DNA of 64,000 nucleotides, taken from IMG/VR virus record IMGVR_UViG_3300029789_000001. The stretch is one strand, 5' to 3'. The stretch comes from a virus. How positions within the stretch are numbered: position 1 is the first letter of the stretch; every line of letters starts with the position of its first letter. This document shows, one piece after another, positions 1-64,000 of this stretch. Below the pieces are notes generated by a model. It was given only the letters and a program-made list of their open reading frames with translations. It ran no database searches and had not been told where the DNA came from. The position numbers and the translations under genes were made by a program.

Positions 1-1172
1 ATAGTTTCTATAACTATAGCTAAATCTTCATTACATTCTTCTGGAGCTAATAGTGGAATTTCAAAAGAGGCATTGTTATATTCGTCATATAGTTTAACTA
101 TATATCCTTTACACTTAGTATAATATGGAACATCAATAATAGTAGAAGTAAATTCTTCCACTATGTAATCCATAGAATTAGTTACTTCATAACCATCTTT
201 TTTGAAATTCTCATAAGCCATTAAAATTTCTCCTTTATGAAGAAAATTATTATCATTCCATAAAAGTTTATGAATAGCTTTATTATAGTTATTTACACGA
301 GCATTAGTATAAGCTAGAATTTTAGTATGTAATATATCCTTAGCTTCTATTTCGTGTTTAAATTCCGAAACTGCTTTTCTGCAAAAATTTTCTAATTTAG
401 ACTCTATAAAGAGACTTCCATCTTCACCTTCACAGTTGTCCCACTGTTGTATTGGAGACTCTCTAAGCGTCTGTAAAATGCCTTTAAGACCACTTTTTTC
501 AGATTGTCTGTATATTTTAGTCAATCTAAATTGATGTTTACATCTAAAAACTTTTGATTGTTCATCTTCTTTTACTGGATTTAACTGAGCATAATCATCA
601 CAAAAGATAATCATAGTACCCATTAAGCTACATTTTTCTACTAATAAATCATATAAATCACTACTTACCATAGATGCTTCATCGCAAATGACAATTCCAT
701 CATATGGTATAGACATTTTTTTATCATTAGTAGCAAAGAATCTTAATTCTCTGATATCCAGTTTAAGAATATCTACTTTAGGAGATAACGCTAACATACT
801 ATGAAGAGTAGTTGCATCATAATCATTATACTTTTTAAGTACTAAAGCTGCTTTATGAGTAGGAGCACATAATTTTACAGGGAATCCTTTAGTGTTTATC
901 CACTCTAAAAGGAAGCTAGTGCAAAGCGACTTGCCACAACCAGCAGCGCCTCCTAAATTGATAGGATTTAAAAAGTCTTTTTGTTTGAAATTATCTAATA
1001 TAATATCAATTATATCGTGCAATACTTGTAATTGCTCTTCTCCTAATGTTATCTGTTTCTCTTCTTCGATAAATCTTAACCAATTATTTCCTTTTACAAA
1101 AGGATTATCTATCATACTAGGTCTTTCTGGAGACCCATCGAAATTATCTATATAAATTAATTCATCACTCAT
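1..1172 (-). CDS. Dda-like superfamily-1 DNA helicase (RecD/Pif1/Dda family). The start codon is at 1172 and the C-terminus runs off the window start
   Basis: Manual minus-strand translation MSDELIYIDNF... contains Walker A GGAAGCGKS, motif Ia KLCAPTHKAA, motif II ICDEAS and motif III IIFCDDYAQLNPV. It is absent from the ORF track because it is incomplete. Confidence 0.75.
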   Translation of the reverse strand, partial: MSDELIYIDNFDGSPERPSMIDNPFVKGNNWLRFIEEEKQITLGEEQLQVLHDIIDIILDNFKQKDFLNPINLGGAAGCGKSLCTSFLLEWINTKGFPVKLCAPTHKAALVLKKYNDYDATTLHSMLALSPKVDILKLDIRELRFFATNDKKMSIPYDGIVICDEASMVSSDLYDLLVEKCSLMGTMIIFCDDYAQLNPVKEDEQSKVFRCKHQFRLTKIYRQSEKSGLKGILQTLRESPIQQWDNCEGEDGSLFIESKLENFCRKAVSEFKHEIEAKDILHTKILAYTNARVNNYNKAIHKLLWNDNNFLHKGEILMAYENFKKDGYEVTNSMDYIVEEFTSTIIDVPYYTKCKGYIVKLYDEYNNASFEIPLLAPEECNEDLAIVIET

Positions 1173-1581
1173 ATAAATATACTCTTTCTCCTTTAGGAGT
1201 AAGAAATCCTTCAGTAAAAGCGTTTATTTTTTCTTTATTACAATTCTCCCAAGTATTTTTATTTATAGCTTCTTTAAGAGATTTATTATAATAAATTATA
1301 TCTAAGATTGTCTCCCAATATACATCATTATTATCAGTTTGAAAAGTTAATAATAATTGATATTTCTTAAATAATTCTAAATTTATTTGAGGAACAAATT
1401 CAAAGTTAGGATTACCATATTTATCTTTCCAAGTAACGTCATAACTATGTAACTCAATCCATTTATTAGGAAGTCTACAAGGTAATCCTGATATTATGGG
1501 TCCAAAATAAATGGAAGGTTTAGGAATTCTAAACCATTTCCTAACCTTCCACCATGTTCTAAGAGGGTTCTCCATCAGCAC
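1165..1581 (-). CDS. hypothetical protein
   Basis: ORF track, 138 aa. Its start overlaps the upstream stop. No recognisable motif. Confidence 0.4.
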   Translation of the reverse strand: MLMENPLRTWWKVRKWFRIPKPSIYFGPIISGLPCRLPNKWIELHSYDVTWKDKYGNPNFEFVPQINLELFKKYQLLLTFQTDNNDVYWETILDIIYYNKSLKEAINKNTWENCNKEKINAFTEGFLTPKGERVYLYE

Positions 1582-1828
1582 GTCTTAAATAAGGTATTAA
1601 CTTTTCTTCTATTGTTCTATAAAAAGACGGACTAACATCATCATATACCAGAGTCCCATATAAAGCTTGAATAATTTCTTCTTTATTTAATTGCCACTCT
1701 TCCACATAAGATAAAGTGGACTTAATAGACATATCAGAATCAGTATGTAAGAATTTTATATAATCAAATATATCTTTAATACTTACATCTAATTCATCTG
1801 TTGTGAGATATTGATATGAAATTTTCAT
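1559..1828 (-). CDS. hypothetical protein
   Basis: ORF track, 89 aa, in an operon-like overlap chain. Confidence 0.35.
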   Translation of the reverse strand: MKISYQYLTTDELDVSIKDIFDYIKFLHTDSDMSIKSTLSYVEEWQLNKEEIIQALYGTLVYDDVSPSFYRTIEEKLIPYLRRADGEPS

Positions 1829-2073
1829 GATTCTAAAGATAATTTAGTTATATATTGTGCTATATCGTCTATAACTTCTCTTAGACCAGAATCTGAGGGG
1901 TTATTATTTTTATAACCCCGTAATTTTAAAAATCTATAAGTATAAATGCGAGCTTCTGGCATCCATTTATTAAATACTTCTACATTAGATAATGTTGGAG
2001 GGAATAAACTTCTAATCCAATCCCAATATTCAGAAGTATCTATCTTTAAAGTTCCTATGAATTTAATTTCCAT
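1825..2073 (-). CDS. hypothetical protein
   Basis: ORF track, 82 aa. ATGA overlap with the neighbours. Confidence 0.35.
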   Translation of the reverse strand: MEIKFIGTLKIDTSEYWDWIRSLFPPTLSNVEVFNKWMPEARIYTYRFLKLRGYKNNNPSDSGLREVIDDIAQYITKLSLES

Positions 2074-2546
2074 TCTTTTAATTCATTATTTTCAGTATCT
2101 AACACAAATGGTTTACAACAATCTAGCATCGCATATTTATCTGTGATTACAGGTTCAGTTCTTCCTCCCCAAGAGTGCCCAAATATTTGATAATAACCTT
2201 TATATGGAGTTTGCAGTTGAAAATCTTCTAAATCATTCCAGACACAAGAGCCATATTTATTATATCCTCCTCTAGAATAAGGGATATGATCAAGAGCACT
2301 AAGATTAGTTATATCTATACTATCTAAGTCTTTTAATTCTAGATTATTATAATCTAACCAGTCTTTAGTAATACCTGCATGGGAGAATAAGTATTTATGA
2401 GGCTCTTTAAGAGTTAAATCTTCATATATGTAATATAATTGAGGATTTAAACTACTAATTAGCTCCTTTACTTCTTTTTGTTGCCAGTAATCGAATCTGC
2501 ATTTACCATTTCCATTGGAATAATCTAACACAATTATGTCATCCAT
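2055..2546 (-). CDS. metallophosphoesterase fragment similar to the C-terminal half of lambda-type Ser/Thr phosphatase. The N-terminal catalytic motifs are missing.
   Basis: GNGKCRFDYW, KYLFSHAGI, VWND and YQIFGHSWGG line up with the lambda PPase motifs GGGWFFNLDY, KYVICHADYP, IWNRE and FIFGHTP. No GDxHG / GDxxDRG / GNHE motifs are seen upstream. Confidence 0.45.
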   Translation of the reverse strand: MDDIIVLDYSNGNGKCRFDYWQQKEVKELISSLNPQLYYIYEDLTLKEPHKYLFSHAGITKDWLDYNNLELKDLDSIDITNLSALDHIPYSRGGYNKYGSCVWNDLEDFQLQTPYKGYYQIFGHSWGGRTEPVITDKYAMLDCCKPFVLDTENNELKEWKLNS

Positions 2547-2722
2547 TATTTTTGTTTTCGAAGCGCATTACTAGTACTAAATAGTTAATGGCTTCTAGCT
2601 CATTATCAGATAAAGATATTAATTTACCATTAATATCAATATCATATCCATCTACATTAGCCCATCTTGTAAGAGTTATATAGTCGGAATCTTTACCTCC
2701 ATATGTGTATTTTTTAAGATTG

Positions 2723-3118
2723 TCAGTAATCTGACTTACTTTCGTCACTTCCATGATTTAACTTATTAAAACCATAAATAATTAATTCTTTAAAATCTTT
2801 TTCTTCTTGTTCTGTTAAATCTAAAGGTCTTTCATCTATCCACATAAACTCATAAACTCCTTCATGTTTATTATACTCAAAACTTGCTATAGCATAACAA
2901 GTTTCAGAATTTTTAAAGCAGCTTTTATGTATTTTATGCCAGGAAAAGTTTGGGTCTCTGTACCAATCATTATCTATTTTTATAAAATCAGACTCATGAC
3001 CATAATAACAATTAGGCATATATCTATTTATATGATAGGCTTTAATTTCAGGAGGATTTTTTAAAAGATAGGTAGCGACCTTAAATTCTAAATTATTTAT
3101 TCGCTTAGTCTCTATCAT
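2723..3118 (-). CDS. hypothetical protein
   Basis: ORF track, 131 aa. Confidence 0.35.
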   Translation of the reverse strand: MIETKRINNLEFKVATYLLKNPPEIKAYHINRYMPNCYYGHESDFIKIDNDWYRDPNFSWHKIHKSCFKNSETCYAIASFEYNKHEGVYEFMWIDERPLDLTEQEEKDFKELIIYGFNKLNHGSDESKSDY

Positions 3119-3293
3119 CTTCTATATTAATTTTACCTTCTTTAATCATAAATTCTATTTCATCTTCTCTGTAACCAAGAACATCACATAAATAAACTTC
3201 TACATCATTAATATCATCTGGAACTGTTACTAAGTCAACACTTCCTACACCGTAATTTAAAATTGCACACTCCATAAAACTAAAAAAGGAGGC

Positions 3294-3794
3294 TTATTCA
3301 GCCTCCTTCCAAAATATATCAGTACACCATATCATTATATGGTCATTTCTATCTATCTTATAAAAATTTTGATTAGTATGTGGATTATTTAATGGTCCGA
3401 ATTGTTTCATATAAGGACCAAGTTTAATATAATCAAAATTATCAATATCTATAACACTATCAGCTAGTAATTGTTTACCACTATACCATCCAATATGTAA
3501 TTCGGGATAATTTTCTCTAACCCATTTAGCTAATTTATTTATTTCTTTTGGATCAGAATCTCCTCCCATAAATCCTACTAATGTAATTCCTTTATTAGAT
3601 TCAATTAATTCTTGGAGTCGTTCCAATGATAGTACTTCTCCAATATCTTTTGACAAATAAGGTGAGTGGCAACCATCACAGAAACAAGGGCAACCACTGA
3701 TGTTAATACATAGAGAAACTTCATTAGGAAATTCTGCAAAAGTAACAGCTGTATCAACATATTTAAGCATAGAACTCTTTAATTTTATTCTCAA
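3294..3794 (-). CDS. nrdG: anaerobic ribonucleotide reductase activating protein (radical SAM)
   Basis: The motif ISGCPCFCDGCHSP matches the NrdG-type C-x3-C-x2-C cluster. It lies immediately downstream of nrdD and a thioredoxin gene. Confidence 0.8.
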   Translation of the reverse strand: MRIKLKSSMLKYVDTAVTFAEFPNEVSLCINISGCPCFCDGCHSPYLSKDIGEVLSLERLQELIESNKGITLVGFMGGDSDPKEINKLAKWVRENYPELHIGWYSGKQLLADSVIDIDNFDYIKLGPYMKQFGPLNNPHTNQNFYKIDRNDHIMIWCTDIFWKEAE

Positions 3795-4026
3795 GCATAT
3801 CAGCAGTTAAAACTCCAGAAGTTCTTCCTACCTCTATATTATCTTTTATAAATACAAGAGTTGGAAGATTTCTAATATTATATTTAAGAGTAGTTTCTTC
3901 CTCTGTCTCTATATCTACTGTAGTTAAAGTAATATCAGTATGATTTTCTAATACTCTTTTTAAAATAGGTGCTAAAACTTTACATTGTCCACACCACTCT
4001 GCTTCAAATTTTAATATTCTTTTCAT
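3763..4026 (-). CDS. thioredoxin-like protein
   Basis: WCGQC active-site motif, 87 aa, thioredoxin fold length. Confidence 0.75.
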   Translation of the reverse strand: MKRILKFEAEWCGQCKVLAPILKRVLENHTDITLTTVDIETEEETTLKYNIRNLPTLVFIKDNIEVGRTSGVLTADMLENKIKEFYA

Positions 4027-4514
4027 TGTGCTAATTCTATATTAATTTCTAATTCATTCTTTCTACTTCTAGTACTACCTTCTAGTTGTCTAGCAGCACT
4101 CCAGTTAGAAATCTTTGTAAGATAGCCGATAATGCGATCCCATAGACTTACATGAGTACTACCACATTTAGGACATTTACTAAACGGTTGTTTTGCTATA
4201 AAATGACACTCTTCACATTCACAATTAGGAATATTAAAAGTAGCATATTTACAACCTACTTTAGCCATAAATTTAAGTAAATACTCATATTGTTTCTGAC
4301 TCAAATGTTCAGATAAATTAAGATGACAAGCAGAACCCCCATCCAATTCATCAGCAGCGAATTCAGAACTATGAAGTATAATTTTATCAAGTATACTTAT
4401 ATGTGTATCATTAGGTTTAAATATATAACTAGCATACAGATTAGTATCTGTAGGAATCCAATAGCCATCAGCTTTATCTCTATTATAAAGTTTTACTGAA
4501 GCGCTTTCTGCCAT
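4023..4514 (-). CDS. nrdD: NrdD C-terminal segment (glycine-radical domain plus zinc ribbon). It is either exon 2 of an intron-split nrdD or a separately translated split-gene fragment.
   Basis: Motifs DGGSACHLNLSE, CECEECHF...CPKCGS and the glycine-radical motif RIIGYL. GAAGGAG sits 9 nt upstream of its ATG, which is a rare SD-like site in this window. Confidence 0.85.
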   Translation of the reverse strand: MAESASVKLYNRDKADGYWIPTDTNLYASYIFKPNDTHISILDKIILHSSEFAADELDGGSACHLNLSEHLSQKQYEYLLKFMAKVGCKYATFNIPNCECEECHFIAKQPFSKCPKCGSTHVSLWDRIIGYLTKISNWSAARQLEGSTRSRKNELEINIELAQ

Positions 4515-4518
4515 TCTG

Positions 4519-5475
4519 TTACGCTCCTTCTATAGAAGGAATTTCTAATATTTTATTTAATTCCTCTATTGGCGAAGGATGATTAATAATATAATATAAA
4601 TCTTTGTTAGGACCATATTCACCAAATAATTCTTGTTCTTTTTTTATTCTAGCTAATACAGCTTCAGCATAAGTAAAATAATTTCCAAGATGTATACTTT
4701 TATAATTATACATTATTCTAGCCGTCCATTTTTTATTTACTTTAAGCCAGTTTACTCCTTTAATTTTTTGATTTAATTTTGTTCCTCTGTTATTATAAGA
4801 ATTTTCTTTTTGAGTACAAACTCGAAGATTTGAAAGCCTATTATCTAAAGAATCCCCATTGATATGGTCTACTACTTCATCAATATTATATTTTTTATCG
4901 TGAAGATGCATTATATATCTATGTACAAAGTATTTTTTACCAGAACCTTCCTCATTTTCTATTCCTGAAAATGCTGCATATTCTTTAATACCACTTTTTC
5001 TTATATAGATTTTATGTTTTTTAATGTCAGGTAAAAATTCTAAATCAACTTTGGTGCTAGCTTTATAATTACCATTTTTATCAAAACATTTTATTTCTAC
5101 ATAATCTTCATGAATAACATATTCATTAGCGTCGTATATAGTTCTATCTCTAATAGCCCCATGTCTAGTTATTTGGATATAATGTTTACGACAATACGGG
5201 GTTCCCTCAAAAGAAGCCATTTTTAAATCTCCACAAATACTACATTTTTCTAAAGGCTTTTTATGTTTTCTTTTAGAAGTGTCGGTGATTTTACCATATT
5301 TATTTAATTGGTCATAGTGTTTTTCACAAACTATATAATCATTGAATCTTCTAAGTTTCCCTTCTTCTTTAGTACTTCCACATACTTCACAGGTACATTC
5401 ATCTGGTATTCTTTTTCTTACTCTTTTTTCTTTTACTAAATTTCTTACTTTTAAAATGTCTAATTTTTGTTCCAT
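4519..5475 (-). CDS. HNH homing endonuclease with an AP2 DNA-binding domain, inserted between the two nrdD segments
   Basis: HNH motif VDHINGDSLDNRLSNLRVCTQKENSYN. AP2-like motif GVNWLKVNKKWTARIMYNYKSIHLGNYFTYAEA. Cys4 zinc knuckles at the N-terminus. Confidence 0.85.
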   Translation of the reverse strand: MEQKLDILKVRNLVKEKRVRKRIPDECTCEVCGSTKEEGKLRRFNDYIVCEKHYDQLNKYGKITDTSKRKHKKPLEKCSICGDLKMASFEGTPYCRKHYIQITRHGAIRDRTIYDANEYVIHEDYVEIKCFDKNGNYKASTKVDLEFLPDIKKHKIYIRKSGIKEYAAFSGIENEEGSGKKYFVHRYIMHLHDKKYNIDEVVDHINGDSLDNRLSNLRVCTQKENSYNNRGTKLNQKIKGVNWLKVNKKWTARIMYNYKSIHLGNYFTYAEAVLARIKKEQELFGEYGPNKDLYYIINHPSPIEELNKILEIPSIEGA

Positions 5476-5733
5476 AAACTATAATTTTTATATTTACTGT
5501 TATAGAACAACTATAGACCCTCATCCTTGGGAATCAAAATTATTTTGTATATTATATTATTAACGGAGAAAATTCTTCGATTTTCTCTCTCTATGTTACC
5601 ATAGAGTTCGGACTATTGCATATTTTAAATAAATTTATTTAAAATTCTCTTTATTTAGTCTCTCAGGCTGCCCATAATTATAATAATTATTGCTTGCCCC
5701 TCGTTGTCCTTAATCTAAGGAGTTTCGAGTCAA

Positions 5734-8562
5734 TTAAAAGAGATTTATAGTGCCCACACGTCTAGGCACTTGTTCAGTATTAAATTGAGCTGTTTTAGTT
5801 TTATGTTTCTTATTCTGTTCTTTTATAGTACTGAATATCAATCTACAGAATGTCTTATAATAAATATTATTATTACATTCCATTCCTAAGTATTCAGCCG
5901 CCTGATTTAAACCATTAATTCCAATAGTTAAATATTGTTTATCAAGATTAATAAAACCAGCATCATAAGCAGCATATAAATGATGATCTTTGCACCAATG
6001 CATTAAGTCGTTATAAGCATACTGATATAAATAAACTCTTTCAAGAATATTTTCTATATATTTCTTAATTCCTTCTTGGAAGTCTTTATGTGTAATCCAA
6101 TCTACTGGGAAACAACATCTATTGGTGTTAACATCAATATGGTCTTTATAATCAGACCAAGTATGCTGCCAATCCTGAATAATTCTATTTAAATCAAGAG
6201 TGATAACATTCTTACTACCAGTCATTATACCTATTTGACCATTAGTAGTATTAAATGTATTTTCTTGTACCGCATTCTGTAAACGACAATTATGAGTAAT
6301 TAATCCACTTGGTAATGTAAAATATGGTTCAGAAGTATTTTTACATTCTATACAATATACTCTATCATTGTAATCATATGGTTCGATAGATTTTATTTTA
6401 AAGTATATTCCATTATTATATTTTATCCAACTATGTTCCTTGTCTTTATTAGCTCTATGATTTGCATCTTCATACCATCTTACACAATATAATGGGTAAT
6501 TTCTTTTATAATGTTCCTCGCGTATTATAACTTCTTCATCTGTTCTATTTGATATATTAATAATGCTTTGCATTCCTAAAGAAGTTATTAAGGCTTCCAT
6601 ATTTTCTGCTAATTCAGGAGAAGTCGTGTAGCATCTGTTAGAATTTCCCCCATCAGTATCATACCATCCTTGTAGTATACCTTCTCTAAATTTTACAGAT
6701 TGAAGAAGACAATTCATGTTTAATTTCTTATTATAAGCATAAGTTCCTCTATACCAATTAGTCCATTTTTGAATAAAAGCAACTAAATTTTTATTAGATA
6801 CTCTTAATGGATAAACATTATTTACTACTTCTTTTAAAACCACGTTAGGTTCATATCCCATTTGTTTTAATGCGAGATTCCAATAAAATTTAGAACGTTT
6901 ATATTTTTGTTCATTTTGGGATAAATTAATATCATAGATAACTCCATTTATTTCAGAACTAAAAGAGCCATCACCTAAAAATGATCCAATTACATAACCT
7001 TGGGCGTAAGTTAAATGTTCATTATTATCTGGAATAGCACTCAACTTAGAAGTATTGAATAATAAGTAATCATTAATAGTTAACTGTTCTGTTGGTTTTT
7101 CTCCTTGTAAAGTTACATTTATATGATTATCAGTCATAATAAACTCTTTATTATTATAAGTGGTAACTTTATACATAGGACGATTAGGTAAATCTATAAC
7201 TTTGCCAGCTACCCAAGAGCCATTGTGAAATACTTTAAAATTCTCTTTCATATTTTTATATGGAAGATTTTTAAATTCTTCAAAGGTAGTTAGATGTACT
7301 CCAGAAGTGCTAGATTTCCATAAAAACTTAGTATCTTTAGAAAAGCAACATGAACTTAAACTATCTACACTACGAGACAGATAAGTAAAGAAAGAATTTC
7401 CTTGAGCATATTCACTGCATATAAAATGGAAAGTATCTAAATCTTTAAAATTACCTTCCTTATCTGTTAAGCAAGCATAACTACATACAGGAAATGTTAA
7501 AATACATTTTAATCTTTCTTGATTTAACCAATGTAAATAACGTCTTTGTAACCAATTAGTAGAATTCCATTCTGGCTTTGTTCCATCTGGAAATACAAAT
7601 TCTCCAAACATACCTTCAAAGAAATATTTATCGAAGAATGAAAAATTTGTAAATGGGGACTGCATTCCTCTAGCTCCTGCTATTTGATTAATGGAATAAG
7701 TTACCTGTTGGAAATATTGATCAATTTGACTGCCAATAGTTTTCTGTTTTATACAATAATCTGTAGTTATTTTTACACTTGGTTTGAGATAATAATTATT
7801 TCCCCATTCTTTTCTACAGAAATAATCCATATACATCAGAAACTCAGGAGTAGCTACTGCTCCTTTAATTTCAGAGGCTAATGCAAAGTTTAGATTTACA
7901 TAAATACCACAAAATGAATCAAGGTTCTTTGGAACAGCTGATTTACCTCCTAATTTCTCTAATCCAAACAACAAGAAAGGATACATAGAAGCTGCCATAC
8001 AATATGGTTCTCCTACTTGAGAAGATGAGTCATGAGGATATAAAATAGTTTTAAAGTCATTCCTCATAACTTTTATATTAAAGTTAGGGTCTCTCTTCTT
8101 TACAAAACTTTCCCACCATTCTGTATTAGTAAGTTTATTATCGACTTTATGTATTTCAGCGTTTAATACTCCAATACCTTTAGTTCCTACATTACTATTA
8201 TCATCAATAGTAGCATTAGCAGTATTATCAGACTTTACAAAATTATGAATAAATTTAATATCCCTAGTAGTATGATTTCTAATATCTTCACGTTCTTTAC
8301 GATATAGAATATATTTTTTAGCCACATCGTGATATCCTAAATCCATTAAGAGTTCTTCAATTTGGTCTTGAATATCCTCAATAGATTGATCTTCAGTCTC
8401 TACTACAGAATTAGTTATCTCAGTAACTGCTCTGTAAATATCTTCGTCCATTGTTTTACTAGAATTTTGGGTAATTCCAAAAGCCTTTAGTACAGCATCT
8501 CTAATTTTGTTTCTGTTAAACTCTTCTTTAATTCCGTCTCTCTTTATTACCATAAATAACAT
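5734..8562 (-). CDS. nrdD: anaerobic ribonucleoside-triphosphate reductase, N-terminal and main part, carrying an in-frame LAGLIDADG intein
   Basis: ATP-cone at the N-terminus (VIKRDGIKEEFNRNKIRDAV). NrdD core motifs TGSKNVITLDLNRI and TIGINGLNQAAEYLG. It ends at ...QVPRRVGTINLF before the expected glycine-radical domain. Confidence 0.85.
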   Translation of the reverse strand: MLFMVIKRDGIKEEFNRNKIRDAVLKAFGITQNSSKTMDEDIYRAVTEITNSVVETEDQSIEDIQDQIEELLMDLGYHDVAKKYILYRKEREDIRNHTTRDIKFIHNFVKSDNTANATIDDNSNVGTKGIGVLNAEIHKVDNKLTNTEWWESFVKKRDPNFNIKVMRNDFKTILYPHDSSSQVGEPYCMAASMYPFLLFGLEKLGGKSAVPKNLDSFCGIYVNLNFALASEIKGAVATPEFLMYMDYFCRKEWGNNYYLKPSVKITTDYCIKQKTIGSQIDQYFQQVTYSINQIAGARGMQSPFTNFSFFDKYFFEGMFGEFVFPDGTKPEWNSTNWLQRRYLHWLNQERLKCILTFPVCSYACLTDKEGNFKDLDTFHFICSEYAQGNSFFTYLSRSVDSLSSCCFSKDTKFLWKSSTSGVHLTTFEEFKNLPYKNMKENFKVFHNGSWVAGKVIDLPNRPMYKVTTYNNKEFIMTDNHINVTLQGEKPTEQLTINDYLLFNTSKLSAIPDNNEHLTYAQGYVIGSFLGDGSFSSEINGVIYDINLSQNEQKYKRSKFYWNLALKQMGYEPNVVLKEVVNNVYPLRVSNKNLVAFIQKWTNWYRGTYAYNKKLNMNCLLQSVKFREGILQGWYDTDGGNSNRCYTTSPELAENMEALITSLGMQSIINISNRTDEEVIIREEHYKRNYPLYCVRWYEDANHRANKDKEHSWIKYNNGIYFKIKSIEPYDYNDRVYCIECKNTSEPYFTLPSGLITHNCRLQNAVQENTFNTTNGQIGIMTGSKNVITLDLNRIIQDWQHTWSDYKDHIDVNTNRCCFPVDWITHKDFQEGIKKYIENILERVYLYQYAYNDLMHWCKDHHLYAAYDAGFINLDKQYLTIGINGLNQAAEYLGMECNNNIYYKTFCRLIFSTIKEQNKKHKTKTAQFNTEQVPRRVGTINLF
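6289..8347 (-). mobile_element. intein (353 aa) with a LAGLIDADG homing-endonuclease domain, inside nrdD
   Basis: Block A: CFSKDTKFLW follows SLSSC. Two LAGLIDADG motifs: VIGSFLGDGSF and LQGWYDTDGGNS. C-terminal ITHN followed by the extein Cys. Excision regenerates SSC-CRLQ. Confidence 0.8.
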
Positions 8563-8659
8563 TTATAAATTAACATTTTAAATCATCTACGAAATAAGCA
8601 CTATAATACTAGTACTGAACTAATAATATAGTGCTTATATAGTTATTTCAAAATATTAT

Positions 8660-9454
8660 TTACAAAGTTAAAATGCTGTTTACTAGTAAAGTTTTCTCAA
8701 CCTGATTCATAATATCTTTTTTCATAGAATCAGTTATAATTTGAGTGAATGCATTATATACAGTAAACATATTTGCGTTATCATCTGATACAAGATATGG
8801 ACTATCTTTTTTATCAAATAATAATTTATAAGCATCAATAGGAGTTGATGTAGCTAATTTCACTTTACCAAAACCATTATCAACAGATTCAGACATACAG
8901 TTACGAATCCATCTACCCAAATGTTCATTTACAAAACTTTTATTGGTATAGTCAAAATCTGTATCTGCAAAGCGTCTGAGAGTAACTCCTATCTCTGTAG
9001 TTTGCTCTACAAGTCTTGTAATTGGTTTAAAGTTAATCGGAGTCTCTGGTTCTATCTCATTAACTACTAAACTGTCTGGATTAAACACACAAAGGTTAGT
9101 GCAAGCAGAATTTACGGCACCTGAGTACATTTTTACAACAGCTTTTCTAGTGTCTAGACCATATACCATACCAATTACCTGCTGATGATTAGCATATTGA
9201 TATTCATTTGGTAATACTGCTTCTAACCATACTCTATTAAAAGTTAAATCAGCAGTATCTATATCACCATTTTTATTATAAGTGATTTGATCAGGTAATT
9301 TTACATGTACTCTAATATCAGAAGTTAATTTTTGAACTCTTTCCAGAAAAGGCTCAATATATCCTCTAGTAGGAAGATAATCTTTACCTTTAATACTAGT
9401 AGCTTTTCCTTTTAATACTTCTTCTAAAGTAAATTCAGTTGGCATTCTCTCCAT
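8660..9454 (-). CDS. hypothetical protein
   Basis: ORF track, 264 aa. Confidence 0.4.
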   Translation of the reverse strand: MERMPTEFTLEEVLKGKATSIKGKDYLPTRGYIEPFLERVQKLTSDIRVHVKLPDQITYNKNGDIDTADLTFNRVWLEAVLPNEYQYANHQQVIGMVYGLDTRKAVVKMYSGAVNSACTNLCVFNPDSLVVNEIEPETPINFKPITRLVEQTTEIGVTLRRFADTDFDYTNKSFVNEHLGRWIRNCMSESVDNGFGKVKLATSTPIDAYKLLFDKKDSPYLVSDDNANMFTVYNAFTQIITDSMKKDIMNQVEKTLLVNSILTL

Positions 9455-9671
9455 TGTATGTGAAAAACATTATGTTATCAATAATTTCTTTATCTAATAA
9501 TTTTTGTACTAAATTATGCGGAGTATCTTCGGCATAGTTAACTTTGTTTACATCTACACTAGTAATATATATCCACTTACTCCCGTTGTATAATATTTGC
9601 CCACAGGGATATGAATTTTTATAGCAGATAAGTAGTGTCTTGTTATCTTTAGTAATTTCATTAGTTACCAT
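9435..9671 (-). CDS. hypothetical protein
   Basis: ORF track, 78 aa. Confidence 0.3.
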   Translation of the reverse strand: MVTNEITKDNKTLLICYKNSYPCGQILYNGSKWIYITSVDVNKVNYAEDTPHNLVQKLLDKEIIDNIMFFTYNGENAN

Positions 9672-10285
9672 TTTAATGTAGCGAGGAATTCTTCATCAGA
9701 TACTTCTTCAAAATCTCCATCTCCGTAAATAACATCTGAGATATTATATTCTACTATTTTAAACTCTGGCTTGCCATGGCTATGCCAATATTCTGTAACA
9801 TGTTTTGCATTACAATTTGGACTAGGACCTAATGCAATACTACAAGAAAATTTATTAGTTTCATAGCAATGTCCTTTATAAAAGTTTTGACATTTCTTTA
9901 TATAGTCAATAATAGTATCAACTTCTCCTGGGCAAGTAATAACTTCTTTTAGTGGGAGAACTTTTTTATAATCTCTATAAGCAGGTTTATCAGGAGTAGC
10001 TTCTTTATAATCATCTTCTATACCTCCTTCTAAGAGTTGCTTAATTAATATTTCAAAAGTATCATCCCAAGTATCCTTAATACCATATGCATACATATAA
10101 GTATCTCTTATATAATTAAAATTATCTTGAGATAAATAATGTCTAGCATATAATGGATCTTCTTCACTATCTTTAAATCCATTCTTAATAAGCTCATCCA
10201 AATCTATAGAAGGTTGAGCCCATTTATACATTTCTACAAAACACTTATGTAAAGCTTCCTGTAAAATGTCTTCTCTGCTAATCAT
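9665..10285 (-). CDS. hypothetical protein
   Basis: ORF track, 206 aa. Confidence 0.4.
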   Translation of the reverse strand: MISREDILQEALHKCFVEMYKWAQPSIDLDELIKNGFKDSEEDPLYARHYLSQDNFNYIRDTYMYAYGIKDTWDDTFEILIKQLLEGGIEDDYKEATPDKPAYRDYKKVLPLKEVITCPGEVDTIIDYIKKCQNFYKGHCYETNKFSCSIALGPSPNCNAKHVTEYWHSHGKPEFKIVEYNISDVIYGDGDFEEVSDEEFLATLKW

Positions 10286-10562
10286 CGTTGTTAGTATAAA
10301 ATTCTAATAATCTAAAATTATCTGCTATATGTTTAGTATCTATTAAGTCATTGACTAATTCTAATAATGTATCTTTGCATGTATTAAATTGACTATTATC
10401 TATATTGTCACAAAAATACCACAGATCGGTATCTGAACAATATGAAATGTTTCCTACAGCCATACCTTCTTTATAAGCGATAATTATACCTTTATAATTA
10501 TTAGTAATAGCTGCTAAATCTATAGTAGTATCACTACTTTTAGGAATAGTAATATATTTCAT
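10278..10562 (-). CDS. hypothetical protein, paralog A of a tandem pair
   Basis: 94 aa. Shares an ordered motif pattern with the adjacent 88-aa ORF: SD..ID, GII.AYK, VG.I.Y, W.YF.D, LL.L and AD.F.L. Confidence 0.45.
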   Translation of the reverse strand: MKYITIPKSSDTTIDLAAITNNYKGIIIAYKEGMAVGNISYCSDTDLWYFCDNIDNSQFNTCKDTLLELVNDLIDTKHIADNFRLLEFYTNNDD

Positions 10563-10828
10563 TATTTAAAATCAATTAATTTAAAACTATCGGCGTAATT
10601 ATTTGACATTATAGCTTTTAGTAATGCTAGCAAATTTTCATTACATTTAAAACTACAATCTATAGTAATATCATCGAAATATTCCCATGTAATATCTTCA
10701 TCGTTATAGCCAATGAATCCAACTGGTTTATTACATTTGTATGCTAAAATAATACCCGAAGTATTCTCATTTATATCAGAAATATCTATAAATTTATCGG
10801 ATATTTCTGGAAGTCTTATGTCTCTCAT
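10562..10828 (-). CDS. hypothetical protein, paralog B of a tandem pair
   Basis: 88 aa. Tandem duplicate of 10278..10562. Confidence 0.45.
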   Translation of the reverse strand: MRDIRLPEISDKFIDISDINENTSGIILAYKCNKPVGFIGYNDEDITWEYFDDITIDCSFKCNENLLALLKAIMSNNYADSFKLIDFK

Positions 10829-11142
10829 TAATTATTTCCTTTAATAGTTCCCATCAAAATATCTTTATCTTTTACAATAGTATAATTAATACTCCATTTA
10901 GTATGTCCAAAATTAGCTGTAATATAATTACTACTACCATACATACTACCTACTGATATATAATCAAACTGCTTACCAGTAGTATAAGCATAATTATGTA
11001 AATCACCTTTTACTACATAAATATGAGGACTACATATACCTTTTTCTGCTATATAATTAGCAAAGAATAATTCAGTCTGAGGATTTAAAGTAAGAGGAAA
11101 TTGTCTAGTCTGAGAATTATTATCTTTCAGTTTTGTTATCAT
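10828..11142 (-). CDS. hypothetical protein; possible downstream exon (motif V region) of the SbcD-like nuclease
   Basis: TLNPQTELFFANYIAEKGICSPHIYVVKGDLHN resembles the SbcD TLDAFPAQNF...YIALGHIH region. Weak. Confidence 0.35.
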   Translation of the reverse strand: MITKLKDNNSQTRQFPLTLNPQTELFFANYIAEKGICSPHIYVVKGDLHNYAYTTGKQFDYISVGSMYGSSNYITANFGHTKWSINYTIVKDKDILMGTIKGNN

Positions 11143-11279
11143 ACAGCTTTTTATCTGTATTTCTATAGTTTCTTATTTACTATAGCTCGGCGTACATATT
11201 CACCTCCACCTTTACGTGCTGAGGGCAAACCACTCTTGGAACTATTTTATTCTGATTTCTCAGGTTCAAGTTCTACGCT

Positions 11280-12377
11280 CTACGATGCTACAGACTCTTT
11301 AGTTTCTGTAGTTATCTCGGTATTAGCATCACAGCCTTCACCGATATTGGTTTGTTTTAACATATTTGATTTCTCAAATATACGGCAAAAATAAATAAAT
11401 TTTTCATATTTTCTATTTAAATAAATTGAGCAATTATCATATAATTTATGTAATACATACATAGCTTTTCTACTAGAAGCCTGTATATACATAGTAATTT
11501 CTTTTTTATTATTATGATTATGAAATAAAGTTTCTTCTATATTTAAATAACTCATAATAACCTTTAAAAACTCTTTAGTTCCAAGTATTTGATATACTGG
11601 AATAGTATGTTCTTTATTAGCATAGCTAATACACCCATCACCATCAAAATAACCTCTAATAAAATGTCTTATTAAGTCCCTAGATTTAAAGATACTTTCA
11701 TCAGGAAATTTTAATGTTAAACTCTTTCTAGGAGTACATCCTAAAGAATTTAGTTGTTTCCATAAGATTTCACTGGATAAACATACTCTACATCTAGTAT
11801 GTCCATATTTATCAGCTTTAGTAACATGTAATTCTTTATTGTACCCAATAGCTTTTGCAAATTTTTCCATATGTTCTTTATCATCCCCTTTAGTACATAG
11901 TTCAAAGTTCCAATCTATCCTTTCTTTGGATGTATCTAGAGGGGAACTATAAATATAACCATCAGCAAATATAAAACCTAACCAATAAGCTTTTTCTTCA
12001 GTATCTATATTGTCAAAAAAATGTTCATTGTAAGATTTTTCTTTCTTTCCCTTTTTATTAGGATTATAAAGATTTAAAGTTACTAAATGAGTTTTTAAAG
12101 TTTGTGCTCCAATATTATATTTTATAGCGGAAGCACGTAATCCTGTATCAGAATTAATATAATCTTTTATAGCTAAATTTAAATTCTTAATAGTTATACC
12201 CGTTAAATATACACTATAAGAATAGTTATTATCTTTTAATAATTGCTCTAAATAATCTCGGCTAACTTTATTAGCTTTACAAAAAGCAGTTAGCTTTAAT
12301 TCCGAATTTAAAAAATTATTTAATATTTCTATGAGAGTATTATAACTCTTCCACGGAAATATAATAATTAAAATATG
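11280..12377 (-). CDS. LAGLIDADG homing endonuclease (two-motif, ~360 aa). The open frame has no ATG at its 5' end.
   Basis: Manual translation of the frame upstream of the tracked ORF is continuous from 12377. Motifs AYWLGFIFADGYIY and IRGYFDGDGCISY. The first in-frame ATG is at 11870, in the middle of the protein. It ends at TAG, followed 10 codons later by TAA. Confidence 0.75.
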   Translation of the reverse strand, partial: HILIIIFPWKSYNTLIEILNNFLNSELKLTAFCKANKVSRDYLEQLLKDNNYSYSVYLTGITIKNLNLAIKDYINSDTGLRASAIKYNIGAQTLKTHLVTLNLYNPNKKGKKEKSYNEHFFDNIDTEEKAYWLGFIFADGYIYSSPLDTSKERIDWNFELCTKGDDKEHMEKFAKAIGYNKELHVTKADKYGHTRCRVCLSSEILWKQLNSLGCTPRKSLTLKFPDESIFKSRDLIRHFIRGYFDGDGCISYANKEHTIPVYQILGTKEFLKVIMSYLNIEETLFHNHNNKKEITMYIQASSRKAMYVLHKLYDNCSIYLNRKYEKFIYFCRIFEKSNMLKQTNIGEGCDANTEITTETKESVAS

Positions 12378-12387
12378 TTAAAATTTA

Positions 12388-13626
12388 TTACAAAACTCTA
12401 CCGTGAGCATATAGGAATTGATGATCTCCAATGATGAAATTATCAATAGGATAGTTACTAATATAACTCTTAACATTATATTTAGTTAAATATGCAGCTA
12501 AAAGTTTCTGATTTAACCATTCAAAATCACCACCATGATTAGATTCTCCTATAGAGAGATAATTAAAATCTTTACTTTTTACTTTTACTGTAAGAGTAGC
12601 AAAGAACTCCATCATACACTCTATAAATGCTTCACTAATTTCTTTATTATCAAGAATCTCAGGAAGCTCATGACCCCCTCTAGTAGTTTCTTTATTGAAC
12701 CCATCAATAGAATCTCCAAGATTAACTACATATACAGAATGATATTCTTGTTCCACAAAAGATTCCACAATTCTAGATAATCTAGATTTAATTTCTGGAA
12801 CATCATAAGAAGGTAACTGTACAAAACTACTATATTTAGCATTATAAGCTCCGATATGTAAATCAGATAACCATATAATTAAATCAGGATATTTTGCTTC
12901 TTTATTATTAATATTTACTGGAAGCTCTTTATAATCCTTTACTGTATTTTTAATAGTATCTTCTATAAGTTCCTTATTTAAAGACTTAGAGGTTTCCTTA
13001 GTTAACTTAGTAACTAAAGCTCTTAAATCCTTTACTTCATCTTTCTCTATTCTTTTTAAGAAATCATTCTCTTTTTCTCTAAGATGCATTTCTTTTAATT
13101 CATCCTCAGTATATTCTTCATACATATGAGGAGCAAATGGAGAGGATGCTTTAGTAATATTAAAAGCTCGTAAAATTCTTTTAAAGTCAATAAGAGAATA
13201 GTCTGGGAAATATCTGCTGACAATCTGCTGGGTTAAACCAGAACCGTAATAAGTATACATTCTATATACACTATTCATTTCGTTTCTAGTAAAGACTCCT
13301 GTGATTGCGGGCTTATTTCTTCTGAAAATCTCAAACTTATATCCAGTAATTTTACCAGTATCCTCGTCTCTTATTTCCCAAGTATTAGAAGCATCATCTG
13401 TATCTTTCTTTACTTCTTTTTTCTTAGTATTCTTTAGTTTATCATATAATTCCAATATCTTCTTATCATCTTCATCTTTATTTTCTTTCTTTTTAAGATT
13501 TCTCATTGTCATATATACAGTATTTATATTTTTTCCTGATATAGTACACTGAGCTTTTAAAGAACGATTATTATTAATTGCATCATTAAAGAACTTAATA
13601 TAAGAAGATTTTGTTGCTTGTTTCAT
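12388..13626 (-). CDS. calcineurin-like metallophosphoesterase of the SbcD/Mre11 nuclease family, with a 240-aa N-terminal extension. It ends right after motif IV.
   Basis: Motif I IIWLSDLHIG, motif II VVNLGDSIDG, motif III SIGESNHG, motif IV IIGDHQ. Double TAA TAA stop. Motif V is absent from this ORF. Confidence 0.65.
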   Translation of the reverse strand: MKQATKSSYIKFFNDAINNNRSLKAQCTISGKNINTVYMTMRNLKKKENKDEDDKKILELYDKLKNTKKKEVKKDTDDASNTWEIRDEDTGKITGYKFEIFRRNKPAITGVFTRNEMNSVYRMYTYYGSGLTQQIVSRYFPDYSLIDFKRILRAFNITKASSPFAPHMYEEYTEDELKEMHLREKENDFLKRIEKDEVKDLRALVTKLTKETSKSLNKELIEDTIKNTVKDYKELPVNINNKEAKYPDLIIWLSDLHIGAYNAKYSSFVQLPSYDVPEIKSRLSRIVESFVEQEYHSVYVVNLGDSIDGFNKETTRGGHELPEILDNKEISEAFIECMMEFFATLTVKVKSKDFNYLSIGESNHGGDFEWLNQKLLAAYLTKYNVKSYISNYPIDNFIIGDHQFLYAHGRVL

Positions 13627-13732
13627 ACTTTTTTAAAAATTAGATAGCTGTTACGCCTTTATAAATAAAAGTATCTAGTAAAATAAAAGGTATCTAAATT
13701 AAAAAAGGCAGATACTCTCACGAGCACCTGCC

Positions 13733-14722
13733 TTAAATTATATTAAATATGTTTATATCTGTAGAATTATAAGGAATTTCATAATGATTATTTACAAATG
13801 CTTTATATCTTAAGTATTTTCTGGTTAGATATATTGAACAATTATCATATAAATAATGTAAGAACTCAATACTTTCTGATTTTTTAAGTTTTAAATTGTA
13901 ATAATCATGTGCAGTATGGCACAACTAAATTAAGCCATTATTTTGATTACTATATTCTGCTATTTTAGTCACCAACTGTAAAGTTCCAAGTACTGAACAT
14001 CTAGGAACTATTCCATATTTATATTTATTATAACTAATACATCCATCACCATCAAAATAACCTCTAATGAAATGTCTTATTAAATCTTTGGATTTAAATA
14101 TATTCTCATTAGGAAATTTAAGAGTTAAGGATTTATTAGGAGTACATCCATATTTATTTAAAGTCTGCCACAAATGTTTATTAGAGGCTGCCCAAACACA
14201 ACTATTAGCATTTTGTCTTATATTGACTGTTCCAGACATAAAAGTATTAAATTTATGTAAATGTTCAATATCAGAATTTTTTAAAGTTATATTTAAAGTG
14301 TATGTCTAAATTTTTTTAGTAACAGTCTTAATATTACCATCAGCATAAATGAACCCTAACCAATACGCTTTTTCTTCAGTATCAATAGAATCAAATATAG
14401 TTTCTGATATCCTAGATTCAATCTGCTTATTTTTAATATTGTAACCTAAATTTTTTAACTTTTCAGATAATGTAGTTCTACTAGTATGATAAATATCTGC
14501 TAAATATCTAAGACTTTTTCCTTCCTTCCAAGGTTTTATTATATCTTTATCAAAATCTTTTATTAATGATTTCTTAGGATTATGCTAAGTTATATTCCAA
14601 GTTCTTAGATTTTCTAAAATAGAATTTTTAGAGACTTTATATTTTTCACTAAGTTCAGTTATTGAAATTCCATCAATATAATCCTATATTAGATTTTGTT
14701 TAATATTATTTAAATCTTTCAT
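13733..14722 (-). pseudogene. second LAGLIDADG homing-endonuclease gene, paralogous to 11280..12377. One continuous frame interrupted only by 4 TAG codons, so either a pseudogene or an amber-read-through gene.
   Basis: MKDLNNIKQNLI(TAG)DYIDGISITE...WNIT(TAG)HNPKK...AYWLGFIYADGNIKTVTKKI(TAG)TYTL...NGLI(TAG)LCHTAHDYY...NIFNII(TAA). The IRHFIRGYFDGDGCISY stretch is near-identical to copy 1. Confidence 0.7.
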
Positions 14723-14758
14723 AAACATAAATAGGGAGGATTACTCCTCCCTAAAATA

Positions 14759-15439
14759 TTAAAATTCCAAACCAAAAACCATCCATCTTCCATTACGAGT
14801 ACTCTTAGATGGAGTATAAGTTACAGTAGCTACTACTGGGTCAGAGCCAATAGACTCCTTACCCTGAACGATATCGATCTGACCCTTAAAGCCCTTCTTA
14901 ATAAGCTCCTTAGCCATTTCCTTAGCTGCTGTCTTAGTAGGACGAATAACCTTTGTATCTGGTTCAACACGACCAGTATCGTTACCATCCTTATCAAGAA
15001 TTGGCTCGCCAGCCTTCTCGTTCTTTACACGCTCAGACTTCAAAGTCTTCAGCACTTCCTTTGTATCGTGGTCTACCAAATCAAACTTCTTCTGAGTATC
15101 ACGCTTACCCTCAGTCTTAATATCAACAACCTTCCAAGGACGCTCACGTGTACTTACAACAGCACCAGAAAGAGTTACAATGAAACCACTACCAGGGGCA
15201 TTCTTAGTCTTTTTCTTCAAATACTCCAGCTTAAACTCCTTCTCATCATTAGAAGTTACTTTAGCATTCTTCTCATGGAACTTCTTCCATGCCTGTGTTG
15301 CATCACCATTAATATGGAAATTCTCTTTCTCTACCTGTGCTACTGCTGCTTCCTTTGTTTCTGCACTTACTTCAAAACTCTTAAAATTAAAAATTTCACT
15401 CATTTTCAAAAATATATTAACATTAATTCTTATTATCAA
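14759..15439 (-). CDS. hypothetical, Lys/Glu-rich protein with GC-rich codon usage. The likely start is MSEIF at 15403.
   Basis: ORF track, 226 aa. Local GC is about 40% against about 30% background, which is compatible with a very highly expressed gene. An AT-rich upstream region contains a TAttTTTG Bacteroidota -7-like motif. Confidence 0.5.
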   Translation of the reverse strand: MIIRINVNIFLKMSEIFNFKSFEVSAETKEAAVAQVEKENFHINGDATQAWKKFHEKNAKVTSNDEKEFKLEYLKKKTKNAPGSGFIVTLSGAVVSTRERPWKVVDIKTEGKRDTQKKFDLVDHDTKEVLKTLKSERVKNEKAGEPILDKDGNDTGRVEPDTKVIRPTKTAAKEMAKELIKKGFKGQIDIVQGKESIGSDPVVATVTYTPSKSTRNGRWMVFGLEF

Positions 15440-15531
15440 ATCATCTGCGATGTTTTTTCTTTATCTTTGTAATGCTAATATAATCTATATTTTTTGCCTC
15501 CAAAAAGAAAATTATAAAAAAATTAATTTTT

Positions 15532-15891
15532 TTAAAATGGAAGAAATTTTCCCATTAATTCTCTTATTTTTGTTGGCATATCTTTTGGTTGCACGCCAAA
15601 TGTTGGAAAATCGGTACATCCATATGAAAAATCCTCAGTGATGATAGCAATAGCTTGTATTGTATCTTCATCAAGACCTGTTTTTTCTGCTAATTTAGCA
15701 GTTACTTCATAATAAGTAACTCCAGGTTTTTTCTTCTTCATAGAATTTACCATATATCCAAGTAATGATATAAGTGCAAATTTTAAATTTATACTTTCCC
15801 CTAAAGACCCTAAACTAAAGTATTTACGATATAAATCGGAAAGTTTAGTATAATCAGGTCTCTTGAGTAATTCCGAATCCCTCATAACCAT
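15532..15891 (-). CDS. hypothetical protein
   Basis: ORF track, 119 aa. Confidence 0.35.
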   Translation of the reverse strand: MVMRDSELLKRPDYTKLSDLYRKYFSLGSLGESINLKFALISLLGYMVNSMKKKKPGVTYYEVTAKLAEKTGLDEDTIQAIAIITEDFSYGCTDFPTFGVQPKDMPTKIRELMGKFLPF

Positions 15892-16900
15892 GCATACAAT
15901 AGAATGCTACTAATTTAAGAAGGTGAGTAAACTCTTTAAATCCTTTATTAAAAAGTTCTCTAGTCATAGGAACTACTTTAGTATTAAAATTTGGAATAGT
16001 TTCTACTACTAAGAAATTACTTCTAATTTTAGGATTCTCAATGTTATAATTCTTCTTAGCAGCCATAGTTAATAACCAACTATATAAAGCCATCTCTCTA
16101 TAATAGTGATATTTAATAAGAGCTCCTTTAGCAAAGTTATTTATTAAATCTCCTGTGGTTTTTAAATCATTTACAGTGATTATTCCTTCTTCTTTATCTA
16201 TACTATAATTATCAAGTTTAGACTTAATTTTTAGTATAAAAGGTTTATGCTCTGGAGCCTCTACTAAAATATCTATAAGGAAAGCTATCTCATTACCAAT
16301 AATTGGTTGTTCTAGTAATCCTTCAGGGTTTAGTAAAGATTGAATTTGTGTATCACTATCTAGAGACTCTAGACAAACTTTCAGTTTAGCATGATTTTTA
16401 GGGTCTGTAAATATTGGTGTTCTAGCATCATTATTTTCTTTTTCAAAAGCTTTTCTATCACACCAGTATTGAGCACAGTCTGCTAACACTTTTTCTATTT
16501 TTTTATCTGACATTTTATCTTTATAATAATCACACTTATCAGATGCTTCTAATATAATATCATTAGTAACATTGATACCTTGTGTTTTTTTATAAATATA
16601 ATCTGCCATTGCCCCCATTTTAGCAGTAGGTCTGTTAACATCTGTTAGAAAGAAGTCATCAGGTTGTAAAACTAAAGTATGTAACCAACTACCAAATTCC
16701 AAACTAGTTGTATTTAACTTAGTCTTACCCCAATTATCAAAGAACTCTGTTGGAGAACCATCTTGATCTGGATTTATCTTAGATAATCTAGAGTTTGAGA
16801 TATAATTATTATACTTTTCTGAGAAATAAGTATTATCATCAATATCTTCAACTCTTAAAGTCTCTATCAGAGGTTTAATAGAAATTTGACTTAATTTCAC
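15854..16900 (-). CDS. hypothetical protein
   Basis: ORF track, 348 aa. No secure motif. Confidence 0.4.
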   Translation of the reverse strand: MKLSQISIKPLIETLRVEDIDDNTYFSEKYNNYISNSRLSKINPDQDGSPTEFFDNWGKTKLNTTSLEFGSWLHTLVLQPDDFFLTDVNRPTAKMGAMADYIYKKTQGINVTNDIILEASDKCDYYKDKMSDKKIEKVLADCAQYWCDRKAFEKENNDARTPIFTDPKNHAKLKVCLESLDSDTQIQSLLNPEGLLEQPIIGNEIAFLIDILVEAPEHKPFILKIKSKLDNYSIDKEEGIITVNDLKTTGDLINNFAKGALIKYHYYREMALYSWLLTMAAKKNYNIENPKIRSNFLVVETIPNFNTKVVPMTRELFNKGFKEFTHLLKLVAFYCMHGYEGFGITQET

Positions 16901-17411
16901 GTAAGTAATTGTTAAAGTCTTCCGACTCTTTTATACATTCATACCCATATTCTATCTCTTCTTTATCTAAACTATAAATCTTACCATAAGGACCCCATTT
17001 TTCATTAGATTCAGAAGCTATTAATAAGCAAGGTAATCCTGCTAGATTCATCTGAATAAAATTACTAATAGAATCATCAATGAAAATATCAACTCTACCT
17101 TTTATATACCGAGCTTTATTAGCACGCTGATATAAGACTTGATAAACAGGTTTATTAGGATAACCATTATTCTTTAGCCATGTTTTACTATAGTCTTTAT
17201 TGCATACTCTTTTAGTACAATATAATTCAGGTATAAAGTTTATTTTATTTTTTACTGGAAGATTTATCCACCATTCTCTGTCTTTTATTAAAACTTGTTG
17301 TACATTTTTTGTTATTTCTCCATCAGACTTAGGATATCCAAATCTTTTTAAATATGGATTCATAAACTCATTTAATGTATCATCTAAATCTAAACCAATT
17401 CTTAATTTCAT
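16875..17411 (-). CDS. HAD-superfamily phosphatase, likely a 5'(3')-deoxyribonucleotidase
   Basis: Motif I LDLDDTL (DxDxT) and motif IV FIDDS. Confidence 0.7.
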   Translation of the reverse strand: MKLRIGLDLDDTLNEFMNPYLKRFGYPKSDGEITKNVQQVLIKDREWWINLPVKNKINFIPELYCTKRVCNKDYSKTWLKNNGYPNKPVYQVLYQRANKARYIKGRVDIFIDDSISNFIQMNLAGLPCLLIASESNEKWGPYGKIYSLDKEEIEYGYECIKESEDFNNYLREIKSNFY

Positions 17412-17653
17412 AGATTAAATAATTCCTCAATATCTCTTATATATGTTACCCCAATACCTTTCTTAGCCAATTCAGCTCTGATATTTATCCAGCTATCATT
17501 GTTATCAAGAATAGCATATGTATCATCGTCTAAATTTAAGTACTTATCAACTTCTTCTTTAGCCTTTTCAATAGCTTCCTCATATGAAGATGCTGTTAAC
17601 TTATGAAGTTTATTTTTATTACTCTGACAAATTGCAAAAATATAATTATTCAT
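17408..17653 (-). CDS. hypothetical protein
   Basis: ORF track, 81 aa. Confidence 0.35.
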   Translation of the reverse strand: MNNYIFAICQSNKNKLHKLTASSYEEAIEKAKEEVDKYLNLDDDTYAILDNNDSWINIRAELAKKGIGVTYIRDIEELFNL

Positions 17654-17838
17654 TTGGTATTGTTATATATAATTATCATTATAATAATAAATAATATCAT
17701 CATGGTGATTGGGAGTGATAAAAATATTACCACTGCTAATGTTACCCAACTCCATAATAATATTCCAAAAATCTTAAGTAAAATTAATATTATACTTATT
17801 ATAAAATCTATTACTCCTAAAATTAATAATTCCCTCAT
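17650..17838 (-). CDS. small two-TM membrane protein
   Basis: 62 aa with two hydrophobic helices. Confidence 0.4.
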   Translation of the reverse strand: MRELLILGVIDFIISIILILLKIFGILLWSWVTLAVVIFLSLPITMMILFIIIMIIIYNNTK

Positions 17839-18344
17839 ATTAAATTATTACTTTTAGAATAACATTCTAATAAAGTATAGAAGAAATCCATAGGAACCAT
17901 TGCTATTGCTCCTGGGCTAACACTACCTTCTGTTGGAGCCTTCTTCCAGCATAGCACAAATGACTTGTCCTTATAAGGGCAAGAATTTTCTATCTTAAAA
18001 TATGCTGGAGTATTAGCAGTATGTTTTGCTTGAATATTTATAGGTAATTTTCCAGACCTATCAATTATATCAACTTTATTATTATCTGTAAACTTACTCT
18101 CTCCTCTAGCACTTACACACTCAGTATACCCCATATCTCTAAGATGATGAATTATATCTGCTTCCCATGCACTTCCTTTATTTCTAGATTTTTTAGCTTG
18201 ATAACTCTTCTTAGTATGGCTATCTATCCATTCATATAAAGTGCCATCAGCCATTTTTCCAGATTTATTACATCTAATTTTAAGAGCTGCTTGACTTATT
18301 TTAGTTTTCTCAGAGCATTCCTCTATAGATGTATAATCGTGCAC
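17835..18344 (-). CDS. hypothetical protein, possibly a PD-(D/E)XK-type nuclease or resolvase
   Basis: GESKF...VDIIDRSGK...IQAKH fits an E...D...Q.K nuclease signature. Weak. Confidence 0.3.
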   Translation of the reverse strand: MHDYTSIEECSEKTKISQAALKIRCNKSGKMADGTLYEWIDSHTKKSYQAKKSRNKGSAWEADIIHHLRDMGYTECVSARGESKFTDNNKVDIIDRSGKLPINIQAKHTANTPAYFKIENSCPYKDKSFVLCWKKAPTEGSVSPGAIAMVPMDFFYTLLECYSKSNNLI

Positions 18345-18390
18345 ATCGCCGTTCTTATATGTTATTCTAATAGCAGTATTCAGATTCTAA

Positions 18391-19401
18391 TTACTTTTTG
18401 ACATAGTTACTTAATTTTTTTATATAATATTTTATAAATTTTAAAGTATTCTGTCGACCATATTTTTTATAAAAATCACTTATATCTTTTACTTTGAATT
18501 TATGAGGTATAAAGAAATAAAGTAATTCTGGATGATTTTTTCTTATCTTAGCCATATTAAACATTCCAGGTCTATCATTATCATAAAAAGTTACTATATA
18601 AGTAAATCTTTCTTTTAGATCATTTAACATGTTTTCAGATAACCATTGTGTTTCACTATTTGGAGCACAGGCTGTTACACCTAAACCTTTTAAACACATA
18701 GTATCTTTCATACTTTTAGTTATAACTAATAAAGTACCTTTTTTAGGTAACTGACTATAACCCTGAACCTTTTTAGAGGGCCAATTTGTTAGAAATCTAT
18801 ATTCTTTACGTTTAGGATAATAAATTCTCCACAATTCTTTACCTTGCATTGTTCCTCCATAATATCCGAAGATAAAGTTATCTTTGGTTTTTATAGTTTG
18901 AATGTTACCATTTAAAAATACAGTACGACAAGAATATACTTTATATTTATTTAGTAATTCTAAAGAAACTCCTTGTTTACTCCACCATTTTAATTCATCT
19001 TCTGAGAAATCTTTTATTTCTACTCGTATATTTGCTGGCTCATTTGTTTTAACAAAAGAAGTGCTTGATTGTATTACAGAATGATAATTATTTTGTCCTT
19101 TTAATAAGCCAAAATCTTTAGCTATAATGTCTAATGCTTGATGGTATTTACAAGCATATTTAGTCATAACTACAGATATAAAGTTTCCATAAAAGCTCCC
19201 ATTAAAATCATGGAATATAAGTTCTCCTTTAGAGTTACGAAAAAAGGAAGCCGTAGGATTTTTATCTTTACGTAAAGGATTACAAATTAATTTTTTTGAA
19301 ACTTTTACGCCAAGATAATACTCCATATAGGCTTCCTCTGTGTTATATTTAAGTAAGTAGTCCTTAGTAATATCTGGTTTATAAGAAAAATCTAATTCCA
19401 T
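18391..19401 (-). CDS. DnaG-like DNA primase (TOPRIM domain)
   Basis: TOPRIM motifs LLVITKSMKDTMCLKGLGVTACAPNSE and VTFYDNDRPG. Degenerate N-terminal zinc-binding region. Confidence 0.65.
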   Translation of the reverse strand: MELDFSYKPDITKDYLLKYNTEEAYMEYYLGVKVSKKLICNPLRKDKNPTASFFRNSKGELIFHDFNGSFYGNFISVVMTKYACKYHQALDIIAKDFGLLKGQNNYHSVIQSSTSFVKTNEPANIRVEIKDFSEDELKWWSKQGVSLELLNKYKVYSCRTVFLNGNIQTIKTKDNFIFGYYGGTMQGKELWRIYYPKRKEYRFLTNWPSKKVQGYSQLPKKGTLLVITKSMKDTMCLKGLGVTACAPNSETQWLSENMLNDLKERFTYIVTFYDNDRPGMFNMAKIRKNHPELLYFFIPHKFKVKDISDFYKKYGRQNTLKFIKYYIKKLSNYVKK

Positions 19402-19424
19402 AAAAACTACTTACTTTATAATTA

Positions 19425-20195
19425 CTACATATCTGCCAGCATAGCATCGAAGTCTTCATCTTGAGCCTCCTTGCCTTCAGTAGAGTCGATAGATTTAGCC
19501 TCTTCTGAATCAGCTGCTGGCACAGGAGCAGTAGGCTTACGCTTCTCCATATCCTCTTTCTGCTTAATCTCATAACTAGAGAATGACAATTTATCTTCCT
19601 CTAAGCTAGCAAAATTATCACGGATATAGAACTGTCCATCACTATTAATAGCTCCAATATCAGGAATCTTAGCAAATACATTACCAGTTTCCTTTGAAAT
19701 TCCCTTTTCATCCTTTTTCTTTTCCTTACGACCGCTAAGCTTTAAATAAAAGTTTTTATTCATACAATACTTAGTTAATACTGCCTGGAAAAGCTGCATG
19801 AATTGGTCAGTACTCTTACAAGCAGGAGCTTTAGTTATAAACAATTCTTTAGCTTTATCACCGCCTACTACTGTTATAATATGCAGCATAAAACCTTTAA
19901 GCTGTTCAAATGCTGAAGGAAGTACATATGGGAATTCTACACCCTTAGAATCCTTTCTCTTACCCTCATATCTTTTAGCAGAACTTTCATTAGGATAAAA
20001 CAATGATTCTTGATAAGTTCCTTGCTCCCCTTCAAAATGAAGTACCAGAGATTTCCAAGTTGTATTAGGGTCTTGCTTACCTTGACCTTCCTTAGTTTCT
20101 ACACTTTTTAACTGAACGAGATAAATTCCATAAGGACGAAGACCTTTCTTACTTGTAGGATTAATATCACCAAGACCACCAAAATTTAAATTCAT
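19425..20195 (-). CDS. putative single-stranded DNA-binding protein (T7 gp2.5-like architecture)
   Basis: About 250 aa with a strongly acidic C-terminal tail ending DEDFDAMLADM. Sits in the replication module. Inference only. Confidence 0.35.
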   Translation of the reverse strand: MNLNFGGLGDINPTSKKGLRPYGIYLVQLKSVETKEGQGKQDPNTTWKSLVLHFEGEQGTYQESLFYPNESSAKRYEGKRKDSKGVEFPYVLPSAFEQLKGFMLHIITVVGGDKAKELFITKAPACKSTDQFMQLFQAVLTKYCMNKNFYLKLSGRKEKKKDEKGISKETGNVFAKIPDIGAINSDGQFYIRDNFASLEEDKLSFSSYEIKQKEDMEKRKPTAPVPAADSEEAKSIDSTEGKEAQDEDFDAMLADM

Positions 20196-20207
20196 ATTGC
20201 TATATTA

Positions 20208-20813
20208 TTAAAGATTATCGAAATTAAAATCATTATCTGAGATTTCTGTATCATCTGCGTTGCCGTCAATAAGACTAGCCATTTCGTCATCTAATTCATC
20301 TTCTGATGCAATATCCTCTGCTTCAGGAACTACATCTTCTTTAATCTCAGGCTCTCGATTACCTGTTAATATAAACAATCCATCAATTTTAGGATGTGGA
20401 GTAAAAGTAAACTCATTACCATGCTCAGCAAGGTTCTGGTTATTCTTTCCTCTATATGAAACTGCATTCTTCTGAGTTAATTTATTACCTGACTGCGTAC
20501 CAAATGTTTCAGCAGCTCCGATAACTAAGCACTCTTTCTTATTAAGTTTCTGCTGTTTAATATCTACTTTATCTCCTGGTTCTACACCAAGAGCCTCAAC
20601 AGCAGCCTTATTAAGAATGTACTTATTTTCCTCAAGAATTAATAGTGGATTAGGATTTGTATCATCTACTTCTAAGTCTTTCTTTTTAGAAGAAGACTTA
20701 CGAGTAGACGGCTTCTTTACAGAATCATCCTTCAATTCACGTGTATCAGTTAAAATTTCTCCAGTTTCTTCATTAAGCCACTCGGACTTAATTGTCATTT
20801 TAATTAGCTTCAT
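20208..20813 (-). CDS. hypothetical protein with an acidic C-terminal tail
   Basis: 201 aa. The C-terminus ...DNDFNFDNL. Confidence 0.35.
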   Translation of the reverse strand: MKLIKMTIKSEWLNEETGEILTDTRELKDDSVKKPSTRKSSSKKKDLEVDDTNPNPLLILEENKYILNKAAVEALGVEPGDKVDIKQQKLNKKECLVIGAAETFGTQSGNKLTQKNAVSYRGKNNQNLAEHGNEFTFTPHPKIDGLFILTGNREPEIKEDVVPEAEDIASEDELDDEMASLIDGNADDTEISDNDFNFDNL

Positions 20814-21555
20814 TTAAAATATTGTCATCATTATTGGTTTCATTATGGTCATCTGCGATTTCTTCTTCTTCCTCACCATATTCAAAGTTATGGATAGTAT
20901 CTAAAACCTTCTGCATATTAGGTTCAATCAGTTTATCTTTAAAACATCCATCAACACTACGACAAGTATCGTTACCATTGGTTTTGGTTCTAAAGAAATA
21001 ACTAATATTGCCCTCATCATCAACCTGACGTTCAGTATATAAAATATAAGAAAATAAACCATCAATATTTACGGTTCTATCCAACATTTTACCACTAGAA
21101 TATAACTGCCAATGTTCATCGAGGTCAGTACCAGCATTAATGATATGACTAATGAATACTACATTAAGATCTTCACGCAGTTCACTAGCTTCCATGATTA
21201 AGTCATAATAATTTTTAGCAAACACAACGTGCTTATCCCAACCCTTTTCAAGGGCAGAATCCATTATATTATTTGAAAGACAATAGTTAGCATCATCTAC
21301 GACTACTGTCTTAATATCAGTACGTAATTTATCAATAATTTTTAACCACTTACCAATAGTAGTATAATCATTAGATACAAGCCAATTTCCAACTGGCTTC
21401 TTATTTACAACTTCAGCTTTCTTGTACTTACGTCTAAATCCAGGAATTTGAAGTTGCTTGTTAGTACAACTAATGATAAATGTTGATTTATAATCTAAAT
21501 AACGCAAAGAAGTGCTTTTTCCGGTACCACTCAAACCTGCTAAACCAATAATCAT
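20800..21555 (-). CDS. Sak4-like / RecA-paralog P-loop ATPase
   Basis: N-terminal Walker A GLAGLSGTGKST. About 250 aa, the typical size of a phage Sak4. Confidence 0.6.
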   Translation of the reverse strand: MIIGLAGLSGTGKSTSLRYLDYKSTFIISCTNKQLQIPGFRRKYKKAEVVNKKPVGNWLVSNDYTTIGKWLKIIDKLRTDIKTVVVDDANYCLSNNIMDSALEKGWDKHVVFAKNYYDLIMEASELREDLNVVFISHIINAGTDLDEHWQLYSSGKMLDRTVNIDGLFSYILYTERQVDDEGNISYFFRTKTNGNDTCRSVDGCFKDKLIEPNMQKVLDTIHNFEYGEEEEEIADDHNETNNDDNILNEAN

Positions 21556-22634
21556 AAACTATAGTCTAATTTACTTTTCACTTTTTCATCTTTATCTTCA
21601 TTCTTTATTGCATTATCTGTTGAACTGTTATTTGTAGCTCGATATCTAGAATAATCAAAGATTTCTTCTGGCTTAGGCATTTCCATCCACTTATTTACTG
21701 CTCCGTCAAAGAAACAGCAATCAGCTACTTGGTTTTCTCCATATCTTGACTTTAGTACAAGAATACTTCGAAACCTATAACCCATTTCTTTAACTTGGTA
21801 GCCTCTATAAGTTGTTCTTTTATCAACTTGAGGATTATATACAGCTAAAATAATTTCAGAATTCTCTGAAACAGTGGATGTTTCCTTAATATCCTCCACC
21901 ATTGGCTCCATGAAAGCTTCATTCTTTTTTCTTTCCATGTTAGCCACTGCTCTATTGGATTGCATAACAATAATTGGAGATAATCCTGTTTTATTTCTAA
22001 TGATAACTAATTTATTAGTGTAATCATCAATTTCTCCTTTTCTGTTCCTTCCATTGGATGGTTGGATCAATCCAACATGGTCAGTTACTGAAAGTATTAC
22101 TTTTTCAGGGTCTTTCGGAATATACTTATTCTCTGTAAATTCTCCTTCTTTTTTAAGCTCTTCCATTGTAACTTTTATGAGCCTATCAGAATTAAAAGAG
22201 CCTTCGTATATAGTTAGTACTTTATATACTTTTTCTAGCCAATCATATCCTAGTTGTACATACTCATATAAATCATCAGGTAAAATATAATCTTTACCTA
22301 TAGATAATATTTGTTTAGCAGTTACAACAATATGATAGGTATCATATAAATAGGTACTTAATAATTTAGCTATAATAAAGTCTTCTTTCATTTCAAGAGC
22401 AAAGAAAATAATTTTTAATTTATTATCTTCTAAATGCTCTTTTAAAGGAGCGTATATATAAGAATATAATACGCATGAACTTTTACCTTGCCCTGAACTC
22501 GCAAATAAGAGAGTCATGGTACTTTTAGTAATACCTCCTATTAATTCTTCCAATTTAGGAAGACCCATACTAAATCCTTGATTAAATCCTTGTCTACCAA
22601 GCTCTATCGAACGTTTAAAACTTTCTAAACTCAC
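21552..22634 (-). CDS. DnaB-family replicative helicase (RecA-like C-terminal domain)
   Basis: GLPKLEELIGG, Walker A ASSGQGKSS, Walker B ILSVTDHVGLIQ and arginine-finger-like IVMQSNRAV. Confidence 0.75.
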   Translation of the reverse strand: MSLESFKRSIELGRQGFNQGFSMGLPKLEELIGGITKSTMTLLFASSGQGKSSCVLYSYIYAPLKEHLEDNKLKIIFFALEMKEDFIIAKLLSTYLYDTYHIVVTAKQILSIGKDYILPDDLYEYVQLGYDWLEKVYKVLTIYEGSFNSDRLIKVTMEELKKEGEFTENKYIPKDPEKVILSVTDHVGLIQPSNGRNRKGEIDDYTNKLVIIRNKTGLSPIIVMQSNRAVANMERKKNEAFMEPMVEDIKETSTVSENSEIILAVYNPQVDKRTTYRGYQVKEMGYRFRSILVLKSRYGENQVADCCFFDGAVNKWMEMPKPEEIFDYSRYRATNNSSTDNAIKNEDKDEKVKSKLDYSL

Positions 22635-23242
22635 AGAGTGGTGATTGAATTATAATTCATACCTGAATCTCCATTCTTTAAAGCTTCAAGGTCTTCCCAT
22701 TTTTCATCTACAATAAATGTAGCTAGGCTATAATTAATAATACCATTATCAGTATTAGCTTCCCAATCTAGTAAATCAATAATCTTTTTATGAAGTTCTT
22801 CATTCCAATGGATTTTCTTTCCATAAGTTCTATAAGCATCTTCAAGACTATTAAACTTTTTAGAAACACCTAGCATACTAGTTAAGCATCCATTAATATT
22901 TCTAAATCTAGGATAATGTTCTCTAAGTTCTTTTCCCATTTCAAAGGAACTCTTAGCTAAACATTTTAGGAAGTTTTTATTAAATGGTATCTCTTCAGGA
23001 ACTAGTTTCATTCCTGGAATAATTTTATAACTTTTAAGGATAAGACCTTTATCTTGTAAAGATTTAAGTATATCTATAAAACTTCCTACATACTTTTTAT
23101 CAATAGCCAAATACCTACGAAGATAATCTTCTGAATAATCTTCTATATAAGCATTTATAGCTTTAACAACAAATAATTCAGTAGGAGTAATATTATATTT
23201 TTCTAAAATTGTTATTTCTTCATCAATGTTTAAATCAAACAT
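22631..23242 (-). CDS. hypothetical protein
   Basis: ORF track, 203 aa. Confidence 0.4.
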   Translation of the reverse strand: MFDLNIDEEITILEKYNITPTELFVVKAINAYIEDYSEDYLRRYLAIDKKYVGSFIDILKSLQDKGLILKSYKIIPGMKLVPEEIPFNKNFLKCLAKSSFEMGKELREHYPRFRNINGCLTSMLGVSKKFNSLEDAYRTYGKKIHWNEELHKKIIDLLDWEANTDNGIINYSLATFIVDEKWEDLEALKNGDSGMNYNSITTL

Positions 23243-23320
23243 ACAGTAATTCGGATAATTAAAAGTCTTCCATACTGTAATTAAGTTAATCTCTTTTCAG
23301 AGCGATATTAATACATAGAT

Positions 23321-24478
23321 TCAGAATCTAAAATCAAATTTAGGAACTATCTTTTCACCTGGGGTAAAGTCTTTACCTTGTAACACTTTATCCAATTCTG
23401 ATTCGTCTATAGTTATAAAAGAATCTCCCTTATGAGAATCATAAAACCACTTGGTCTCTTGAGTCCTATTTAATACTATATTGAATATCTCTGCTGTCTT
23501 ACCTTTTTCAAAGCGGATTGATCTTCCTCTCCGTTGACAAGCTCTAGTAGTTGAACTATCTAATCCAAATATAATAGCTACAGAAAGACCTTTTACATCA
23601 AGTCCTTCATCAGCTTTTTTTACTGTAGATAATAAAGTTATCTTTCCAGAGTTAAAATCTTCAATAGCTGTAGCACTTCTTTTTTTAGAAGTTCTACTAG
23701 AATATACAGTAGCATTAGGAATTTTTTCTGCCATTTTAATATTATTAGCAAAAGTTATTATTTTTTTATCCTTTCTAGCTTCTATAATTTTCTTTACTAT
23801 TTCAATTTTCTTTGGATGATTATTTATGAAAGCTTTTTTCTCATGCATAGTAGACCAAAATCTGATAGCATGATAATTTATACTTTGTAATACTTCAGAC
23901 TTTTTATTAGGATCACTACACATAGAATCTCTTAGGAGTAGTTTATTTCGCCAACCCATAGGACCGGCTAATTTATTAACTAACTCCCAAGAGAATCCGA
24001 AGAATTCAAAATGAGAAATGAATTCTTTATTTATTTTTTCATATTCTTCTAAATCATCAACATTTACTAAGACTAGATATTCTTTATATGGACTAACCCA
24101 ACCATTTGCAAGACAAGTATTAATATCAATAGTATCAATTACTGGACAGTATTTTGCTAATATTTTATCTCTACCATCAAGACGCTCAAAAGTAGCTGTA
24201 AGACCTAAGATAAATTGGTATTTTACTACTTCAAATAATCTTACAAAAGTCTCAGCTGCATATCTATGCGCTTCATCCAGTACTAAAAGATCATATTTGG
24301 CAGGATGTTTTATTACAGTGTTTATTATTTGTACGTCACAACTTAATCCTAGCCCATTAGAATCTATATGACCATACCATTGTTTTTGTAAAGTTTCTGT
24401 TGGTACAATTATTAGTACTCGGTATTGTGGAAAGTGTTTTAACACTGTTTTAATACAGTTTAGTCCTATTCTGGATTT
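23321..24478 (-). CDS. SF2 (DEAH-type) helicase, proposed exon 2. The tracked ORF starts at GTG 24445, and the frame is open up to 24478.
   Basis: Motif Ia RVLIIVPTETL, motif II LVLDEAH, motif III GLTAT, motif VI QRRGRSIR. Walker A is missing from this ORF. Confidence 0.7.
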   Translation of the reverse strand, partial: KSRIGLNCIKTVLKHFPQYRVLIIVPTETLQKQWYGHIDSNGLGLSCDVQIINTVIKHPAKYDLLVLDEAHRYAAETFVRLFEVVKYQFILGLTATFERLDGRDKILAKYCPVIDTIDINTCLANGWVSPYKEYLVLVNVDDLEEYEKINKEFISHFEFFGFSWELVNKLAGPMGWRNKLLLRDSMCSDPNKKSEVLQSINYHAIRFWSTMHEKKAFINNHPKKIEIVKKIIEARKDKKIITFANNIKMAEKIPNATVYSSRTSKKRSATAIEDFNSGKITLLSTVKKADEGLDVKGLSVAIIFGLDSSTTRACQRRGRSIRFEKGKTAEIFNIVLNRTQETKWFYDSHKGDSFITIDESELDKVLQGKDFTPGEKIVPKFDFRF

Positions 24479-24800
24479 CGATTTTGTTATCGTATAGCTT
24501 TTTATCTATACTTCTTACTATTACTAGTAAGTCCCGCATAAATTTTTACCCACTTATTTCAGTTGGGGTATCGAACACTCGTGGAGAAATTATATTCTAA
24601 TAAAAATAGTCTAGTTAATAATTAGACTATTTATTAGGTTCATTCTCTATGCTGTACGGTGTAGAAGATTCTTTAATTTCTTCTATTACCTCGGTATTAC
24701 CCTCTATAGGGCTTTCACCGATTTTGCTCGATAATAATTTCGAAGATTCCTCTATCGAAACGGCATCGTAATTAACAGGTATATGACCCGCTTTTACAGT
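24479..24800 (-). other. putative 322-nt group I intron in the SF2 helicase gene, with no internal ORF
   Basis: Splicing GGU|...ucG| joins exon 1 ...ASTGFG to exon 2 KSRIGLNCIKTVLKHFPQYRVLIIVPT. This restores Walker A TGFGKS at the normal spacing from motif Ia. The 5' exon ends in U and the intron ends in G. Contains an AGACUA element and a 10-bp perfect hairpin. Confidence 0.5.
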
Positions 24801-24932
24801 ACCAAAGCCAGTAGACGCAACTATTGTCCCTACACAACGATTTTTTATCCATTTTCTACGACACTCTTCTTGTCGTTCATCTCTAGTGATTTTATGAAAT
24901 AGTTCTCCTTCAATCAGAGAGTTTGTAGCCAT
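24801..24932 (-). CDS. SF2 helicase, proposed exon 1. The tracked ORF 24627..24932 reads through into the intron.
   Basis: LRDERQEE (Q-motif-like) and ...IVASTGFG, ending at the first half of Walker A. Confidence 0.55.
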
Positions 24933-25896
24933 TGTAATCAGCTACTGCTTTGATTTGTTTAATACGCTTCTCCCACTCTGAAGCTTGCCATCTAACCTTA
25001 TTTTCGAGATGCAGTAAAACTTTATCTCTTAAGGTTTCCAATTGTACTTTAGTCAGATCATTATAACGCTTATCATATTTATCCTTACGGAAGGTAAGCA
25101 TTGCGCTAAACTCTTTTAGAGTTAAGCCTTTTCTATCATCAATTTTTAAAACAAGACCTTTTCTGTCTTCAGGATTCTTAGGGTCTCTCAATTTAATATT
25201 TAGAAGTTCAGCAACTTGCTTAATTCTATCTACTAAACGACCATTCTCGTCTTTCTTATTTAATTCTAATAACTCAGAACGTGTAAACCACAATCCAAGC
25301 TCAGTAATAAATGTAAGAGTAATGTGTTTACGGACACATTTACCTAAAGCAGATAAACAAGCTTCTCTAACGATATACAATGGTAATGAAGCAAACATGG
25401 TAAATGAATCTTCATCACTATTCATAATATCATTAAGAGTCCACTCTTTAAAGAGAGTCTCTGCAATAGCACTAACATTTGTCTCGCCTTCACCACTTTC
25501 TGCATTCTCTTTAGCAAACTGTTCTGCCTGAGCAGTAATCTGCTGATTGAGCATATTAAAGAAACTAGTTCTTACAATACCTTGTCTAATACTACCTTCA
25601 CCTGGGTACAATAGCCAAATTAAAAACAACTCAGCATTACAGCGAGTTCTTTGATCTTCAATCTGTTCCAACAAAACTCGTCGTCCAGGATTTTCATAGT
25701 TGTCACTATAAAGCATTGATTCACAATGTTTATATGCTTTACGTAATTCTTCTTCAGTCATATCTACCATTTTCATGGAAGACTGAATGCGTTCACCATC
25801 TACAATTTTTCTGGAACCTTTCCAGAGAAATGTTTCTACATCATTATTCTTAGCTTCAAAAGCTTGATTGAGTTTATCACCTAAAACTGTTGTCAT
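24910..25896 (-). CDS. hypothetical protein
   Basis: ORF track, 328 aa. Confidence 0.4.
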   Translation of the reverse strand: MTTVLGDKLNQAFEAKNNDVETFLWKGSRKIVDGERIQSSMKMVDMTEEELRKAYKHCESMLYSDNYENPGRRVLLEQIEDQRTRCNAELFLIWLLYPGEGSIRQGIVRTSFFNMLNQQITAQAEQFAKENAESGEGETNVSAIAETLFKEWTLNDIMNSDEDSFTMFASLPLYIVREACLSALGKCVRKHITLTFITELGLWFTRSELLELNKKDENGRLVDRIKQVAELLNIKLRDPKNPEDRKGLVLKIDDRKGLTLKEFSAMLTFRKDKYDKRYNDLTKVQLETLRDKVLLHLENKVRWQASEWEKRIKQIKAVADYNGYKLSD

Positions 25897-25912
25897 AAAT
25901 CTTAAAGATTAT

Positions 25913-26251
25913 TTATTGTATTATTATATCATCTACGTTTTTAGGTCTCTGAGGGACAAACTTAATAAACCAGACATTATTATATCTGTATTTCTGTTGT
26001 GTGTCTCCATCGTACCATTCATCTATCCCTGCTATTACAGGCTTCACTTCGAGATAACCAATATCCCCATAATTTATAGTAGCAGCGCTCCAATTAGGAG
26101 GTTGAGTACACATAAGGTATTTAGTCTTTTCTCTAAGCTTATCCTCATTATCTAACAATTCGAATACATATATCACATAGCCTAAGCTATCATTAAATTT
26201 CTCAAGTAATTTACTATAAACAACCATTAATTGATAAATAAATTTCCGCAA
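25913..26251 (-). CDS. hypothetical protein
   Basis: ORF track, 112 aa. Confidence 0.35.
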   Translation of the reverse strand: MRKFIYQLMVVYSKLLEKFNDSLGYVIYVFELLDNEDKLREKTKYLMCTQPPNWSAATINYGDIGYLEVKPVIAGIDEWYDGDTQQKYRYNNVWFIKFVPQRPKNVDDIIIQ

Positions 26252-26700
26252 TAATATGGTAATCCTTTTTCAAGGCGTAAATATTATTTATCAATTTTTA
26301 GTAATTTTAGTTATCTGGGATTATAATTTCTGCATCCATACTTAGCAAAATTACATTTAAGCATGTCCATATTTACTAAGCATTTATATCTTTTACAATT
26401 CTTACAATCTCTATCTGGAAATTTAAATTTCTTACCGTCAGTATCCTTTATGTAAGTATCTAATGTATTAGAGCACATATTATAGATAATATACTTATAC
26501 CTCCAAATAAATAATTCAATTTTGATAATTTTTTATTTTGCATATACAATTCATTATTTTTATCAGATTGAATCTTTATTTGATAATTTTTATATGTTAG
26601 CGTACTATCCAGCGTATTTACTAAAGATTTGTAGTTATTTATTTGAATTTTTTGTAGACTATCATTTACTAGTAAATATTTATGCTCATTAAAAATAAGA

Positions 26701-27033
26701 TTAGTTATTTTTAATTGATACGGTGTCAATAAGAAGTTTTCTCCCAACTTCTTGAATGTAGTTTGTGAAAAACTGCATGTCGCTATCAGGAGACTGCTTA
26801 ATAATATTGTCCTTCTCTTTAACATAGATAGTTTTATTATAGTAGATAGCAGTATCACACTTATTGATATCAACTTTAATAGAATTTTTCTTACTATTTA
26901 ATGAGTCTATTTTTCTTTCTAAGGTATCTGTAGGCATTACAGTAGTAGATTTAAACCCTTTATATAAAAAGATAGTAGCTCCTATAATAGTAATAAAAAT
27001 TAATATTAAAATTAATCTATCTAAAAGTTTCAT
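26701..27033 (-). CDS. membrane-anchored hypothetical protein
   Basis: N-terminal TM helix LILILIFITIIGATIFLY. Confidence 0.35.
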   Translation of the reverse strand: MKLLDRLILILIFITIIGATIFLYKGFKSTTVMPTDTLERKIDSLNSKKNSIKVDINKCDTAIYYNKTIYVKEKDNIIKQSPDSDMQFFTNYIQEVGRKLLIDTVSIKNN

Positions 27034-27467
27034 TAATCTGCTACTGCCTTATTATATAAAGCTGCTTTTTGAGCTAAAGCTTTAGTTTTTTCTTTAGCTT
27101 TTTCATATTTATCTTTAGCTTTAGCATATGCCACACTATACTGCTCAGGATATTGTTTTACGTGATTAACTTCATTATCAAGTATATATTTTACAGTCTC
27201 AATATTAAGAAGTCCTGCTCTACCTAATAGTACGTTGGTATTTTTATCACTAATACTTTTACCATAAGCAATTTTCTTACCAAGTTCGTTGTTGTGTTTA
27301 TCTACCGGATTACAGAAAGATACTCCAAAACTAAGAATTCTAGTAGGATTTTCAAATACAGTACTTTCTCTAAGAACAGCGCATACTACAAAGTAATGAT
27401 CTTTACCTTCAAAGTCTACAAAACTACCTTCTCTGTAATCTACGAGTTTCTGCTTAGTGTTTGTCAT
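27033..27467 (-). CDS. hypothetical protein
   Basis: ORF track, 144 aa. Confidence 0.4.
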   Translation of the reverse strand: MTNTKQKLVDYREGSFVDFEGKDHYFVVCAVLRESTVFENPTRILSFGVSFCNPVDKHNNELGKKIAYGKSISDKNTNVLLGRAGLLNIETVKYILDNEVNHVKQYPEQYSVAYAKAKDKYEKAKEKTKALAQKAALYNKAVAD

Positions 27468-27733
27468 AATTTTTTAAATTTGGAATTATTAATAATATAA
27501 TCTAGAGGAGCTGATACTAAGTCAATGGATTTTATAATTCTGTATCCAATTTTTTTAGTAACTTGTATCCTCTCTTTAAGAGGTTTACTTGAAGATATAA
27601 ACTTGTTACCTAGCAATTCCTCTCTATCTTTATAGTGAGCATATGCTGTAAGTTCATAGACGAACATCTTAGAAACTGTAATGTCTCTATGATGTTCGTC
27701 TCTCCAAGTAGTTATAGGAATGGACTTAATCAT
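27464..27733 (-). CDS. hypothetical protein
   Basis: ORF track, 89 aa. Confidence 0.3.
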   Translation of the reverse strand: MIKSIPITTWRDEHHRDITVSKMFVYELTAYAHYKDREELLGNKFISSSKPLKERIQVTKKIGYRIIKSIDLVSAPLDYIINNSKFKKL

Positions 27734-28047
27734 TCCTCCATCAAAGTAGTATTGTTAGGAGTTTCCCCCACAATATCATATAATCTATGAAGTTCTTTTG
27801 TATAGGAATCTAAATATTGTTGCATAGTAAAAGCCTTTTCAGAATTAGCTTTAGCTACTCTATATCTAGCAATTGATGCCATAGCTCCAGATAAGGTTAA
27901 TCCATATCCTGCTAAAGTAAGTTCCTCTCTAGCCTCTCTAGTTTTAGATTTGGCATTAATGGTCTTCATAATATATAAATCCCAATGAGGACAACTTTCA
28001 TCATTTGTTGAAGATCTTAATTCAAAATCAGATTCTTTAATTATCAT
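27730..28047 (-). CDS. hypothetical protein
   Basis: ORF track, 105 aa. Confidence 0.35.
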   Translation of the reverse strand: MIIKESDFELRSSTNDESCPHWDLYIMKTINAKSKTREAREELTLAGYGLTLSGAMASIARYRVAKANSEKAFTMQQYLDSYTKELHRLYDIVGETPNNTTLMEE

Positions 28048-28329
28048 AGATTACTTTGATCCAATACCACCAGGTCTTGTTGTTGCATTCTTTACTGTTT
28101 GAGGGAGCTTATCCCACCATACCTGCTTCTGACGAAGTCTTTCAAGCTTTGCTTTATACTTCATTTTAACTAGAATTGAAAATTAAAAGAAAATTAATCA
28201 TCTGTGTAATATTAAAATTATCTAGGTAAAATACCATAATTTAGTCATAGACACATCTAGAATAGCCTACAAACTTCTAAATTTAGAATCATGAACAATT
28301 TATCACTCTAGAAATGAAAATGTCTTAGA

Positions 28330-28506
28330 GAGACTCTGAGACATTACCTTCAAAGTGCTCATCAGCATACTTACGAGCATCTTTGATATCATCGAAATAT
28401 CTACTTGGTTTTAATCGGTCACTACGTTTTACCGCAATTTTACTACCAGTAGTACGATAAATAGTAATAGTGTCTACTGTTGCTTTTACAATTTCTTTAG
28501 CCATAA
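28330..28506 (-). CDS. small hypothetical protein (58 aa), below the ORF-track cutoff
   Basis: Manual translation MAKEIVKATVDTITIYRTTGSKIAVKRSDRLKPSRYFDDIKDARKYADEHFEGNVSESL. It is followed by a GAGAC/GTCTC hairpin. Confidence 0.3.
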
Positions 28507-28722
28507 TTAATTATTTTTAAAAATTTTACTTAAAGTTTCTGTTAATTCAGGGTACAGATAATACAGTGCTAATAACGTATTTATAATTGGACATACTAAT
28601 ATTAATATTGTTATTATATTAGTAGGAACATTAATTTCAGTCCATCTGTCTATAACAGCAAATGCAGATCCAATATAAATAGTTATACCTGCAACAATTA
28701 TTATTGATACAACTAAATACAT
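28507..28722 (-). CDS. small two-TM membrane protein
   Basis: 71 aa, two hydrophobic segments. Confidence 0.35.
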   Translation of the reverse strand: MYLVVSIIIVAGITIYIGSAFAVIDRWTEINVPTNIITILILVCPIINTLLALYYLYPELTETLSKIFKNN

Positions 28723-29135
28723 TATTCTAATAATTCTAAACTAGCATTACTAGCTAATTCATCCGCTAGATTATTACCAAAACAATCTTGATGTCCCCTA
28801 ACATGGGTAAATTTAATATTTTTTATTAAAGATTTAACTCTTTCATATTCTTTATCTAAAATATTCCAGAGCTCTACATTCTTTTTTTTCTTCCATCCTT
28901 TAGTAAGACATCCTAATACATATTGACTGTCACTTATAAATTCTACTTCATCTATTGGAGTTTTAATGGACTTAAAAGCACATAGCATAGCAATTAATTC
29001 CATTTTATTATTAGTAGTATGCTTAAAGCCTTTAGAGTATTTTTTAAATACTTTATCATCCTTCATCCATACTATTCCAATACCTCCCTGGTCAATAGAA
29101 GATTTATAAGCACCATCAGTATAAATCTGTAACAT
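28722..29135 (-). CDS. rnhA: ribonuclease H
   Basis: IYTDGAY..GGIGIV, ELIAMLCA, ISDSQYV, W.KNVELW and HVRGHQDCFGNNLADELA match the RNase HI catalytic D-E-D-D layout. Confidence 0.75.
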   Translation of the reverse strand: MLQIYTDGAYKSSIDQGGIGIVWMKDDKVFKKYSKGFKHTTNNKMELIAMLCAFKSIKTPIDEVEFISDSQYVLGCLTKGWKKKKNVELWNILDKEYERVKSLIKNIKFTHVRGHQDCFGNNLADELASNASLELLE

Positions 29136-29137
29136 AG

Positions 29138-29464
29138 TTATAAAGATATGTAATCTGCATATTCAAATACTATTCCGTTCTTTTCAGGATCAAAATACGT
29201 TGTAGACATACAAAAAGTATCAAAACTATGAGCTTTTCTATAACCATTTAATAAATCTCTGACATATTCTTCAGTATCACTTATTGTGGAAATATAACAG
29301 TGTCCCTCACCTTTAATAACAATTCGTATATCTGAAGCATCATCTAAATCTCCAGTACTAGAACTAATTTCCCAAGTTCTATTATCTGTAAATAATGCTT
29401 CTAACTCTAAATTAATGTCATGAATTAAGTCAGGATCTAATTCATTTTTATTTATAATGATCAT
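29138..29464 (-). CDS. hypothetical protein
   Basis: ORF track, 108 aa. Confidence 0.35.
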   Translation of the reverse strand: MIIINKNELDPDLIHDINLELEALFTDNRTWEISSSTGDLDDASDIRIVIKGEGHCYISTISDTEEYVRDLLNGYRKAHSFDTFCMSTTYFDPEKNGIVFEYADYISL

Positions 29465-29605
29465 TTTTATTCCAAAGTATTAAATAACAACGTTCTCCTT
29501 CTAAATTTGAATACCACAATATACATTGGTTATCTGTAATATCTAATCTTGGATCAATTATAATTATTACCAAAATAATAGTTATAATAAGTCCCAAAAT
29601 ATACA

Positions 29606-30415
29606 TTAGATAACCTTAAACATTGTAACATTCTCAGGAAGATTGTCCCAGTCTTTATAAGAATTAGTAAACCATACGTGATTAAAATTTTCTGACAGAT
29701 TCTTTATACCTTTAGGATTTACCATATGAGTGACTGCGATATTTAAACGTTCCTTAGGGATACCTAAAGCATTAAATGCTTTAGCAATACCACAGAAGGT
29801 TCCACCACCATCACATAAATCATCAAGAATTAACAGAGGTTTATCCTGTACATTTTCAGGATTATCTATTTTAATCTCTAAGATTCTTCCAGTAGTTAAA
29901 TCTCGAACTTTACTACAAGTAATTGCTTTACGATTATATCTGAATTCATTTCTCTTTTCAGCTCCAGCATCTGGGAAAACTAATTGAAATTCTTTCCAAG
30001 TATTATTAGATGGATTCTTTTCAGCGTAAAGAGGCATGAATTTAACTCCGAATCTAGGATCATAATAAACATCAGAATGAGGTTCTAAAATTTCAATAGT
30101 CTCTGCATTACAATTTTTTAATACATTTAAGACTATTTTTAAAGTGAATGGTCTATTGAAAACCATTACTCGATCCATTCTCATACTCATTAAGTAATAG
30201 ATATTTATTTTATATAGAACTTCATGTCTATCAAGGATATCTAAAACTTGCATAAGTATAAATAAGTCTTCAGCATTAGTAATTCTACATTGCACTAATA
30301 CTTGCTCCTTATGGCTGAATTCTTCTAATGAAATTTGAACTTCCCCATCAGGGAATCTAGAAATAGAATACTTAATATCACTATCTTCTAAATGTACTAA
30401 ATTTAATTGTTGCAT
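29606..30415 (-). CDS. ribose-phosphate pyrophosphokinase (Prs) family protein; candidate ADPR-pyrophosphate synthetase (Adps-like)
   Basis: PRPP/ribose-5-P binding loop LLILDDLCDGGGTF. Short for Prs at 269 aa. Genomic context with a macrodomain and a NAMPT-like gene. Confidence 0.65.
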   Translation of the reverse strand: MQQLNLVHLEDSDIKYSISRFPDGEVQISLEEFSHKEQVLVQCRITNAEDLFILMQVLDILDRHEVLYKINIYYLMSMRMDRVMVFNRPFTLKIVLNVLKNCNAETIEILEPHSDVYYDPRFGVKFMPLYAEKNPSNNTWKEFQLVFPDAGAEKRNEFRYNRKAITCSKVRDLTTGRILEIKIDNPENVQDKPLLILDDLCDGGGTFCGIAKAFNALGIPKERLNIAVTHMVNPKGIKNLSENFNHVWFTNSYKDWDNLPENVTMFKVI

Positions 30416-30897
30416 AATTTATAAATATAAAGAGTTATTGTTAAATCATTAGCAAAAAGTTCTTGGAGCATAGGATAAACTACTCCGTCCCAATCTCCTC
30501 CTGCTAATCCACATCCTAATTTATAAGGAATGCCTATCTCTGTAATCTCGTTATCTTTACAAAGGTCTTTTAAATCTAATAAAGCTTTTTTAAGAGCATC
30601 ATAATCAGTATGTCTATTTTCATAGGGAGCTATTGATTCAGTAAAAGAATATTCACCAAATAAATTAGCTACGAGATTAATAGGTTCATCTCCTGTTATA
30701 CATACTTGACATTTCCCTAATAATTCTTTAGAATATTTAAAATATTTACAATAATTGGCATATCGTGTATATACGCTATTCCATTTATTTTTAATAGCCT
30801 TAGCTATACCTGCCCCCATTACTCCTAAACAATTAGTTTGATGGGCTATAAGAGGTAAATTTGACTGAAGTAAATCTCCATTAACAATTTTTATCAT
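30403..30897 (-). CDS. macrodomain protein (ADP-ribose binding or processing)
   Basis: IAHQTNCLGVMGAGIAKAI matches the macro-domain VNAAN...GGGV..AI ADP-ribose pocket. A second glycine motif is LGCGLAGG. Confidence 0.7.
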   Translation of the reverse strand: MIKIVNGDLLQSNLPLIAHQTNCLGVMGAGIAKAIKNKWNSVYTRYANYCKYFKYSKELLGKCQVCITGDEPINLVANLFGEYSFTESIAPYENRHTDYDALKKALLDLKDLCKDNEITEIGIPYKLGCGLAGGDWDGVVYPMLQELFANDLTITLYIYKLCNN

Positions 30898-31644
30898 ACT
30901 AATGTTGAATTTACACGTTCACGAATTTCAGAAAGAGAATATTCTCTTACTAATTCTCCATCTACAAAGACTGTTTTAAGACAACCTTGCAGTTCTGCAT
31001 CCTTGGTCTGCTGGTCATAAGCGACATACTTACCATCCTCTTTTTCAACTCTTATAAGACCTTTGAGAGAGTTCTTTGTTCCATCATCAGTCTTTGGGTG
31101 CTTATAGATTTCTATAAGTTTACCATTAATGGTGCATGCGGTCGCTTTAACTGCGAAACCCAAAGAATCTCTACTCTTAAACTGATAAGTATAAGATCCA
31201 ATACCAAGAACAAGATTACAAGCTGCCATATGAGCGTTCTCTAATCGAGCATAGATATCACGCTGACGCTCTAGAGTGATAGAATCTCCATAGAGCAACC
31301 CAACCTTGGTGCTTGGATAACGATAATCGTTCACAGTAGTATTCCATCCAAAGATTTTACCTAGCATATAATATGCTCCATAATACTGACCTTCAGATAC
31401 TTCTACATAATGACTCTCATCATCATCCATAAATGGATTGAAATCACAGTAGTACTTACCCTCTTTCATAGCAGTGTGGTAATGAGGATTTGTACGAAGA
31501 CCACAAATAATATCCACTGGGTCACCACTATCAGGACGAATTACTACTCGACCATCACGCTTCATAATGTCTTTTTTCAGACGAGGGAGAATACGTTCTA
31601 CCACTCTCCAAAAATCATAAGTATCACTAACTATAGATACAATT
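30894..31644 (-). CDS. nicotinamide phosphoribosyltransferase-family (NAMPT/NadV, possibly Namat) protein, proposed exon 2. The tracked ORF extends to 31736 inside the intron.
   Basis: IVSIVSDTYD, VVIRPDSGDP, LLYGDSITLER and VLGIGSYTYQ match the NAMPT C-terminal half. Confidence 0.7.
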
Positions 31645-32375
31645 CCAATAGGATATAATTCATTTATCAATCTTTTAATTGACAATAATTCTCCAATAAG
31701 TTTTTTGTCCTCTTCAGACGCTTTTTGAATTTTCATATTTATACGCTTTTTTCAAATTATCAATAGCCCATAAAGGCTGTAAATTTTTATAACAGAAACA
31801 CTCTTTTTGCTATATAGGATCAGATAAATCAAAAGAGGAACATGGTCTTATATGATCTAAATGCCATTCACCATAATTATCCCAGGACATTCCTTCAGTA
31901 AATTTGTTTGCAATATATTCTTTTAAAAATTCTATAGAACATCCGATTAATTCCATAGTATGTGCAGATTTAGATTCTCCTTTTAGAGCATGTGCCACTC
32001 TACGTCTGAGGTTATTACGAATTTTAAACTTTAAAGAATTTCTTTCCCATATTCTTTTTTGCTCCCGTAATTTATCTTTATTTTCTTGTCTATAAATTTT
32101 GTCATAAGCAGCTTTTTCTTCTTTATGAGCATCTGCATAAATTTTCTTTTGTGCTAATATATGCTCTTTATTTTCTTCATAATATTTATGTCTAGCTACT
32201 TTAACTTTATCTTTATTAGCCTCTCTATATGCTTTATTTTTAGCATTTCTACATTCTTTACAATGAGTATCTAACCCATCTTTATTTCTTTTGCACTTAG
32301 GAAATTCTGAAATAGGTTTTTCCTAACCACAATTAGAACAAATTTTTGTCTCCATTTTTATCAATATATCCAATT
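31645..32375 (-). other. putative 731-nt group I intron in the NAMPT-like gene, carrying an HNH endonuclease ORF
   Basis: Splicing at ..aaaUU|a...auugG|a gives mature ...DDFGKLIVSIVSDTYD, the same spacing as human NAMPT FSSVPVSVVSDSYD. U at the exon end and G at the intron end. The junction is ambiguous within a 6-nt repeat ATTGGA. Confidence 0.5.
31810..32322 (-). CDS. HNH homing endonuclease, intron-encoded, with no ATG at the start of the open frame
   Basis: Frame open from 32322: EKPISEFPKCKRNKDGLDTHCKECRNAK...(K-rich repeats)...GEWHLDHIRPCSSFDLSDPI. HNH motif plus CxxC...HCxxC zinc site. The track shows only the last 62 aa, from an internal Met. Confidence 0.7.
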   Translation of the reverse strand, partial: EKPISEFPKCKRNKDGLDTHCKECRNAKNKAYREANKDKVKVARHKYYEENKEHILAQKKIYADAHKEEKAAYDKIYRQENKDKLREQKRIWERNSLKFKIRNNLRRRVAHALKGESKSAHTMELIGCSIEFLKEYIANKFTEGMSWDNYGEWHLDHIRPCSSFDLSDPI

Positions 32376-33175
32376 AATTTACCAAAATCATCTAAGATTA
32401 TTTCTTCTACATTATCTTCAAAATCACTAATAGTAGAGCAAGCCACTGAATGTTCCGAAGCCGGGACAGTTGCAGCTACAAGTTCTTCAGTAACATTTGC
32501 ATCGTAATAATGCTCTACTGCTTCAATAGCAGGAATTGTTTCACTACCACAGAATGAAGTCATATGAGCCATACCGGAGATAATAGCAGCATCAAGTCCT
32601 GCCATACCTCTCATTGAGAAATCGTGACAAGAAAAACCTAGATTTACTTCCTCTGGGAATCCAGTCTTTCTAGCATGTTCCATAAGTCTCTTCTTATAAA
32701 GACGAGCACTTGTTGCAGAAGTACAAGGAAGCCATAGAGTACAACTAATTAAAGTTTCCAAGTAATTAGTCAACCAAAAGAAGTCCGGGAGAGTGTTCTT
32801 AATAGTCATCATAGGTACTCTTATAGGACAGATAGAACCTTCAGGAAGAGCTTTAATTTCAATAGGAAGATATCCTAAATCATAGAGTTCTTCAATATGC
32901 TTTGTCCCAACCTGGTTAAGGTCTACAAAGTTACCTACACGATAAGCAAATTGCTTAATAGCTTCTTCCTTAGGAAGAGCAAACCATTTGTTAAATTCCT
33001 CTATCAAATACTTCTTTACAAAGTACTGAATACCAAATACTACAGAACCTTCTGTAGCTTCTGGGAAGTAACGATTACTTCTAGGAGTCCAGTTACTATA
33101 GACCATTTGTGTACCCTCTGGGTACATACGATGATGACCAAGCTTATAGCCATCAGTTGCATTAATAATTTCCAT
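32376..33175 (-). CDS. NAMPT/NadV-family protein, proposed exon 1. The tracked ORF 32333..33175 reads into the intron.
   Basis: DGYKLGHH at the N-terminus, FSCHDFSMRG (cf. NAMPT GLHDFGFRG) and SEHSVACSTISDFEDN. Confidence 0.7.
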
Positions 33176-33665
33176 TAATTGATTCTTTTAATGTTAAACC
33201 TATACTATATTTATAAAACACTTCAGTTATATAACTCTTAGTTTTTTTGTGGATTTTCATATGAGGCTGTTGTTTAAGCCACCATGTATATTCTCTTCTA
33301 GGGTCAGCTCCATATGTTTTAGCTGCTGCTAAATAATCACATATAAGTTCTAGAACGTATTTTTTAGGCATTTTAGCAGGAATCCCTCCATTATCTAAGG
33401 AATGTATCCAATATTCATAATGATGAGGATTTCTTCCTCTATGGTGAAGGAATGTTTGACTATATCCTAATACTCTACATTCATTCGCTAATGAACTTAT
33501 ATTATCATCCCAATATTTAATGGCTCTTGAAAATTCTGTAAAACTAAATTTAGATAAATCATGAATAATACCTTGCCAATATAATCCTATTTGAAAGCAA
33601 TATTTAGCAACATAATACTTATGAGTTAAGATTCGCTTTATTAATTTCAACCAAACTAAGTTCAT
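33162..33665 (-). CDS. hypothetical protein
   Basis: ORF track, 167 aa. Confidence 0.4.
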   Translation of the reverse strand: MNLVWLKLIKRILTHKYYVAKYCFQIGLYWQGIIHDLSKFSFTEFSRAIKYWDDNISSLANECRVLGYSQTFLHHRGRNPHHYEYWIHSLDNGGIPAKMPKKYVLELICDYLAAAKTYGADPRREYTWWLKQQPHMKIHKKTKSYITEVFYKYSIGLTLKESINGNY

Positions 33666-33889
33666 AATGCTGATAATTTATTTATATAAATATCTAAATA
33701 TTTCTTTCCAAGTTTCTGCATTATACTATAGAAACTTCTTCTAAAACTATTATCTTTCATACACAATATCTTTATATTAGAAATTAAATCTTCTGGTATA
33801 TGTGCTTCAGAATATTCTTTAGATACTATTTCAGAAGATTTAATTAATTCTACTAATAAAGATACTTGATTAGCTTTTTGATAATTCAT
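33662..33889 (-). CDS. hypothetical protein
   Basis: ORF track, 75 aa. Confidence 0.3.
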   Translation of the reverse strand: MNYQKANQVSLLVELIKSSEIVSKEYSEAHIPEDLISNIKILCMKDNSFRRSFYSIMQKLGKKYLDIYINKLSAL

Positions 33890-34107
33890 AAGTGAGAATC
33901 CCTAATTGCTGTATAATATCCTAGAATAAAAAAGTCTTTACACTTTCCTAACTCTCTATTAAACATTAATAGATATATAGGAGACTCTGCAATTAATGTT
34001 TTCCAAGCTTTATTTACTTTTATTTCAAGAGTATCTGAATTCATAGTCCTTCTTTTTCTAAAGAATTCCAATAGTCTGCTTCTAGATCATTCCAATAATC
34101 ATCTAGG

Positions 34108-34332
34108 TCATCTATAATGTCTGTTAGATCTTCCATCAGGTATACAATATAAAATTAGCAATATAATACAGAGTATAATTATAAGTCCTATTCCTATTAA
34201 GAATGGGCTAAAAACAACTAACCATGAAATATCTGAATGTAGAATAACTTTAGCAACTAATAAAATAATAAAAGTTACTGGAATAACCCATCCTCCACAT
34301 CCTAAATTTACATTTACTTTTTCATTTGACAT
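34108..34332 (-). CDS. small two-TM membrane protein
   Basis: 74 aa, two long hydrophobic helices. Confidence 0.35.
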   Translation of the reverse strand: MSNEKVNVNLGCGGWVIPVTFIILLVAKVILHSDISWLVVFSPFLIGIGLIIILCIILLILYCIPDGRSNRHYR

Positions 34333-34873
34333 TGTCTAATAGAGATTTTATATAATCAATAGATTCCTTCACAGAAAGATAGTCACCACTCTTTAACATT
34401 ACATAAGAGCTTTCTCCAGCTTCTTCTACTACGGAAATATCATCTACGGCTATTAAATATCTTCTATTAATACTATTGCTGTCTAATGTTAAATCAATAA
34501 ACACATTTAATCATATTAATAATTTTCTACTAATAATCATCTGCGTTATGATAAGTAAGATAATATAATACTATAAAGATTTAATCCTAGTACAGATTGT
34601 TTCTACAGCATTATTAAATTCTTGCTTATTACTATCTAAAATAGTTTCTCTTAAAAACCCTAAATATGAAGTACTACGACTAGTAATAGAAGGTAATCTA
34701 AGATTTACTACAATACATTTATTACCATCTACTCTAATTCGTAATGCTCCACACTTTTTATACTTAACCATTTAAATTAATAAATATTAGTAATGCTAAT
34801 ACAAAAATAGGGACTAATAAGATAAACTTACTAGTCCCTTTCTCCTTGCCATCAAAGGCTTCTACAATTTCTT

Positions 34874-35302
34874 TTAATGTCGTCTGTTCATCATATAATT
34901 AAAAAATTTATTTTTTGGAAGAGTTCTTAATAATTTTAAAGTATCACTTGCATAGAAATATCCATCAGTATAATAGTGACTTCCTTCAGGAATTATAAAT
35001 AAACCTATAGTATCAATAGATTCATCAATATCAAAACTATTATGTGTATCTCCGCGACATTCATATCTTCCAGCATAAGGACTTACTATCTTTATATTAT
35101 ATCCAAAAGAATGTAGTCCTATATCTACAGATACACTATTCTTATTTCTGTCTAAGTATGATGTATAAGTTTCTCCTATATTATATCTATAATTAAATAT
35201 TGGTGAATAATAACCGAACCTACCATAATTTATTAGAGCTTTCCATACACATATGTTAGAAGTAGCTACACATTCTTCTTTATATCGCAAATATAAACAC
35301 AT
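34874..35302 (-). CDS. hypothetical protein
   Basis: ORF track, 142 aa. Confidence 0.35.
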   Translation of the reverse strand: MCLYLRYKEECVATSNICVWKALINYGRFGYYSPIFNYRYNIGETYTSYLDRNKNSVSVDIGLHSFGYNIKIVSPYAGRYECRGDTHNSFDIDESIDTIGLFIIPEGSHYYTDGYFYASDTLKLLRTLPKNKFFNYMMNRRH

Positions 35303-35685
35303 TATTTAAGAATTTTAACTTTTACATGTTTTATACTGATTCGTTTAGAATTTTTGGGGTGTATTAATATATCAATACGATGTTTATGTCTTTTATTCAT
35401 GACATCCCTAACTTCATATATTCCAAATCCTTCTATAAACACTTTTTTAGGTTTATTCTTTGGAAATAAATAAAGTAAATCACGGGATATAGCACACCAC
35501 TTAATTTTATTATGTTTTAAATGGTGTAAATTTATTTTAGAACCATCAGCTGTAACTAATGGTTTATTATCACACTGACTCTTTACTGGTTGATAACAAG
35601 TAAGAGTTACATGAGTTACAGTTTGAGCAATACTTTTAGCGTATAAGAAACATAATAATATTAATATAAATTTAAATCTTCTCAT
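35302..35685 (-). CDS. secreted 3D-domain (MltA-like) protein, possibly binding or lysing peptidoglycan
   Basis: Signal peptide MRRFKFILILLCFLYAKSIAQ. Then ADGSKI...CAISRDL...FIEGFGIYEVRDVMNKRHKHRIDI, with three spaced Asp residues as in a 3D domain. Confidence 0.5.
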   Translation of the reverse strand: MRRFKFILILLCFLYAKSIAQTVTHVTLTCYQPVKSQCDNKPLVTADGSKINLHHLKHNKIKWCAISRDLLYLFPKNKPKKVFIEGFGIYEVRDVMNKRHKHRIDILIHPKNSKRISIKHVKVKILK

Positions 35686-35699
35686 TATAAATAATCTTT

Positions 35700-36101
35700 T
35701 TAGTTATGGCATATGTTACCACTCACAGTACTAATATTTCCACCAACATTACCACAAGTAACATCGCCACTCATTGTTAATACTCCACCTTTAACGTCTT
35801 TACAGGATACATCACCACTAGTTGTATTAACAGTTGAAACATCCCCTGTAATTAAGACATCCCCACTACCAGTATGTACACTAGCTACATTACCTTCTAT
35901 TTTCACTTCTATAGATGGACTTTTAAGATCTTCTCTTAATTTTCCATTTACATAAATTTTACCATTATTAATACTAATGGTTTGTGCTCCTTCTATTTTA
36001 ACATTGTTAATCCAAGTAGTACCATTAATATCATTTAATGTTGTTTCAATTGTATTAATTATTTCCATAATATATAAAATTTTTAAAATGTATACAAACA
36101 A
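35700..36101 (-). CDS. beta-helix-like repeat protein with SGDV repeats (bactofilin-like?)
   Basis: The repeats ...SGDVLITGDVSTVNTTSGDVSCKDVKGGVLTMSGDVTCGNVGGN. An alternative start is MEIINT at 36068. Confidence 0.4.
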   Translation of the reverse strand: MFVYILKILYIMEIINTIETTLNDINGTTWINNVKIEGAQTISINNGKIYVNGKLREDLKSPSIEVKIEGNVASVHTGSGDVLITGDVSTVNTTSGDVSCKDVKGGVLTMSGDVTCGNVGGNISTVSGNICHN

Positions 36102-36105
36102 AAAA

Positions 36106-36157
36106 AGTCGAGCTTATTGCCCGACTCAACATCAGTAAGTACCCCTTTGGTACTTAC
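36106..36157 (-). terminator. pair of hairpins (AGTCG...CGACT, then a 9-bp GTAAGTACC/GGTACTTAC stem) with a T-run on the minus strand
   Basis: Read directly. The minus strand shows the hairpin followed by TTTTTTTG. Confidence 0.45.
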
Positions 36158-36524
36158 AAATTAAATAATAAGATTAAATAATTGGAGGCATGTATAATCT
36201 ACAATACTGATTAGCATACCAAGTCCAACCCTTCTTAAATGCTTTTAAAGTTCTTTTTAAAATTTTCATCATAATAAATCAAATTTAAAGTTTAACTTAT
36301 AAAATATCTAGGAGGAGAGTTTAAAAAATTAAGAATCCCAGGTAAATCACCCCTGTTAGAGACATGGTCTCTATTTTTATTATTTAGGATTCTATAGGAA
36401 TGCAAAAAACCATCGAACCATTCCAGTTCGTAGGTTCTACGACACCTAATAGGCGAGTATGCATCGTTGAGAGGCACCCTATAAGTTACGTTGCTCCTGT
36501 AACTAGTATTCTAGAGCTTTGTTA

Positions 36525-37240
36525 TTATCGTTTTCTTTTATCAATTCTAGTACAATTTTTATTTCTAGAGCCAAAATTTTCCGTTAAGGCATGACAATTA
36601 GGGCATAGTAACTAAAGATTTTCTTCTTTATTATTTAAACAATCTCCATCAATATGATGGATTTGTAATGGTACTAAACCTGTGAAATAATTTACCTAAT
36701 TCCACCCACATTTTTGGCAAGAATTATTAAATTTTTCTTTTAAATATACTTTTACTGCTGTAGCTATTTTATCTTTTCCAATAATACCCGATTCCTTACC
36801 TGCTTTCCATCTTTTAATATATTCCTTTCTTTCATATTCTGCTTTACACGTATTATTACAATATTTATTTCCTTTAGTAATTTCTTTTCCACAGTTCAAA
36901 CAGAGTGAATAAGTAGGTAAAGATGGTTTATTTCGTACTACTCCAATATTATTATAACTAGCTGCACAAGAATGATTACAGAAATCATTAACTCGTTTTC
37001 ATAAGGAATTATTTTTCCACAGTATTTACATACTTTAGGATTTTTATCATAAGATTCCTTAGAATATCTAATCTTAAAATGTTCCGTACTTAAATTATTT
37101 GATTTAATAAAATCTCTTATTTTATTTATATTGTAAGTATTATTAGTACATAATAACTACTTACAAACCTAATTTAAATTTTCGCTATTTGATATAGCTA
37201 ATCTAATTTCTTCACTGGTGCATTCTTTGAATTTCTTCAT
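36525..37240 (-). pseudogene. HNH endonuclease gene with zinc-ribbon repeats, disrupted by one frameshift and 4 in-frame TAG codons
   Basis: Segments MKKFKECTSEEIRLAISNSENLN(TAG)VCK(TAG)LLCTNN...CKYCGKIIPYENE, then a frame shift, then FCNHSCAASYNN...CLNCGKEITKGNKYCNNTC...SCQKCGWN(TAG)VNYFTGLVPLQIHHIDGDCLNNKEENL(TAG)LLCPNCHALTENFG...(TAA). Confidence 0.6.
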
Positions 37241-37275
37241 ATTGTACTATTTTTTAATTACTGTTTAAAATTTAC

Positions 37276-37305
37276 ATAAAAAGCGGGAGAACAGTAAAAC
37301 TCCCG
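37276..37305 (-). terminator. rho-independent terminator (CGGGAG/CTCCCG stem followed by a U-run on the minus strand)
   Basis: Read directly, downstream of 37360..37698. Confidence 0.55.
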
Positions 37306-37359
37306 TAGTCAGGTAATTACTCTGATTTAGCTTTTTATGTTATATGAAATATCATTATA

Positions 37360-37698
37360 TTATTTATAAGATATCTTTCCAACGCATGAAGAATAAGAAA
37401 TTTTTTTATTATTATCTTCTAATATATAATAATAATCCTCAAATGTTTCTTGAATACCTTTAAAGACATATTCTTTATTCATATGCCCATTCATATAACA
37501 GGTTTTTCCTACATTAAGTAGTTCTTCTTTTACCCATTTTGGAGCATCTTCAGGAACATTGTCTACAGAATAATAATTCCCTATTACTTCATACATTAAT
37601 TTATTTATTAATTGTTGGAAAGTCTTCATTAAAATAGGAACATCTTCAGTTTTATACTTTAATGTTTCTAAATTGTCTGTATCAATAGTTATTTTCAT
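37360..37698 (-). CDS. hypothetical protein
   Basis: ORF track, 112 aa. Confidence 0.35.
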   Translation of the reverse strand: MKITIDTDNLETLKYKTEDVPILMKTFQQLINKLMYEVIGNYYSVDNVPEDAPKWVKEELLNVGKTCYMNGHMNKEYVFKGIQETFEDYYYILEDNNKKISYSSCVGKISYK

Positions 37699-37713
37699 AA
37701 ATTAATTTAATAG

Positions 37714-37787
37714 TGGAGCGTAGGAGATTCGAACTCCTAAGAATGCCTGCGTGCAAAGCAGGTGCTGACCACTTGAGCCGACGCCCC
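37714..37787 (-). tRNA. tRNA-Ala (anticodon UGC)
   Basis: Manual cloverleaf. Acceptor GGGGCGU/ACGCUCC. Anticodon stem CCUGC/GCAGG with loop UUUGCAC. T-arm AGGAG-UUCGAAU-CUCCU. No encoded CCA. Confidence 0.6.
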
Positions 37788-37797
37788 AAATTGGAGA

Positions 37798-38274
37798 TTA
37801 CTCTCCAGTTAATTGTTTTATTTTAAGTTTAGCTTGTGTTAATTCATATACTAAATTAGATATAGTTTTTTTATTATCTTTAAGATGTTTTTTGAGAGCT
37901 TTAATAGCTAATTTCATGCTATTAAAGTTCTTTAAATTATTTGCTATAGATTCTAACTCTTCAAAAGACTTAGTATCATCAAATAAAGATATATTGACTT
38001 TAGCTTGTAATTCTTTAATTTTAAGATTCTGCTTTTCTATCTTATCTTCTAAAGATTGAATCTTATTATTTAAAGAATCTATATTAAGTCCATTTTCTAA
38101 TTCATCTATATAGGATTCTAATTCTCCGATTTTTTGTTCTAGTCCAGCATAATGCTTTTTTCTTTCAGCATCATACTCTTTAAAACTATTTATTTTTCTT
38201 TTTAAAGTAGCTATAATAAAATCTTTTTTATCGTAAAAGTTTGCATCAGATTGATAATTAAAAGTTTTTTCCAT
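37798..38274 (-). CDS. coiled-coil protein
   Basis: Heptad-rich sequence: LEQKIGELESYIDELENGL...IQSLEDKIEKQNLKIKELQAKV. Confidence 0.4.
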   Translation of the reverse strand: MEKTFNYQSDANFYDKKDFIIATLKRKINSFKEYDAERKKHYAGLEQKIGELESYIDELENGLNIDSLNNKIQSLEDKIEKQNLKIKELQAKVNISLFDDTKSFEELESIANNLKNFNSMKLAIKALKKHLKDNKKTISNLVYELTQAKLKIKQLTGE

Positions 38275-38330
38275 ATTATTTATTTTATTAATTAGTTGTA
38301 GGTATTGGACTCAGACCAATAACCATTTAG

Positions 38331-38403
38331 TTCGAGGTGTGGGAGTTGAACCCACTGTTTTCTGCTTATGAGACAGACGTGTAAGCCGTTTCACTCACCT
38401 CAA
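38331..38403 (-). tRNA. tRNA-Met or Ile2 (anticodon CAU)
   Basis: Anticodon stem UCUGU/GCAGA with loop CUCAUAA. T-arm GUGGG-UUCAACU-CCCAC. Acceptor UUGAGGU/ACCUCGA. Confidence 0.55.
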
Positions 38404-38415
38404 ATATAAATAAAG

Positions 38416-38488
38416 AGCTTCTAATTGGACTCAAACCAATAACCTGCACTTTACAAGAGTGCTGCACTATCAATTGTGCTATAGAAGC
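38416..38488 (-). tRNA. tRNA-Thr (anticodon UGU)
   Basis: Acceptor GCUUCUA/UAGAAGC. D-stem GCAC/GUGC. Anticodon stem GCACU/AGUGC with loop CUUGUAA. T-arm AUUGG-UUUGAGU-CCAAU. Confidence 0.65.
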
Positions 38489-38633
38489 TTAAATAAAAGC
38501 GAATATGGCATTAGACGGGCGAACTATCGTGACCATATTCTAATAATACATTGAGCTATCAGGCATACTCGTGGATCGCCACCGCTACCTCTAACAACCG
38601 CCTAGTTAAATGCTAGGTCCTCTCCATTATTTG

Positions 38634-38710
38634 CGGAATATAAGGGACTCGAACCCTTAGTTTTACTAGAGTGACAGTCTAGTTCCCTTACCAACAGGGC
38701 TTAATACTCC
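38634..38710 (-). tRNA. tRNA-Asp (anticodon GUC)
   Basis: Acceptor GGAGUAU/AUAUUCC. Anticodon stem CUAGA/UCUAG with loop CUGUCAC. T-arm AAGGG-UUCGAGU-CCCUU. Confidence 0.55.
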
Positions 38711-38771
38711 AGGCGCCTCTTGTGTACACGTTTCTTTTCGAGAAGGTAGCTAACCTTAGAAATAAGAGGCA

Positions 38772-38852
38772 TATATTATTGCGCCTAGACTAGGATTCGA
38801 ACCTAGGAACCTTTCGGGGCAAGTTAACAGCTTGCTGCCGTTGACCACTTGG
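38772..38852 (-). tRNA. tRNA-like gene with anticodon GUU (Asn) but an 81-nt body and a 12-nt variable arm
   Basis: Acceptor GUCUAGA/UCUAGGC. Anticodon stem GCAAG/CUUGC with loop CUGUUAA. Variable arm CCCGAAAGGUUC. T-arm CUAGG-UUCGAAU-CCUAG. Confidence 0.45.
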
Positions 38853-38863
38853 CTATCTAGACG

Positions 38864-39029
38864 AAAGTCCTGATTAATCAGGACATACAGTTGAATCAAT
38901 AGCAGTAGTATCAACTACTGTAGTATCAACATTAATAGAATCATTTGAAGTTGAATTTACTGAATTATTTGAACCAGTAGAACAACTCAAGAGTGTAAAT
39001 AACACACTAAATACAAGTAATTTCTTCAT
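38864..39029 (-). CDS. small lipoprotein (55 aa), below the ORF-track cutoff
   Basis: MKKLLVFSVLFTLLSCSTGS has a lipobox LLSC. The 3' end overlaps an 18-bp perfect palindrome GTCCTGATTAATCAGGAC. Confidence 0.4.
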
Positions 39030-39309
39030 TTTTTATTCTTTTTTATCGTATTGACTATTATAAATCTAAATTTTATTATTCAAAATATAATTTTAATAAA
39101 ATTTAAAAATGAACCGAGAACTTCCCAATTCTCGGTTCTGTGTACTAAGGTAAGTACGACCCTTCCAATTTCATGTTGAAATCTTCAAAAAAGTCAGTAT
39201 ATTTATAGATATATACATCTGGGAATCAGGTTAATCGTGAAATTCGTAACTATAACAGTCCTAACCCGTTTGTGGTATAAATATAATTTAACTATAAAAA
39301 TTATAAAAG

Positions 39310-39531
39310 TTAATTTTTGTTTACTTTATTATTTTTAATTAAATTATTTATTTCTGTCTCTGTGAGTTCTATCTTGTAATCCCCATAACTTAAAGAATAA
39401 TTAAAATCAAATAAATAGACAAATTTATTATCTATATATTGAGCACATTGTGGGATTACATTAATATTAATAACTGTAAATTTGATATTGTCTAAAACAA
39501 TACTTTCATACAATTTAAATTTGCTAGTCAT
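39310..39531 (-). CDS. hypothetical protein
   Basis: ORF track, 73 aa. Confidence 0.3.
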   Translation of the reverse strand: MTSKFKLYESIVLDNIKFTVININVIPQCAQYIDNKFVYLFDFNYSLSYGDYKIELTETEINNLIKNNKVNKN

Positions 39532-39696
39532 AATAAACCAAAAGAGGGAACTCTAAATAGAGTCCCCTCAAAAGATTGAGTTTCCTTTTAATTATCACGA
39601 CTATAATTCACGTTTCACAACGTTCAATAAGTATTCCTTATTACTGAGGTTATTATAGTTGTGAATTTTTTTTCTAAAAATAAAATCTTAAAAATT

Positions 39697-40065
39697 TTAA
39701 TTCTGAATCATAGCACGAAGCTCTTCAATAGATTTATTCTCAAGAGCTTCGTCCTCTTTCTTTGCGATAAGCTCAGCAATACGTTTGTTACGAGCATCAA
39801 TCTGTGCTCTATTAATATTGTCTTTACGAGCCTTTAATTTAATATTAATTACATCTTTTACGATGCTGAAACGAAGTTCATCATCATTTTCTTCAGCTGG
39901 AAGCTCTTCAATGAAAGACTTCTTAGGAGCCTCACTAATTTTCTTATCCAGCATAATAGCTAAAGTGTTAAGATTCTGCAGAGATAAGTCGAACAAATCT
40001 TCTGTAGTAATCATACCCTTGTTTGTCTTAAAACGTAATTTCTTTTGTAATGCTTCTTTGTACAT
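39697..40065 (-). CDS. hypothetical protein
   Basis: ORF track, 122 aa, charged. Confidence 0.35.
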   Translation of the reverse strand: MYKEALQKKLRFKTNKGMITTEDLFDLSLQNLNTLAIMLDKKISEAPKKSFIEELPAEENDDELRFSIVKDVINIKLKARKDNINRAQIDARNKRIAELIAKKEDEALENKSIEELRAMIQN

Positions 40066-40077
40066 TGTTGTTAATTA

Positions 40078-42006
40078 TTAAATGTTTACTTTATAAATTT
40101 TACCTGAATCTACTCTAACCATAAGTGAATTACGAGAAGTAGCTATAAATCCTAAACCACTCATCTGATTATCATCATAAGGAGTCAAAGCTTTAGATGC
40201 TAATACTTCAAATACTCTCTTATGATTTTTAGTGAGTTCGTCTTTAAGATACTCATTAAAATATCCACGAACAGCATCTGGATTCTTACAATCCTTCAGC
40301 ATAAAGAAATAGTGCTTAGCACCTACTTTATTATTTCCCCAGTAATTTGGAGATAAACATATAGCAGACACTTCAACAAAGTTCTGAGTCTTTACTCCCC
40401 AAATTTCTTTAGATGCTGTAGTACTACTTAAATGCTCTTTAGTAAAGACAACTTCATGCCCATTAGAAGTAAAGTCTAATACTGGAACATCGCTCTTATG
40501 AGGGACGTCTTTATCATACACATAAGTATGAACAACTCCATTAAGTTCTACTTCTACTTCAAATCCTAAATCAATATTTTCAACTTTAGCAAAGTTGTTA
40601 ACAAATACTTTATAAGTACCTGCTTTAGGAATTCCTGAGAAAATGATATTTTCTACAGCATTGCGAGAGAATTTCTTAGGATTATTACGTTCTTCAAAAG
40701 CACTACCTCCACAGGCATTCATATCTACATCGAGAAGGTCTGCTTTATTACCATAATGAATGTGTCCATAAGGACTATTCATATGTAAATCCAAATCATC
40801 GTAGTTATACCAATGAAGAGAGATTCTCATATAGCCATCTACCTTACCTCCTACTTCTTTAACACGTTGTTTAATAGCATCAGAGATATTACCATTATAT
40901 GCCCAAGCAAACCCATTATTCCATTTAAACATAGAAGGAGCTTCTTTATTAACTGGGGCAGTAAGAGTTACTAAATTATTATTTAACTTATTGTCAAAGA
41001 ATAATTCAAGCTTACTAGCCTTAGAAACAATATTATTAAGGAACTCTTCCATAGTTGTTGGGATAGAAGTCTTCTCAAAGTCTTTAGCAGTTTTGCTAAT
41101 ATTAGAAGTTTCATTCATAAGAGAATCAAATCCTCCTAACATTCTCTTACGAGTTTCTCTATTTACAAAGATAACATCTTCAATAGATATATCTTCTACT
41201 TTAGCATGACGACGCTCTAAAGAATCTTCATAGCCAAGTTCTACTACAGTTTTATAAGCATTTTCTACCTGAGTTTTAGTGATAATACCTTTAGGTCTCT
41301 TATAATTATAAGGAGCAACCATAGCTTCAAACTTCTTAACTGAACTTTCAACATTGTTAGTATCAGTTATGTCTTTAAGAAGCTGACCTATAGCACTATT
41401 AAGTATATGTGTTACAGCATCAGGAAGTACACAAGAAGATATCCAAGCATAATTATCTAACTCAAAACCTTCCAAGTGCTTATTCTCTATTGTATCAAGA
41501 GCAGTCTTTAAAGCATTCACTTGACGTAGATAAGTGTCACCTCTATAGAGGTTATCATCTACAATTAAGTCTAATACTGTTTGTACAGAATTATAGTTAA
41601 TTTCAGATAAAGTTCTTATCCATACATCATGTGAAGATTTAGCACCTGCACGGAATGTTGGAGTCTGAGACTTATTCATAATTAAATTACTTGTAGGAGT
41701 AGCATAAAAATGGTTCCAAGTAATTATTTCTTTAGAAGGTAGTATCTGCTGATTACATTTACAACCCATTGTAGTCTCTTCTGTAACAAATGCATTTCTA
41801 ATTTTAGTATTTTTAAGCACTTGTAACATATTGTCTACAACTTTAGCAAACATTCCTTCAGCGTGAACATCCTCCCAGTAAGAATGTATTTTATAATTCT
41901 CATCTACAGAGACTAATGCTCCATAGCGAGTAATGAAATGTTTACAATTTACACAGTTAAATTCTTGACGTATGGCTCCTTCAGGGAAAGATTCCATATA
42001 AGCCAT
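40078..42006 (-). CDS. large hypothetical protein (642 aa) with primase-polymerase (AEP)-like motifs in its C-terminal half
   Basis: ISLHWYNYDDLDLH looks like an hhhDhD motif, SPYGHIHYG like an sGxGhH motif, and LLDVDMN like a hD motif. Inference only. Confidence 0.3.
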   Translation of the reverse strand: MAYMESFPEGAIRQEFNCVNCKHFITRYGALVSVDENYKIHSYWEDVHAEGMFAKVVDNMLQVLKNTKIRNAFVTEETTMGCKCNQQILPSKEIITWNHFYATPTSNLIMNKSQTPTFRAGAKSSHDVWIRTLSEINYNSVQTVLDLIVDDNLYRGDTYLRQVNALKTALDTIENKHLEGFELDNYAWISSCVLPDAVTHILNSAIGQLLKDITDTNNVESSVKKFEAMVAPYNYKRPKGIITKTQVENAYKTVVELGYEDSLERRHAKVEDISIEDVIFVNRETRKRMLGGFDSLMNETSNISKTAKDFEKTSIPTTMEEFLNNIVSKASKLELFFDNKLNNNLVTLTAPVNKEAPSMFKWNNGFAWAYNGNISDAIKQRVKEVGGKVDGYMRISLHWYNYDDLDLHMNSPYGHIHYGNKADLLDVDMNACGGSAFEERNNPKKFSRNAVENIIFSGIPKAGTYKVFVNNFAKVENIDLGFEVEVELNGVVHTYVYDKDVPHKSDVPVLDFTSNGHEVVFTKEHLSSTTASKEIWGVKTQNFVEVSAICLSPNYWGNNKVGAKHYFFMLKDCKNPDAVRGYFNEYLKDELTKNHKRVFEVLASKALTPYDDNQMSGLGFIATSRNSLMVRVDSGKIYKVNI

Positions 42007-42125
42007 CCATAAAAATTCTTTTTAAGTGTCAAGAATAAAGAGATGTTTGTTCTCTTTAATCATCTTATTACATGCTTCTGTAACAAGATTTCTAAAATCT
42101 AAGTATTCCATAAAATTTTTAAAAG

Positions 42126-42160
42126 TTAGAAAAAGAGGGAGAGATTATTCCCTCCCTCTG
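42126..42160 (-). terminator. rho-independent terminator (AGAGGGAG/CTCCCTCT stem followed by a U-run on the minus strand)
   Basis: Read directly, downstream of the flotillin gene. Confidence 0.55.
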
Positions 42161-42173
42161 TGATACTTAATGT

Positions 42174-43727
42174 TTATACATTTACGTTGGTGTTTTCTAC
42201 GTCGCCATTAACGTTAACATTCTTGTTAACCTTAGCATCAATGGTGTTAGCCTTCATAATGTCTGCCATATCTACACCTGTGGCATCTTTTACAATGTCA
42301 CGAGTCTGCTTAATAATAGCAGGCACATTACCAGAAATACCAGAAGCCTCAGAACCATTAGTTCCATAAACTGTCATATTGCCAATCTTACTCATAGGCT
42401 CAGCAATATACTTAGCCATATCAGGAAGAACTTTCTCATTAAGTTTAGAAAGCATGTCAATTACAGCAATAGAGCCATACTTACTGTATGCTTCAGCCTT
42501 CTTCTGCATAGCCTCAGCTTCTGCAAGACCCTTAGCCTTCACACCTTCAGCTTCTGCCAAAAGTTTAGCTTTAGTACCTTCAGCTTCCGCAGTTAAGGTC
42601 TGCTGAGTAGCATATGCTTCAGCTTCGCCCTTAGCACGAATACCTGCTGCCTCCTGCTCCTGAGAATAACGATTAGCTTCAGCCTTAGCTTTTACAGCCT
42701 TAGCAGTTTGCTCTGCCTTATAAGCTTCAGCCTCAGCCTCACGCTTCTGCTTCTCCAAAGCAGCCTGAGCATCAATTTCTGTCTGATACTTGTCAGCATC
42801 AGCCTTAGCATTTACATCTGCAAGATACTCATTCTGCTTAATCTTAATCTTCTCCTCAGATAAGGTCTGTTCTTTACGAGTCTTCTCAATATCAGCATCT
42901 ACAGTCTTGATATTAATAGTTTTCTGCTGCTCCTGCTGCTGAATTTCATATGCAGCATCAGATTCAGCCTTCTTAATATCAGACAATCTCTTCAGTTCAG
43001 CTCTCTTAATAGCTAATTCATTATTACGTTCAGCAATAATAGTATCAGCCTTTACTCGTGCTTCATTAGCTTCATTGTCAGCCTCAGCCTGAGCCTTAGC
43101 TACGTCTCTATCAGCATTAGCACGAGTAATCTTAGCATTCTTCTGAATAGCTGCTGTATTATCAGCTCCCAAATCACGGATCAAGCCTTTCTCATCAGTA
43201 ATATTTTGAATATTGCAAGACAAAATCTCAAGACCTAACTTAGCCATATCAGGAGCTGCCTTCTTCTGAATTTCATCAGAGAATGCATCTCTATCAGTGT
43301 TAATCTTAATTAAGTCAAGAGAACCTACTACTTCACGCATATTACCCTCCAAAGAATCTTTCACCTGAGCAGCAATCTGCACAGAATTCATATTCAAGAA
43401 GTTCTTAGCTGCAAGTCTAGTGCCTTCTGTATCAGGTTTTACCCTAACTTTACATACGGCATCTACCATTACATCCAAGAAATCATGAGTAGGAACTGGT
43501 TGTGAAGTCTTAACATCAACTGTTACTTGACCAAGATATACTTTATCTAATCGTTCAAGTACAGGAATTTTTACTCCACCACCACCGATAAGTACTCGTG
43601 GCTCCTTACGAAAACCTGAAAGAATGTACGCCATCGAAGGAGGAGCTTTAACATACATTGTAGCAATAATAACAAGCAGTACAATAATAACGACTGCGAT
43701 AACACCAATAAGAACTAAATGTTCCAT
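42174..43727 (-). CDS. flotillin / SPFH (band-7) family membrane protein
   Basis: N-terminal TM helix, SPFH core, then a long Ala/Glu/Lys-rich coiled-coil (EAEAYKAEQTAKAVKAKAEA...). GC-rich at about 42%. Confidence 0.75.
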   Translation of the reverse strand: MEHLVLIGVIAVVIIVLLVIIATMYVKAPPSMAYILSGFRKEPRVLIGGGGVKIPVLERLDKVYLGQVTVDVKTSQPVPTHDFLDVMVDAVCKVRVKPDTEGTRLAAKNFLNMNSVQIAAQVKDSLEGNMREVVGSLDLIKINTDRDAFSDEIQKKAAPDMAKLGLEILSCNIQNITDEKGLIRDLGADNTAAIQKNAKITRANADRDVAKAQAEADNEANEARVKADTIIAERNNELAIKRAELKRLSDIKKAESDAAYEIQQQEQQKTINIKTVDADIEKTRKEQTLSEEKIKIKQNEYLADVNAKADADKYQTEIDAQAALEKQKREAEAEAYKAEQTAKAVKAKAEANRYSQEQEAAGIRAKGEAEAYATQQTLTAEAEGTKAKLLAEAEGVKAKGLAEAEAMQKKAEAYSKYGSIAVIDMLSKLNEKVLPDMAKYIAEPMSKIGNMTVYGTNGSEASGISGNVPAIIKQTRDIVKDATGVDMADIMKANTIDAKVNKNVNVNGDVENTNVNV

Positions 43728-43806
43728 AAATTTGTAAATGTTTAAATAATAAAAATTAAATATCTAAGAATTAACTGATGTTAATTCCAAGGGGGGCATT
43801 TATTTT

Positions 43807-44961
43807 TTATAATTTGTAATTTACAAGACCTGTAGCTTTACTTGCAGAATAGCAACTATTAATTAAATATATTTTAATATATCCATAATCAGTTATAGTT
43901 ATTATATACTTTTCTGCAGCATTTACCATTAGTATACGATCATCTTCAAAATAGTCTCCAGGCTCTAGATATTTCAATTCTTTATCTTCAACAGTAGAAC
44001 CATAATCCTCATCAAACTTAGAAGACCATTCTTTATAGAATTCTTTTTCTTCGAGAGAACGATTTTCCCAATCTTTCTTTTTAAGTTCTCTATACTTATT
44101 ATAAATTTTCAATAGATTATTTATATTTTCAGGAGTAAATTTCAAGTCACAATGACTGATTCGCACTTCTCTATACAAATAAGTAAATCTAGAGAATTCA
44201 ATATTAAAGGTTTCTTTAATATTAGGAAGAGCTTCTACTCCATGAATATTAATTTCAGTTGCTATAGCCTTAATTAAGTCTATAGTAATAATATTCATAG
44301 AATGAGTTAACTCTATAACCTTTTCTATAGCAGTTTTATCTTCCAAAATATCGTTAAGAATTTCTCTAGTAACTTCCTCAGAAAGATTACTGAAAGACTT
44401 TTTATATCTTATTCTAGAAGGTCTACCAAGAAGATTTGGGTCTACATTTAACTCATTAGTAGTAAGTAAAAATACCTTACGATAAATAGAGTTATAAGTA
44501 CCATCCATGAAAGAAAGAACATCAGAAGAATTTTTAAATTCTTTCTCATATTCATCAAAGAAGAAGATACAATCAAAATCAATAGATGTAGATAAATATT
44601 TTATTAATTTACTATTAGTATCACTGCCCATTGATTGTACTAAGACTACAGGAAGCTGTAAACGATTACAAAGTTCCTTTGCAACGACCGTCTTACCAGT
44701 TCCTTTGATTCCATCTAGCAGAACACCTAAATTTCCTGTAGTGTTCTCATATGTCTTTAAGACATAATCAATAAATTTTTGGTTTAGACCATACAGTTTG
44801 TAATCAAACGTAAAAGACTCAGCGATTTTACTTAAGTAAAATCCAGTCATTGAGACTTTTACTTCATAAATACCTTTCGGTAATCCTTCAGGATGAGATA
44901 CTGTTGTCGCACTACCTTGACTAAAAACGTTGCCATCTTGTAACCAAATTTGTTTACCCAT
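43807..44961 (-). CDS. AAA+ ATPase
   Basis: Walker A GVLLDGIKGTGKTV. Walker B IFFFDEYEK. Confidence 0.65.
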   Translation of the reverse strand: MGKQIWLQDGNVFSQGSATTVSHPEGLPKGIYEVKVSMTGFYLSKIAESFTFDYKLYGLNQKFIDYVLKTYENTTGNLGVLLDGIKGTGKTVVAKELCNRLQLPVVLVQSMGSDTNSKLIKYLSTSIDFDCIFFFDEYEKEFKNSSDVLSFMDGTYNSIYRKVFLLTTNELNVDPNLLGRPSRIRYKKSFSNLSEEVTREILNDILEDKTAIEKVIELTHSMNIITIDLIKAIATEINIHGVEALPNIKETFNIEFSRFTYLYREVRISHCDLKFTPENINNLLKIYNKYRELKKKDWENRSLEEKEFYKEWSSKFDEDYGSTVEDKELKYLEPGDYFEDDRILMVNAAEKYIITITDYGYIKIYLINSCYSASKATGLVNYKL

Positions 44962-45617
44962 TTTGATAAATGTTTAATAATTACTTTAATAAATTTATAA
45001 GAATGTCTATGTTGTATAACATATCATCAATTATTTTAATAGAGTTATTAATATATTCTTCCATAATTAACAGTTAAAATTAAACAAAAATCCCTGAACT
45101 ATAATAGCCCAGGGATTAAAAACAAATAATAATAAAAACAGTTCTATGAACTAGTGGAGCTAGACGGTACTGCCCCGTCGTCTTGCCTATTTGCATCAAA
45201 ACGTTCTTACAGCATAGGTTTTAAAGACTATCCTTGTCTGTTAGGGTTGACAAGATTAACATTGTCAACTTCCACCACTCTGTTCCTAAAGTATACAGAG
45301 AACTTATAAGAAATGAAAGAATAGTGCACCTTTCTGTTCCTAAGCAAGTGCTGCTCGGCTTCTCAGGCTGCAATAGCGTAAGAAGCGGAAGTGTTATTTA
45401 CTTCGCCAATTAATTTTTTACTTGTCTATCCAAGTTGTCTTGCTGTGTTTCTTATCTCCTAGACAATCAAATACTAGTTTAGCCCCATACTTAAAAGAGT
45501 TCTAATTTAGAACTCTTTAATATCTTCTGATTCTTCGGCTATATGGAAAACCCATATCATACCAATCATCTGGATCTATTCTATCTTCATTACCCATAAT
45601 TTAAAACTTAATTAATG

Positions 45618-45947
45618 TTAAAAACTAAATTGAATATCTCTATTGACATCTAATAATCCTCCTTGCCAATTAGATTGAATATCCATACTGAACCATGTAC
45701 CATATTTAGTTCTTGCAAACCAAATAAGATGATTGTCGTACTTAGGAATATAACAACCTATAAAATAGTCAGTATCTCCATTCCATATCCAACTACAGTT
45801 AAGAGCACTATTTATTAAATGTATCTTTAGATGTATATCAGCCCTATTAAAAGGAATTACTTTCTTTACATAAGCTTTATATAATCTACTTGGCGAACAT
45901 TTACCATCGTCAAAGAAATTATAAATCTGTCTCTTTTTCGGTATCAT
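45618..45947 (-). CDS. hypothetical protein
   Basis: ORF track, 109 aa. Confidence 0.35.
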   Translation of the reverse strand: MIPKKRQIYNFFDDGKCSPSRLYKAYVKKVIPFNRADIHLKIHLINSALNCSWIWNGDTDYFIGCYIPKYDNHLIWFARTKYGTWFSMDIQSNWQGGLLDVNRDIQFSF

Positions 45948-46545
45948 TAATCATACATTGTCTTAATATAGCTTCATTAACTATATTCTCATTTTCTCTT
46001 GCAAGTTTATCTAACAACTCTAGATTAAATTCTTCTTTTTGGAACTTGAATTGAATCCAATTAGGTTCAAATTCTCTGTAATCTAGATAAGACCGAGGTT
46101 CATCTGTATTTAGTACATATTTAACTAGTCTAGTTAAACGTTCTCCAGCTAGTTTAGATACTACAAAACCAGATAAATCATAACCTACACCTCTACTTCT
46201 CCAATATTCACCTACTTCAGGTTTAGAATCTGGAGCAACATAGAACATTTTATAATAATCTGAAGAACCTAAAGTTACATAAGTACCTAACTGACTACTA
46301 CAACATATACATAAACCAATATTAGAATACAAATTATTATCACGCTCTAATGTAAGAAATACTGGAACTTTATCAGGGTCTAAATTATTAATCTCACAAT
46401 TACGTAGTGCAGTGTGAACATACTCAAGTAATTTAGACACTGATATAGTACTTAGTTTAGTATCTTCTTCACTTTTGTTCTTTTTAATGGCAGCATCAGA
46501 ACATCTAGTGTGCCAATTTTTCCATTTATCTCCTTCTAAATACAT
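45919..46545 (-). CDS. hypothetical protein
   Basis: ORF track, 208 aa. Confidence 0.4.
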   Translation of the reverse strand: MYLEGDKWKNWHTRCSDAAIKKNKSEEDTKLSTISVSKLLEYVHTALRNCEINNLDPDKVPVFLTLERDNNLYSNIGLCICCSSQLGTYVTLGSSDYYKMFYVAPDSKPEVGEYWRSRGVGYDLSGFVVSKLAGERLTRLVKYVLNTDEPRSYLDYREFEPNWIQFKFQKEEFNLELLDKLARENENIVNEAILRQCMINDTEKETDL

Positions 46546-46654
46546 AGCAATTAACTTATATAATACAATAAAAAAGTCATAGAAACAATTAATATTCCTA
46601 TCATAATAAAGAATAGAATTACAAATTGAATATCTGTATTCATATTATAAATAC

Positions 46655-46912
46655 TTAATCACCTCCAGGCAGGCTATCTAAATACTGAGGAATAGTTACT
46701 TCTGTATTATTCTTTTCTTTTTCAAGTTGCTGAATAGCATTTGACTGTCTATCTACAATTATTTGCAATTCCAGAATTTTTGCTTTCTGATAATAGTAGG
46801 TAGGAACTGACCAAGCTAAAATAATTATAAAACAAATTGTTGGTAATAGCCAAAGTTTATTCATATTTTTTATTTTTTTTATTTTTAACACCAAATTACA
46901 TAAACTCCACAT
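46655..46912 (-). CDS. small membrane protein
   Basis: 85 aa with a TM helix LWLLPTICFIIILAW. Confidence 0.35.
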   Translation of the reverse strand: MWSLCNLVLKIKKIKNMNKLWLLPTICFIIILAWSVPTYYYQKAKILELQIIVDRQSNAIQQLEKEKNNTEVTIPQYLDSLPGGD

Positions 46913-47124
46913 TTATCCTTATAACGAAGACTAATCTCAAATCCTAACTCTTTAAGGTAATTATAATATTTGTCAACATTAGTTGGCGGAAGTATAGAAC
47001 CAATCCAAGCTGCATAATTACCTTTACTAGCTTCTTTAATTATAGCAAAGTTTATTTGATCTAATATATGCGGGTCTAATACAGCAGACCTAGATATAGT
47101 TTTTGCTTCTGTGGCTTTAATCAT
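46885..47124 (-). CDS. hypothetical protein
   Basis: ORF track, 79 aa. Confidence 0.3.
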   Translation of the reverse strand: MIKATEAKTISRSAVLDPHILDQINFAIIKEASKGNYAAWIGSILPPTNVDKYYNYLKELGFEISLRYKDKCGVYVIWC

Positions 47125-47525
47125 AACTTTTTAATTTTTAAACTAGCATCTTTAAACCATATATTAAGTCTATCTATAGCACTTTCCCATTCAGATTGAG
47201 AGCAGATTTTATAATATTTTAAAAAGTTAGTATTATCTGCATTAAACTGATATATACCCATACACTTACCACCAGGAGTGATTTTAGTTACAGTATATCC
47301 AGTACCATCATTGATAACTACTTTTAAATAAGATATTGTATCTTTATAGTAAGGATGTTCTCTAAGAGCGTGATTACTAACTTGTATCTTTTTAGCTCTT
47401 ATGTTATTTATTATTTCTCCTATAATATTCTCTAAATTATCTCTTTGACTTAGAAACTTTATTTTGAGTTTTTCCAAGTCCTCAATAGACATTTCCGAAT
47501 AGTTATTTATATTTTCTGTTTCCAT
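47121..47525 (-). CDS. hypothetical protein
   Basis: ORF track, 134 aa. Confidence 0.35.
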   Translation of the reverse strand: METENINNYSEMSIEDLEKLKIKFLSQRDNLENIIGEIINNIRAKKIQVSNHALREHPYYKDTISYLKVVINDGTGYTVTKITPGGKCMGIYQFNADNTNFLKYYKICSQSEWESAIDRLNIWFKDASLKIKKL

Positions 47526-47527
47526 AA

Positions 47528-47827
47528 CTATAATTTTTTTAATATTTTTACATTCTTAATTAATGGCTCACCATCAGTACCAGTTTCATCTAACAAATCA
47601 CCGGTTACTAGATATTTATTGCCAGTAAGGTATTTTATATTATATATAAAATCATTAAATGCCATCTCATTTGTTGGAAATGGAAGAACAGGAGAGTATG
47701 TTCCATTTATATTTTTATGAGCTTCATAAACAGACACACCCTTTTCTTTATCTATTACCTCAGCATTATTATTCCATATAGATGAACATTCATCTTCTGG
47801 AATTTCACCAAATCTATAGAATATCAT
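47528..47827 (-). CDS. hypothetical protein
   Basis: ORF track, 99 aa. Confidence 0.35.
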   Translation of the reverse strand: MIFYRFGEIPEDECSSIWNNNAEVIDKEKGVSVYEAHKNINGTYSPVLPFPTNEMAFNDFIYNIKYLTGNKYLVTGDLLDETGTDGEPLIKNVKILKKL

Positions 47828-48190
47828 TTATTCTTCTTTAAGTTCTGTATTATTCCCAAGAATATCGTTGATTTTCCTTTCAATAAACTCATCAGAAGTA
47901 TTTTCTTTTATTAGAGCATCAATGTCAGGCAACTCTACATCAACTTTATCTTCTTGTACTTTTGAAGTGAATATACCAATTACTAATTTCGCCCAAGGAC
48001 TATTAGCCATATTTGTTAATGAATCCTTTTGGATTTCATAAGCTTTCTTTAATTCTCCATTATCACGGAAATATCTGAGAACATCTGTTAATGCAGCAAC
48101 AAAGTTTTTGTCAGACATTGAATTGTTTTTAGCCTCTTCCAATTTAATCATTAGAAAAAGCAATGATGAATGTAAATCTGTTTTGCTCAT
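47828..48190 (-). CDS. hypothetical protein
   Basis: ORF track, 120 aa. Confidence 0.35.
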   Translation of the reverse strand: MSKTDLHSSLLFLMIKLEEAKNNSMSDKNFVAALTDVLRYFRDNGELKKAYEIQKDSLTNMANSPWAKLVIGIFTSKVQEDKVDVELPDIDALIKENTSDEFIERKINDILGNNTELKEE

Positions 48191-48192
48191 AA

Positions 48193-48570
48193 CTATTCTT
48201 CTCTTATACCAAATGGAGTTCCATCTGCAAATGTATATTCTTTAATAGCATCTGAATAATTAATAGTATCATCAACATCTGTTATAAAACTGTACTCGAT
48301 TGCTCCTTCTAGTTTAGTCCATCCAATTGGCTGATGCTTTTGCATTTCTGCCCAGCACTCTTTTGCATCTTTGAATGGACGGTACTTTGGTTCTGGCTTG
48401 ACGCGATACTCTGTATTATTCCAAAACTCAATCTCTTTCATTTCCGTCCATTCATTCATATCTTGCCAACTTTTGCTTAATGCACTTGGTTTGGTTCTAC
48501 ACTCAATTGCCTTTCCTTCTGCAAATGCTTGCAGAATAGGATAAAATTCTTTAGCTTCTTCTCTTGTCAT
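48193..48570 (-). CDS. hypothetical protein
   Basis: ORF track, 125 aa. Confidence 0.35.
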   Translation of the reverse strand: MTREEAKEFYPILQAFAEGKAIECRTKPSALSKSWQDMNEWTEMKEIEFWNNTEYRVKPEPKYRPFKDAKECWAEMQKHQPIGWTKLEGAIEYSFITDVDDTINYSDAIKEYTFADGTPFGIREE

Positions 48571-48676
48571 ATTCTATTTACTTCTTTTATAGTAATATTA
48601 ACACGTATTGAGAATCCATTAGTTATTTTATACACTCTATGACCAACATAGATAGTTTTAATTTCGTAGGAGTGCT

Positions 48677-49015
48677 TCATTCTTTAGTTTTAGATTGATT
48701 CTTGTAAAACTTTGGAACTCTATTTACTTCCCACCAAGAACCTCCTTCATCGCCACGAGATTCTATCCATACAGGTTCTTTAGTATCTTTATCTTTACAG
48801 TATACAGTACCTAAAACTTCATCATGGCGAAAGATAGAATCTACTTCAAAGTCTAAATCCTCTAGAGTAGTATAAGACTTACAATATCCATCCCTATAAC
48901 GATTATAATCTCTAGCAAAAGATTCTTCATCATTATATAGGTCTATTTTGAGTATTTCTAGGTTATTCTCTTTAACAACTTCTAGAAGAGACTCTTTGAC
49001 ATTCTCTTTGCTCAT
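48677..49015 (-). CDS. hypothetical protein
   Basis: ORF track, 112 aa. Confidence 0.35.
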   Translation of the reverse strand: MSKENVKESLLEVVKENNLEILKIDLYNDEESFARDYNRYRDGYCKSYTTLEDLDFEVDSIFRHDEVLGTVYCKDKDTKEPVWIESRGDEGGSWWEVNRVPKFYKNQSKTKE

Positions 49016-49219
49016 TGCTTATCCTCCTTTGCATTACACGTTGCTTGGTCTCCTTCATAGTAAGGAGCACCGACTTTAGGTAATATCTGAGTGTTCCTAT
49101 TACAGAAACATTGCATCACCCAAGGTGCGTTTACCTTTCCGCATCTAGGGCATATCCATCCTTCTTGTGCCATATTCTCTTCTTTTTACCCTCTCCATTT
49201 TACGGGAGAGGGTGGTTAG

Positions 49220-49726
49220 TTAATCTTTTTTAGGCTTAATACCCCATGCAAGACATCCAAATCTAGTGTCTCTGTCAATATTTGAACCATCAAATACAAT
49301 TTCTTCTCCTGTAATAGATGTTAAAGTAATACCTACAGGCAATGAAGGATAAAGATATAGAGGAATCAAACGAAGTCCAAGAGTATTTTTCTCGTTGGCA
49401 ACCTTCTTATCAAATTCCTCTTTTGTAAGATGTCCTTTGTCTAATTCAGATTGTAAACAAGAAATTTCTTCCTCAACATCTTCTTCGGACTGCCAACTTA
49501 TAAAATGCAAAGCCTTACACTGACTTTCCGTAAGAGCATTCCAATCAATGTCTTTCTTAAACTGTTCTTGAACTTTTTGCCAAGCATCATTGAGACTTTT
49601 CTTTTTATATTCTTCATCCCAATGATATACCTGAATACATGCAATTTGATTTGCAAGCCATTTCAAAGTATTACTAACTTTGTCTTCTAATGAAATTTGT
49701 TCCATATTACTTATATTTATGCCCAA
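49220..49726 (-). CDS. hypothetical protein
   Basis: ORF track, 168 aa. An 8-bp CCCTCTCC/GGAGAGGG hairpin lies just downstream. Confidence 0.4.
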   Translation of the reverse strand: MGINISNMEQISLEDKVSNTLKWLANQIACIQVYHWDEEYKKKSLNDAWQKVQEQFKKDIDWNALTESQCKALHFISWQSEEDVEEEISCLQSELDKGHLTKEEFDKKVANEKNTLGLRLIPLYLYPSLPVGITLTSITGEEIVFDGSNIDRDTRFGCLAWGIKPKKD

Positions 49727-58857: not shown

Positions 58858-59209
58858 ATATTCTTGGTTCTGTATTAATGTTTTTAGAACTCATATATTG
58901 GTAAAGCCATTTAACATTATTTACAACAAAAGTGTTACCTTTTATATCTGTAAATAATATTTTCTTGTACTTATCCATAATTAGTCCCGATAATACTAAC
59001 AAAGGATTTCTAATATATGTTGCAAATGTTCCCCCCTTTATACTTTCTCCAGAAATAATTCTTAATGTATTATTAAGATATTGATACTTCTTATTGAAAG
59101 CATTAGCATAGTTAACATGTGTAGTCTTAGAAATATTGTATTCTGCATCAATCTGTGCTGAGAGCATTATTACTAATTCTCCCAGAGTATTGTGATTCAT
59201 TGTCACCAT
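58850..59209 (-). CDS. hypothetical protein
   Basis: ORF track, 119 aa. Confidence 0.35.
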   Translation of the reverse strand: MVTMNHNTLGELVIMLSAQIDAEYNISKTTHVNYANAFNKKYQYLNNTLRIISGESIKGGTFATYIRNPLLVLSGLIMDKYKKILFTDIKGNTFVVNNVKWLYQYMSSKNINTEPRIYG

Positions 59210-59466
59210 TGATAAATTCCTCCCAAAGATAATTGTGCTTGTAATGTTTCTAAGTCACTTTTGATTGGAAGTTCTTTACCATGAATAGCTTTGTACTCCT
59301 TACTTACTTGTGCAATAGTTTTCTTTTTAGAAAAGACTAATGCTGTAATCTTAATAATGTCTTTTGTCTCCATTTTTTTAAACTATTTAATTATTAATAA
59401 TGTGCCATCACCTTTCTCATTTAAGAGTCTGCTACTTTGGATATGCAGGATGTAGGTTTACACTAG

Positions 59467-59491
59467 AGCCCTATCTATCACAGACCGAACT
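59467..59491. repeat. 25-bp direct repeat, copy 1 (AGCCCTATCTATCACAGACCGAACT)
   Basis: An exact second copy lies at 59551..59575, in a 330-bp intergenic region. Confidence 0.8.
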
Positions 59492-59550
59492 CTAATATTT
59501 GTCTTTGTAATCTATTGTGTTTATGAACATAATAGATTACTAAAGTAACT

Positions 59551-59575
59551 AGCCCTATCTATCACAGACCGAACT
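59551..59575. repeat. 25-bp direct repeat, copy 2
   Basis: Identical to 59467..59491. Confidence 0.8.
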
Positions 59576-59729
59576 AGCGAAAATGATCTAAACTGTATAT
59601 TGTTGATAACTATTTTATTTTAAAAATACATAAGTCTTGTCTTATGATTAACTAATTTTCTTTCCAAGATGCCAACTATTTATTATACTCTATAGTACTA
59701 GAGTACAGAGATTATCTTCATTCTTTTAC

Positions 59730-60104
59730 TTAATAAACTTCACTTCTTAAAGATTCGTAACCTTCATACATTGGAAATTCTGAATTAAGAGTAATCTTAA
59801 TAAAGACTCTGTCGTCGATAGTTACAAGTCCTACAGTTTTAATATTGCGATTACAATTATTAAAACTAGTACAAATAACTGTATTGGAGGTAAAATCTGC
59901 TACGCCTTTAAAACCCATATCAACAAGAACTTTACACATTGGTGTCAAGTAATAAATTTTACCTTCTTTAATAACACAAGAAGAAAATGGAATTACTCTA
60001 TCACCAATGTGATAAGTTCTAGCATCATGATCTATTGTAAGAGCCTTACCTGCAAGACTCTCACAACCTGATACAATTTTTTTATTTAATTTCTCTGTAT
60101 TCAT
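59730..60104 (-). CDS. hypothetical protein
   Basis: ORF track, 124 aa. Confidence 0.35.
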   Translation of the reverse strand: MNTEKLNKKIVSGCESLAGKALTIDHDARTYHIGDRVIPFSSCVIKEGKIYYLTPMCKVLVDMGFKGVADFTSNTVICTSFNNCNRNIKTVGLVTIDDRVFIKITLNSEFPMYEGYESLRSEVY

Positions 60105-60543
60105 CTATTACATCAATTAAGTCTTGGAATGTATATTTTCCAATATCTGATTTATCTCCAACCCAATAAAGAGCTTTAGCAATCTGTTTGAGTTCAGACT
60201 TAGTTAATTCACCCAACTTATATTGCTGAATTTTTTTAACTAGTCTTTGCATAGTATCATAAGCATTATAAGAGAAAGTATGTTCTCCACCAGATTTTCT
60301 AGTGTATGTAATATATTTACTATCACAATACTTTACATCATCTGAATGCTTAATAAGACCATTAACACAAGCATTCATTCGAGCTTCCAAAGCTTCTACT
60401 ATAATATTAGTATAAGCCTCAAATACTTCTTCTGCAAACTTCTTGAAATCTCTTTTTGATGGAGTTTCAGAGAAATTTACTTTTTTAATAGGAATAGTCA
60501 CAGAAATTGTATATTCCTTCTCATTTTGAAATACATTTATCAT
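60082..60543 (-). CDS. hypothetical protein
   Basis: ORF track, 153 aa. Confidence 0.35.
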   Translation of the reverse strand: MINVFQNEKEYTISVTIPIKKVNFSETPSKRDFKKFAEEVFEAYTNIIVEALEARMNACVNGLIKHSDDVKYCDSKYITYTRKSGGEHTFSYNAYDTMQRLVKKIQQYKLGELTKSELKQIAKALYWVGDKSDIGKYTFQDLIDVIDEYREIK

Positions 60544-60625
60544 AAATTCATTTCTTTAAAATCATCGTATGCTATTTTACTCATTCCTATAAGTAGAATA
60601 ATTAAAATAATATTTTGTAAGAATA

Positions 60626-61090
60626 TCATAACTTATAATTATTTTGTTGGTATTCTGCTACTAATAACTTAGCATTATCTGCAAGTGCTATAATGTTAGA
60701 TTTTAACAATCTTTTATAAGCACATAAGACAATGTCATAGCATGTCTGTGTAGAATCATATGGTTCTTCTTTACGATCTTCCCATTGTGCAATGGTTAAA
60801 GTATTAAGACCATAGATTCCTCCAATATAAACCTCATTTATTGTCATAAGGTTTATATCTTTAGTTCTAAACATTCCATATTTATCTGGACCAAGATTAG
60901 CATTACGAAACCCTTTACGCCAAATTCTTTTATGGAATATCATACACTCAGATAGAGTATTGGCATTACCAATTTTAGTAAGCCAACACTCATAACTATT
61001 AACAAGACCTTGTTGAAGTTTATAATCTGTAACATTCTTGTTTAATTCCCTTTTATGGAAAATTTTATTCCAAATGTTGTATTTCTTCAT
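60626..61090 (-). CDS. hypothetical protein
   Basis: ORF track, 154 aa. Confidence 0.35.
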   Translation of the reverse strand: MKKYNIWNKIFHKRELNKNVTDYKLQQGLVNSYECWLTKIGNANTLSECMIFHKRIWRKGFRNANLGPDKYGMFRTKDINLMTINEVYIGGIYGLNTLTIAQWEDRKEEPYDSTQTCYDIVLCAYKRLLKSNIIALADNAKLLVAEYQQNNYKL

Positions 61091-61095
61091 TTTAT

Positions 61096-61395
61096 TTAAA
61101 TAGTTAAATTATTTATAAGTTTAAATATCGCAGTATCAATAGATACATAATACATTTTTCGTTGTGTAAATTTCCCATTAATTATAAGATTCATCAACTT
61201 AGCTAATTCTACTGAATATGGAATATTAGTAGCTTTTACTAAGAGTTGGACTGCATAATTATGAGATTTACGATTGGCTACAGCTATGTTATGTGTTTTA
61301 ATAACTTGGTTACGCCAATGTAAGTGTTCTTTACTTTTTATCTCTCGCAGATACAATTGATGTACCTGCAAGAGACTTGATCGACCTGTTAACAT
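61096..61395 (-). CDS. hypothetical protein
   Basis: ORF track, 99 aa. Confidence 0.35.
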   Translation of the reverse strand: MLTGRSSLLQVHQLYLREIKSKEHLHWRNQVIKTHNIAVANRKSHNYAVQLLVKATNIPYSVELAKLMNLIINGKFTQRKMYYVSIDTAIFKLINNLTI

Positions 61396-61406
61396 ATTAT
61401 ATGGAA

Positions 61407-61658
61407 TTATTTATTCATATTTACTTGGATTTTTGTATTACTTCTATCCAATGCTTTATACACAGGATCATCAGCATACATACCTCTAGCTACAACATTG
61501 TTGTAGTATCTGTCGGCTTCGCTAATTTGATTAGCTTGGTTATGTACTACATTACGTAAGTCAGAATTTTCTGACTGAAGAGTAGCTATTGTAAATAACA
61601 ATGCTACAACTACTATCCCTAAAAAAATAGTAGAGATTACAAAGATATTCTTTTTCAT
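61407..61658 (-). CDS. membrane-anchored or secreted hypothetical protein
   Basis: N-terminal hydrophobic segment ISTIFLGIVVVALLFTIATL. Confidence 0.35.
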   Translation of the reverse strand: MKKNIFVISTIFLGIVVVALLFTIATLQSENSDLRNVVHNQANQISEADRYYNNVVARGMYADDPVYKALDRSNTKIQVNMNK

Positions 61659-61852
61659 TTCTGTAAAGTGTTTAATTGGGATAGAGTTGATAACCCACTA
61701 CCTTAATTAGTATTTTATTGCATAATACTACTAGTTGCCACATCGGGTGATACTGCAACCATATTTATTTACAACTCTATCCCTTATTGCCATTTAAATT
61801 TTTAACTAATAAAAAGTGAGCAGTTTAAAGTCTTGCTCAGGACTCGAAAGGA

Positions 61853-62227
61853 CTAAATAATATCCCACTCACGAAGAGCATTCAATGGCGTAGCGCCATT
61901 ATCAAGCTCTCTTTGCACTTCTGCTTTAAGACCGAACTTAGAGGCAATGCGGATAGCATCCTCAGCAGTTTTAACTACTGAAGATTTAGCTGTTTTTACA
62001 ACCACTTCTGTTTTAGTGGTAACTTTAATGTGTTTAGCTACTACATATTTACTCGAAAGAATGAGTATAATCAACATCATAACGCTCATTGCTTCCTCAT
62101 TACTTTTTGGAGTAAGTTCATTGAGATATTTTACTGCGGAATTTCTTCTAGTGTTTCCGTAAACCACCGCACTCTCAGAGTCCGCTGCTATGAGTAATTC
62201 CTCTGATTTAAACAATACTTTTATCAT
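61853..62227 (-). CDS. hypothetical protein
   Basis: ORF track, 124 aa. Confidence 0.35.
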   Translation of the reverse strand: MIKVLFKSEELLIAADSESAVVYGNTRRNSAVKYLNELTPKSNEEAMSVMMLIILILSSKYVVAKHIKVTTKTEVVVKTAKSSVVKTAEDAIRIASKFGLKAEVQRELDNGATPLNALREWDII

Positions 62228-63265
62228 TTTTTTATGTGTTAAATTTAATTATATGATATAATTATTTTATTTTCATTCTTTACATATGAGATATGAAATA
62301 GATCTAATGATTTAGCAAATTTATCTGCCAAGTCATTATTATGAAATATTATTTCAATTCCACATTCTGATATAAAGCAGCTTTGAATATTATTATCTGC
62401 TTTTCCTTTTTCGATTATTGCTTTCATATTTAATGTTATTATTGTTCATTACCGATAATAGTTATGGATTTAATATCTTTATATTCAAGAATAATATTAT
62501 TCATGTATTCATTACTAAATACTATTCTATCAAGATACTCATATTTATTCATTCCATAAGCATTAGTTATAACACCACCATTAGTAATAATAACTCCATG
62601 TACTTTCTCAATATTTGTACATAAGATATTTACTAATTCATTTAATACATTTCTATCCATAATTTTAATGTTAAAGAGTTAATAATCTAATTTAAATTAA
62701 GCACTTTAGTTTTAAGACCTATAAACCACGTTGAGGTATGCTTTACGATATAGGATTTCGTCTAAAGTAAACTTTAGACAGGGATTTCAACCTTTGGGTA
62801 AAAACCTTTTGTTTTTGTTTGTGTTTTGTTTTGTTTTATTATTTTTGATTAAACATCTTACAAAGAATAAAAATATTATTGTATAAAATTCTTATAAATT
62901 GTTTGATGTTATGAGGATTTTTGGAGTGATATATAAGTTGGTTTTAGTGAGAGAGATTGGGAAATTGAGGAAAGGTTTGGTTTGTGGATTGGGGTTAGTG
63001 TGCACACAAACTCATGCCAATCCATATAAACAACTAACCTTCCTTATCCAATCCCAACTTATCCCCCACCAATTCCAACTATCTCTCCAAACAGCATACT
63101 TGACCACGATAACTTTACCATTCTCAATCAACAACATGAAAATTCCAACAATTTGTGTCGGAAGTTGAACATTGTAGAACTCTAAAGTTTCGAGGTCAAC
63201 AAGCTTATTTTTTCCATAAACTCCCTTAATAGTTTTGTACATACAAAAAATACAAAGAATTTATA

Positions 63266-63299
63266 AAAAAAATTTTAAAGGAGAGAGATTACTCTCTCC
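63266..63299 (-). terminator. rho-independent terminator (GGAGAGAG/CTCTCTCC stem followed by a U-run on the minus strand)
   Basis: Read directly, immediately downstream of 63308..63721. Confidence 0.6.
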
Positions 63300-63307
63300 C
63301 CTTTTCT

Positions 63308-63721
63308 TTACTTAGTACCAACTACGTTTGTAAAGCGTTTTGCTCCACCATAGTTGTCAAGGATCTCAATATCACAGGTAAAACCTTTGAAGCCCTTTTC
63401 ATTGATGATTCTAACGGCATCATCAATATCGGCAGCCCCAGGCGCCAACATTGCAAGTACTCGGTTACAGTTGATAGTACGAACACCATCCAATTCAGCT
63501 ATGGCAACGTTAGCCATAGTGGCAACCACTGCCTTTGAGGCAGCGATACCACGCATAACATCGCCTGGCATTGGTTGTTCTGATGCCGATACTGATGTGT
63601 CATCAGTGAATGTAAATTTGATACCTGTGGCTTTACCATTAAGAGCTGCCATAACAGCAGCTGCACCCATGCTTACTTGGCGAAGTGCCAAAGCCCCGCC
63701 ATTCTTTACTGTAATTTTCAT
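63308..63721 (-). CDS. hypothetical, Ala/Gly/Val-rich protein with GC-rich codon usage
   Basis: 137 aa. Local GC of about 45-50% is far above the window average. No motif recognised. Confidence 0.45.
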   Translation of the reverse strand: MKITVKNGGALALRQVSMGAAAVMAALNGKATGIKFTFTDDTSVSASEQPMPGDVMRGIAASKAVVATMANVAIAELDGVRTINCNRVLAMLAPGAADIDDAVRIINEKGFKGFTCDIEILDNYGGAKRFTNVVGTK

Positions 63722-64000
63722 AATCTTTAACTTTTTAAATTTGTTAATAATTTTTGTTTGGTTTTTACTCCAAATATGTGGGGGGCTCTAAGGGGCAGTG
63801 AACACCCGTGTAAATAGCTCAATTTAATTTAAAAATTAACTACTTCAATAAAGCCATTAATGTTCCTAAAAAATAACGGGGGGGGGAATATATAAAGTAA
63901 CCTTAAAAATTTTAAAATTTTAAAAATGTAAAATATTTTTCACCGTATAAGATAAGAAGAGTATTTTCATAACTCCTTGATTATTAGGCACTTACAAATT

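Follow-up and report, generated by a model that had tools for sequence, protein, structure and literature searches.

Introns and inteins in phage RNR genes have been known for decades. The nrdD (sunY) gene of T4 contains an intron encoding I-TevII, and the bnrdE gene of Bacillus phage SPbeta combines an intron and an intein in a single RNR gene ("lightning strikes twice"). A precedent for a different kind of arrangement is nrdA of Aeromonas phage Aeh1, an RNR gene whose two pieces flank a homing endonuclease gene. Friedrich et al. reportedly described in 2007 how mobE splits this nrdA into "genes in pieces" whose fragments assemble non-covalently, each being translated on its own; no ribozyme is known to lie between them. 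The Aeh1 nrdA split is also listed in PMC3653736.

We analyzed a 64,000-nt stretch of viral DNA (IMG/VR record IMGVR_UViG_3300029789_000001, hereafter the window), in which nrdD appears as three ORFs, all on the minus strand and at the positions originally predicted (ORF list and Pfam): a 942-aa ORF (5734..8562) with ATP-cone, NRDD, Intein_splicing and LAGLIDADG_3 matches, a 318-aa HNH_3 ORF (4519..5475), and a 163-aa ORF (4023..4514) that corresponds to positions 415-560 of the 562 in Pfam NRDD and, as predicted, separately holds the C-terminal part of NrdD. Directly downstream of nrdD, on the same strand (3294..4026), a thioredoxin gene (3763..4026; Pfam Thioredoxin, 69.7 bits) and an nrdG-like activase gene (3294..3794; Pfam Fer4_12, 27 bits) are found. 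This region very probably represents one nrdD gene with two independent, site-specific selfish elements, a group I intron plus an intein, from which a normal 742-aa class III RNR is made; the correct gene model would then be a single 742-aa NrdD and not three ORFs.

The limits of the intron follow from a comparison of alleles. It comprises 1252 nt (4512..5763, minus strand) inserted in phase 0, begins with AGACGUGU and ends in ...GUAACAGAAUG, with its terminal G at 4512. Precisely these 1252 nt are missing in MT835492.1, a 98.7%-identical phage, which reads GAACAAGTACCC|GCAGAAAGC where the window has GAACAAGTGCCT[1252 nt]GCAGAAAGC. The same stretch is missing in 13 IMG/VR alleles, and these 14 intron-less alleles (13 at an amino-acid identity of at least 96%, one at 91%) have an unbroken ...NTEQVP|AESASV...; six further alleles carry the intron at a site identical to that of the window, bringing the intron-bearing alleles to seven. 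Excision of 4512..5763 keeps the reading frame and gives the sequence of the intron-less alleles, including the conserved EQVPAE motif. The original prediction had left the choice between an intron and a gene split. For the intron it had named exactly this extent, a ccU following QVP as the close of the 5' exon, the G of AUG as the last intron base and a mature ...TEQVP-AESASV junction, and the intron-less alleles and the Rfam model bear out each of these points. At the sequence level, the group I intron is thus the supported alternative.

A covariance-model search matched the Rfam family RF00028 over its full model (1-253) at 5589..5773 on the minus strand (54.1 bits, E = 3.3e-13; gathering score 50 bits). 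We regard this score as modestly above the threshold, since Rfam scans of 4.8 kb or 64 kb did not detect the intron because of their speed filters and it was found only in a 361-nt slice. Genuine group I introns can therefore escape Rfam scans run with default settings on long, AT-rich sequences of phages. The catalytic core occupies 5589..5755 (minus strand), as delineated by the cmscan alignment, covariation and the fold of an ORF-less form, and consists of the guide GGGCACU (5755..5749), P3 (5743..5737 with 5652..5646), P4 and P5 (within 5729..5700), P6 (5699..5666), the two strands of P7 (5662..5653 and 5617..5610), P8 (5645..5622) and P9 with a GUAA loop (5606..5589). P1 is formed by the last seven nucleotides of exon 1, AGUGCCU (5770..5764), paired to the guide, the splice site being marked by a U.G wobble (U5764.G). 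As a point against the ribozyme, P10 comprises at most 3 bp, as judged by eye.

The pairing of exon and guide is reflected in the variation among alleles. Exon 1 ends in GTGCCT in all seven intron-bearing alleles and in none of the 14 intron-less ones, and exon positions -4 and -1 are the sole flanking SNPs linked to the presence of the intron. Where diverged phages carry the intron at this site, their guide tracks the exon, as seen in the exon/guide pairs GUCCCU/GGGGAC, ACACCGU/GCGGUGU, ACACCAU/GUGGUGU and AUCCCU/GGGGAU. RNAalifold analysis of 17 diverged family members revealed double compensatory changes in 18 of 24 core pairs (P3, P5, P6 and P8); P4 is invariant across the family alignment, and P7 is uninformative for covariation because the search pattern fixed its strands. 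When a natural form of 305 nt was folded without constraints, P1, P3-P6, P8, P9 and peripheral helices were recovered (z = -6.9).

The ORF of the intron encodes an HNH homing endonuclease of the I-HmuI-like type, as indicated by Pfam HNH_3 (38.5 bits against a cutoff of 24.8, residues 183-226) and PHROG 99 (E = 1.7e-35). The only solved structure matching it is PDB 1U3E (E = 2.4e-4, residues 134-240 including the HNH motif), that of I-HmuI, an HNH enzyme encoded by the intron in the DNA polymerase gene of SPO1. Both proteins come from phage group I introns and the match is distant; the protein of the window differs by two additional Cys-rich repeats at its N-terminus and by a possible AP2-like module at its C-terminus. 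Of the original label "HNH-AP2", the first half holds, but the second is at best tentative, Pfam AP2 matching residues 237-275 with only 14.5 bits (E = 0.044) where its cutoff is 33.3.

A 16-bp peripheral helix located 3' of the catalytic core carries the endonuclease gene in its loop. In the fold of the ORF-less form, a peripheral hairpin (5587..5566) is followed by the 5' arm of this helix, UUAAUAAUAUAAUAUA (5563..5548), while its 3' arm (4598..4583) belongs to the 3' domain of the intron (4512..4598), which is kept in all short forms, is paired in the MFE fold and overlaps with the last ~29 HNH codons. It ends with the conserved tail GUAACAGAAUG (4522..4512), which reads GUAACAGAAUUG in diverged family members. 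Natural forms that lack the endonuclease gene (305, 306 and 356 nt) retain intron nucleotides 1-218 and the last 88 nt, and full, ORF-less and empty intron-site alleles exist side by side in near-identical phages. It had been considered awkward for an intron that the HNH ORF ends only 7 nt before the downstream ATG. This needs a small correction, as the 7 nt behind the HNH stop codon already contain the terminal AUG (CAGAAUG). The objection fails because the whole core (P1-P9) is located 5' of the ORF, because a peripheral helix accommodates the ORF in its loop, and because the nrdD intron of T4 is laid out in the same way: its I-TevII ORF begins after 235 nt of intron and stops 21 nt short of the final intron base, compared to 288 nt and 7 nt in the window.

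Alternatively, the HNH gene might have split nrdD, with the 163-aa Zn-ribbon/glycyl-radical fragment being translated from its own AUG and assembling non-covalently with the N-terminal fragment, but we consider this extremely improbable. The in-frame AUG (4514..4512) is indeed preceded at N9 by GAAGGAG (4530..4524), and an SD-like core is found upstream of only 5 of the 73 ORFs that reach 100 aa or more, so that the reported rarity of such sites holds at gene starts. However, GAAGGAG occurs 16 times on the minus strand, and with so few ORFs preceded by an SD-like core the phage is evidently independent of these sites. PHROG 29160, a family consisting only of the C-terminal NrdD piece, would also agree with a split, but it may just gather unrecognized exon 2 sequences. 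A split lacks support here because the GAAGGAG is an arm of the terminal composite stem in the MFE fold and because the in-frame AUG is specific to a clade: the 3' end of the intron family is ...AAUUG, which a single nucleotide difference turns into AUG only in the clade of the window, and in hosts of the TP(C)ES type the terminal triplet of the intron is out of frame. An RNR gene split as in Aeh1 would have no ribozyme between its pieces and a conserved downstream start, whereas the nrdD fragments of the window are separated by a complete, covarying group I ribozyme whose splice sites are exact. Moreover, forms free of the endonuclease retain the ribozyme at the identical site, the exon sequence is constrained to pairing with the guide, and the break falls within the conserved EQVPAE motif. 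To some extent the C-terminal piece may still be translated separately from unspliced RNA. GrcA/YfiD acts as a spare part for pyruvate formate-lyase, and by analogy the 3' end of the intron could conceivably serve a dual use, unspliced RNA translated from the in-frame AUG also yielding the free 163-aa module, a "spare part" with which NrdD damaged by oxygen might be restored, although we would give this idea hardly any credence.

The second element in the interrupted nrdD is an intein of 353 aa that includes a LAGLIDADG endonuclease domain (6289..7347, minus strand). Its ends were predicted correctly, from CFSKDTKFLW to ITHN|C, corresponding to residues 406-758 of the 942-aa ORF, and the Cys of CRLQN follows as the +1 residue. 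The splice residues are canonical (C406, H757-N758 and C+1), and a block-B-like TDNH can be read from the sequence. Pfam LAGLIDADG_3 matches with 29.2 bits (cutoff 22.5), Intein_splicing remains just under its cutoff (33.8 against 35.8 bits), and PHROG 25611 is matched with E = 3e-70. As for the intron, empty alleles define the insertion: exactly 1059 nt are missing in sister alleles of ~98-99% identity (L004-7, L009-11, L029 and L031-33), which read ...TCA TGT|TGT CGT TTA at this site. The intein thereby separates the two Cys of SCCR, the counterpart of MGCR in T4, whose Cys290 corresponds to the second of them; the mutants C329A and C330A lack activity (PMC4493059).

With both elements removed, NrdD passes the NCBIfam equivalog model TIGR02827 (600.5 bits, cutoff 568.3) and aligns with the NrdD of T. 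maritima (4COI; E = 1.5e-53, residues 99-725) without gaps at both junctions, the motifs DRIIGY, CECEEC...CPKCG and SCCR being matched to the same motifs of that enzyme. The N-extein part of exon 1 (7348..8562, minus strand as all parts of the gene) encodes mature residues 1-405, i.e., the ATP-cone and the first barrel half (Pfam), ending in ...SVDSLSSC. Its C-extein part (5764..6288) encodes residues 406-580, from CRLQN to ...FNTEQVP, and exon 2 (4023..4511) encodes residues 581-742 (AESASV..., assigned by Pfam NRDD and the T. maritima alignment), in which CECEEC...CPKCG represents the Zn-ribbon and DRIIGY the glycyl-radical motif.

From these comparisons we infer that splicing and homing take place in the phage. 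At the RNA level, the intron would fold with the exon sequence GUGCCU paired to the internal guide GGGCAC, cleavage would occur after the wobble U, and exon 1 would be joined to exon 2 past the terminal G of the intron, restoring the conserved ...NTEQVP-AESASV... motif. At the protein level, the intein (Cys1 ... His-Asn, Cys+1) would be excised and ...SLSSC joined to CRLQN, by which SCCR is regenerated. If both elements remove themselves in this way, a normal 742-aa NrdD would be made. Each element has its own homing endonuclease, the HNH enzyme in the intron and the LAGLIDADG domain in the intein, and in a co-infection both presumably nick or cleave alleles that are still empty, into which repair would then copy the element.

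Could the gene instead be a decaying one, in which the intron or the intein has lost its competence for splicing and nrdD is kept merely as a carrier of selfish elements? Dwivedi et al. propose pseudogene status for some nrdA genes of Campylobacter phages (PMC3653736), but for the nrdD of the window we consider it highly improbable. The reading frame is uninterrupted in the two exons and the two exteins, the protein is 96-100% identical to uninterrupted alleles, and besides passing the equivalog model, the mature NrdD has an intact catalytic Cys, Zn-ribbon and RIIGY motif. All seven intron copies have preserved their core helices, U.G pair and terminal G, the intein blocks Cys1, TDNH and HN-Cys+1 are intact as well, and the nrdG and thioredoxin genes are still present downstream.

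Near-identical IMG/VR phages exhibit nrdD in almost all of its possible states, i.e., empty, with the intein only, with the full intron, or with an intron free of the endonuclease gene, and they also carry nrdD introns at two other sites. In this set of alleles, nature offers a snapshot of the cycle in which homing elements are gained, degenerate and are lost, and of how a guide follows its exon. It leaves the current understanding unchanged and adds a further example to a known kind of arrangement.

Compared with the described systems, the nrdD of T4 shares the host gene. However, the T4 intron site, AYE|YEVN, corresponds approximately to mature residue 287 here, whereas the intron of the window is located at residue 580 (EQVP|AE); the T4 endonuclease is of the GIY-YIG family instead of HNH, and T4 NrdD has no intein. 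SPbeta bnrdE shares the combination of both elements, but it is a class Ib nrdE and not a class III nrdD, and its elements and their sites are unrelated. An intein homologous over its full length (47-48% identity; c-st, 48%) is present in Clostridium phages c-st and D-1873, in a protein annotated as anaerobic RNR large subunit, and has previously been listed as putative (PMC3653736). The nrdD of the gut megaphage Lak-B1 shares with the window the position of its intein, an intron core that is 83% identical, and a break after RIIG, but its copy of the core is inserted ~12-17 codons downstream and accompanied by a small HNH ORF of 95 aa. In Jug gut phages, nrdD is fragmented in 95 of 104 genomes and the splicing of its introns is confirmed by RNA reads (PMC12880540); the Lak and Jug genomes are 3-5 times larger than that of the phage studied here. 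The same pair of elements at the same two sites is found in nrdD of Desulfovibrio phage 7757 (OR395405 / PV062637), a phage that infects a very different group of bacteria and has DNA of higher G+C content; the deposited record leaves the arrangement unannotated. Its intein is 41% identical to that of the window and occupies the same ...SC|C...THN|CRL site. At the same ...VP|GES site, in an insert of ~920 nt, its group I core, which with 26.3 bits stays below the Rfam threshold, has an identical P1 (GUGCCU/GGGCAC) and a P9 differing in one loop base, and its homologous HNH protein shows 39% identity. The co-occurrence of this intein and intron in such different phages points to a wide horizontal spread of the pair.

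The nrdD locus lies on the minus strand, and its ORFs and Pfam matches agree with the layout given in the original prediction. A 942-aa ORF (5734..8562, -) with matches to ATP-cone, NRDD (in two stretches), Intein_splicing and LAGLIDADG_3 is followed by a 318-aa ORF (4519..5475, -; HNH_3) and a 163-aa ORF (4023..4514, -) covering positions 415-560 of the 562 of Pfam NRDD, i.e., its last quarter. An 87-aa thioredoxin ORF (3763..4026, -; Pfam Thioredoxin) shares 4 nt with the end of nrdD and sits between it and an ORF of 166 aa for an nrdG-like radical-SAM activase (3294..3794, -; Fer4_12). Judged from sequence, the thioredoxin neighbour and the SCCR motif in NrdD would fit a class III reductase that depends on thioredoxin, the type for which Neisseria bacilliformis is cited in PMC4493059.

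A deposited relative defines the interruption between the two NrdD parts to the base. MT835492.1, from an uncultured phage of human faeces, matched in two pieces with 98.7% identity (megablast against deposited phages). Its junction reads GAACAAGTACCC/GCAGAAAGC, where the window has GAACAAGTGCCT and GCAGAAAGC separated by 1252 nt, and its ORF runs unbroken across the site (...NTEQVPAESASVKLY...). Because MT835492.1 lacks exactly those 1252 nt, the intron extends over 4512..5763, in phase 0 and with the G of AUG as its last base, the very extent proposed for a group I intron in the first of two models put forward earlier. The predicted spliced junction (5764/4511, -) joins ...GAACAAGUGCCU to GCAGAAAGC. 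The 258-nt ORF-free part, for which a fold search had been suggested as a check, contains strings typical of group I R and S elements, and a 361-nt slice matched the full group I intron model of Rfam, RF00028, at 5589..5773 (54.1 bits, gathering score 50, E = 3e-13). In this alignment the exon sequence AGUGCCU (5770..5764) pairs with GGGCACU of the intron (5755..5749) to form P1, and U5764, where the 5' splice site had been placed, forms its U.G wobble. The intron lacks P2 and P7.1/P7.2, and peripheral helices run out from P9. No intron match came from Rfam scans of 3900..8700 (4.8 kb; E <= 10) or of the entire window (gathering threshold); these negative long scans are filter artefacts and not evidence of absence.

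With intron and intein taken out, the mature NrdD of 742 aa aligns gap-free to T. maritima NrdD over both junctions (E = 1.5e-53), with SLSSC/CRL opposite AVASCCRL at the intein and FNTEQVP/AESASV opposite FNIEQVPAEKAAV at the intron, and it scores above the cutoff of the NCBIfam equivalog TIGR02827 (600.5 vs 568.3 bits). That the interrupted gene is non-functional seems to us very improbable. The intein comprises 353 aa (7347..6289, -). It begins with Cys1 and ends in HN, next to Cys+1 of the C-extein; in between lie a TDNH block and the two LAGLIDADG motifs GSFLGDGSF and GWYDTDGGN. It is inserted between both Cys of SCCR: intein-less alleles read ...TCA TGT/TGT CGT TTA... and intein-bearing ones ...TCA TGT/TGC TTT TCT..., the difference being exactly 1059 nt. 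The motif 328-SCCR-331 of T. maritima corresponds to 288-MGCR-291 of T4, and the variants C329A and C330A are inactive (PMC4493059). Equivalences within NrdD were based on this published correspondence and on HMM alignment to T. maritima NrdD, while a MAFFT alignment to T4 NrdD was set aside, its C-terminus being unreliable and T4 C290 falling one column off at the CC pair. Since the site splits SCCR, equated with MGCR, the +1 nucleophile of the intein is the counterpart of T4 Cys290, the finger-loop radical cysteine. PHROG 25611 (E = 3e-70) already includes NrdD sequences with the window's intein insert.

Short natural forms of the intron retain its nt 1-218 and its final 88 nt, the deletion lying between the complementary arms UUAAUAAUAUAAUAUA (5563..5548) and UAUAUUAUAUUAUUAA (4598..4583). 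The unconstrained fold of the natural 305-nt form (L031, 4160..4464; z = -6.9; 0 of 100 shuffles as stable) contains P1 with the exon, P3, P4, P5, P6, P8 and a P9 capped by a GUAA loop, as well as an extra hairpin, a 15-16-bp helix joining the two arms and a terminal composite stem. The short forms and this fold therefore place the entire catalytic core 5' of the HNH ORF, and the HNH gene fills the loop of a peripheral helix, its last ~29 codons overlapping the 3' domain of the intron. The objection once raised against an intron, that the ORF ends too near the 3' splice site, fails since the core precedes the ORF. The encoded protein had been described as an HNH-AP2 endonuclease; its HNH part is supported (HNH_3, 38.5 bits, cutoff 24.8), while AP2 found no confirmation (Pfam 14.5 bits vs cutoff 33.3). 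It matches PHROG 99 (E = 2e-35), I-HmuI (1U3E, E = 2.4e-4) is the one relative with a solved structure, and NCBIfam has no model for it.

The second model, in which the HNH gene has split nrdD and the 163-aa fragment is a separate protein, draws on the SD-like GAAGGAG (4530..4524) near its start. However, an SD-like core precedes just 5 of the 73 window ORFs of at least 100 aa, and as the phage evidently starts translation without such sites, a lone match weighs little. The GAAGG of this motif is moreover paired in the terminal stem, and the whole motif doubles as code for the C-terminal end of the HNH protein. The AUG itself is a 1-nt difference between the intron end of diverged members (...GUAACAGAAUUG/) and that of the window's clade (...GUAACAGAAUG/), and copies of the L063-65 type have a terminal triplet that is not in frame with exon 2. 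Forms of 325-556 nt, too short for such an endonuclease gene, retain the tail including its UAA. The 3' tail is part of the ribozyme, and we give a split gene hardly any chance against the intron.

Searching IMG/VR with the C-terminal NrdD part yielded 39 loci, on each of which mature NrdD, intein and HNH protein were mapped. Alleles with at least 96% amino-acid identity cover nearly every state: besides the window, with intein and full intron, there are uninterrupted genes (L004-7, L009-11), the intein alone (L008, L012), the intein with a short intron at the window's intron site (L016), short introns of 305-356 nt at that site (L031-33) and the full 1252-nt intron with an HNH gene 98-99% identical (L029, L038). 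Exon 1 ends in GTGCCT in 7/7 intron-bearing alleles and in 0/14 empty ones, which have GTACCC (9), GTGCCA (3), also GTACCA, GTTCCC or GTTCCT. Within the 300 nt of flanking exon compared, perfect linkage to intron presence is seen for two polymorphisms alone, at -4 and -1; both are synonymous, and P1 needs them for its G-C and U.G pairs.

A second intron site, used in several alleles, follows RIIG of the glycyl-radical motif. The element there is a different group I intron, inside the Tyr codon following the glycyl-radical Gly (RIIG/Y; RF00028 40.6 bits, E = 4e-9), carried by MT835492.1 (L001, about 6187..6500), L014, L015, L029, L031-33, L037 and L038 and absent from the window. Some copies, including that of MT835492.1, are ORF-free (about 294-315 nt); others measure about 1 kb and encode a different HNH protein, 29-30% identical to the window's. 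In L038, a near-identical allele, a further insert, its third, of about 745 nt (about 3255..4001) lies near mature residues 596/598, roughly where the Lak phage has its intron; the core of this insert is distantly related to the window intron (nhmmer E = 1e-6). Across near-identical nrdD alleles, introns occupy at least three sites and the intein one.

Two pattern scans of IMG/VR added further core copies, several at the same site in nrdD genes about 50-70% identical in protein and others in other sequence contexts; one match (L066) was discarded as it lacked the intron core. Wherever exon 2 could be identified, it begins exactly at AES... or GES...; the search for it in L055 was negative. Among diverged same-site copies the guide, which pairs with the end of exon 1, varies in step with the exon: GUGCCU/GGGCAC in the window and L061, GUCCCU/GGGGAC in L052, L058 and L059, AUCCCU/GGGGAU in L055, ACACCGU/GCGGUGU in L063 and L065, and ACACCAU/GUGGUGU in L064. 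RNAalifold recovered P3, P4, P5, P6 and P8 from a 17-sequence alignment, 18 of its 24 pairs staying paired despite changes on both sides. An exon-tracking guide with compensated helices is what would be expected of a ribozyme selected to splice.

The same-site introns of L063, L064, L065 and L067 interrupt nrdD genes of the TP type, where P1 pairing would move the splice site downstream by one base (...ACA CCG U/). Given an intron end of ...AAUUG/, splicing would restore UGC or UGU as the codon, and the protein would read ...NTEFTP-C-ES. In exon 2 of L052 (about 12007..12447) and L058 (about 1147..1587), tblastn revealed an in-frame stop where relatives have Trp (NYQ-stop-D and NYN-stop-D vs NYNWD), which suggests that these phages read a stop codon as an amino acid.

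When the family alignment, the second-site intron, the third insert of L038 and a Lak insert served as profiles for searching the window, the known intron alone was found. A second R-like string (53789..53779), in a 1.5-kb stretch without long ORF, gave no intron, its weak matches being tRNA-like and sRNA-like. The minus strand carries 70 of the 73 ORFs of at least 100 aa, and has many stretches of 0.5-1.5 kb without an ORF of at least 80 aa (e.g., 63307..62228, 37359..36069 and 34873..33666); long Rfam scans having lost the nrdD intron to their filters, these stretches may hold introns of other families. ARAGORN identified twelve tRNA genes, to which Rfam adds two (56265..56334 and 56957..57037). 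One of the ARAGORN genes, within the tRNA cluster at 53.3-57.1 kb (56442..56526, -; Rfam tRNA 53.2 bits), has the anticodon UUA and would read the stop codon UAA; the ORFs inspected read normally in the standard code.

In T4 the endonuclease gene of the nrdD intron is similarly placed, I-TevII beginning 235 nt into the 1033-nt intron and ending 21 nt before its last base, but the enzyme is of the GIY-YIG and not the HNH type and the site differs (AYE/YEVN, about residue 287 in window NrdD). This layout was taken from the T4 annotation, with the splice site inferred by choosing among four frame-compatible positions the one with P1 pairing (AUGAGU/GCUCAU); the difference in site is unaffected by the choice, since all four lie within residues 171-181. 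The best homologue of the HNH protein among deposited phages (39% identity) is from Desulfovibrio phage 7757, whose nrdD has a homologous intein at the same site and an insert of ~920 nt at ...FNSEVVP/GES, with P1 as in the window (GUGCCU/GGGCAC) and P9 differing in one loop base (RF00028 26.3 bits, E = 7e-5). With both sites filled, the intein and intron pair is thus present, unannotated, in a cultured phage. Blastn of the intron core against deposited phages matched Lak megaphages alone, the Desulfovibrio phage copy surfacing via proteins. In Lak nrdD the core, 83% identical, lies a few codons further downstream, the intein site is that of the window, and there are more interruptions. In Prevotella phage Lak-B1 (L003, MK250020.1, 156977-165098, reverse complement) we observed a smaller intein at SC/C, an insert with a 155-aa ORF after ...FNFTNGNLG, a group I core (RF00028 49.6 bits) a few codons downstream of PAE, a 95-aa HNH ORF and a break after RIIG. 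The NrdD intein of Clostridium phages c-st and D-1873, 47-48% identical to the window's over its full length, has already been noted in a 2013 survey, in which nrdD is the most commonly split RNR gene (PMC3653736), and in gut Jug phages nrdD is fragmented in 95 of 104 genomes, with RNA reads supporting splicing (PMC12880540). Intron and intein in one phage RNR gene were known earlier from SPbeta bnrdE. The nrdD of the window is a precisely delimited case of a kind already known; it adds chiefly an unusually complete set of allelic states, and also a methodological warning that Rfam scans are limited by their filters.

Follow-up and report, generated by a model that had tools for sequence, protein, structure and literature searches.

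A phosphoesterase gene that stops short of its last catalytic motif, a LAGLIDADG reading frame behind it and a second, TAG-containing LAGLIDADG frame in front of it lie side by side on the minus strand of a viral DNA stretch (IMG/VR record IMGVR_UViG_3300029789_000001; 64,000 nt, hereafter the window). This arrangement raises the question of whether the phosphoesterase gene has been broken up or is interrupted by an intron, and how the two LAGLIDADG genes are related. Our analysis makes it highly probable that a metallophosphoesterase gene is split by a mobile group I intron whose endonuclease gene has a mutated start codon, and that the upstream LAGLIDADG gene is a separate, recoded gene.

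Identification of the split phosphoesterase gene

Direct reading of the 412-aa ORF (13626..12388, minus strand) bore out an earlier model-made description of this DNA (the sequence-only reading) in that phosphoesterase motifs I-IV are present and the frame terminates with ...FLYAHGRVL TAA TAA before motif V. The 104-aa ORF (11142..10828, minus strand), located 137 nt past the stop of the LAGLIDADG ORF, contains the motif-V stretch VVKGDLHN, also as described there. Homologues at full length comprise about 500-510 aa (~505 aa), and hence the 412-aa product is truncated, the remainder being supplied by the 104-aa ORF; the refuting outcome named in the sequence-only reading, a complete 412-aa protein, did not occur. 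Judged from its sequence, 13626..10828 (minus strand) is a single gene for a calcineurin-like metallophosphoesterase of about 508 aa, split by a group I intron after the His-Gly of motif IV. Exon 1 (12400..13626, minus strand) has 409 codons, the last two of which (CAC GGT) encode this His-Gly, and holds motifs I-IV (SDLH, GDSID, ESNH and AHG); exon 2 (10828..11127, minus strand) consists of 99 codons and a stop (KDNNSQTRQF...VVKGDLHN...) and carries motif V (GDLH). Exon 1 is collinear with the genes of the related loci L001, L026 and L232 at 98-99%, and in L001 the gene is an unbroken ORF of 508 aa. The exons are intact, and their dN/dS of 0.10-0.14 indicates purifying selection. In annotation terms, the 412-aa and 104-aa ORFs belong to a single gene. 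At least one further gene of the window is split by the intron family, a helicase gene being interrupted by a second copy of the intron.

The metallophosphoesterase superfamily is defined by five metal-binding motifs (DxH, GDxxD, GNH, H and GxH) and an alpha/beta sandwich fold, and both were found in this protein. Residues D255/H257, G304-D305-D308, N363-H364, H408 and G450-H453 are invariant among 28 homologues. The AF2 model (pLDDT 75) resembles GpdQ, Rv0805, PolD DP1, Vps29, Mre11 and LpxH (Foldseek E 4e-8 to 1e-5), and Mre11 chains appear in the Foldseek list only at ranks 15 and 40+, with phosphodiesterases ahead of them. The closest cultured-phage matches carry the annotation 'calcineurin-like phosphoesterase', and phrog_284 'exonuclease' was matched at 3e-12; no match to Pfam Metallophos was obtained at E<=0.1, and sequence and profile searches of the PDB found nothing. 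We classify the host protein as a calcineurin-like metallophosphoesterase. The SbcD/Mre11-like label given to it earlier holds only at the superfamily level, and SbcD/Mre11 itself would be a putative assignment.

Intron boundaries and allelic states

The intron comprises 1,272 nt (11128..12399, minus strand), starting with AGAGUUUUG... directly behind the terminal U of exon 1 and ending with ...AACAAAACUG, the omega-G being at 11128. As expected for a group I intron, its last letter is G and removal of the intron restores the reading frame precisely. An intron had been suggested in the sequence-only reading at roughly 11140..12393; the intron stands, and its limits are corrected to 12399..11128 (minus strand). 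Similarity to MT835539.1 stops exactly at the intron end, 11128.

Comparison of related genomes revealed several states of this site. Intron-less alleles were found at 96-99% identity to the window: the intron is missing from L001 and L232, and in L232 the end of exon 1 and the start of exon 2 are contiguous (CATGGT|AAAGATAATAATTCTCAG). The window's junction, GGT|AAAGATAATAATTCTCAG, is also encoded in protein P0009. An intron without ORF (~272 nt) is present in L017 and L026 and an intron with ORF in L147, L148 and L003; the 1-kb cassette is exactly what the ORF-less allele lacks relative to the window. The intron and the endonuclease gene occupy the identical site in phages of no more than 61-81% identity (L003-L006). 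Introns carrying a homing endonuclease are familiar selfish elements, and several presence/absence states of one were found here. Genomes more than 96% identical provide, as a natural series, almost all stages of the homing cycle, from the empty site through the ribozyme only and the ribozyme with intact endonuclease to the ribozyme with a start-codon mutant.

Secondary structure of the intron RNA

The RNA architecture identifies the window intron as a group I intron, which is expected to splice. The 263-nt ribozyme core belongs to a family represented by at least 120 IMG/VR loci, and its helices were delineated at 11128..11381 (minus strand) by covariation among 43 sequences. These helices, all on the minus strand, are P2 (11381..11362), P3 (11354..11349 with 11231..11226), P4-P5 (11344..11317), P6/P6a (11316..11284), P7 (11278..11274 with 11194..11190), P7.1/7.2 (11273..11239), P8 (11225..11201), P9 (11185..11163) and P9.1 (11159..11142). 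Across the 43 sequences, 90.7% of the cells in the proposed helices, including the long-range P3, are paired, and 43 of the 57 pairs show changes on both sides; none of 500 shuffles scored as high and slid controls reached 33-43%. The paired fraction is 99% for P3 (five of six pairs changed on both sides), 96% for P6/P6a, 99% for P7.1 and 97% for P9; the columns of P2 and P8, poorly aligned by MAFFT, gave 68% and 60%. In a set chosen by protein, not RNA, the central pair of P7 is G-C in 46 cases and A-U in 23 with no mismatch, and P3 and P4 covary too. Comparative evidence of this kind indicates that a conserved P3-P9 core with a P3/P7 pseudoknot is present. Candidates for the guanosine-binding site and the catalytic joiners, near-invariant in sequence across the family, are a 5-bp P7 containing G-C pairs, a J8/7 of 6 nt (GAAUAU-like) and a symmetric AA/AA J4/5.

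The internal guide sequence was read from the sequence at 11382..11392 (minus strand). In P1, the guide GCCGU (11386..11382) pairs with exon ACGGU, with G.U at the splice site, and in P10, AUUUUU (11392..11387) pairs with AAAGAU of exon 2. P1 is short, with 5 bp in the window intron and 4 bp (CGGU or UGGU with GCCG) in four other contexts. In the ORF-less allele the P1 hairpin forms locally; the RNA of this allele folds with z = -3.7, and its centroid contains P1, P2, P4-P6, P9 and P9.1. A search with the endonuclease protein found 80 loci, 74 of which carry the intron core directly downstream. Rfam RF00028 (Intron_gpI) gave no match to the window or to the ORF-less allele, whether the gathering threshold or E<=10 was applied. 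Another intron of the phosphoesterase gene family (L007) reached 44 bits, below the gathering score of 50. Because the Rfam group I model misses this family, the gene calls of many gut-phage genomes are likely to be fragmented, and a dedicated covariance model built from the core alignment would mend them.

Intron-borne LAGLIDADG cassette

The homing-endonuclease cassette (1 kb; 11391..12390, minus strand, boundaries +/-5 nt) lies in the P1 loop and is flanked by TTTTG repeats. Its LAGLIDADG ORF (11280..12332, minus strand; 350 codons) takes its final ~37 codons from the ribozyme core, with the TAG stop (11282..11280) in J6/7. The protein contains the motifs WLGFIFADGY and IRGYFDGDGC and matches Pfam LAGLIDADG_3 (3e-07) and phrog_4645 (6e-49). 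The lack of an ATG, already remarked upon, was confirmed: the frame is open from 12377, and no ATG, GTG or TTG occurs before 11870, past the first motif. The start position reads ATA in the window (12332..12330; CATAGAAATATT) and ATG in L147, L148 and L003 (CATGGAAATATT), so that a single G->A change in the start codon accounts for it. The dN/dS of this ORF against L148 is 0.19. The endonuclease is probably silent or poorly translated in the window genome, and the L232 and L001 alleles would be the candidate targets of an active form. Some unspliced expression may occur, given the 1 kb inserted into the P1 loop and the ATG that lies in frame at 11142.

Upstream free-standing LAGLIDADG gene and TAG recoding

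The second LAGLIDADG gene is free-standing within an intergenic insertion (13736..14754, minus strand), which also contains a hairpin with GGAGG at 14751..14734. Its ORF (14728..13733, minus strand) ends with a TAA stop, and the protein matches Pfam LAGLIDADG_1/_3 and phrog_4645 (1.5e-54). The insertion is missing from L001, L026, L148 and L232, and the gene is present in L149 and L150. The two LAGLIDADG genes had been called near-identical paralogs; BLASTP aligned 260 aa at 42% identity, and near-identity is confined to one short stretch. This low identity speaks against the duplication proposed earlier, at least a recent one. The two endonuclease genes come and go independently among near-identical phages, and the proposal of two sequential invasions is upheld.

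The upstream ORF contains four in-frame TAGs (14686..14684, 14587..14585, 14308..14306 and 13927..13925). The term 'TAG-interrupted' is thus literally correct, and its implication of degeneracy probably is not: all four TAGs are kept in L149 and L150, and dN/dS is 0.09-0.12, equal to that of the host gene. The recoding test was made on the late region of MT835492.1, a relative 96-99% identical, the window having early-type genes only. Late-strand ORFs of >=150 aa in this relative cover 58 kb with TAG as sense versus 6.7 kb with the standard code; one ORF of 3,402 codons contains 128 TAGs, and CAG is depleted. As seen in this relative, the phage lineage evidently reads TAG as sense in late genes, in a code-15-like manner. 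ARAGORN identified 12 tRNAs in the window, of which the sole suppressor-like one has anticodon UUA (56442..56526) and none is a CUA amber suppressor; the relative's record, which apparently omits the 53-57 kb tRNA cluster, also contains no CUA suppressor tRNA. Because of the conserved TAGs, a dN/dS of about 0.1 and the TAG recoding of the lineage, the upstream ORF is probably a functional recoded gene rather than a pseudogene, and the L001 intergenic sequence would be a candidate target of its product. The TAG-bearing gene is surrounded by standard-code early genes.

A more specific proposal, to be regarded as tentative and somewhat short of an even chance, is that the upstream gene encodes a functional endonuclease gated by the genetic code and translated only after late stop-codon suppression by the phage, possibly through the UUA tRNA. 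If true, it would be a clean natural example of a code-timed selfish nuclease, from a family that switches between intron-borne and free-standing life styles.

Alternative explanations

Fragmentation without splicing would mean that the 412-aa and 104-aa polypeptides are translated separately, cooperating or useless. An in-frame ATG (11142) opens the 104-aa ORF, L003 is arranged alike and Rfam detects no intron; however, this ATG sits in the P9.1 stem of the intron and is unconserved across the intron family. The inserted sequence contains a covarying ribozyme core and bears the U/omega-G boundary signature, an ORF-less insert without endonuclease breaks the identical codon, the exact junction is known as an intron-less allele, and the break would fall within a single domain, between its catalytic motifs IV and V. 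Endonuclease-driven fragmentation, offered in the sequence-only reading beside the intron, is very unlikely in view of these observations. A genuine intron that is splicing-dead in the window genome, leaving the phosphoesterase a pseudogene there, could be argued from the lost endonuclease start codon and from the several insertion states tolerated, as if the gene were dispensable enough. This is improbable: the core looks identical by eye to that of L017 and L026 in the extracts compared and fits the family's invariant positions, the exons are intact and under purifying selection, and several independent assemblies show the identical architecture. Other elements can practically be set aside. 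LAGLIDADG domains are known from inteins and, rarely, group II introns, but the exon frame runs into TAA TAA after three codons of the insert and the endonuclease uses a different frame, which rules out an intein. Neither a reverse transcriptase gene nor a domain V-like hairpin of a group II intron was noticed, and the covarying helices have group I topology. A translational bypass element would be far shorter than 1,272 nt.

For the upstream ORF, decay into a pseudogene with the TAGs as inactivating nonsense mutations has a small but appreciable likelihood. Besides its four in-frame stops, the window's other genes fit the standard code (TAG terminates 10 of 73 long ORFs), and the window is without a CUA suppressor tRNA. 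Against decay, the stops are all TAG, neither TAA nor TGA nor a frameshift occurs in 331 codons at 27% GC, the identical four TAGs persist in two other loci, dN/dS is low along the ORF and TAG is used massively as sense in the lineage's late genes. A functional recoded gene also resembles what has been proposed for the TGA-recoded intron endonuclease of Agate phages (bioRxiv 10.1101/2021.08.26.457843).

Proposed mechanism

With a group I intron as the preferred reading, the primary transcript would adopt the P1-P9.1 ribozyme fold, with the exon-terminal U paired with the G of the guide GCCGU and G as the terminal letter of the intron. Two transesterifications would ligate ...CAC GGU to AAA GAU... 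and bring back the frame ...FLYAHG|KDNNSQTRQF.... The intron is a compound element, consisting of a ~272-nt ribozyme that occurs solo in sister phages and a 1-kb LAGLIDADG cassette placed in the P1 loop. Cutting of intron-less alleles by the endonuclease, followed by repair, would spread the intron in sister genomes; the ATG to ATA mutation in the window probably represents an early decay step in the homing cycle. The upstream gene is free-standing and was acquired separately. Because the phage lineage recodes TAG in late genes, the four TAG codons of this gene are most likely sense, and its protein would appear only after suppression has set in.

Comparison with known systems

Phage subgroup IA introns with homing endonucleases are found in T4 td, nrdB and nrdD, the SPO1 DNA polymerase gene, Twort orf142 and Staphylococcus phage K. 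As in these introns, the window intron interrupts a gene of DNA/nucleotide metabolism within a conserved catalytic motif, follows an exon-final U, ends with G and shows presence/absence polymorphism among relatives; in its P3-P9 core an extra hairpin (P7.1/7.2) separates P7 from P3', and its endonuclease ORF is in a peripheral loop. Unlike theirs, which are GIY-YIG or HNH, the window endonuclease is LAGLIDADG, its ORF is in the P1 loop and runs into P2-P6, the core (P7 GCGUA/UACGC; conserved loops CCAAGAGUG and GAUAAAAAG) is too divergent for Rfam RF00028, and it resides in a gut phage lineage that is uncultured and recodes TAG.

T-even phages carry free-standing homing endonucleases, the seg and mob genes ('intronless homing'). 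The upstream LAGLIDADG gene likewise lies between two genes with sharp boundaries and variable presence in near-identical genomes. In contrast to the seg and mob products (GIY-YIG or HNH), it is LAGLIDADG, and its relatives are almost always intron-borne (the 74 of 80 loci with a core downstream).

In crAss-like (Delta/Zeta) and Jug gut phages, group I introns together with LAGLIDADG genes of the 'intron-encoded endonuclease/maturase' type have been reported (PMC7886860; PMC12880540); they are dense in the core genes TerL, MCP, PolB and nrdD, and stop-codon recoding co-occurs. Metatranscriptomes confirmed intron splicing in Jug phages (PMC12880540). Introns were detected mainly through protein domains by Yutin et al. 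(PMC7886860) and through existing covariance models in the Jug study (PMC12880540). The window phage shares their habitat, and its host phylum is probably related. The RNA family, the P1-loop cassette and the phosphoesterase target of the window are not described in the available portions of PMC7886860 or PMC12880540.

In Agate phages, an early-region intron endonuclease has in-frame recoded stops, with a predicted delay of translation until the suppressor is active (bioRxiv 10.1101/2021.08.26.457843). The recoded codon there is TGA and the gene is inside the intron, whereas in the window it is TAG, the recoded gene is free-standing and intergenic, and the adjoining intron-borne copy uses the standard code. 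With the adjoining TAG-recoded endonuclease gene under purifying selection, the idea of 'recoding as a timer' becomes directly testable.

Intron boundaries and allelic states of the phosphoesterase gene

The metallophosphoesterase gene (13626..10828, minus strand) is interrupted by an intron whose boundaries were refined by comparison with relatives. The minus-strand ORF 13626..12388 ends with ...GDHQFLYAHGRVL-TAA-TAA, and a second ORF (11142..10828), which contains VVKGDLHN, starts 137 nt past a LAGLIDADG frame. The sequence-only reading had described the end of this 412-aa ORF, the ATG-less frame, the VVKGDLHN ORF and a TAG-interrupted LAGLIDADG copy, and direct reading found these features and their coordinates to be right. 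Its view that the 412-aa product is truncated was upheld against full-length homologues, since nearly all of the 557 found are 497-546 aa long, and its intron reading proved correct. Joining 12400 (T of CAC GGT) to 11127 (AAA GAT) gives ...FLYAHG/KDNNSQTRQF..., in frame, with 508 codons. MT835492.1, an unannotated human-gut phage scaffold that is the closest public record (96-99% identity to the window), aligns with 13735..12401 and 11113..8000 and has one unbroken 508-aa ORF reading ...FLYVHGKDSRNQTRQF... The intron-less allele on scaffold L232, CATGGT/AAAGATAATAATTCTCAG, matches the window junction to the base, and the homologous protein P0009 has the same junction as L232 and the joined window exons; the insert is therefore 12399..11128 (1,272 nt). 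It is preceded by U and its last base is G. Elsewhere in the database only MT835539.1 resembles the 3' part of the insert, and this similarity stops exactly at 11128. Splicing would join the exons as ...GCTCACGGT/AAAGATAATAAT... Two IMG/VR contigs, L017 and L026 (93-98% identical), carry an insert of ~272 nt at the same codon, CACGGT/AGAGTTTTGCCGTATATTTGAG...GATAACAAAACTG/AAAGAT, which equals the window insert minus 12390..11391. Readings of the interruption as an intein, a group II intron or an assembly chimera were considered and rejected.

Between MT835492.1 and the window, substitutions cluster in the 14 nt immediately 3' of the insertion point (window 11127..11107; MT835492.1 7399..7420). 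The residues following the site are KDSRNQ in MT835492.1, KDNNSQ in the window and KNNTSQ in the homologous protein P0001, and the flanks of MT835492.1 and the window are otherwise 96-99% identical. A co-conversion tract might explain this cluster, or it may represent a target variant that resists cleavage.

The intron RNA family

IMG/VR was searched with a 29-nt core motif (19 loci) and a second, two-part motif (at least 120 loci), and the loci with this RNA core were found to be spread over many different genes. A structure of group I topology, with P2, long-range P3, P4, P5, P6/P6a, P7 (pseudoknotted with P3), P7.1, P8, P9 and P9.1, was tested on an alignment (A1) of 43 core sequences with <93% identity. 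Analysis of covariation revealed that 90.7% of cells are paired, with both-side changes in 43 of the 57 pairs; 0 of 500 shuffles reached the observed values, and sliding the partners gave a pairing of 33-43%. The paired counts for P2 (68%) and P8 (60%), which were misaligned by MAFFT, understate the pairing seen by eye. Because P7 was fixed by the search pattern, it was re-examined in 73 distinct sequences gathered via the endonuclease protein, where 46 have G-C and 23 have A-U at the central P7 pair, and mismatches are absent; P3 and P4 likewise covary in this set. The fold of the ORF-less RNA has z = -3.7, with P1, P2, P4-P6, P9 and P9.1 present in the centroid. The extra hairpin between P7 and P3' resembles P7.1/P7.2 of subgroup IA phage introns. 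The ATG of the 104-aa ORF 11142..10828 lies in the P9.1 3' strand, in frame and 15 nt 5' of the 3' splice site (11142..11128), and L003, a relative, likewise has an in-frame ATG within this strand before the splice site.

Rfam at gathering and E-value thresholds gave no group I match of this RNA family in the window, the ORF-less allele or the nicotinamide phosphoribosyltransferase (NAMPT) region, and RF00028 was silent at E<=10 even on the ORF-less allele. The only Rfam group I match (44 bits) belongs to an unrelated intron in locus L007. We read the silence of RF00028 as a sensitivity gap of the model and not as evidence against the group I fold. An nhmmer search with the A1 profile was sensitive enough to find a second intron copy in the window.

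Phage genes are a classical home of mobile group I introns that carry homing endonucleases, and the phosphoesterase locus belongs among these cases. Dense intron loads in gut Bacteroidota phages have been published, with splicing confirmed by metatranscriptomes (PMC7886860, PMC12880540). The value of this locus lies in a well-defined RNA family missed by the standard model, a LAGLIDADG cassette in the P1 loop and a range of allelic states that is unusually complete.

The second intron of this family (24800..24479, minus strand; 322 nt, no ORF; nhmmer E 2.5e-39) splits an SF2 helicase gene (exons 24932..24801 and 24478..23321, minus strand) inside the Walker A motif (..ASTGFG/KSRIG..). Its P7, GCAUA/UAUGC, is compensatory to GCGUA/UACGC of the first intron. 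In MT835492.1 the P1 loop of the helicase intron holds a LAGLIDADG gene of ~0.95 kb; at the phosphoesterase gene the situation is reversed. The TAG-recoded phage MT835539.1 (~2400..4300) has two introns of the same family in one gene, judged terminase-like by eye, whose exons contain in-frame TAGs; the LAGLIDADG gene of one intron is intact (310 aa), and the ORF of the other is degraded and apparently sits in the P5 loop.

P1 and the intron-borne LAGLIDADG ORF

In the short form, the exon end ACGGU pairs with intron GCCGU in a local hairpin whose splice-site pair is U.G, a canonical P1, and a U-run 5' of the guide is able to pair with exon 2 AAAGAU (P10). The local P1 hairpin places the 1-kb LAGLIDADG cassette, which is flanked by a TTTTG repeat, in the P1 loop. 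The ORF-less alleles revealed the real guide to be GCCGU at 11386..11382. CCGUG (~12352), close to the cassette's 5' end, was rejected as guide, as it leaves U-U at the splice site.

From 12377, the LAGLIDADG frame stays open until the TAG at 11282..11280 (minus strand); it encodes a two-motif protein and has no ATG, GTG or TTG before 11870. The ORF start is CATGGAAATATT in L147 and L148 (96-98% identical) and in L003 (81%), and CATAGAAATATT in the window, where the start-codon position (12332..12330) is ATA. With this replacement, the endonuclease of the window genome is probably silent or, at best, translated weakly. The ORF is otherwise undamaged, with 350 codons, both motifs and a dN/dS of 0.19 vs L148, and its final ~37 codons come from the ribozyme, from the guide through P6 up to UAG in J6/7.

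The upstream LAGLIDADG gene and TAG recoding

The upstream ORF (14728..13733, minus strand) also encodes a LAGLIDADG protein, and its four in-frame stops are all TAG; like the intron protein, the product matches Pfam LAGLIDADG families and phrog_4645. The two copies had been called near-identical, whereas they share 42% identity over 260 aa. The segment 14754..13736 is missing in MT835492.1, L026, L148 and L232, and L149 and L150 carry it at the identical intergenic position. Whether it is present does not depend on the state of the intron, since the single contig comprising L150 and L017 has the upstream gene with an ORF-less intron, and L148, which lacks the upstream gene, has the intron in full. 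Between the two proposed origins, sequential invasions or a duplication, the identity and this independent presence decide for two separate acquisitions, and duplication is dropped. A hairpin before the gene (14751..14734; GGGAGGAG-UAA-UCCUCCC) sequesters GGAGG 12 nt 5' of the ATG.

The view of the upstream copy as degenerate was not sustained. L149 and L150 share all four TAGs with the window and have no further stop or frameshift, and the dN/dS of 0.09-0.12 matches that of the host gene (0.10-0.14). The lineage recodes TAG in late genes, as seen in MT835492.1, where late ORFs are long only with TAG as sense: on the strand opposite the early genes (63721..119704), ORFs of at least 150 aa cover 6.7 kb with the standard code and 58 kb with TAG as sense. 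This late block then has 28 such ORFs, with 16-128 TAGs in single ORFs and CAG depleted. For the upstream ORF, a recoded gene under selection is the best reading. In an alignment of 78 endonuclease homologues, the columns at the four TAGs were too variable to tell the matching amino acid. One late ORF of 3,402 codons, possibly a crAss-like giant virion protein, has 128 TAG, 12 CAG and 50 CAA codons, which suggests that TAG encodes glutamine. Stop-codon recoding is known in crAss-like and other gut phages from published work (PMC7886860; bioRxiv 10.1101/2021.08.26.457843), the latter of which put forward like logic for a TGA-recoded intron endonuclease.

All long ORFs of the window (G+C 27-35%) lie on the minus strand, and its early-type genes include nrdD, primase, DnaB-like helicase, exonuclease, NAMPT and a tRNA cluster. 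ARAGORN found no CUA-anticodon tRNA in the window. The only suppressor-like tRNA (56442..56526, minus strand; 85 nt, long extra arm; Rfam tRNA 53 bits) has anticodon UUA ('Stop'). It may be the suppressor, since a first-position U could read both UAA and UAG; however, TAA is also the main stop codon.

The host protein

Alignment of 28 homologues revealed that five metallophosphoesterase motifs are invariant (D255/H257, G304-D305-D308, N363-H364, H408-G409 and G450-D451-L452-H453), with motifs I-IV in exon 1 (13626..12400) and V in exon 2 (11127..10828). The Pfam search gave no match and PDB sequence and profile searches gave noise only, so that a fold search was required for placing the protein; PHROGs matches were phrog_22398 (unknown function) and phrog_284 ('exonuclease'). 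The AlphaFold model (pLDDT 75) matched folds spread over GpdQ, Rv0805, PolD DP1, Vps29, Mre11 and LpxH, and the nearest cultured-phage relatives are Cellulophaga phage genes annotated 'calcineurin-like phosphoesterase'. The protein is a calcineurin-like phosphoesterase with an N-terminal extension of ~245 aa, and the earlier label SbcD/Mre11 is not specifically supported.

The gene family is also split elsewhere. In L007 (5090..5436; also L008) a classical group I intron of ~350 nt interrupts it at GESNH/GGDYEW (motif III), with an Rfam Intron_gpI score of 44 bits and a GAUAUAGUC element. Of the LAGLIDADG cassette found in the phosphoesterase intron of the window, this intron retains the 5' leader as well as a remnant of the C-terminal part (LYDNATIYGNRKFNKF), which suggests that the cassette moves between unrelated introns.

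A gene in two pieces and another probable homing endonuclease

The NAMPT gene occurs in two pieces ~580 nt apart, 33187..32333 and 31751..30894 (phrog_448 positions 13-267 and 262-496). The ORF between them (32322..31810, 171 aa) has no Pfam match, and Rfam found no RNA family in the region. The whole region 30990..33570 is absent from MT835492.1. An HNH endonuclease gene (5478..4519; Pfam HNH_3, phrog_99) lies directly downstream of nrdD (8562..5734). As megablast finds nothing in MT835492.1 that corresponds to window ~4119..5767, this gene is probably another free-standing homing endonuclease.

Follow-up and report, generated by a model that had tools for sequence, protein, structure and literature searches.

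The window analysed here, a 64,000-nucleotide stretch of the virus record IMGVR_UViG_3300029789_000001, carries homing endonuclease genes of three families, and four of these genes are crossed by in-frame TAG codons (Table 1). All genes described here lie on the minus strand. Two contigs, MT835492 and MT835539, match the window at 94-99% identity, and their ends share 124 bp at both sides, which joins them into a circle of ~176 kb. The window very probably represents the early/replication block of an uncultivated phage of the human gut, which has a ~176 kb genome of ~30% GC and uses genetic code 15 in its late genes; the late genes analysed below are accordingly those of the relative (MT835492/MT835539). 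An attempt to assign the phage to the Crassvirales through its capsid protein was abandoned, as a tblastn search of 50,697 phage records returned only two unclassified 'Bacteriophage sp.' records and no crAss-like match, and a search of PDB sequences returned no match. A short stretch of primase DNA matches crAss-like records. A 161-nt segment common to the window and Lak phages was dropped as a candidate structured RNA, its predicted fold being no more stable than chance (z = -0.5, not significant) and matching no Rfam family.

Table 1. Endonuclease genes, tRNA genes and a candidate ribozyme in the window (positions are those of the window)
Feature	Coordinates	Strand	In-frame TAG positions	Remarks
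HNH_3 endonuclease gene	4519..5475	-	none	Pfam HNH_3, E = 9e-10
NrdD with LAGLIDADG intein	5734..8562	-	none	Pfam NRDD, ATP-cone, Intein_splicing, LAGLIDADG_3
LAGLIDADG-1	11247..12377	-	none internal	TAG at 11282, then TAA
LAGLIDADG-2, free-standing homing endonuclease, 329 aa	13733..14722	-	14686, 14587, 14308, 13927	TAA stop
HNH-motif ORF, 213 aa, between two split-NAMPT halves	31714..32355	-	32325 (codon 11), 31812 (codon 182)	TGA stop
HNH endonuclease gene	36525..37240	-	37171, 37159, 36698, 36614 (after frameshift correction)	1-nt deletion near 36993
GIY-YIG homing endonuclease, 210 aa	53906..54538	-	54496, 54349, 54085	TAA stop at 53906
Main tRNA cluster	53313..57117	-		ARAGORN, Rfam; no CUA anticodon
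Candidate minimal HDV-like (theta) ribozyme	54571..54625	-		Rfam HDV-F-prausnitzii, sub-threshold
tRNA-like gene A, ARAGORN 'tRNA-Stop (UUA)'	56443..56526	-		4-bp anticodon stem around 20 nt

LAGLIDADG-2 is, as a preliminary description made from the letters alone had noticed, one continuous frame of 330 codons with four TAGs, no TAA or TGA inside, and a TAA at its end. Pfam LAGLIDADG_1 and LAGLIDADG_3 both match its product above their cut-offs, and two LAGLIDADG motifs (WLGFIYADGN and IRGYFDGDGC) can be read in it. The gene is precisely missing from MT835492, where window positions 13735 and 14755 are joined at 34338/34320, and it occupies the same site in two other contigs (L008 and L009) as 97% identical copies that keep all four TAGs. 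Compared with L008, it differs at 18 codons synonymously and at 6 non-synonymously, with four synonymous differences downstream of the last TAG. By this measure LAGLIDADG-2 is under purifying selection beyond its TAGs.

The other three TAG-bearing genes depart in places from the preliminary description. For the GIY-YIG gene, the TAGs at 54496 and 54349 stand as described, while the proposed end of the gene near 54083 proves to be a third in-frame TAG: homologues match the protein over residues 1-210, past the supposed stop, and two of them (L105 and L109) have a glutamine sense codon opposite TAG 54085. Glutamine is also found in homologues opposite TAG 54349. A Pfam GIY-YIG match (E = 6.6e-12) is accompanied by matches to HTH families at residues 103-138, the N-terminal catalytic and C-terminal DNA-binding domains typical of such an endonuclease. 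The gene is missing from MT835539, where window positions 53888 and 54626 are joined at 4450/4463. The HNH gene at 36.5 kb does hold the four TAGs ascribed to it, in a frame that is continuous only after correction: near 36993, an intact homologue of 92% identity (L179) reads GAAAAGCGA where the window reads GAAAACGA, one G short, so that the window copy may be dead or may reflect an assembly error. With the shift corrected, Pfam HNH matches at 26.7 bits, above its cut-off of 21.4. Three intact homologues (L179-L181) have TAG at the same four positions, and TAG positions are kept across homologues of 70-92% identity; a further homologue, L182, has glutamine within the conserved NLQLLCPNCH where the window has TAG, and L180 has it at the second site. 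This gene too is absent from MT835492.

The fourth TAG-bearing gene splits a NAMPT gene, whose two parts (flanking ORFs 32333-33187 and 30894-31751) match NAMPT_N and NAPRTase. It had been described as an intronic HNH gene ending at a TAG with a TAA seven codons on. Neither point holds: 31 sense codons follow TAG 31812 up to the TGA at 31714, and Rfam at gathering thresholds detects no group I or other intron family in the window. The 642-nt ORF takes up the entire gap between the NAMPT halves, so that an intron would not fit, and the downstream half starts at an ATG of its own, which overlaps the 3' end of the ORF. Since no Pfam family matches this ORF at E<=0.01, its assignment as HNH rests on the motif HLDHIRP...NLQPLWAIDNLKK, read by eye, and it is the sense codons beyond TAG 31812 that encode the second, catalytic, half of that motif (NLQPLWAIDNLKK).

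TAG use is not universal among the endonucleases of this block, because neither HNH_3 nor LAGLIDADG-1 has a TAG inside the gene. LAGLIDADG-1 does stop at a TAG followed by TAA after ten sense codons, as previously described; it has no ATG, GTG or TTG in its first 169 codons, and it is missing from MT835492 (window 11113/12401 joined at 35688/35672). The HNH_3 gene and the intein in NrdD are two endonuclease elements additional to those described before. Set against the close relative, HNH_3 is an insertion, window 4511-5765 being missing from MT835492. NrdD with its intein contains no TAG, and the intein endonuclease must be co-translated with an early protein. All six free-standing endonuclease genes are absent at the corresponding sites in the relative, and comparison of these sites shows them to be mobile insertions.

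Taken together, the four TAG-bearing genes hold 13 in-frame TAGs and no TAA or TGA; the preliminary description had the absence of TAA and TGA right and the number of TAGs too low, at 10. As TAG makes up only 24% of the stop triplets on the minus strand (all three frames), the probability of a 13:0 split by chance is ~1e-8. Such a skew in a genome of 30% GC is hard to reconcile with the idea that the genes are decaying pseudogenes whose TAGs are nonsense mutations. That idea can draw on the frameshift in the HNH gene, the missing start codon in LAGLIDADG-1 and one badly disrupted GIY-YIG homologue (L152). It is opposed, beyond the skew itself, by the retention of TAG positions among HNH homologues, by homologues that match the protein past an apparent stop, by the purifying selection on LAGLIDADG-2 past its TAGs, and by the wider LAGLIDADG family, in which 80 loci yielded 28 TAG, 37 TGA and no TAA, with TAG and TGA never together in one locus. 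Within this family, alignment columns with TAG are enriched 5-fold for glutamine and those with TGA align to tryptophan, in one column in 61 of 61 cases. We regard decay as extremely improbable. The comparisons show endonuclease ORFs that are conserved through and past their TAGs.

The identity of the residue at the TAGs was settled through comparisons of the portal, GIY-YIG and HNH genes. An alignment of the two LAGLIDADG genes of the window with four phage homologues was uninformative on this point, because the columns that hold the four TAGs of the window are variable. Residues read from a large protein database were not used as independent evidence, since its full-length matches (723 aa) are called through TAGs and the residues there may reflect the translation table used and not an observation; DNA loci were used in their place. 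In the portal gene of nine relatives (~87-99% nucleotide identity, from difference counts), the codons alternating with TAG are CAA (13 cases), CAG (2) and AAG (1). The late block of the relative (~95 kb) has an ORF coverage of ~0-0.3 under the standard code and of 0.9-1.0 with TAG as sense, and among the 27,035 late-ORF codons of MT835492 and MT835539 are 826 TAGs; TAG-containing late genes of the kind that the preliminary description had proposed to seek thus exist in the relative. Its suggestion of amber recoding of the kind seen in large gut phages is borne out by this late block, open only with TAG as sense, and by the interchange of TAG with CAA and CAG. It had named as a refutation homologues that carry varied sense codons together with TAA or TGA disruptions; what we find are glutamine codons, and homologues with TAG or TGA and no TAA. 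These exchanges show TAG to be, on comparative grounds, a sense codon for glutamine in this phage lineage. Code 15 itself has been proven by metaproteomics (PMC9523058). Given the evidence for glutamine, the TAG-only and TGA-only homologues, the purifying selection and the TAGs of the late block, the in-frame TAGs of the endonuclease genes are best read as code 15 recoding, not decay.

The neighbouring early genes avoid TAG. A check of ORFs across the 64 kb found no mid-gene TAG outside the endonuclease genes, in agreement with the preliminary description, and yet 10 of 73 early ORFs (~10-14% of early genes) have TAG as their stop codon. Because early genes end in TAG and lack it in frame, TAG is probably a stop in the early state. 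We therefore consider it quite unlikely that TAG is readable throughout infection, by way of a host amber suppressor or a host code in which TAG is sense, which would leave nothing to gate. The failure to detect a phage tRNA(CUA) in 176 kb speaks for such a host contribution, and host-encoded suppressors were raised as a possibility by Yutin et al., but the sharp partition of TAG between early and late genes is the signature of a switch, and such phages have standard-code hosts (Borges et al.).

How UAG would be decoded was sought among the tRNA genes. The main cluster comprises Ile-UAU, a tRNA-like gene with a 6-nt loop, Leu-UAA, Gln-UUG, Ser, Glu, Lys, Phe, tRNA-like A, tRNA-like B and Arg. 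Its three tRNA-like members lie at ~53630-53707, 56443-56526 and 56957-57037. ARAGORN and Rfam find no tRNA(CUA) in the window, as the preliminary description had reported, or in the whole 176 kb relative; relaxed ARAGORN searches (ps80/ps70) produced spurious calls by the hundred, with no CUA tRNA that was credible, and BLAST with the canonical suppressors L146 (CUA) and L023 (UCA) found no homologue in the window or the relative. No release factor or GlnRS was seen among the window's larger standard-code ORFs or, on inspection by eye, in the remainder of the relative. Although the preliminary description had counted the lack of a suppressor tRNA against recoding, and none was detected, this is not decisive, because ~60% of TAG-recoded phage genomes also lack one: a phage CUA suppressor tRNA is detectable in just ~40% of them (Borges et al.). 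In other contigs, canonical tRNA(CUA) and tRNA(UCA) genes adjoin endonuclease homologues.

Among the tRNA calls in the window and the relative, just one has a stop anticodon: tRNA-like gene A, which could decode TAG by wobble if it were an ochre-type suppressor with a UUA anticodon. The Rfam tRNA model matches it at 53 bits, and it is conserved, identical or nearly so, in seven related contigs. Its anticodon is nevertheless uncertain, because the 4-bp anticodon stem encloses 20 nt, a non-canonical arm in which position 37 would be U. The L089 ortholog lacks one T, so that its anticodon would be UAU, and the paralogue, tRNA-like B, has a similar insertion and reads UCC/GCC (Gly) at the canonical positions. 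An efficient UAA reader is further argued against by the late genes, 40 of 50 of which (80%) stop at TAA, the codon that a UUA anticodon would read first. For these reasons we hold the UUA call to be a very unlikely source of the suppression.

A candidate ribozyme lies beside another tRNA of the cluster. Its match to Rfam HDV-F-prausnitzii reaches 23.3 bits, where the gathering score is 44. The candidate begins one base past the 3' end of tRNA-Leu, and the start codon of the GIY-YIG gene follows 32 nt downstream of it; the alignment allows P1 (GAAUAGC/GCUAUUU), P2 (AUGAGAA/UUCUCAU), P3 (ACC/GGU) and a GCUAA junction to be read. This setting, a putative HDV-like fold exactly at a tRNA 3' end in a TAG-recoded gut phage, agrees with the theta ribozymes described by Kienbeck et al. 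2024 (PMC10879173), beside which tRNA-Leu ranks among the three commonest tRNA types; the present candidate differs in lying below threshold, in being a predicted fold and in adjoining a tRNA-Leu that is no suppressor. One could imagine that more than 800 UAG codons are read as glutamine with no canonical tRNA(CUA), by a conserved non-canonical tRNA-like gene (one of the two with an expanded loop, or that with the 6-nt loop) possibly matured by a theta ribozyme, and that endonucleases of several families systematically use the switch as a late gate. We think this full combination unlikely.

The simpler explanation that we favor, and consider highly likely as a whole, is that a code-15 phage carries endonuclease genes written in its late code, which could be made at full length only with amber suppression. 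Four mobile endonuclease genes (LAGLIDADG-2, GIY-YIG and the two HNH genes) would then sit in a standard-code block with glutamine codons, not lesions, at their TAGs. In the early state, host RF1 would terminate at UAG and the endonuclease ORFs would yield only peptides of 10-23 residues, the first TAG lying at codon 11-24 in all four genes; in the late state, with amber suppression active, full-length endonuclease would first become possible. Since TAG is read as glutamine in late genes, the endonucleases are probably made only after the switch. Code-gated production of endonucleases is plausible; the late-only timing of translation, and any selective advantage that this timing may have, are inferred.

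The same codons could, however, be neutral baggage. The genes may have moved in from late regions or from other TAG-recoded phages, or CAA and CAG may have drifted to TAG, with no selection against TAG in a gene that the phage does not need early, and glutamine would then be encoded by TAG to no regulatory purpose. The share of TAG among glutamine-type codons is what might be expected of such genes: it is 45% in the endonuclease genes that carry TAG, compared with 59% for late and 0% for early genes. Homologues adopt the code of their own phage, be it TAG or TGA; copies of the endonucleases in Lak phages and in late regions are likewise TAG-bearing; and HNH_3 and LAGLIDADG-1 do without TAG. 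The N-terminal position of the first TAG was rejected as evidence of a designed gate, since the bias falls short of significance (Fisher p = 0.088). Late genes show no N-terminal bias of their first TAG (KS p = 0.32), and their TAGs are spread through all ten position deciles. On the other side, 18 distinct recoded LAGLIDADG loci, from TAG- and TGA-recoded phages alike, recur within stretches whose reading frames are open under the standard code. Phage T4, moreover, delays its homing endonucleases to the late phase by other means: intron endonucleases such as I-TevI, although located in early and middle genes, go untranslated until late infection, their ribosome-binding site being concealed in early transcripts. 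A delayed selfish endonuclease is common to T4 and to our proposal, with the difference that the proposed gate in the window is the genetic code. In Agate phages, finally, the intron endonuclease is statistically over-recoded compared with other genes (Borges et al.). Neutral baggage is a real though somewhat doubtful possibility, and sequence alone cannot separate it from adaptive gating.

The recoding of late genes, together with a recoded intron endonuclease inside an early gene, has been described by Borges et al. and Yutin et al., and for a TGA-recoded phage it was proposed that in-frame recoded stops should block the endonuclease until late infection (Borges et al.). The idea of gating is therefore already published, and the window adds a TAG-based example that involves several families. 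The Agate phages (Borges et al. 2021 preprint / 2022 Nat Microbiol) share with it a recoded in-frame stop in an endonuclease within an early standard-code region. They differ in that their stop is TGA (Trp) in a group I intron endonuclease, whereas the window has TAG (Gln) in four genes of three families, all apparently free-standing, with the ORF that splits NAMPT showing no detectable intron and the other endonucleases of the block TAG-free. With code-15 crAss-like phages and Lak megaphages (Yutin 2021, Peters 2022, Devoto 2019) the phage has in common standard-code early and TAG-dense late genes, a low GC content and an abundance of tRNAs, introns, inteins and endonuclease genes; in those groups, TAG and TGA recoding switches between close relatives and a suppressor tRNA is often undetectable. 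On the side of differences stand its capsid protein, for which no crAss-like match was returned, and a genome of ~176 kb and ~30% GC; the phage may or may not belong to the Crassvirales.

For annotation, these genes mean that endonucleases need to be called under code 15 despite their standard-code surroundings, as standard-code gene callers would split them or mark them as pseudogenes. For the biology of recoded phages, an observation published for a single family now extends to a TAG-recoded phage and to three endonuclease families, and it is recurrent across the 18 LAGLIDADG loci. The pattern speaks for mobile elements that either adapt to the code switch of their phage or have their timing set by it.

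Every gene of the window lies on the minus strand, at a GC content of ~30%, and the endonuclease genes together contain 13 in-frame TAG codons and no TAA or TGA in ~990 codons. Since TAG makes up 24% of stop triplets (minus strand, all three frames counted), the chance of 13 TAG with 0 TAA/TGA is ~1e-8; the TAG-only pattern noted in the preliminary description holds, with its count of 10 TAG against 0 corrected to 13 against 0. A stop-to-stop scan of the window with TAG as sense found no mid-gene TAG in ORFs other than the endonuclease genes, as had been claimed. Outside these genes TAG falls only upstream of a start codon or at a gene end; early genes avoid it internally, and ~10-14% of them end in it.

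Translation confirms the continuous LAGLIDADG-2 frame as first described, and Pfam supports its endonuclease identity. In the GIY-YIG gene the first two TAG codons were correctly placed, and the position taken as the end of the gene is a third TAG, beyond which the frame stays open to TAA. The HNH gene at 36525-37240, described as one frame, instead comprises two overlapping frames that meet at an A-run near 36993, where the window lacks one G relative to an intact, 92% identical homologue (L179); this deletion reflects a genuine frameshift or else an error of assembly. LAGLIDADG-1 does end at a TAG shortly followed by TAA. Its first 169 codons (11871-12377) are open and family-homologous but include none of the start codons ATG, GTG and TTG; translation may begin at an unusual codon, or the gene may be inactive.

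A further HNH-motif ORF had been called intronic, with TAA seven codons past its TAG; instead, 31 codons follow TAG 31812, encoding the second half of the HNH motif (NLQPLWAIDNLKK), and end at TGA. This ORF splits the nicotinamide phosphoribosyltransferase (NAMPT) gene (30894-33187) into two ORFs and occupies the whole gap between them, leaving no space for an intron. Because, in addition, the downstream half has its own ATG, overlapping the HNH 3' end, and Rfam reports no intron, the gene looks as if it had been split by a free-standing endonuclease gene rather than by an intron.

Features of the window, with the segments absent from the near-identical relative (MT835492 + MT835539)
Feature	Position	Strand	Description	Segment absent from relative
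HNH_3	4519-5475		TAG-free; not listed in the preliminary description	4511-5765
NrdD with LAGLIDADG-domain intein	5734-8562		TAG-free; not reported in the preliminary description	
LAGLIDADG-1	frame end TAG 11282		TAA ten codons on; no internal TAG	11113-12401
LAGLIDADG-2	13733-14722	minus	330-codon single frame; TAG 14686, 14587, 14308, 13927; no TAA/TGA inside; TAA end	13735-14755
HNH-motif ORF	31714-32355	minus	TAG at codon 11 (32325) and codon 182 (31812); TGA end	30990-33570 (NAMPT plus its HNH)
HNH	36525-37240	minus	four TAG after frameshift correction	36520-37785
tRNA-like gene	~53630-53707	minus	6-nt anticodon loop UUAAAA; Rfam tRNA score 24 bits only	
GIY-YIG	stop TAA 53906	minus	TAG 54496, 54349, 54085; 210 aa with TAG as sense	53888-54626
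Candidate minimal HDV-like (theta) ribozyme	54571-54625	minus	one base after tRNA-Leu(UAA), 32 nt upstream of GIY-YIG start	
'tRNA-Stop(UUA)' (ARAGORN)	56443-56526	minus	53 bits against Rfam tRNA; 4-bp anticodon stem around 20 nt	
tRNA-like paralogue	56957-57037	minus	47 bits against Rfam tRNA; 4-bp anticodon stem around 18 nt	

Two human-faeces GenBank scaffolds, MT835492 (121.6 kb) and MT835539 (54.9 kb), match the window at 94-99% identity. These are separate 'Bacteriophage sp.' records whose 124-bp overlap at both ends joins them into one ~176 kb circle. In this relative, ~95 kb contain almost no long standard-code ORFs and reach an ORF coverage of 0.9-1.0 with TAG as sense, an effect not produced by TGA as sense. 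The block encodes the capsid, the portal (PF16510) and very large proteins, with 826 TAG among 27,035 codons (3.06%); the relative has TAG-containing late genes of the kind that the preliminary description had proposed to look for elsewhere in the genome. The remaining genome, represented by the window, is devoted to replication and nucleotide metabolism and encodes NrdD, helicases, DnaB, primase and NAMPT, and in the relative also PolA-, sigma factor-, ligase- and ThyX-like genes (identified by eye), all without in-frame TAG. This layout matches the early-standard, late-recoded organization known from gut phages such as the crAss-like and Lak groups (Borges et al.; Yutin et al.); as to Crassvirales membership, the capsid protein matched unclassified records only. 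The early block also encodes an SPFH/flotillin-like protein with Band_7 and Flot domains (42174-43760).

Across nine IMG/VR relatives (~87-99% nucleotide identity, by difference counts), the TAG columns of the portal gene alternate with CAA 13 times, CAG twice and AAG once, and no in-frame TAA or TGA occurs. Since CAA is two positions off TAG, its preponderance indicates that the two are synonymous. Among GIY-YIG homologues, L105 and L109 carry a glutamine codon exactly at the window's TAG 54085 (KKIDQFDMAGNY), and Q occupies the EELE-x position in L110. HNH homologues of 70-92% identity retain TAG at the same four positions or substitute Q, as L182 does in NLQLLCPNCH. At the level of aligned homologues, these data show TAG to be a glutamine codon in this phage lineage and the endonuclease ORFs to require that it be read. 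The late block and the glutamine exchange bear out the earlier suggestion of amber as a sense codon, as in large gut phages. What is seen is genetic code 15, for which metaproteomics of crAss-like phages has provided validation (PMC9523058).

Across 80 IMG/VR LAGLIDADG loci we found 28 in-frame TAG, 37 in-frame TGA and no TAA, with TAG and TGA never together in one locus. Columns with TGA are aligned to tryptophan, one of them in 61/61 sequences, and glutamine is enriched five-fold in TAG columns. Of the TAA or TGA disruptions that the preliminary description held would speak against recoding, these LAGLIDADG loci show no TAA, and their TGA fall in tryptophan columns. A Lak megaphage homologue likewise carries TAGs. 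Between LAGLIDADG-2 and a 97% identical copy (L008), 18 codon differences are synonymous and 6 non-synonymous, and four of the synonymous ones follow the last TAG; the whole ORF is thus under purifying selection. Fifty-five distinct GIY-YIG homologues contain 121 TAG and 16 TAA/TGA, nine of the latter in the badly disrupted L152; of the others, six are single TAA close to where the match ends and one is a lone TGA in L131. By this comparative evidence, the endonucleases are live genes that keep to the code of their phage. Judged by their distribution they are also mobile: all six free-standing genes are missing from the near-identical relative, five as precise indels in colinear sequence and the NAMPT-splitting HNH together with the whole NAMPT gene, and two loci (L008, L009) carry LAGLIDADG-2 at the same site and lack LAGLIDADG-1. 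The missing NAMPT and HNH segment spans 2.6 kb.

ARAGORN and Rfam find no tRNA(CUA) in the window, in agreement with the preliminary description, or in the whole relative, to which its proposed search was extended. Canonical tRNA(CUA) and tRNA(UCA) genes adjoin endonuclease homologues in other contigs and have no homologue in the window or relative; in ~60% of TAG-recoded genomes no decoder tRNA was found either (Borges et al.). The predicted tRNA-Stop(UUA) is implausible as an efficient UAA reader because TAA is the stop codon of 40 out of 50 late genes, and in one ortholog, with one T fewer, its reading would become UAU. This gene is (near-)identical in seven related contigs, each with a copy of the paralogue (divergent in L094). 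The paralogue has UCC at canonical positions 34-36, and GCC in L094, both glycine anticodons; A37 comes next, and then an insertion of ~8-10 nt. Orthologs of the third tRNA-like gene (L091, L092) have loops CGUAAA and CGUAGA, and the anticodon stem (UCUAU/GUAGA vs CUAGG/CUUAG) differs in sequence with pairing kept. Present in the relative and missing from the window is a class-II-like tRNA of 91 nt whose anticodon is CCA (Trp). In the candidate ribozyme P1, P2 and P3 are readable, at an Rfam score of 23 bits against a threshold of 44. Its core motif recurs at ~62700-62770 (minus; ACCTCAACGTGGT), with possible pairings P1 CCTATA/TATAGG and P2 AAGCAT/GTGCTT and no tRNA called beside it. Immediately downstream of tRNA-Gln(UUG), a non-coding stretch of 161 nt (55553-55713) is 95.7% identical to one in Prevotella Lak megaphages, which likewise lies downstream of a tRNA-Gln(UUG). 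The stretch matches no Rfam family, and its folding is not significant (z = -0.5).

We propose that early in infection host RF1 would stop at the first TAG (codon 11-24), giving only short peptides, and that once amber suppression is established, full-length endonucleases would appear alongside late proteins. We infer from this gene arrangement that the code switch would restrict endonuclease production to the late phase, in line with the original suggestion of endonucleases gated on amber suppression. The intein of NrdD, the anaerobic ribonucleotide reductase, must be translated within that early protein, and its freedom from TAG fits the model. The arrangement recurs, with 18 distinct LAGLIDADG loci recoded within standard-code neighbourhoods in TAG- and TGA-recoded phages. 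Judged from sequence, the gate may equally be selected for or merely tolerated. In the TAG-bearing endonuclease genes, 45% of Gln-type codons are TAG, versus 59% in late genes; two endonuclease genes have no TAG, and the first TAG shows no significant bias towards the N-terminus (p = 0.088).

The idea of code-gated homing endonucleases is already published: Borges et al. reasoned likewise about Agate phages, in which an intron within an early gene encodes a TGA-recoded endonuclease. New here are the use of TAG instead of TGA, the involvement of three endonuclease families, and the recurrence of the arrangement across loci.

Follow-up and report, generated by a model that had tools for sequence, protein, structure and literature searches.

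The question raised by this locus is whether an SF2 helicase gene that is interrupted in the middle of its Walker A motif is broken, or whether the interruption is removed from its mRNA. The window, by which we mean the whole 64,000-nt stretch of viral DNA that was analysed, carries the helicase locus on its minus strand as an upstream open reading frame of 101 aa (24932..24627) and a downstream one of 374 aa (24445..23321), and a re-reading of ORFs, frames and splice-site bases found the preliminary description of that strand correct. The upstream frame reads ...CVGTIVASTGFG up to the ggt at 24803..24801, then enters the insert for 57 codons and ends at a TAG. As had been claimed, the downstream product, which has Pfam matches to Helicase_C and to ResIII (C-terminal half), lacks motif I, and its frame is open 5' of the GTG at 24445 (...ITKSKSRIGLNCIKTVL). 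Joining 24801 to 24478 takes out 322 nt and gives ...ASTGFG-KSRIGLNCIKTVLKHFPQYRVLIIVPT, in a conceptual splice product that is a 429-aa SF2 helicase. Its exon 1 (24801..24932) comprises 44 codons, MATNS...IVASTGFG, with GGU at the 3' end and an N-terminus identical to that of intact 429-aa homologues, and its exon 2 (23321..24478) comprises 385 codons plus stop, KSRIGLNCIKTV...FDFRF, holding motifs Ia-VI and completing Walker A (GFG|KS). At the DNA level, exon 1 (...CTTTGGT) is followed in the conceptual splice by AAATCCAG, so that the junction reads ...ACTGGCTTTGGT|AAATCCAGAATAGG, or ...GGU|AAAUCC... in RNA.

Several observations place this junction exactly where the preliminary description had put it. 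First, the joined protein matches the N-terminal part of ResIII/DEAD in full (E 3e-19, vs 2e-11 for the fragment) and is 96-99% identical over 100% of its length to intact 429-aa proteins of sibling gut phages (P0001-P0018), which are contiguous across the junction (...ASTGFGKSRIGLN...). Second, an intron-less allele of the same gene (L011) differs from the window at the junction by a net 322 nt, the very size that had been given for the insert, and by this allele the 3' boundary at the terminal G (omega-G, 24479) is independently fixed. Translation of the interrupted gene by recoding of the TAG was considered and rejected: a TAA follows 4 codons past it and the exon 1 and exon 2 frames differ; no CUA suppressor tRNA was found. 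The insert itself contains stop codons and does not share the frame of exon 2. We put the probability that 24800..24479 is a group I intron in the helicase mRNA, with the Gly codon of Walker A on its 5' side and the Lys codon on its 3' side, at roughly 0.93. An intron of this kind is nothing unusual in phages, and our general understanding of group I introns is left unchanged by it.

The allelic variation at the site carries much of this reading. Always after GGT and before AAATCC, one site occurs in three states, namely empty, short and endonuclease-bearing, and the U/omega-G rule is satisfied at the boundaries of all alleles. In L011, the only empty allele examined, the target site reads GGATTTGGTAAGAGC (idealised, GGCTTTGGTAAATCC), and synonymous changes are concentrated there. 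Short alleles of 321-322 nt are present in the window and in L132-L134 and L139, and this form has been found in several independent gut metagenomes. Two contigs, L001 and L135, carry at the same site a 1212-nt intron with a 319-aa LAGLIDADG ORF (Pfam PF14528, E 5e-8). The 319-aa protein is that of MT835492.1, the sister record of 121,623 bp (the window phage is ~120 kb), and the phage with the 1212-nt version is 98% identical to the window phage. Similarity to the sister phage L001 stops precisely at 24801|24800. The locus is a population snapshot in which the empty site, the intron with its endonuclease and the intron without it are found in close gut phages.

The RNA of the insert can be folded, element by element, into a group I core. 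P1 joins the last 4 nt of exon 1 (UGGU, 24804..24801) to the internal guide GCCG (24764..24761) within its 3' strand (24761..24771), and the first base of the intron, A 24800, opens the stretch of intron nt 1-7 (24800..24794) that prolongs the helix (acuguaa/uuacgau) to 11 positions with one mismatch; a small hairpin (GGGU/ACCU, 24789..24777) forms within its loop. The splice rule of which the preliminary description spoke applies here as it had said, since the last exon base, U 24801, pairs as a U·G wobble with the guide and the insert ends in G 24479. The exon portion of P1 is 4 bp long with 2 wobbles, and P10 is essentially absent. Among the four related introns to which the guide comparison was confined, a GCCG or GCCA guide lies 5' of P2 and the partner of position -4 changes along with the exon (U·G, U-A, C-G). 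P2 (24738..24760; UUUCGA-u-AGA GGAA UCU UCGAAA, with a GNRA tetraloop) belongs to the minimum-free-energy fold, as does the P4-P5-P6 domain (24662..24721), which consists of P4 (UCGGUG/UACCGA, 24721..24716 with 24696..24691; 100% paired), the P5 hairpin (24712..24699) and the P6 hairpin (UAGAAGA/UCUUCUA, 24685..24662; 95.7% paired, 7/7 pairs covarying). The 5' strand of P3 (24726..24731, UCGAGC) pairs with GUUCGA (24576..24571) and thereby crosses P7 to form a pseudoknot; this helix (67-72/237-242 in the alignment) is paired in 99.3% of cells, and all 6 of its 6 pairs covary. A conserved J6/7 segment (24661..24653, CACCGUACA) precedes P7, in which GCAUA (24648..24652) pairs with UAUGC (24540..24536) in 100% of cells, the middle pair being A-U in 49 sequences and G-C in 27 with zero exceptions. 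An alternative P7 candidate, UCC(a)CG/CGGGA, fails in homologues and was dropped, whereas GCAUA/UAUGC covaries perfectly.

Further 3', P7.1 (24584..24647) is formed by GAGAA (24647..24643) with UUCUC (24588..24584) and is 99.7% paired, 4 of its 5 pairs covarying with 4-6 pair types each. It encloses an optional hairpin, P7.1a (24637..24597), which is missing in many relatives and whose 3' arm contains the AGACUA of the preliminary description; this string is peripheral, does not hold up as a P7 in homologues and is not the core element. Directly after P7.1 come a conserved CACGAGU (24583..24577) and, further on, the P8 hairpin (24547..24570, UACCC(c)A...UGGGUA; 88-97% paired, all pairs covarying) and a 3' module (24479..24531) made up of P9 (24531..24514, GUAA tetraloop), P9.1 (24511..24492) and a tail, GAUAACAAAAUCG, that runs to omega-G. 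The RNA is AT-rich (30% GC), with a minimum free energy of -96.3 kcal/mol and a z-score of -7.1 against shuffles. Michel and Westhof, in 1990, reportedly assigned extra helices between P7 and P3' (P7.1 with P7.2 or P7.1a) to subgroup IA; of these features the window family has a strongly covarying P7.1, an optional P7.1a and no P7.2.

Covariation across the family allows this fold to be weighed against the proposal that the insert is no intron at all, being instead some other insertion, for instance a miniature transposon or the scar of a recombination event, and sharing with group I introns only a hairpin module. In the 3' domain of 76 homologues, 94.1% of cells pair and the covariation is 0.581, compared with 0.155 after shuffling (0/500 shuffles reach 0.581) and 0.07-0.17 in slid-partner controls; an independent run of RNAalifold recovered P7, P7.1, P8, P9 and P9.1. 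For full cores (n=23), 94.4% of cells are paired and the covariation is 0.705 vs 0.199 shuffled. Compensatory changes are seen in 42 of 54 pairs. The family was collected with one sequence pattern and two regular expressions, which fix some invariant columns, not the covarying ones. P2 was judged from the alleles and the minimum-free-energy fold instead: MAFFT had placed the P2 and P5 of the window one column off (and, in alignment A2, the inner P9.1 pairs as well), and it is because of this register error that P2 is only 73% paired in the full-core alignment. Taken together, these comparisons weigh heavily in favor of the predicted P3, P4, P6, P7, P7.1, P8, P9 and P9.1 and of the P3/P7 pseudoknot. 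A mere insertion would be compatible with the finding that BLAST similarity to other phages lies mainly over the 3' 126 nt, and with a negative result from the Rfam group I model. It is nevertheless extremely improbable, given that P3 to P9.1 and the pseudoknot covary across the family, that neither boundary shows terminal inverted or direct repeats (by eye in the sequence), that the U/omega-G rule holds in all alleles and that in relatives homing endonucleases, LAGLIDADG or other, lie inside split genes. With the alleles at the site and a covarying fold shared with 23-76 homologous phage introns, the group I assignment first made in the preliminary description stands.

The standard group I covariance model, by which that description had proposed to check the assignment, finds nothing here: Rfam RF00028 gave no match at E<=10 on 24300..24950, no group I match at the gathering score over the whole window and no match on 10 related loci, yet the same model detects the Twort introns with 64-101 bits. 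Given this positive control, the limit lies in the Rfam model and not in the search tool. The family is an outlier to that model, and what the miss weakens is the idea that the intron is a typical IA2 member; its assignment to group I is not affected. A model built from the family itself (R1) scores the window intron, which is in its seed, at 128 bits and matches four self-splicing Twort introns (E 7e-8 to 5e-5) via the 3' module; the two R1-Twort alignments inspected both skip the model's P7.1 region, and one of them skips P8 too. A third R1 match, at 60831..60922, was taken as noise (12.5 bits, E 0.27). Possibly the window family is a structural subclass in its own right, one that escapes standard group I models. 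It occurs on at least 120 viral contigs, and intron counts derived from the Rfam model are therefore too low.

From the established group I pathway we infer how splicing at the helicase locus would proceed. The guide GCCG would pair with the exon end UGGU, placing a U·G wobble at the splice site, and P7 would bind a free guanosine that attacks after U24801; the terminal G24479 would next occupy P7, and the freed exon 1 would attack after G24479, so that the exons would be ligated and the 429-aa helicase restored. Ribosomes could disturb folding of the intron, into which the exon 1 frame continues. The RNA might conceivably depend on a protein helper, for example a host RNA chaperone or a LAGLIDADG maturase provided in trans from the second intron of the window. 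LAGLIDADG proteins can be maturases, as is also generally known, a paralogous endonuclease (44% identical) is encoded in the intron at 12399..11128, and a short P1 and P7 in an RNA of such low GC content are consistent with a need for help. However, no canonical start codon precedes the first LAGLIDADG motif of this paralogue, the predicted fold is far more stable than shuffles, and phage group I introns that have been studied, including those of Twort, are reported to self-splice in vitro. We thus consider dependence on a helper rather unlikely.

The insert had been described as ORF-less, which holds insofar as it has no gene of its own; it does, however, retain the last ~34 codons of a LAGLIDADG homing-endonuclease gene. 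These codons have been kept because they overlap the ribozyme core, from P2 (3' strand) across P6 as far as J6/7 and the 5' strands of both P7 and P7.1. The window intron is a non-autonomous derivative that has lost its endonuclease gene and, therefore, cannot home by itself. This loss brings up a further reading, in which the element is a group I intron by descent that no longer splices, leaving the helicase as a pseudogene or as two polypeptides (101 aa, and 374 aa from GTG 24445). In keeping with such decay, the 5' 36 nt of the window intron are wholly unlike those of the endonuclease-bearing allele, so that P1 has had to be rebuilt, and a related contig (L143) contains a decaying endonuclease gene and possibly a frameshifted exon 2; the failure of the Rfam model could be counted on the same side. 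A scan for independent expression of exon 2 detected 5 sigma-70-type promoter-like sites where 2.9 +/- 1.6 were expected, and no terminator; it speaks neither for nor against such expression, and promoters of this type may not fit the host.

The rebuilt P1, however, is again a long helix with a single mismatch and has kept its U·G, every column that is invariant across 76 aligned family members is present in the window and all core helices are intact. Among the short alleles, the P2 pair at intron positions 43:61 is U-A, U·G or C-G, a compensatory series that points to selection on the RNA within the population (L001 has an alternative P2 stem, UUCUGUUCA/UGGGCAGAA). In genomes that carry the intron, purifying selection on the exons is strong: dN/dS of exon 2 against other alleles is 0.06-0.12, and it is 0.09 (dS 0.85) between two intron-bearing alleles. 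From what is established for P-loop ATPases, a Walker A divided into GFG and KS on separate polypeptides could not bind ATP. In view of these findings and of the recurrence of the short allele in independent metagenomes, we hold a dead relic to be very unlikely and keep to an intron that would still be spliced.

Comparison with known systems places the window intron among phage relatives. The Staphylococcus phage Twort has self-splicing group I introns, three of them in orf142 and others in nrdE, that are usually classed IA2. They resemble the window family in residing in protein-coding genes, several related introns per genome, and in a common 3' module (P7 3' strand, xGAAC, P9 with a GNRA loop, GAAG, P9.1, (G)UAACAnAAUnG, omega-G). 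They differ from it in P7, which is GACUA/UAGUC in Twort and GC(A/G)UA/UA(U/C)GC in the window family, and it is the latter that has a single P7.1 enclosing an optional P7.1a, no P7.2 and no Rfam match. BLAST with the 3' module reaches Staphylococcus, Streptococcus, Bacillus, Lak and crAss-like phages, and introns of the same family lie in the terminase large subunit gene of Sextaecvirus (S-CoN_Ph1, PT1-1), the tape-measure gene of Streptococcus phage Javan355, DnaB of Bacillus phage KLEB27-3 and a helicase of crAss-like cr118_1, as well as in Lak-A1. These deposited relatives show 66-84% nucleotide identity to the window over the 3' core, with the same helices in the alignments, and sit in split genes, often adjoining a homing endonuclease. 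They differ from the window intron in their other host genes and hosts, and are annotated as two gene fragments, not as introns. Gene callers do the same to the window helicase, which appears as a 101-aa orphan and a 374-aa protein without motif I, and protein databases hold many such helicase fragments (P0026-P0038).

That introns of this kind are rare in helicase genes, as the preliminary description had remarked, matters little: in gut phages, group I introns that bear endonucleases of the LAGLIDADG or other types are reported in large numbers from core genes of replication and packaging (PMC7886860, PMC12880540). Those of crAss-like Delta and Zeta phages and of Jug jumbo phages resemble the window intron in coming from the human gut and probably from phages of Bacteroidota, and in Jug phages 37 of 76 predicted introns were confirmed as spliced by metatranscriptome reads (PMC7886860, PMC12880540). 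The hosts in these surveys were genes for major capsid protein, PolB, primase, ATPase, terminase large subunit and nrdD, whereas the window host is an SF2 helicase. A further likeness is to Bacillus cereus-group prophages, whose tape-measure genes harbor the related introns IVS1 and IVS2, 80% identical and with adapted guides (PMC2504315). The window lineage likewise has paralogous introns at several sites (helicase, DnaB-like and metallophosphatase-like), with cores ~77% identical, endonucleases 44-51% identical and GGU|AAA junctions throughout; unlike IVS1/IVS2, which share one gene, its sites lie in three unrelated genes.

The position of the insert also recalls the inteins that lodge in the P-loop of helicases, DnaB and terminases. 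In both cases an essential gene is invaded at its most conserved ATPase motif, and the endonuclease class (LAGLIDADG) is the same. Inteins, however, are excised from the protein and have to keep the reading frame, whereas the window insert is out of frame and would fold as a ribozyme. It may be, and we offer this tentatively, that the intron/LAGLIDADG lineage specialises on the Gly|Lys junction of Walker A (GGU|AAA(U/A)C). If so, it could jump among unrelated P-loop ATPase genes (SF2 helicase, DnaB, terminase large subunit), within and between phages. Several of the deposited-phage relatives also interrupt a Walker A motif at G|K(S/T). The introns and endonucleases of the helicase and DnaB-like sites are paralogues, and a hand comparison of the helicase target site with the DnaB-like one (GGTATTGGTAAATCA) found 14 of 17 nt identical. 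Among 95 family members sampled, exon 2 begins with K[ST] in about 11-14.

The helicase gene lies on the minus strand as two open reading frames. The first (24932..24627) encodes 101 aa; it reads MATNS...CVGTIVASTGFG as far as the ggt at 24803..24801 and runs on from there for 57 codons to a TAG. The second (24445..23321) encodes 374 aa with Helicase_C but, of the ResIII/DEAD domain, no more than the C-terminal half, and its frame stays open 5' of the GTG, reading ...KSKSRIGLNCIKTVL. When the 322 nt of 24800..24479 are taken out, GFG is fused to KSRIGLN and the joined product of 429 aa gains the full N-terminal ResIII/DEAD match in a domain search. The base preceding the insert is U and its final base is G. 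The preliminary description, which had proposed a gene split inside Walker A by a small group I intron, was thus accurate as to the split gene, the insert and the splice-site bases, and it is right on the essentials, since junction, covarying fold and allele polymorphism at the site agree. A search with the joined protein retrieved intact 429-aa proteins (P0001-P0018) at 96-99% identity and 100% query coverage, all fetched examples of which read IVASTGFGK(S/T)R(I/V)GLNCIKTVLKHF without interruption; TGFGKTR is also present in more distant homologues (55-67% identity). Many 374-aa proteins from the same search (P0026-P0038) are the exon 2 products of other alleles that carry an intron.

One allele without the intron, L011, can be aligned at the DNA level with the window on both flanks, and it lacks a net 322 nt exactly at the junction, where it reads ACTGGATTTGGT/AAGAGCAGAATAGG against ACTGGCTTTGGT/AAATCCAGAATAGG in the window. 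The five differences beside the junction are all synonymous, a pattern that would be expected of co-conversion or of selection for an endonuclease-resistant empty site. In the sister phage MT835492.1, which comes from human faeces and is 98% identical to the window, homology stops exactly between 24801 and 24800 and resumes at 24739, with 951 nt in place of 61 nt between these points. Its insert of 1212 nt contains a gene for a protein of 319 aa that has two LAGLIDADG motifs (Pfam PF14528, E 5e-8); the tail of the 101-aa ORF of the window corresponds to the C-terminal ~34 residues of this protein (SSKIGESPIEGNTEVIEEIKESSTPYSIENEPN-). Among contigs from other gut metagenomes, the insert is 321-322 nt long in L132-L134 and L139 and 1212 nt long in L135, in every case between ...TTTGGT and AAATCC.... 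Closely related phages therefore show three states of the site: empty, with an intron that encodes a homing endonuclease, and with one that lacks this gene. The window intron is best read as a deletion derivative, in which the end of the endonuclease ORF is retained because that stretch overlaps the ribozyme core (from the P2 3' strand as far as P6 and J6/7, with the 5' strands of P7 and P7.1). Two relatives at 79-87% identity, L143 and L144, have an intron of the same family directly upstream of the helicase ORF (119-122 bits with R1, the covariance model built here), and the exon 1 end of L143 (GTGFG) confirms the same insertion site. At the L143 locus (1537..4032, 79% aa identity) the LAGLIDADG gene is split between ORFs of 114 and 157 aa and the first ~124 nt of exon 2 seem frameshifted, reflecting either decay or an assembly error.

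From homologue alignments, the window intron was assigned the helices P1 (exon UGGU and intron acuguaa with uuacgauGCCG), P2 (a hairpin with a GGAA loop), P3 (UCGAGC/GUUCGA), P4 (UCGGUG/UACCGA), P5 (GCCCU/AGGGU), P6 (UAGAAGA/UCUUCUA), P7 (GCAUA/UAUGC), P7.1 (GAGAA/UUCUC), P8 (UACCC(c)A/UGGGUA), P9 (a hairpin with a GUAA loop) and P9.1, a hairpin followed by the tail GAUAACAAAAUCG. The AGACUA that had been listed among features fitting a group I intron is contained in P7.1a, an optional long hairpin enclosed by P7.1; like our own first manual P7 proposals, it failed on comparison with homologues. Across 76 distinct 3' domains, standard pairs occupy 94.1% of cells and the covariation score is 0.581 against 0.155 after shuffling; none of 500 shuffles reaches this value, and shifting partners by 1-3 columns lowers it to 0.07-0.17. 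RNAalifold independently gave the same P7, P7.1, P8, P9 and P9.1, and the one pair of P7 that varies is A-U in 49 members, G-C in 27 and mismatched in none. In 23 full-length cores, 94.4% of cells are paired (score 0.705 versus 0.199), with P4 at 100%, P6 at 95.7% (7/7 pairs covarying) and P3, which crosses P7, at 99.3% (6/6 covarying). The family was gathered with one pattern and two regular expressions, which accounts for some invariant columns, not for the compensatory changes. The P3/P7 pseudoknot is a group I intron hallmark, and the proposal that the insert is something other than an intron is contradicted by the covariation of this pseudoknotted core. The fold of the single sequence is much more stable than that of shuffled controls (-96.3 versus -60.6 kcal/mol, z = -7.1) and recovers P2, P3, P4-P6, P7.1/P7.1a, P8 and P9; its other long-range pairings, including those of the 5' and 3' ends, disagree with the covariation model.

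There is evidence that the short intron is probably still under selection; among 322-nt alleles, P2 positions 43:61 are U-A (window), U·G (L139) or C-G (L133, L134). Purifying selection on the helicase exons is strong, with dN/dS between the window and three alleles of 0.06 (intron-less L011), 0.09 (L144, another intron-bearing allele, dS 0.85) and 0.12 (L143). That the insert is a dead relic, or that the helicase is made in two pieces, is unlikely, since the ribozyme core is intact, compensatory changes are seen and the exons are under selection; moreover, a Walker A loop severed between GFG and KS cannot function as two chains. Beyond the observed junction, fold, polymorphism and selection, catalysis and splicing of the window intron are predicted from established group I chemistry. 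GCCG (24764..24761) would base-pair with the exon end UGGU, and an exogenous guanosine bound in P7 would cut after U24801; G24479 would then take its place in P7, and exon 1 would attack after G24479 to yield a ligated mRNA coding for the 429-aa helicase. A less likely alternative is that splicing needs a protein helper.

A covariance search with the group I model, the check proposed in the preliminary description, gave no match: Rfam 15 finds none at the window helicase locus even at E<=10, nor at ten related loci. Since Rfam does find three Twort orf142 introns (64-101 bits) as a positive control, the family lies outside what RF00028 models. R1, built from 76 family sequences, gives 128 and 119 bits to the two copies in the window, as its construction dictates, and matches four Twort introns (orf142 region and nrdE, E 7e-8 to 5e-5), mainly across the P7 3' strand, P9, P9.1 and the tail in the two alignments printed. 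The window element thus has its 3' module in common with experimentally established phage introns, but differs in P7 sequence and in having P7.1/P7.1a where Twort has P7.1/P7.2; its classification stops at "IA-like". Phage group I introns occupy conserved protein-coding genes, with endonucleases aimed at codons of critical residues (PMC3984707), and several sites are held by related introns with adapted guide sequences (PMC2504315). Many occur in gut crAss-like and Jug phages, in the latter with splicing confirmed by metatranscriptomes for 37 of 76 predicted (PMC7886860, PMC12880540). By this literature the kind of element is ordinary and will not surprise a specialist; the helicase intron belongs to a known class and had not been annotated before, and its value lies in annotation and in how neatly it illustrates the intron/endonuclease life cycle in nature.

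In deposited phages, BLAST with the locus found matches to the insert's 3' 126 nt, at 66-84% identity, inside split genes: in the terminase large subunit gene of Sextaecvirus phages of Staphylococcus and the tape-measure gene of Streptococcus phage Javan355, both adjoined by a homing endonuclease; in Bacillus phage KLEB27-3, upstream of a truncated DnaB; and in crAss-like phage cr118_1, between two 'DNA helicase' fragments. Lak-A1 and a Clostridioides phage also matched. A strict 3'-end pattern, GATAAAAAGN{6,7}GATAACA, is found in at least 120 viral contigs. The records of cr118_1 (MT774379.1, ~43230..43585), two Sextaecvirus phages and KLEB27-3 hold no intron feature and enter the split genes as two separate CDS (labelled 'DNA helicase' twice, 'terminase large subunit' twice, and a truncated 'replicative DNA helicase'). 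In a survey that included L002, L003, L004, L007, L010, L036, L051, L052, L065, L080 and L105 among other loci, exon 2 begins with AAA in 23 of 95 family members and with Lys-Ser/Thr in 11 of 95 by count (up to ~14 by eye), in genes including terminase large subunit, DnaB and helicase. On these raw counts, Walker A Gly/Lys junctions seem to be a site that the family targets repeatedly.

The window holds a second family intron of 1272 nt (11128..12399, minus strand; exons 13626..12400 and 11127..10828), which splits a 508-aa protein at GGU/AAA, as in the helicase. This protein has metallophosphatase-like motifs (DLHIG, GDSIDG, ESNHGG, YAHG/KD), and Pfam gave zero matches for its two exon-encoded fragments, each searched separately. 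The intron contains a LAGLIDADG ORF (PF14528) that shares 44% identity with the endonuclease in the helicase intron of MT835492.1; its frame is open for ~365 codons and lacks a canonical start upstream of the first LAGLIDADG motif. The window has an uninterrupted DnaB-like helicase gene (21552..22634, minus strand); its MT835492.1 counterpart is split at Walker A (GIG/KS) by a third related intron (compared with L004 ~321..700), which keeps only a remnant of an endonuclease gene. A version of the DnaB-like-site intron in L144 (2361..3606) has a 363-aa LAGLIDADG ORF 51% identical to the helicase-intron endonuclease, and 14 of 17 nt are the same in the helicase and DnaB target sites when compared by hand. 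A weak R1 match at 60831..60922, minus strand (12.5 bits, E 0.27), was taken as noise.

Among the 12 tRNAs of the window there is no TAG or TGA suppressor. ARAGORN reports an 85-nt tRNA at 56442..56526, minus strand, which it labels 'tRNA-Stop' and whose anticodon UUA would read UAA; it scores 53 bits with the Rfam tRNA model, has an imperfect anticodon stem and carries a pyrimidine at position 37. Candidate explanations are an ochre suppressor, a tRNA with a mis-called anticodon and an interrupted tRNA.

Follow-up and report, generated by a model that had tools for sequence, protein, structure and literature searches.

A probable NARP1-AP type operon with a predicted two-piece Namat in a TAG-recoded crAss-like phage

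The closest described system is NARP1-AP, a three-component variant found in 15% of NARP1 phages, in which dephosphorylation of ADPR-1''-phosphate by Adpp enables NARP1 to get past aRES defence (Osterman et al., bioRxiv January 2026, 10.64898/2026.01.28.702374). NARP1 itself is represented by SPbetaL1, Bas63 and FADO, and homologues from crAss-like (DAC15) and Lak phages were already part of the 2024 NARP1 dataset (Osterman et al. 2024, bioRxiv 10.1101/2024.02.11.579819). In NARP2, exemplified by phage KVP40, NadV/Nampt is combined with a bifunctional NMNAT.

The DNA considered here (the window, by which we mean the whole 64,000-nt stretch of IMG/VR record IMGVR_UViG_3300029789_000001) comes from the gut, from a crAss-like phage with TAG recoding whose hosts are human-gut Bacteroidales. 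An initial annotation had recognised a three-gene module (Adps-like, macrodomain and Namat-like) and had placed it correctly; the genes are real and all ORFs of the module lie on the minus strand:

32333..33175, minus strand: Namat N-fragment, 280 aa (Pfam NAMPT_N plus NAPRTase profile positions 1-60)
31714..32355, minus strand: HNH/endonuclease VII-like ORF of homing-endonuclease type, 213 codons, ATG to TGA
31556..32445, minus strand: mobile cassette, approximate extent, from DNA alignment with the allele of L009 that lacks the homing endonuclease gene (HEG)
30894..31736, minus strand: Namat C-fragment, 280 aa (Pfam NAPRTase profile positions 72-238)
30403..30897, minus strand: Adpp-like Macro domain protein, predicted ADPR-1''-phosphate phosphatase, 164 aa (PF01661, E=9e-10)
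29606..30415, minus strand: Adps-like protein (Prs homologue), predicted ADP-ribose diphosphokinase making ADPR-PP, 269 aa

The gene order is Namat, Adpp, Adps, with the Macro gene between the Namat C-fragment and Adps and with overlapping ORFs; Namat lies two genes upstream of the Adps-like gene in the same operon. ATGA overlaps had been claimed around the macrodomain gene, but one exists only at the Namat-C/Macro junction, while Macro and Adps overlap by 13 nt.

The NARP1-AP operons of the Thalassavirus phages and of Vibrio phage Gary consist of these three families too, packed closely together with Macro flanked by the two NARP1 genes. The window differs in that the gene order is reversed, in its Bacteroidales host clade and in coming from a crAss-like phage, a group that is absent from Table S1 of the NARP1-AP study (bioRxiv 10.64898/2026.01.28.702374). 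It differs further in a Namat that is split by an HNH gene and has Glu at Asp215, and in TAG recoding. The earlier idea of a NARP1-plus-macrodomain variant was right, but since NARP1-AP is already published the three-component variant is not new. With NARP1 the window shares the same two core enzymes, which give the best structural and sequence matches, and to these it adds the Macro gene and a fractured Namat. NARP2 too is a phage NAD+ pathway that employs an enzyme of the NAMPT family; in the window, however, that enzyme bears the clamp motif of Namat and is accompanied by a Prs-like protein. Among the 40 largest ORFs of the window neither an NMNAT nor a Nudix gene turned up, in agreement with the initial annotation's remark that NMNAT was missing nearby.

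Family assignment of the three enzymes

Profile scores and motifs support placing the predicted 269-aa Prs-like protein in the Adps clade, apart from bona fide Prs. Against the Prs model TIGR01251 it scored 66.9 bits, which is under the cutoff of 113 and compares with 423 bits for E. coli Prs and 100-138 bits for validated Adps proteins, so that this Adps lies further from Prs than those do. An HMM of 15 proteins from the Adps clade gave 185 bits for the 269-aa protein versus 143 for E. coli Prs, and in blastp the matches were Bas63 Adps (100 bits), Gary (72), SPbetaL1 (63) and E. coli Prs (42). The catalytic Lys is conserved, as in NARP1-AP (K169 aligns to SPbetaL1 K162), and the PRPP-loop DDxxDGG is present as LILDDLCDGGGT. 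On these scores the protein named as Prs/Adps-like in the initial annotation does not pass as a Prs but does fit the profile of Adps. A Namat gene adjoins 97% of Adps-clade genes, and the DAC15 orthologue is entered in Table S1 of the 2024 study as "Namat nearby: Yes" (bioRxiv 10.1101/2024.02.11.579819).

The best structural relative of both halves of the NAMPT-like protein is the Namat of SPbetaL1 (9w5x/9w5w; PMC12774641), which scores well above the human and Xanthomonas enzymes. The N half matched PDB 9w5x with 254 bits (E=1.6e-74), human NAMPT with 135 bits and Xanthomonas (Xcc) Nampt with 98 bits; for the C half the corresponding values were 197 bits (E=2.4e-57), 58 bits and 86 bits. Residues 1-246 of the N-fragment cover the N-terminal domain of Namat together with the beginning of its catalytic barrel, as far as the catalytic His segment EHSVAC. 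In SPbetaL1 numbering this fragment conserves D13, Y15, R40, F189, S190, R192, A242 and H245, the equivalent of SCL Arg40 being R35. The C-fragment holds the rest of the barrel, with R306, D308, G360, D361, G390, S391, R399 and D400 conserved and the substitutions F392Y, Y396F, T398S and A362S. It also contains the adenine-binding selectivity-clamp helix motif, for which the Namat-specific form is GSX-Phi-X-Phi-X-Phi-TRD (PMC12774641). The motif reads GSYTYQFKSRD in the window, with Tyr at position 3 and Phe at position 7, aromatic residues at both adenine-stacking positions, and with Ser replacing Thr before RD. Asp215, which binds nicotinamide, is replaced by Glu in the whole crAss-like clade; the other mapped core residues are kept, spread over two polypeptides. 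The scores and the clamp motif support assignment of the predicted product to the Namat clade and not to NadV or the PRPP-dependent NAMPTs.

It is very unlikely that the genes serve ordinary nucleotide or NAD salvage of the NadV type, in which the Prs-like protein would make PRPP, the NAMPT-like protein NMN, and host NMNAT would finish the pathway, the Macro gene being unrelated. The Pfam and NCBIfam names, Prs and NAMPT, would suit such a pathway, as would the residual PRPP-to-NMN activity of Namat in vitro (PMC12774641); the low Prs score next to the higher Adps score, the clamp motif with its SPbetaL1 relatives, the linkage of Adps-clade genes to Namat, and an Adpp-like Macro gene embedded as in NARP1-AP all speak against it.

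The Macro protein aligns with the biochemically characterised Adpp of Vibrio phage Gary (gp137) over its full length (164 of 158 aa aligned; 38% identity, E=7e-28, 89 bits), the two having the motifs AHQxNC, MGxGIA and GCGLAGGDWD in common. Its best phage matches are genes named "phosphatase" in Vibrio Thalassavirus phages, flanked there by a Prs-like and a NAMPT-like gene, and it matches the phosphatase family phrog_335 with 136 bits. The closest solved relatives by sequence are a different group, namely the macrodomains of DarG (5m3i, E=1.4e-9), BT1257 and TARG1, with Poa1p more distant (E about 1e-4), and the NCBIfam DarG model gives 61.9 bits. Macro might accordingly be read as an ADP-ribosyl glycohydrolase of DarG/TARG1 type (reversing, for example, DNA ADP-ribosylation by DarT), whose freed ADPR would feed Adps and Namat, and not as an ADPR-1''-P phosphatase. 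We regard this as improbable: Gary Adpp is much closer (89 bits) than DarG (41 bits) or TARG1 (34 bits), the NCBIfam model for DarG has a cutoff of 250, well above the score obtained, and in the HMMER alignment the catalytic-Lys region of DarG, PTKKHW, faces GEYSFTES, without Lys. The operon position is moreover identical to that of Adpp. The evidence supports the Macro gene as a predicted functional third component of a NARP1 module, and the published role of Adpp is in essence what the initial annotation had guessed for it, deprotection of an ADP-ribose-type substrate (bioRxiv 10.64898/2026.01.28.702374).

The interruption of the Namat gene

The gap in the NAMPT-like gene had been attributed to an intron, which did not hold up. 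The gap is filled by the HNH ORF (32355..31714), which overlaps each Namat half by 23 nt, and each half has its own ATG and its own stop codon. No group I or group II intron was matched by Rfam models in 31500-32600, even at E<=10, while the same search detected a group I intron (RF00028, 52.4 bits) in the Namat of the relative L011. Introns were rejected on the strength of this negative search with its positive control. The intron of L011 sits at a different Namat site from the interruption described here.

Nor did either Namat half match an intein or Hint domain in Pfam, although the NrdD intein of the same window, as a positive control, was detected. The extensions at the split are short, 34 aa as a tail on the N half and 5 aa as a leader on the C half, and the leader, MKIQK, is without an HN/Ser-Thr-Cys splice motif; an intein or split intein was rejected on these grounds. 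The genuine intron in L011 and the intein in NrdD speak for a self-splicing element that yields one contiguous Namat. Such an element is nevertheless exceedingly improbable, as only about 65 nt of the insert lie outside the HNH ORF, and these are coding, in addition to the absent intron and Hint matches and the start and stop codons with conserved extensions on both halves. As read from the DNA, the Namat gene is cut into two ORFs by a free-standing gene of homing-endonuclease type.

The HNH ORF matches phrog_1035 endonuclease VII (97 bits) as well as the HNH endonucleases of phrog_2255. Its reading frame includes two TAG codons, 32325-32323 and 31812-31810, and the ORF needs TAG to be read as sense, probably Gln. 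Orthologues occur at the same position in L006 and L007. That of L006 has nine in-frame TAGs and no other stops, the TAGs mostly aligning to Gln and two sharing columns with those of the window, and that of L007 has no in-frame stop; between the window and L006, pN is 0.12 and pS 0.76. In the late region of a relative, ORF length is 3.7-fold greater when TAG is taken as sense. A search for a suppressor tRNA carrying CTA as its anticodon found none. By its coding pattern, this phage lineage reads TAG as sense.

The bounds of the cassette follow from the HEG-less allele of L009, which is about 99% identical up to about 32445 and again from about 31556, so that about 890 nt in the window replace about 165 nt. 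It comprises the tail of the N-fragment, the HNH ORF and the start codon and leader newly given to the C-fragment, as well as a right flank of about 120 nt that has diverged and is only about 70% identical to L009. Intronless homing leads one to expect a cassette that is present in some and absent from other near-identical genomes, with divergence in the flank next to the insertion, and the element has the properties of a free-standing homing endonuclease cassette with predicted nuclease activity.

A comparable arrangement is reportedly found in Aeromonas phage Aeh1, where the free-standing homing endonuclease gene mobE lies in nrdA and the genes-in-pieces stay functional, and Dassa et al. are said to have described "fractured genes" in 2009. 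As in those cases, the window has a free-standing HEG in a conserved enzyme gene, two resulting ORFs, and presence/absence polymorphism with a diverged flank. The window holds a second case of this kind, an NrdD gene split by an HNH_3 gene. Unlike the earlier cases, it is without split-intein halves, its cassette carries conserved tail and leader peptides, its HEG has recoded TAG codons, and the target is the anti-defence enzyme Namat. We know of no earlier report of a fractured Namat.

Maintenance or decay of the split allele

The layout of three ORFs is also present in L006 and L007, whose N halves are 74% and 69% identical to that of the window. At least 11 distinct, diverged N-halves share both their end point and their tail motif, and the 34-aa tail of the N-fragment is conserved among split alleles. 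Comparison of two split alleles gives dN/dS values of 0.12 (N core) and 0.11 (C half), with the HNH gene co-diverged; by this measure both Namat halves are under purifying selection.

Against this must be set the state of close relatives. In the near-identical genomes P0007, P0095, P0011, P0013 and MT835492.1, microhomology deletions remove parts of the module, and the fusions resulting from such module-destroying deletions join Namat to Adps, Namat to Macro, and DUF5662 to Namat. The HEG-less alleles of L009 and L010 carry deletions or frameshifts. Together these suggest that the operon is dispensable in this lineage and perhaps decaying. Moreover, assembly of the fragments is something that we infer, an AF2 model of the concatenated halves being of low confidence (pLDDT 58.8), uninformative and giving no support for assembly. 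The module could, on this evidence, be an inactive remnant in which the HNH insertion inactivated Namat, the operon is being lost and the halves are recent pseudogenes. We consider that unlikely, given that both halves have their full length and, Glu at Asp215 aside, the mapped catalytic and clamp residues, that lineages with identities down to 62-74% still have the split, with the low dN/dS values above, that the HNH gene has co-diverged, and that tail and leader are conserved. The nrdA/mobE genes of Aeh1, which reportedly stay functional, are a precedent for function in pieces.

Proposed pathway and its implications

Our explanation, which we hold to be probable, is that the locus is a NARP1-AP type operon (Namat, Adpp, Adps) of a TAG-recoded crAss-like phage with a Namat in two assembling pieces. 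By homology to characterised enzymes, Macro (Adpp) would take the 1''-phosphate off ADPR-1''-P made by RES-type NADases, the Prs-like protein (Adps) would pyrophosphorylate ADPR with ATP to give ADPR-PP, and Namat would join ADPR-PP and nicotinamide into NAD+. NAD+-depleting defences (Thoeris, SIR2-type, DSR and aRES) would thereby be defeated.

The HNH cassette sits in a surface loop of Namat, just after the strand with the catalytic His, and brings a stop codon and the conserved 34-aa tail to the upstream half and a new ATG with the 5-aa leader to the downstream half. Most likely, two separate polypeptides of 280 aa are produced, which come together non-covalently as an active Namat. The need of the HNH ORF for TAG as sense fits the TAG-recoded late genes of the lineage, and the TAG codons may confine nuclease expression to late infection. 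We suggest, more tentatively, that the cassette might be a self-contained gene-fracturing module, whose tail and leader let the Namat pieces re-associate and whose nuclease is gated by late TAG-to-Gln recoding. If so, an anti-defence enzyme could tolerate a selfish nuclease and spread with it.

To the known system the locus adds an unusual genes-in-pieces Namat of predicted activity, and it would extend NARP1-AP counter-defence to TAG-recoded phages of the crAss-like group whose hosts are Bacteroidales of the human gut. Genomes of Bacteroides and Prevotella are on the list of candidate aRES systems; NARP1-AP in crAss-like phages and candidate aRES NADases in their hosts together imply an NAD+ arms race, one with an ADPR-1''-P layer, in the most abundant phages of the gut. 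The fractured Namat offers a natural experiment on whether two chains can do the work of this enzyme with its two intertwined domains. In near-identical genomes, alleles with the HEG, without it and with deletions coexist, which points to fast turnover of accessory anti-defence loci. For annotation, such genes will be mis-called truncated NAMPT or pseudogenes, and the standard code will miss HEGs that contain TAG.

The predicted NARP1-AP genes and their assignment

Every gene of the region lies on the minus strand, and the packing is tight. ORF listing and Pfam searches returned exactly the coordinates that the initial annotation had given for the three-gene region.

33175..32333, minus: Namat N-fragment, 280 aa; Pfam NAMPT_N and NAPRTase (profile positions 1-60)
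32355..31714, minus: HNH/endonuclease VII-like ORF, 213 codons, two in-frame TAGs
31736..30894, minus: Namat C-fragment, 280 aa; Pfam NAPRTase (profile positions 72-238)
30897..30403, minus: Macro domain protein, 164 aa; PF01661, E=9e-10
30415..29606, minus: Prs-like (Adps) protein, 269 aa; weak, sub-threshold Pribosyltran and Pribosyltran_N matches

ATGA overlaps had been reported on both sides of the Macro gene; the Namat C-fragment/Macro junction is indeed ATGA, but Macro and Adps overlap by 13 nt. Adps in turn shares 1 nt with the gene that follows it. Upstream, a DUF5662 gene (33665..33162, minus), whose 167-aa product shows HD-like His/Asp motifs, shares 14 nt with the start of Namat and is syntenic in the related phage contigs L006 and L009. 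It was considered as a fourth operon component and dropped, having no homologue at the locus of phage DAC15 and no PDB relative.

Exactly this three-gene arrangement has been described as NARP1-AP, a phage pathway which rebuilds NAD+ (Osterman et al., bioRxiv, January 2026). In that account the RES-domain (aRES) defence proteins convert NAD+ to nicotinamide and ADPR-1''-phosphate, which Adps cannot use, and the operon-encoded Macro protein, Adpp, converts ADPR-1''-phosphate to ADPR and so restores NARP1 function; a Macro gene of this type is present in 15% of NARP1 phages (Osterman et al., bioRxiv, January 2026). The central idea of the initial annotation, NARP1 plus a Macro protein, is supported by all three predicted family assignments and appears correct, yet it is not new, because the same arrangement had been published. 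The Macro table of Osterman et al. 2026 contains no Bacteroides, Prevotella or crAss entries; Bacteroides and Prevotella genomes do figure among their candidate aRES systems. What the window adds is modest and lies in host range, a new phage/host clade for NARP1-AP, together with an unusual Namat gene in pieces and putatively TAG-gated homing-endonuclease genes (HEGs).

The initial annotation had proposed a profile comparison of the 269-aa protein between Prs and Adps. Against the Prs model TIGR01251 (cutoff 113) it scores 66.9 bits, compared with 423 for E. coli Prs and 100-138 for the validated Adps proteins of phages SPbetaL1, Bas63 and Gary. An HMM built from 15 Adps-clade proteins (Osterman 2024 Table S1), no crAss or Lak sequences among them, gives 185 bits for the window protein vs 143 for E. 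coli Prs. The protein possesses the Adps-type motifs PHSDV, PDxGAxKR and KxR(D/N)xxTG, is without the N- and C-terminal extensions found in Prs, and keeps the Lys equivalent to K162 of SPbetaL1 Adps, the mutation of which to Ala (K162A) kills activity. Profiles and motifs together point to an Adps, and the DAC15 orthologue is listed in Osterman 2024 Table S1 with Namat adjacent. Aligned along its full length, the Macro protein shares 38% identity with Adpp of Vibrio phage Gary (E=7e-28), and its top phage matches are "phosphatase" genes located between Prs-like and NAMPT-like genes in Vibrio Thalassavirus phages.

The Namat halves score 254 bits (N) and 197 bits (C) against the SPbetaL1 Namat structures 9w5x/9w5w, compared with 135 and 58 bits against human NAMPT and 98 and 86 bits against Xanthomonas Nampt. 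Namat is defined by an adenine-binding selectivity clamp, in which an Arg on a loop (R40) is combined with a helix motif, GSX-Phi-X-Phi-X-Phi-TRD, which NAMPT does not possess (PMC12774641, 2026). In the window protein R35 aligns to SPbetaL1 R40 and the clamp motif reads GSYTYQFKSRD, both adenine-stacking positions being aromatic; these features and the scores place the protein, as predicted from its sequence, in the Namat clade, in line with the initial annotation. Residues kept in the SPbetaL1 alignment are D13, Y15, F189, S190, R192, A242, H245, R306, D308, G360, D361, R399 and D400. The sole notable core change is D215 to Glu, common to all crAss-like homologues (motif GSETIPA), which could shift base preference between nicotinamide and nicotinate; D215 corresponds to D219 of human NAMPT and contacts nicotinamide. 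No NMNAT or Nudix gene occurs among the 40 largest window ORFs, which agrees with the earlier observation that no NMNAT gene is nearby.

Interruption of Namat by a putative homing cassette

The initial annotation had placed an intron in the NAMPT-like gene. Rfam returned no intron for the window at gathering thresholds, and with the limit relaxed to E<=10 it still returned none for 31500-32600; in Namat of the related phage L011, which served as a positive control, it did detect a group I intron (52.4 bits to RF00028). That intron (5162-6754 of a Logan ERR3393571 contig) carries a 385-aa DUF723 ORF and is located at a different site, inside the clamp motif GIGS, between GIG and S. The gap between the window halves is nearly all protein-coding, being filled by the ORF with endonuclease VII/HNH matches (phrog_1035, 97 bits), which covers the last 23 nt of the N-fragment and the first 23 nt of the C-fragment. 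The intron reading is refuted by these results. An intein or split intein was likewise rejected, as neither half has a Hint domain in Pfam and the extensions are too short; an intein was picked up in another window gene, NrdD. A frameshift that would fuse the HNH ORF with either half was discarded since no slippery heptamer lies in the right register.

Homology to unsplit Namat ends at EHSVAC (SPbetaL1 C249) and restarts at about residue 255, so that a five-residue loop alone is missing; added at the break are a 34-aa tail on the N-fragment and a 5-aa leader on the C-fragment. AlphaFold2, given the two halves joined end to end and 18 homologues, produced an uninformative model (mean pLDDT 58.8, below 50 in the fracture region).

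L009, a Logan contig with the window backbone at ~99% identity, represents the allele without the insert. Identity between the two breaks at ~32445 and returns at ~31556, ~890 nt standing in place of ~165 nt, and it drops to ~70% in the ~120 nt that lie right of the HNH ORF. In this HEG-less allele the sequence around the putative HNH target is ...CGTCTTATTAATGACTTATATCCAACAGGTATTATCTCAATAGTATCTGATACTTGGGA... An insert with a diverged right flank is what one would expect if a homing cassette travelled together with a cleavage-resistant flank. On this comparison, it is a putative HNH homing-endonuclease cassette, in place of an intron, that fractures Namat.

The same order of N-half, ~210-aa HNH ORF and C-half, with identical overlaps, is found in L006 (74% identity) and in a further related contig, L007 (69%). 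The end point and the motif C[SA]...EV[IV][IL]DD...I.GY[IV]D..G.K..[FL] are common to at least 11 different N-halves (62-91% identity), and the C-half leaders are conserved as M[KE][IV][QR]KA[ST]E.DK. When the window is compared with L006, the N core gives a dN/dS of 0.12 and the C half one of 0.11, and the HNH ORF has a pN of 0.12 and a pS of 0.76 (saturated). Because the layout is shared by diverged relatives and these ratios are low, we regard the split as old, with purifying selection acting on the nuclease as well as on both fragments. Such selection on an old split is the chief argument, albeit indirect, that a two-piece Namat would work.

The pS of the 34-aa tail between window and L006 is 0.07 vs 0.65 elsewhere, a value that comes from 34 codons only and is not robust. 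It prompted the idea that the HNH ORF reaches upstream through the tail, which is ruled out by TAA stops in that frame; the low value is better explained by the many codons that are two-fold and AT-ending, by first-position changes of a conservative kind (D/N, V/I, L/I/M) and by the stretch shared with the HNH start.

Many database Namat homologues stop at ~397 aa owing to an intron at the GIG/S site, and further truncation points lie at ~262, 285 and 310 aa. The latter endpoints suggest more insertion sites, Namat probably being a mobile-element hotspot in this phage group. NrdD (8562..4023, minus) is a second window gene in pieces:

8562..5734, minus: NrdD N part, 942-aa ORF with ATP-cone, NrdD N-part and an intein with LAGLIDADG domain
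5475..4519, minus: HNH_3 endonuclease ORF within NrdD
4514..4023, minus: NrdD C part, the C-terminal 163 aa
3794..3294, minus: radical-SAM activase-like ORF near NrdD

Variation and deletion at the locus

What lies between Namat and Adps varies among the crAss-like relatives: the window lineage (the window, MT835492.1 and L009) has the Macro gene there, DAC15 and L007 have a "phosphoheptose isomerase"-like gene of phrog_1238, and cr85_1 and L006 have nothing. The phrog_1238 protein (DAC15 contig L001, 4585-5013; L007, 7302-7739) is 142-145 aa long with no Pfam match, and by analogy with Adpp or RyDEP it may be a further NARP1 accessory enzyme.

A series of microhomology deletions was observed in genomes 99-100% identical to the window across the Namat N-terminus (P-numbers are database proteins homologous to window genes):

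P0007: Namat joined to the Adps C-terminus (at FCG)
P0095: Namat joined to the Macro C-terminus
P0011: truncation
P0010, P0013 and P0026: HDFSMRG active-site segment lost
MT835492.1 (L002 6333-6518): DUF5662 joined to Namat's final 29 aa, Macro and Adps retained

P0004 was also grouped with the deletion-variant proteins of the locus. Some variants could be assembly artefacts, though there are several independent cases; barring these, the NARP1-AP locus is, as far as the compared sequences indicate, a deletion hotspot in natural populations. The module clearly appears to be dispensable in the window lineage, which would suit an accessory locus for anti-defence; another reading is that it may be decaying there.

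TAG recoding and tRNA genes

The window has a G+C content of ~29%, is transcribed from a single strand throughout and contains 12 tRNA genes. Its relatives are crAss-like phages (DAC15, cr126_1, cr85_1, cr111_1, Kolpuevirus) and Lak phages, the nearest record being MT835492.1, a human-gut phage scaffold of 121.6 kb. At 44961..42174 (minus) lies a pair of genes unusual in a phage early region, first one for a 384-aa AAA ATPase and then one for a 517-aa SPFH/Band 7-flotillin protein, whose long coiled-coil region is rich in Ala, Glu and Lys.

TAG recoding is known for crAss-like and Lak phages. In-frame TAGs are present in the HNH ORF (two), a GIY-YIG ORF (54538..53906, minus; three) and a LAGLIDADG ORF (14728..13733, minus; four), none of which has any other internal stop; the remaining window genes read normally under code 11. 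All nine in-frame stops of the L006 HNH orthologue are TAG, two of them in the same columns as the window TAGs, and opposite these nine the stop-free L007 copy has Gln (six), Glu (two) and Leu (one). In L012 (positions 45000-94999 of MT835492.1, its other half, with the late genes), the summed length of stretches that run for 150 aa or more without a stop rises from 4,193 aa with the standard code to 15,337 aa with TAG as sense, the longest reaching 3,401 aa. We consider the lineage TAG-recoded because of this alignment of TAGs and this gain in ORF length. The early-region HEGs appear to depend on a late-phase code with TAG as sense, and we infer that the TAG-containing nucleases would be expressed only late.

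No suppressor tRNA whose anticodon is CTA turned up in the window or in the rest (76 kb) of its close relative MT835492.1. ARAGORN reported an 85-nt tRNA "Stop (tta)" with a long variable arm (56442-56526, minus) and missed its paralogue at 56957-57037, minus. Rfam recognizes both as tRNAs, scoring 53 and 47 bits, with an insertion of 11-15 nt and an anticodon loop of ~18 nt.
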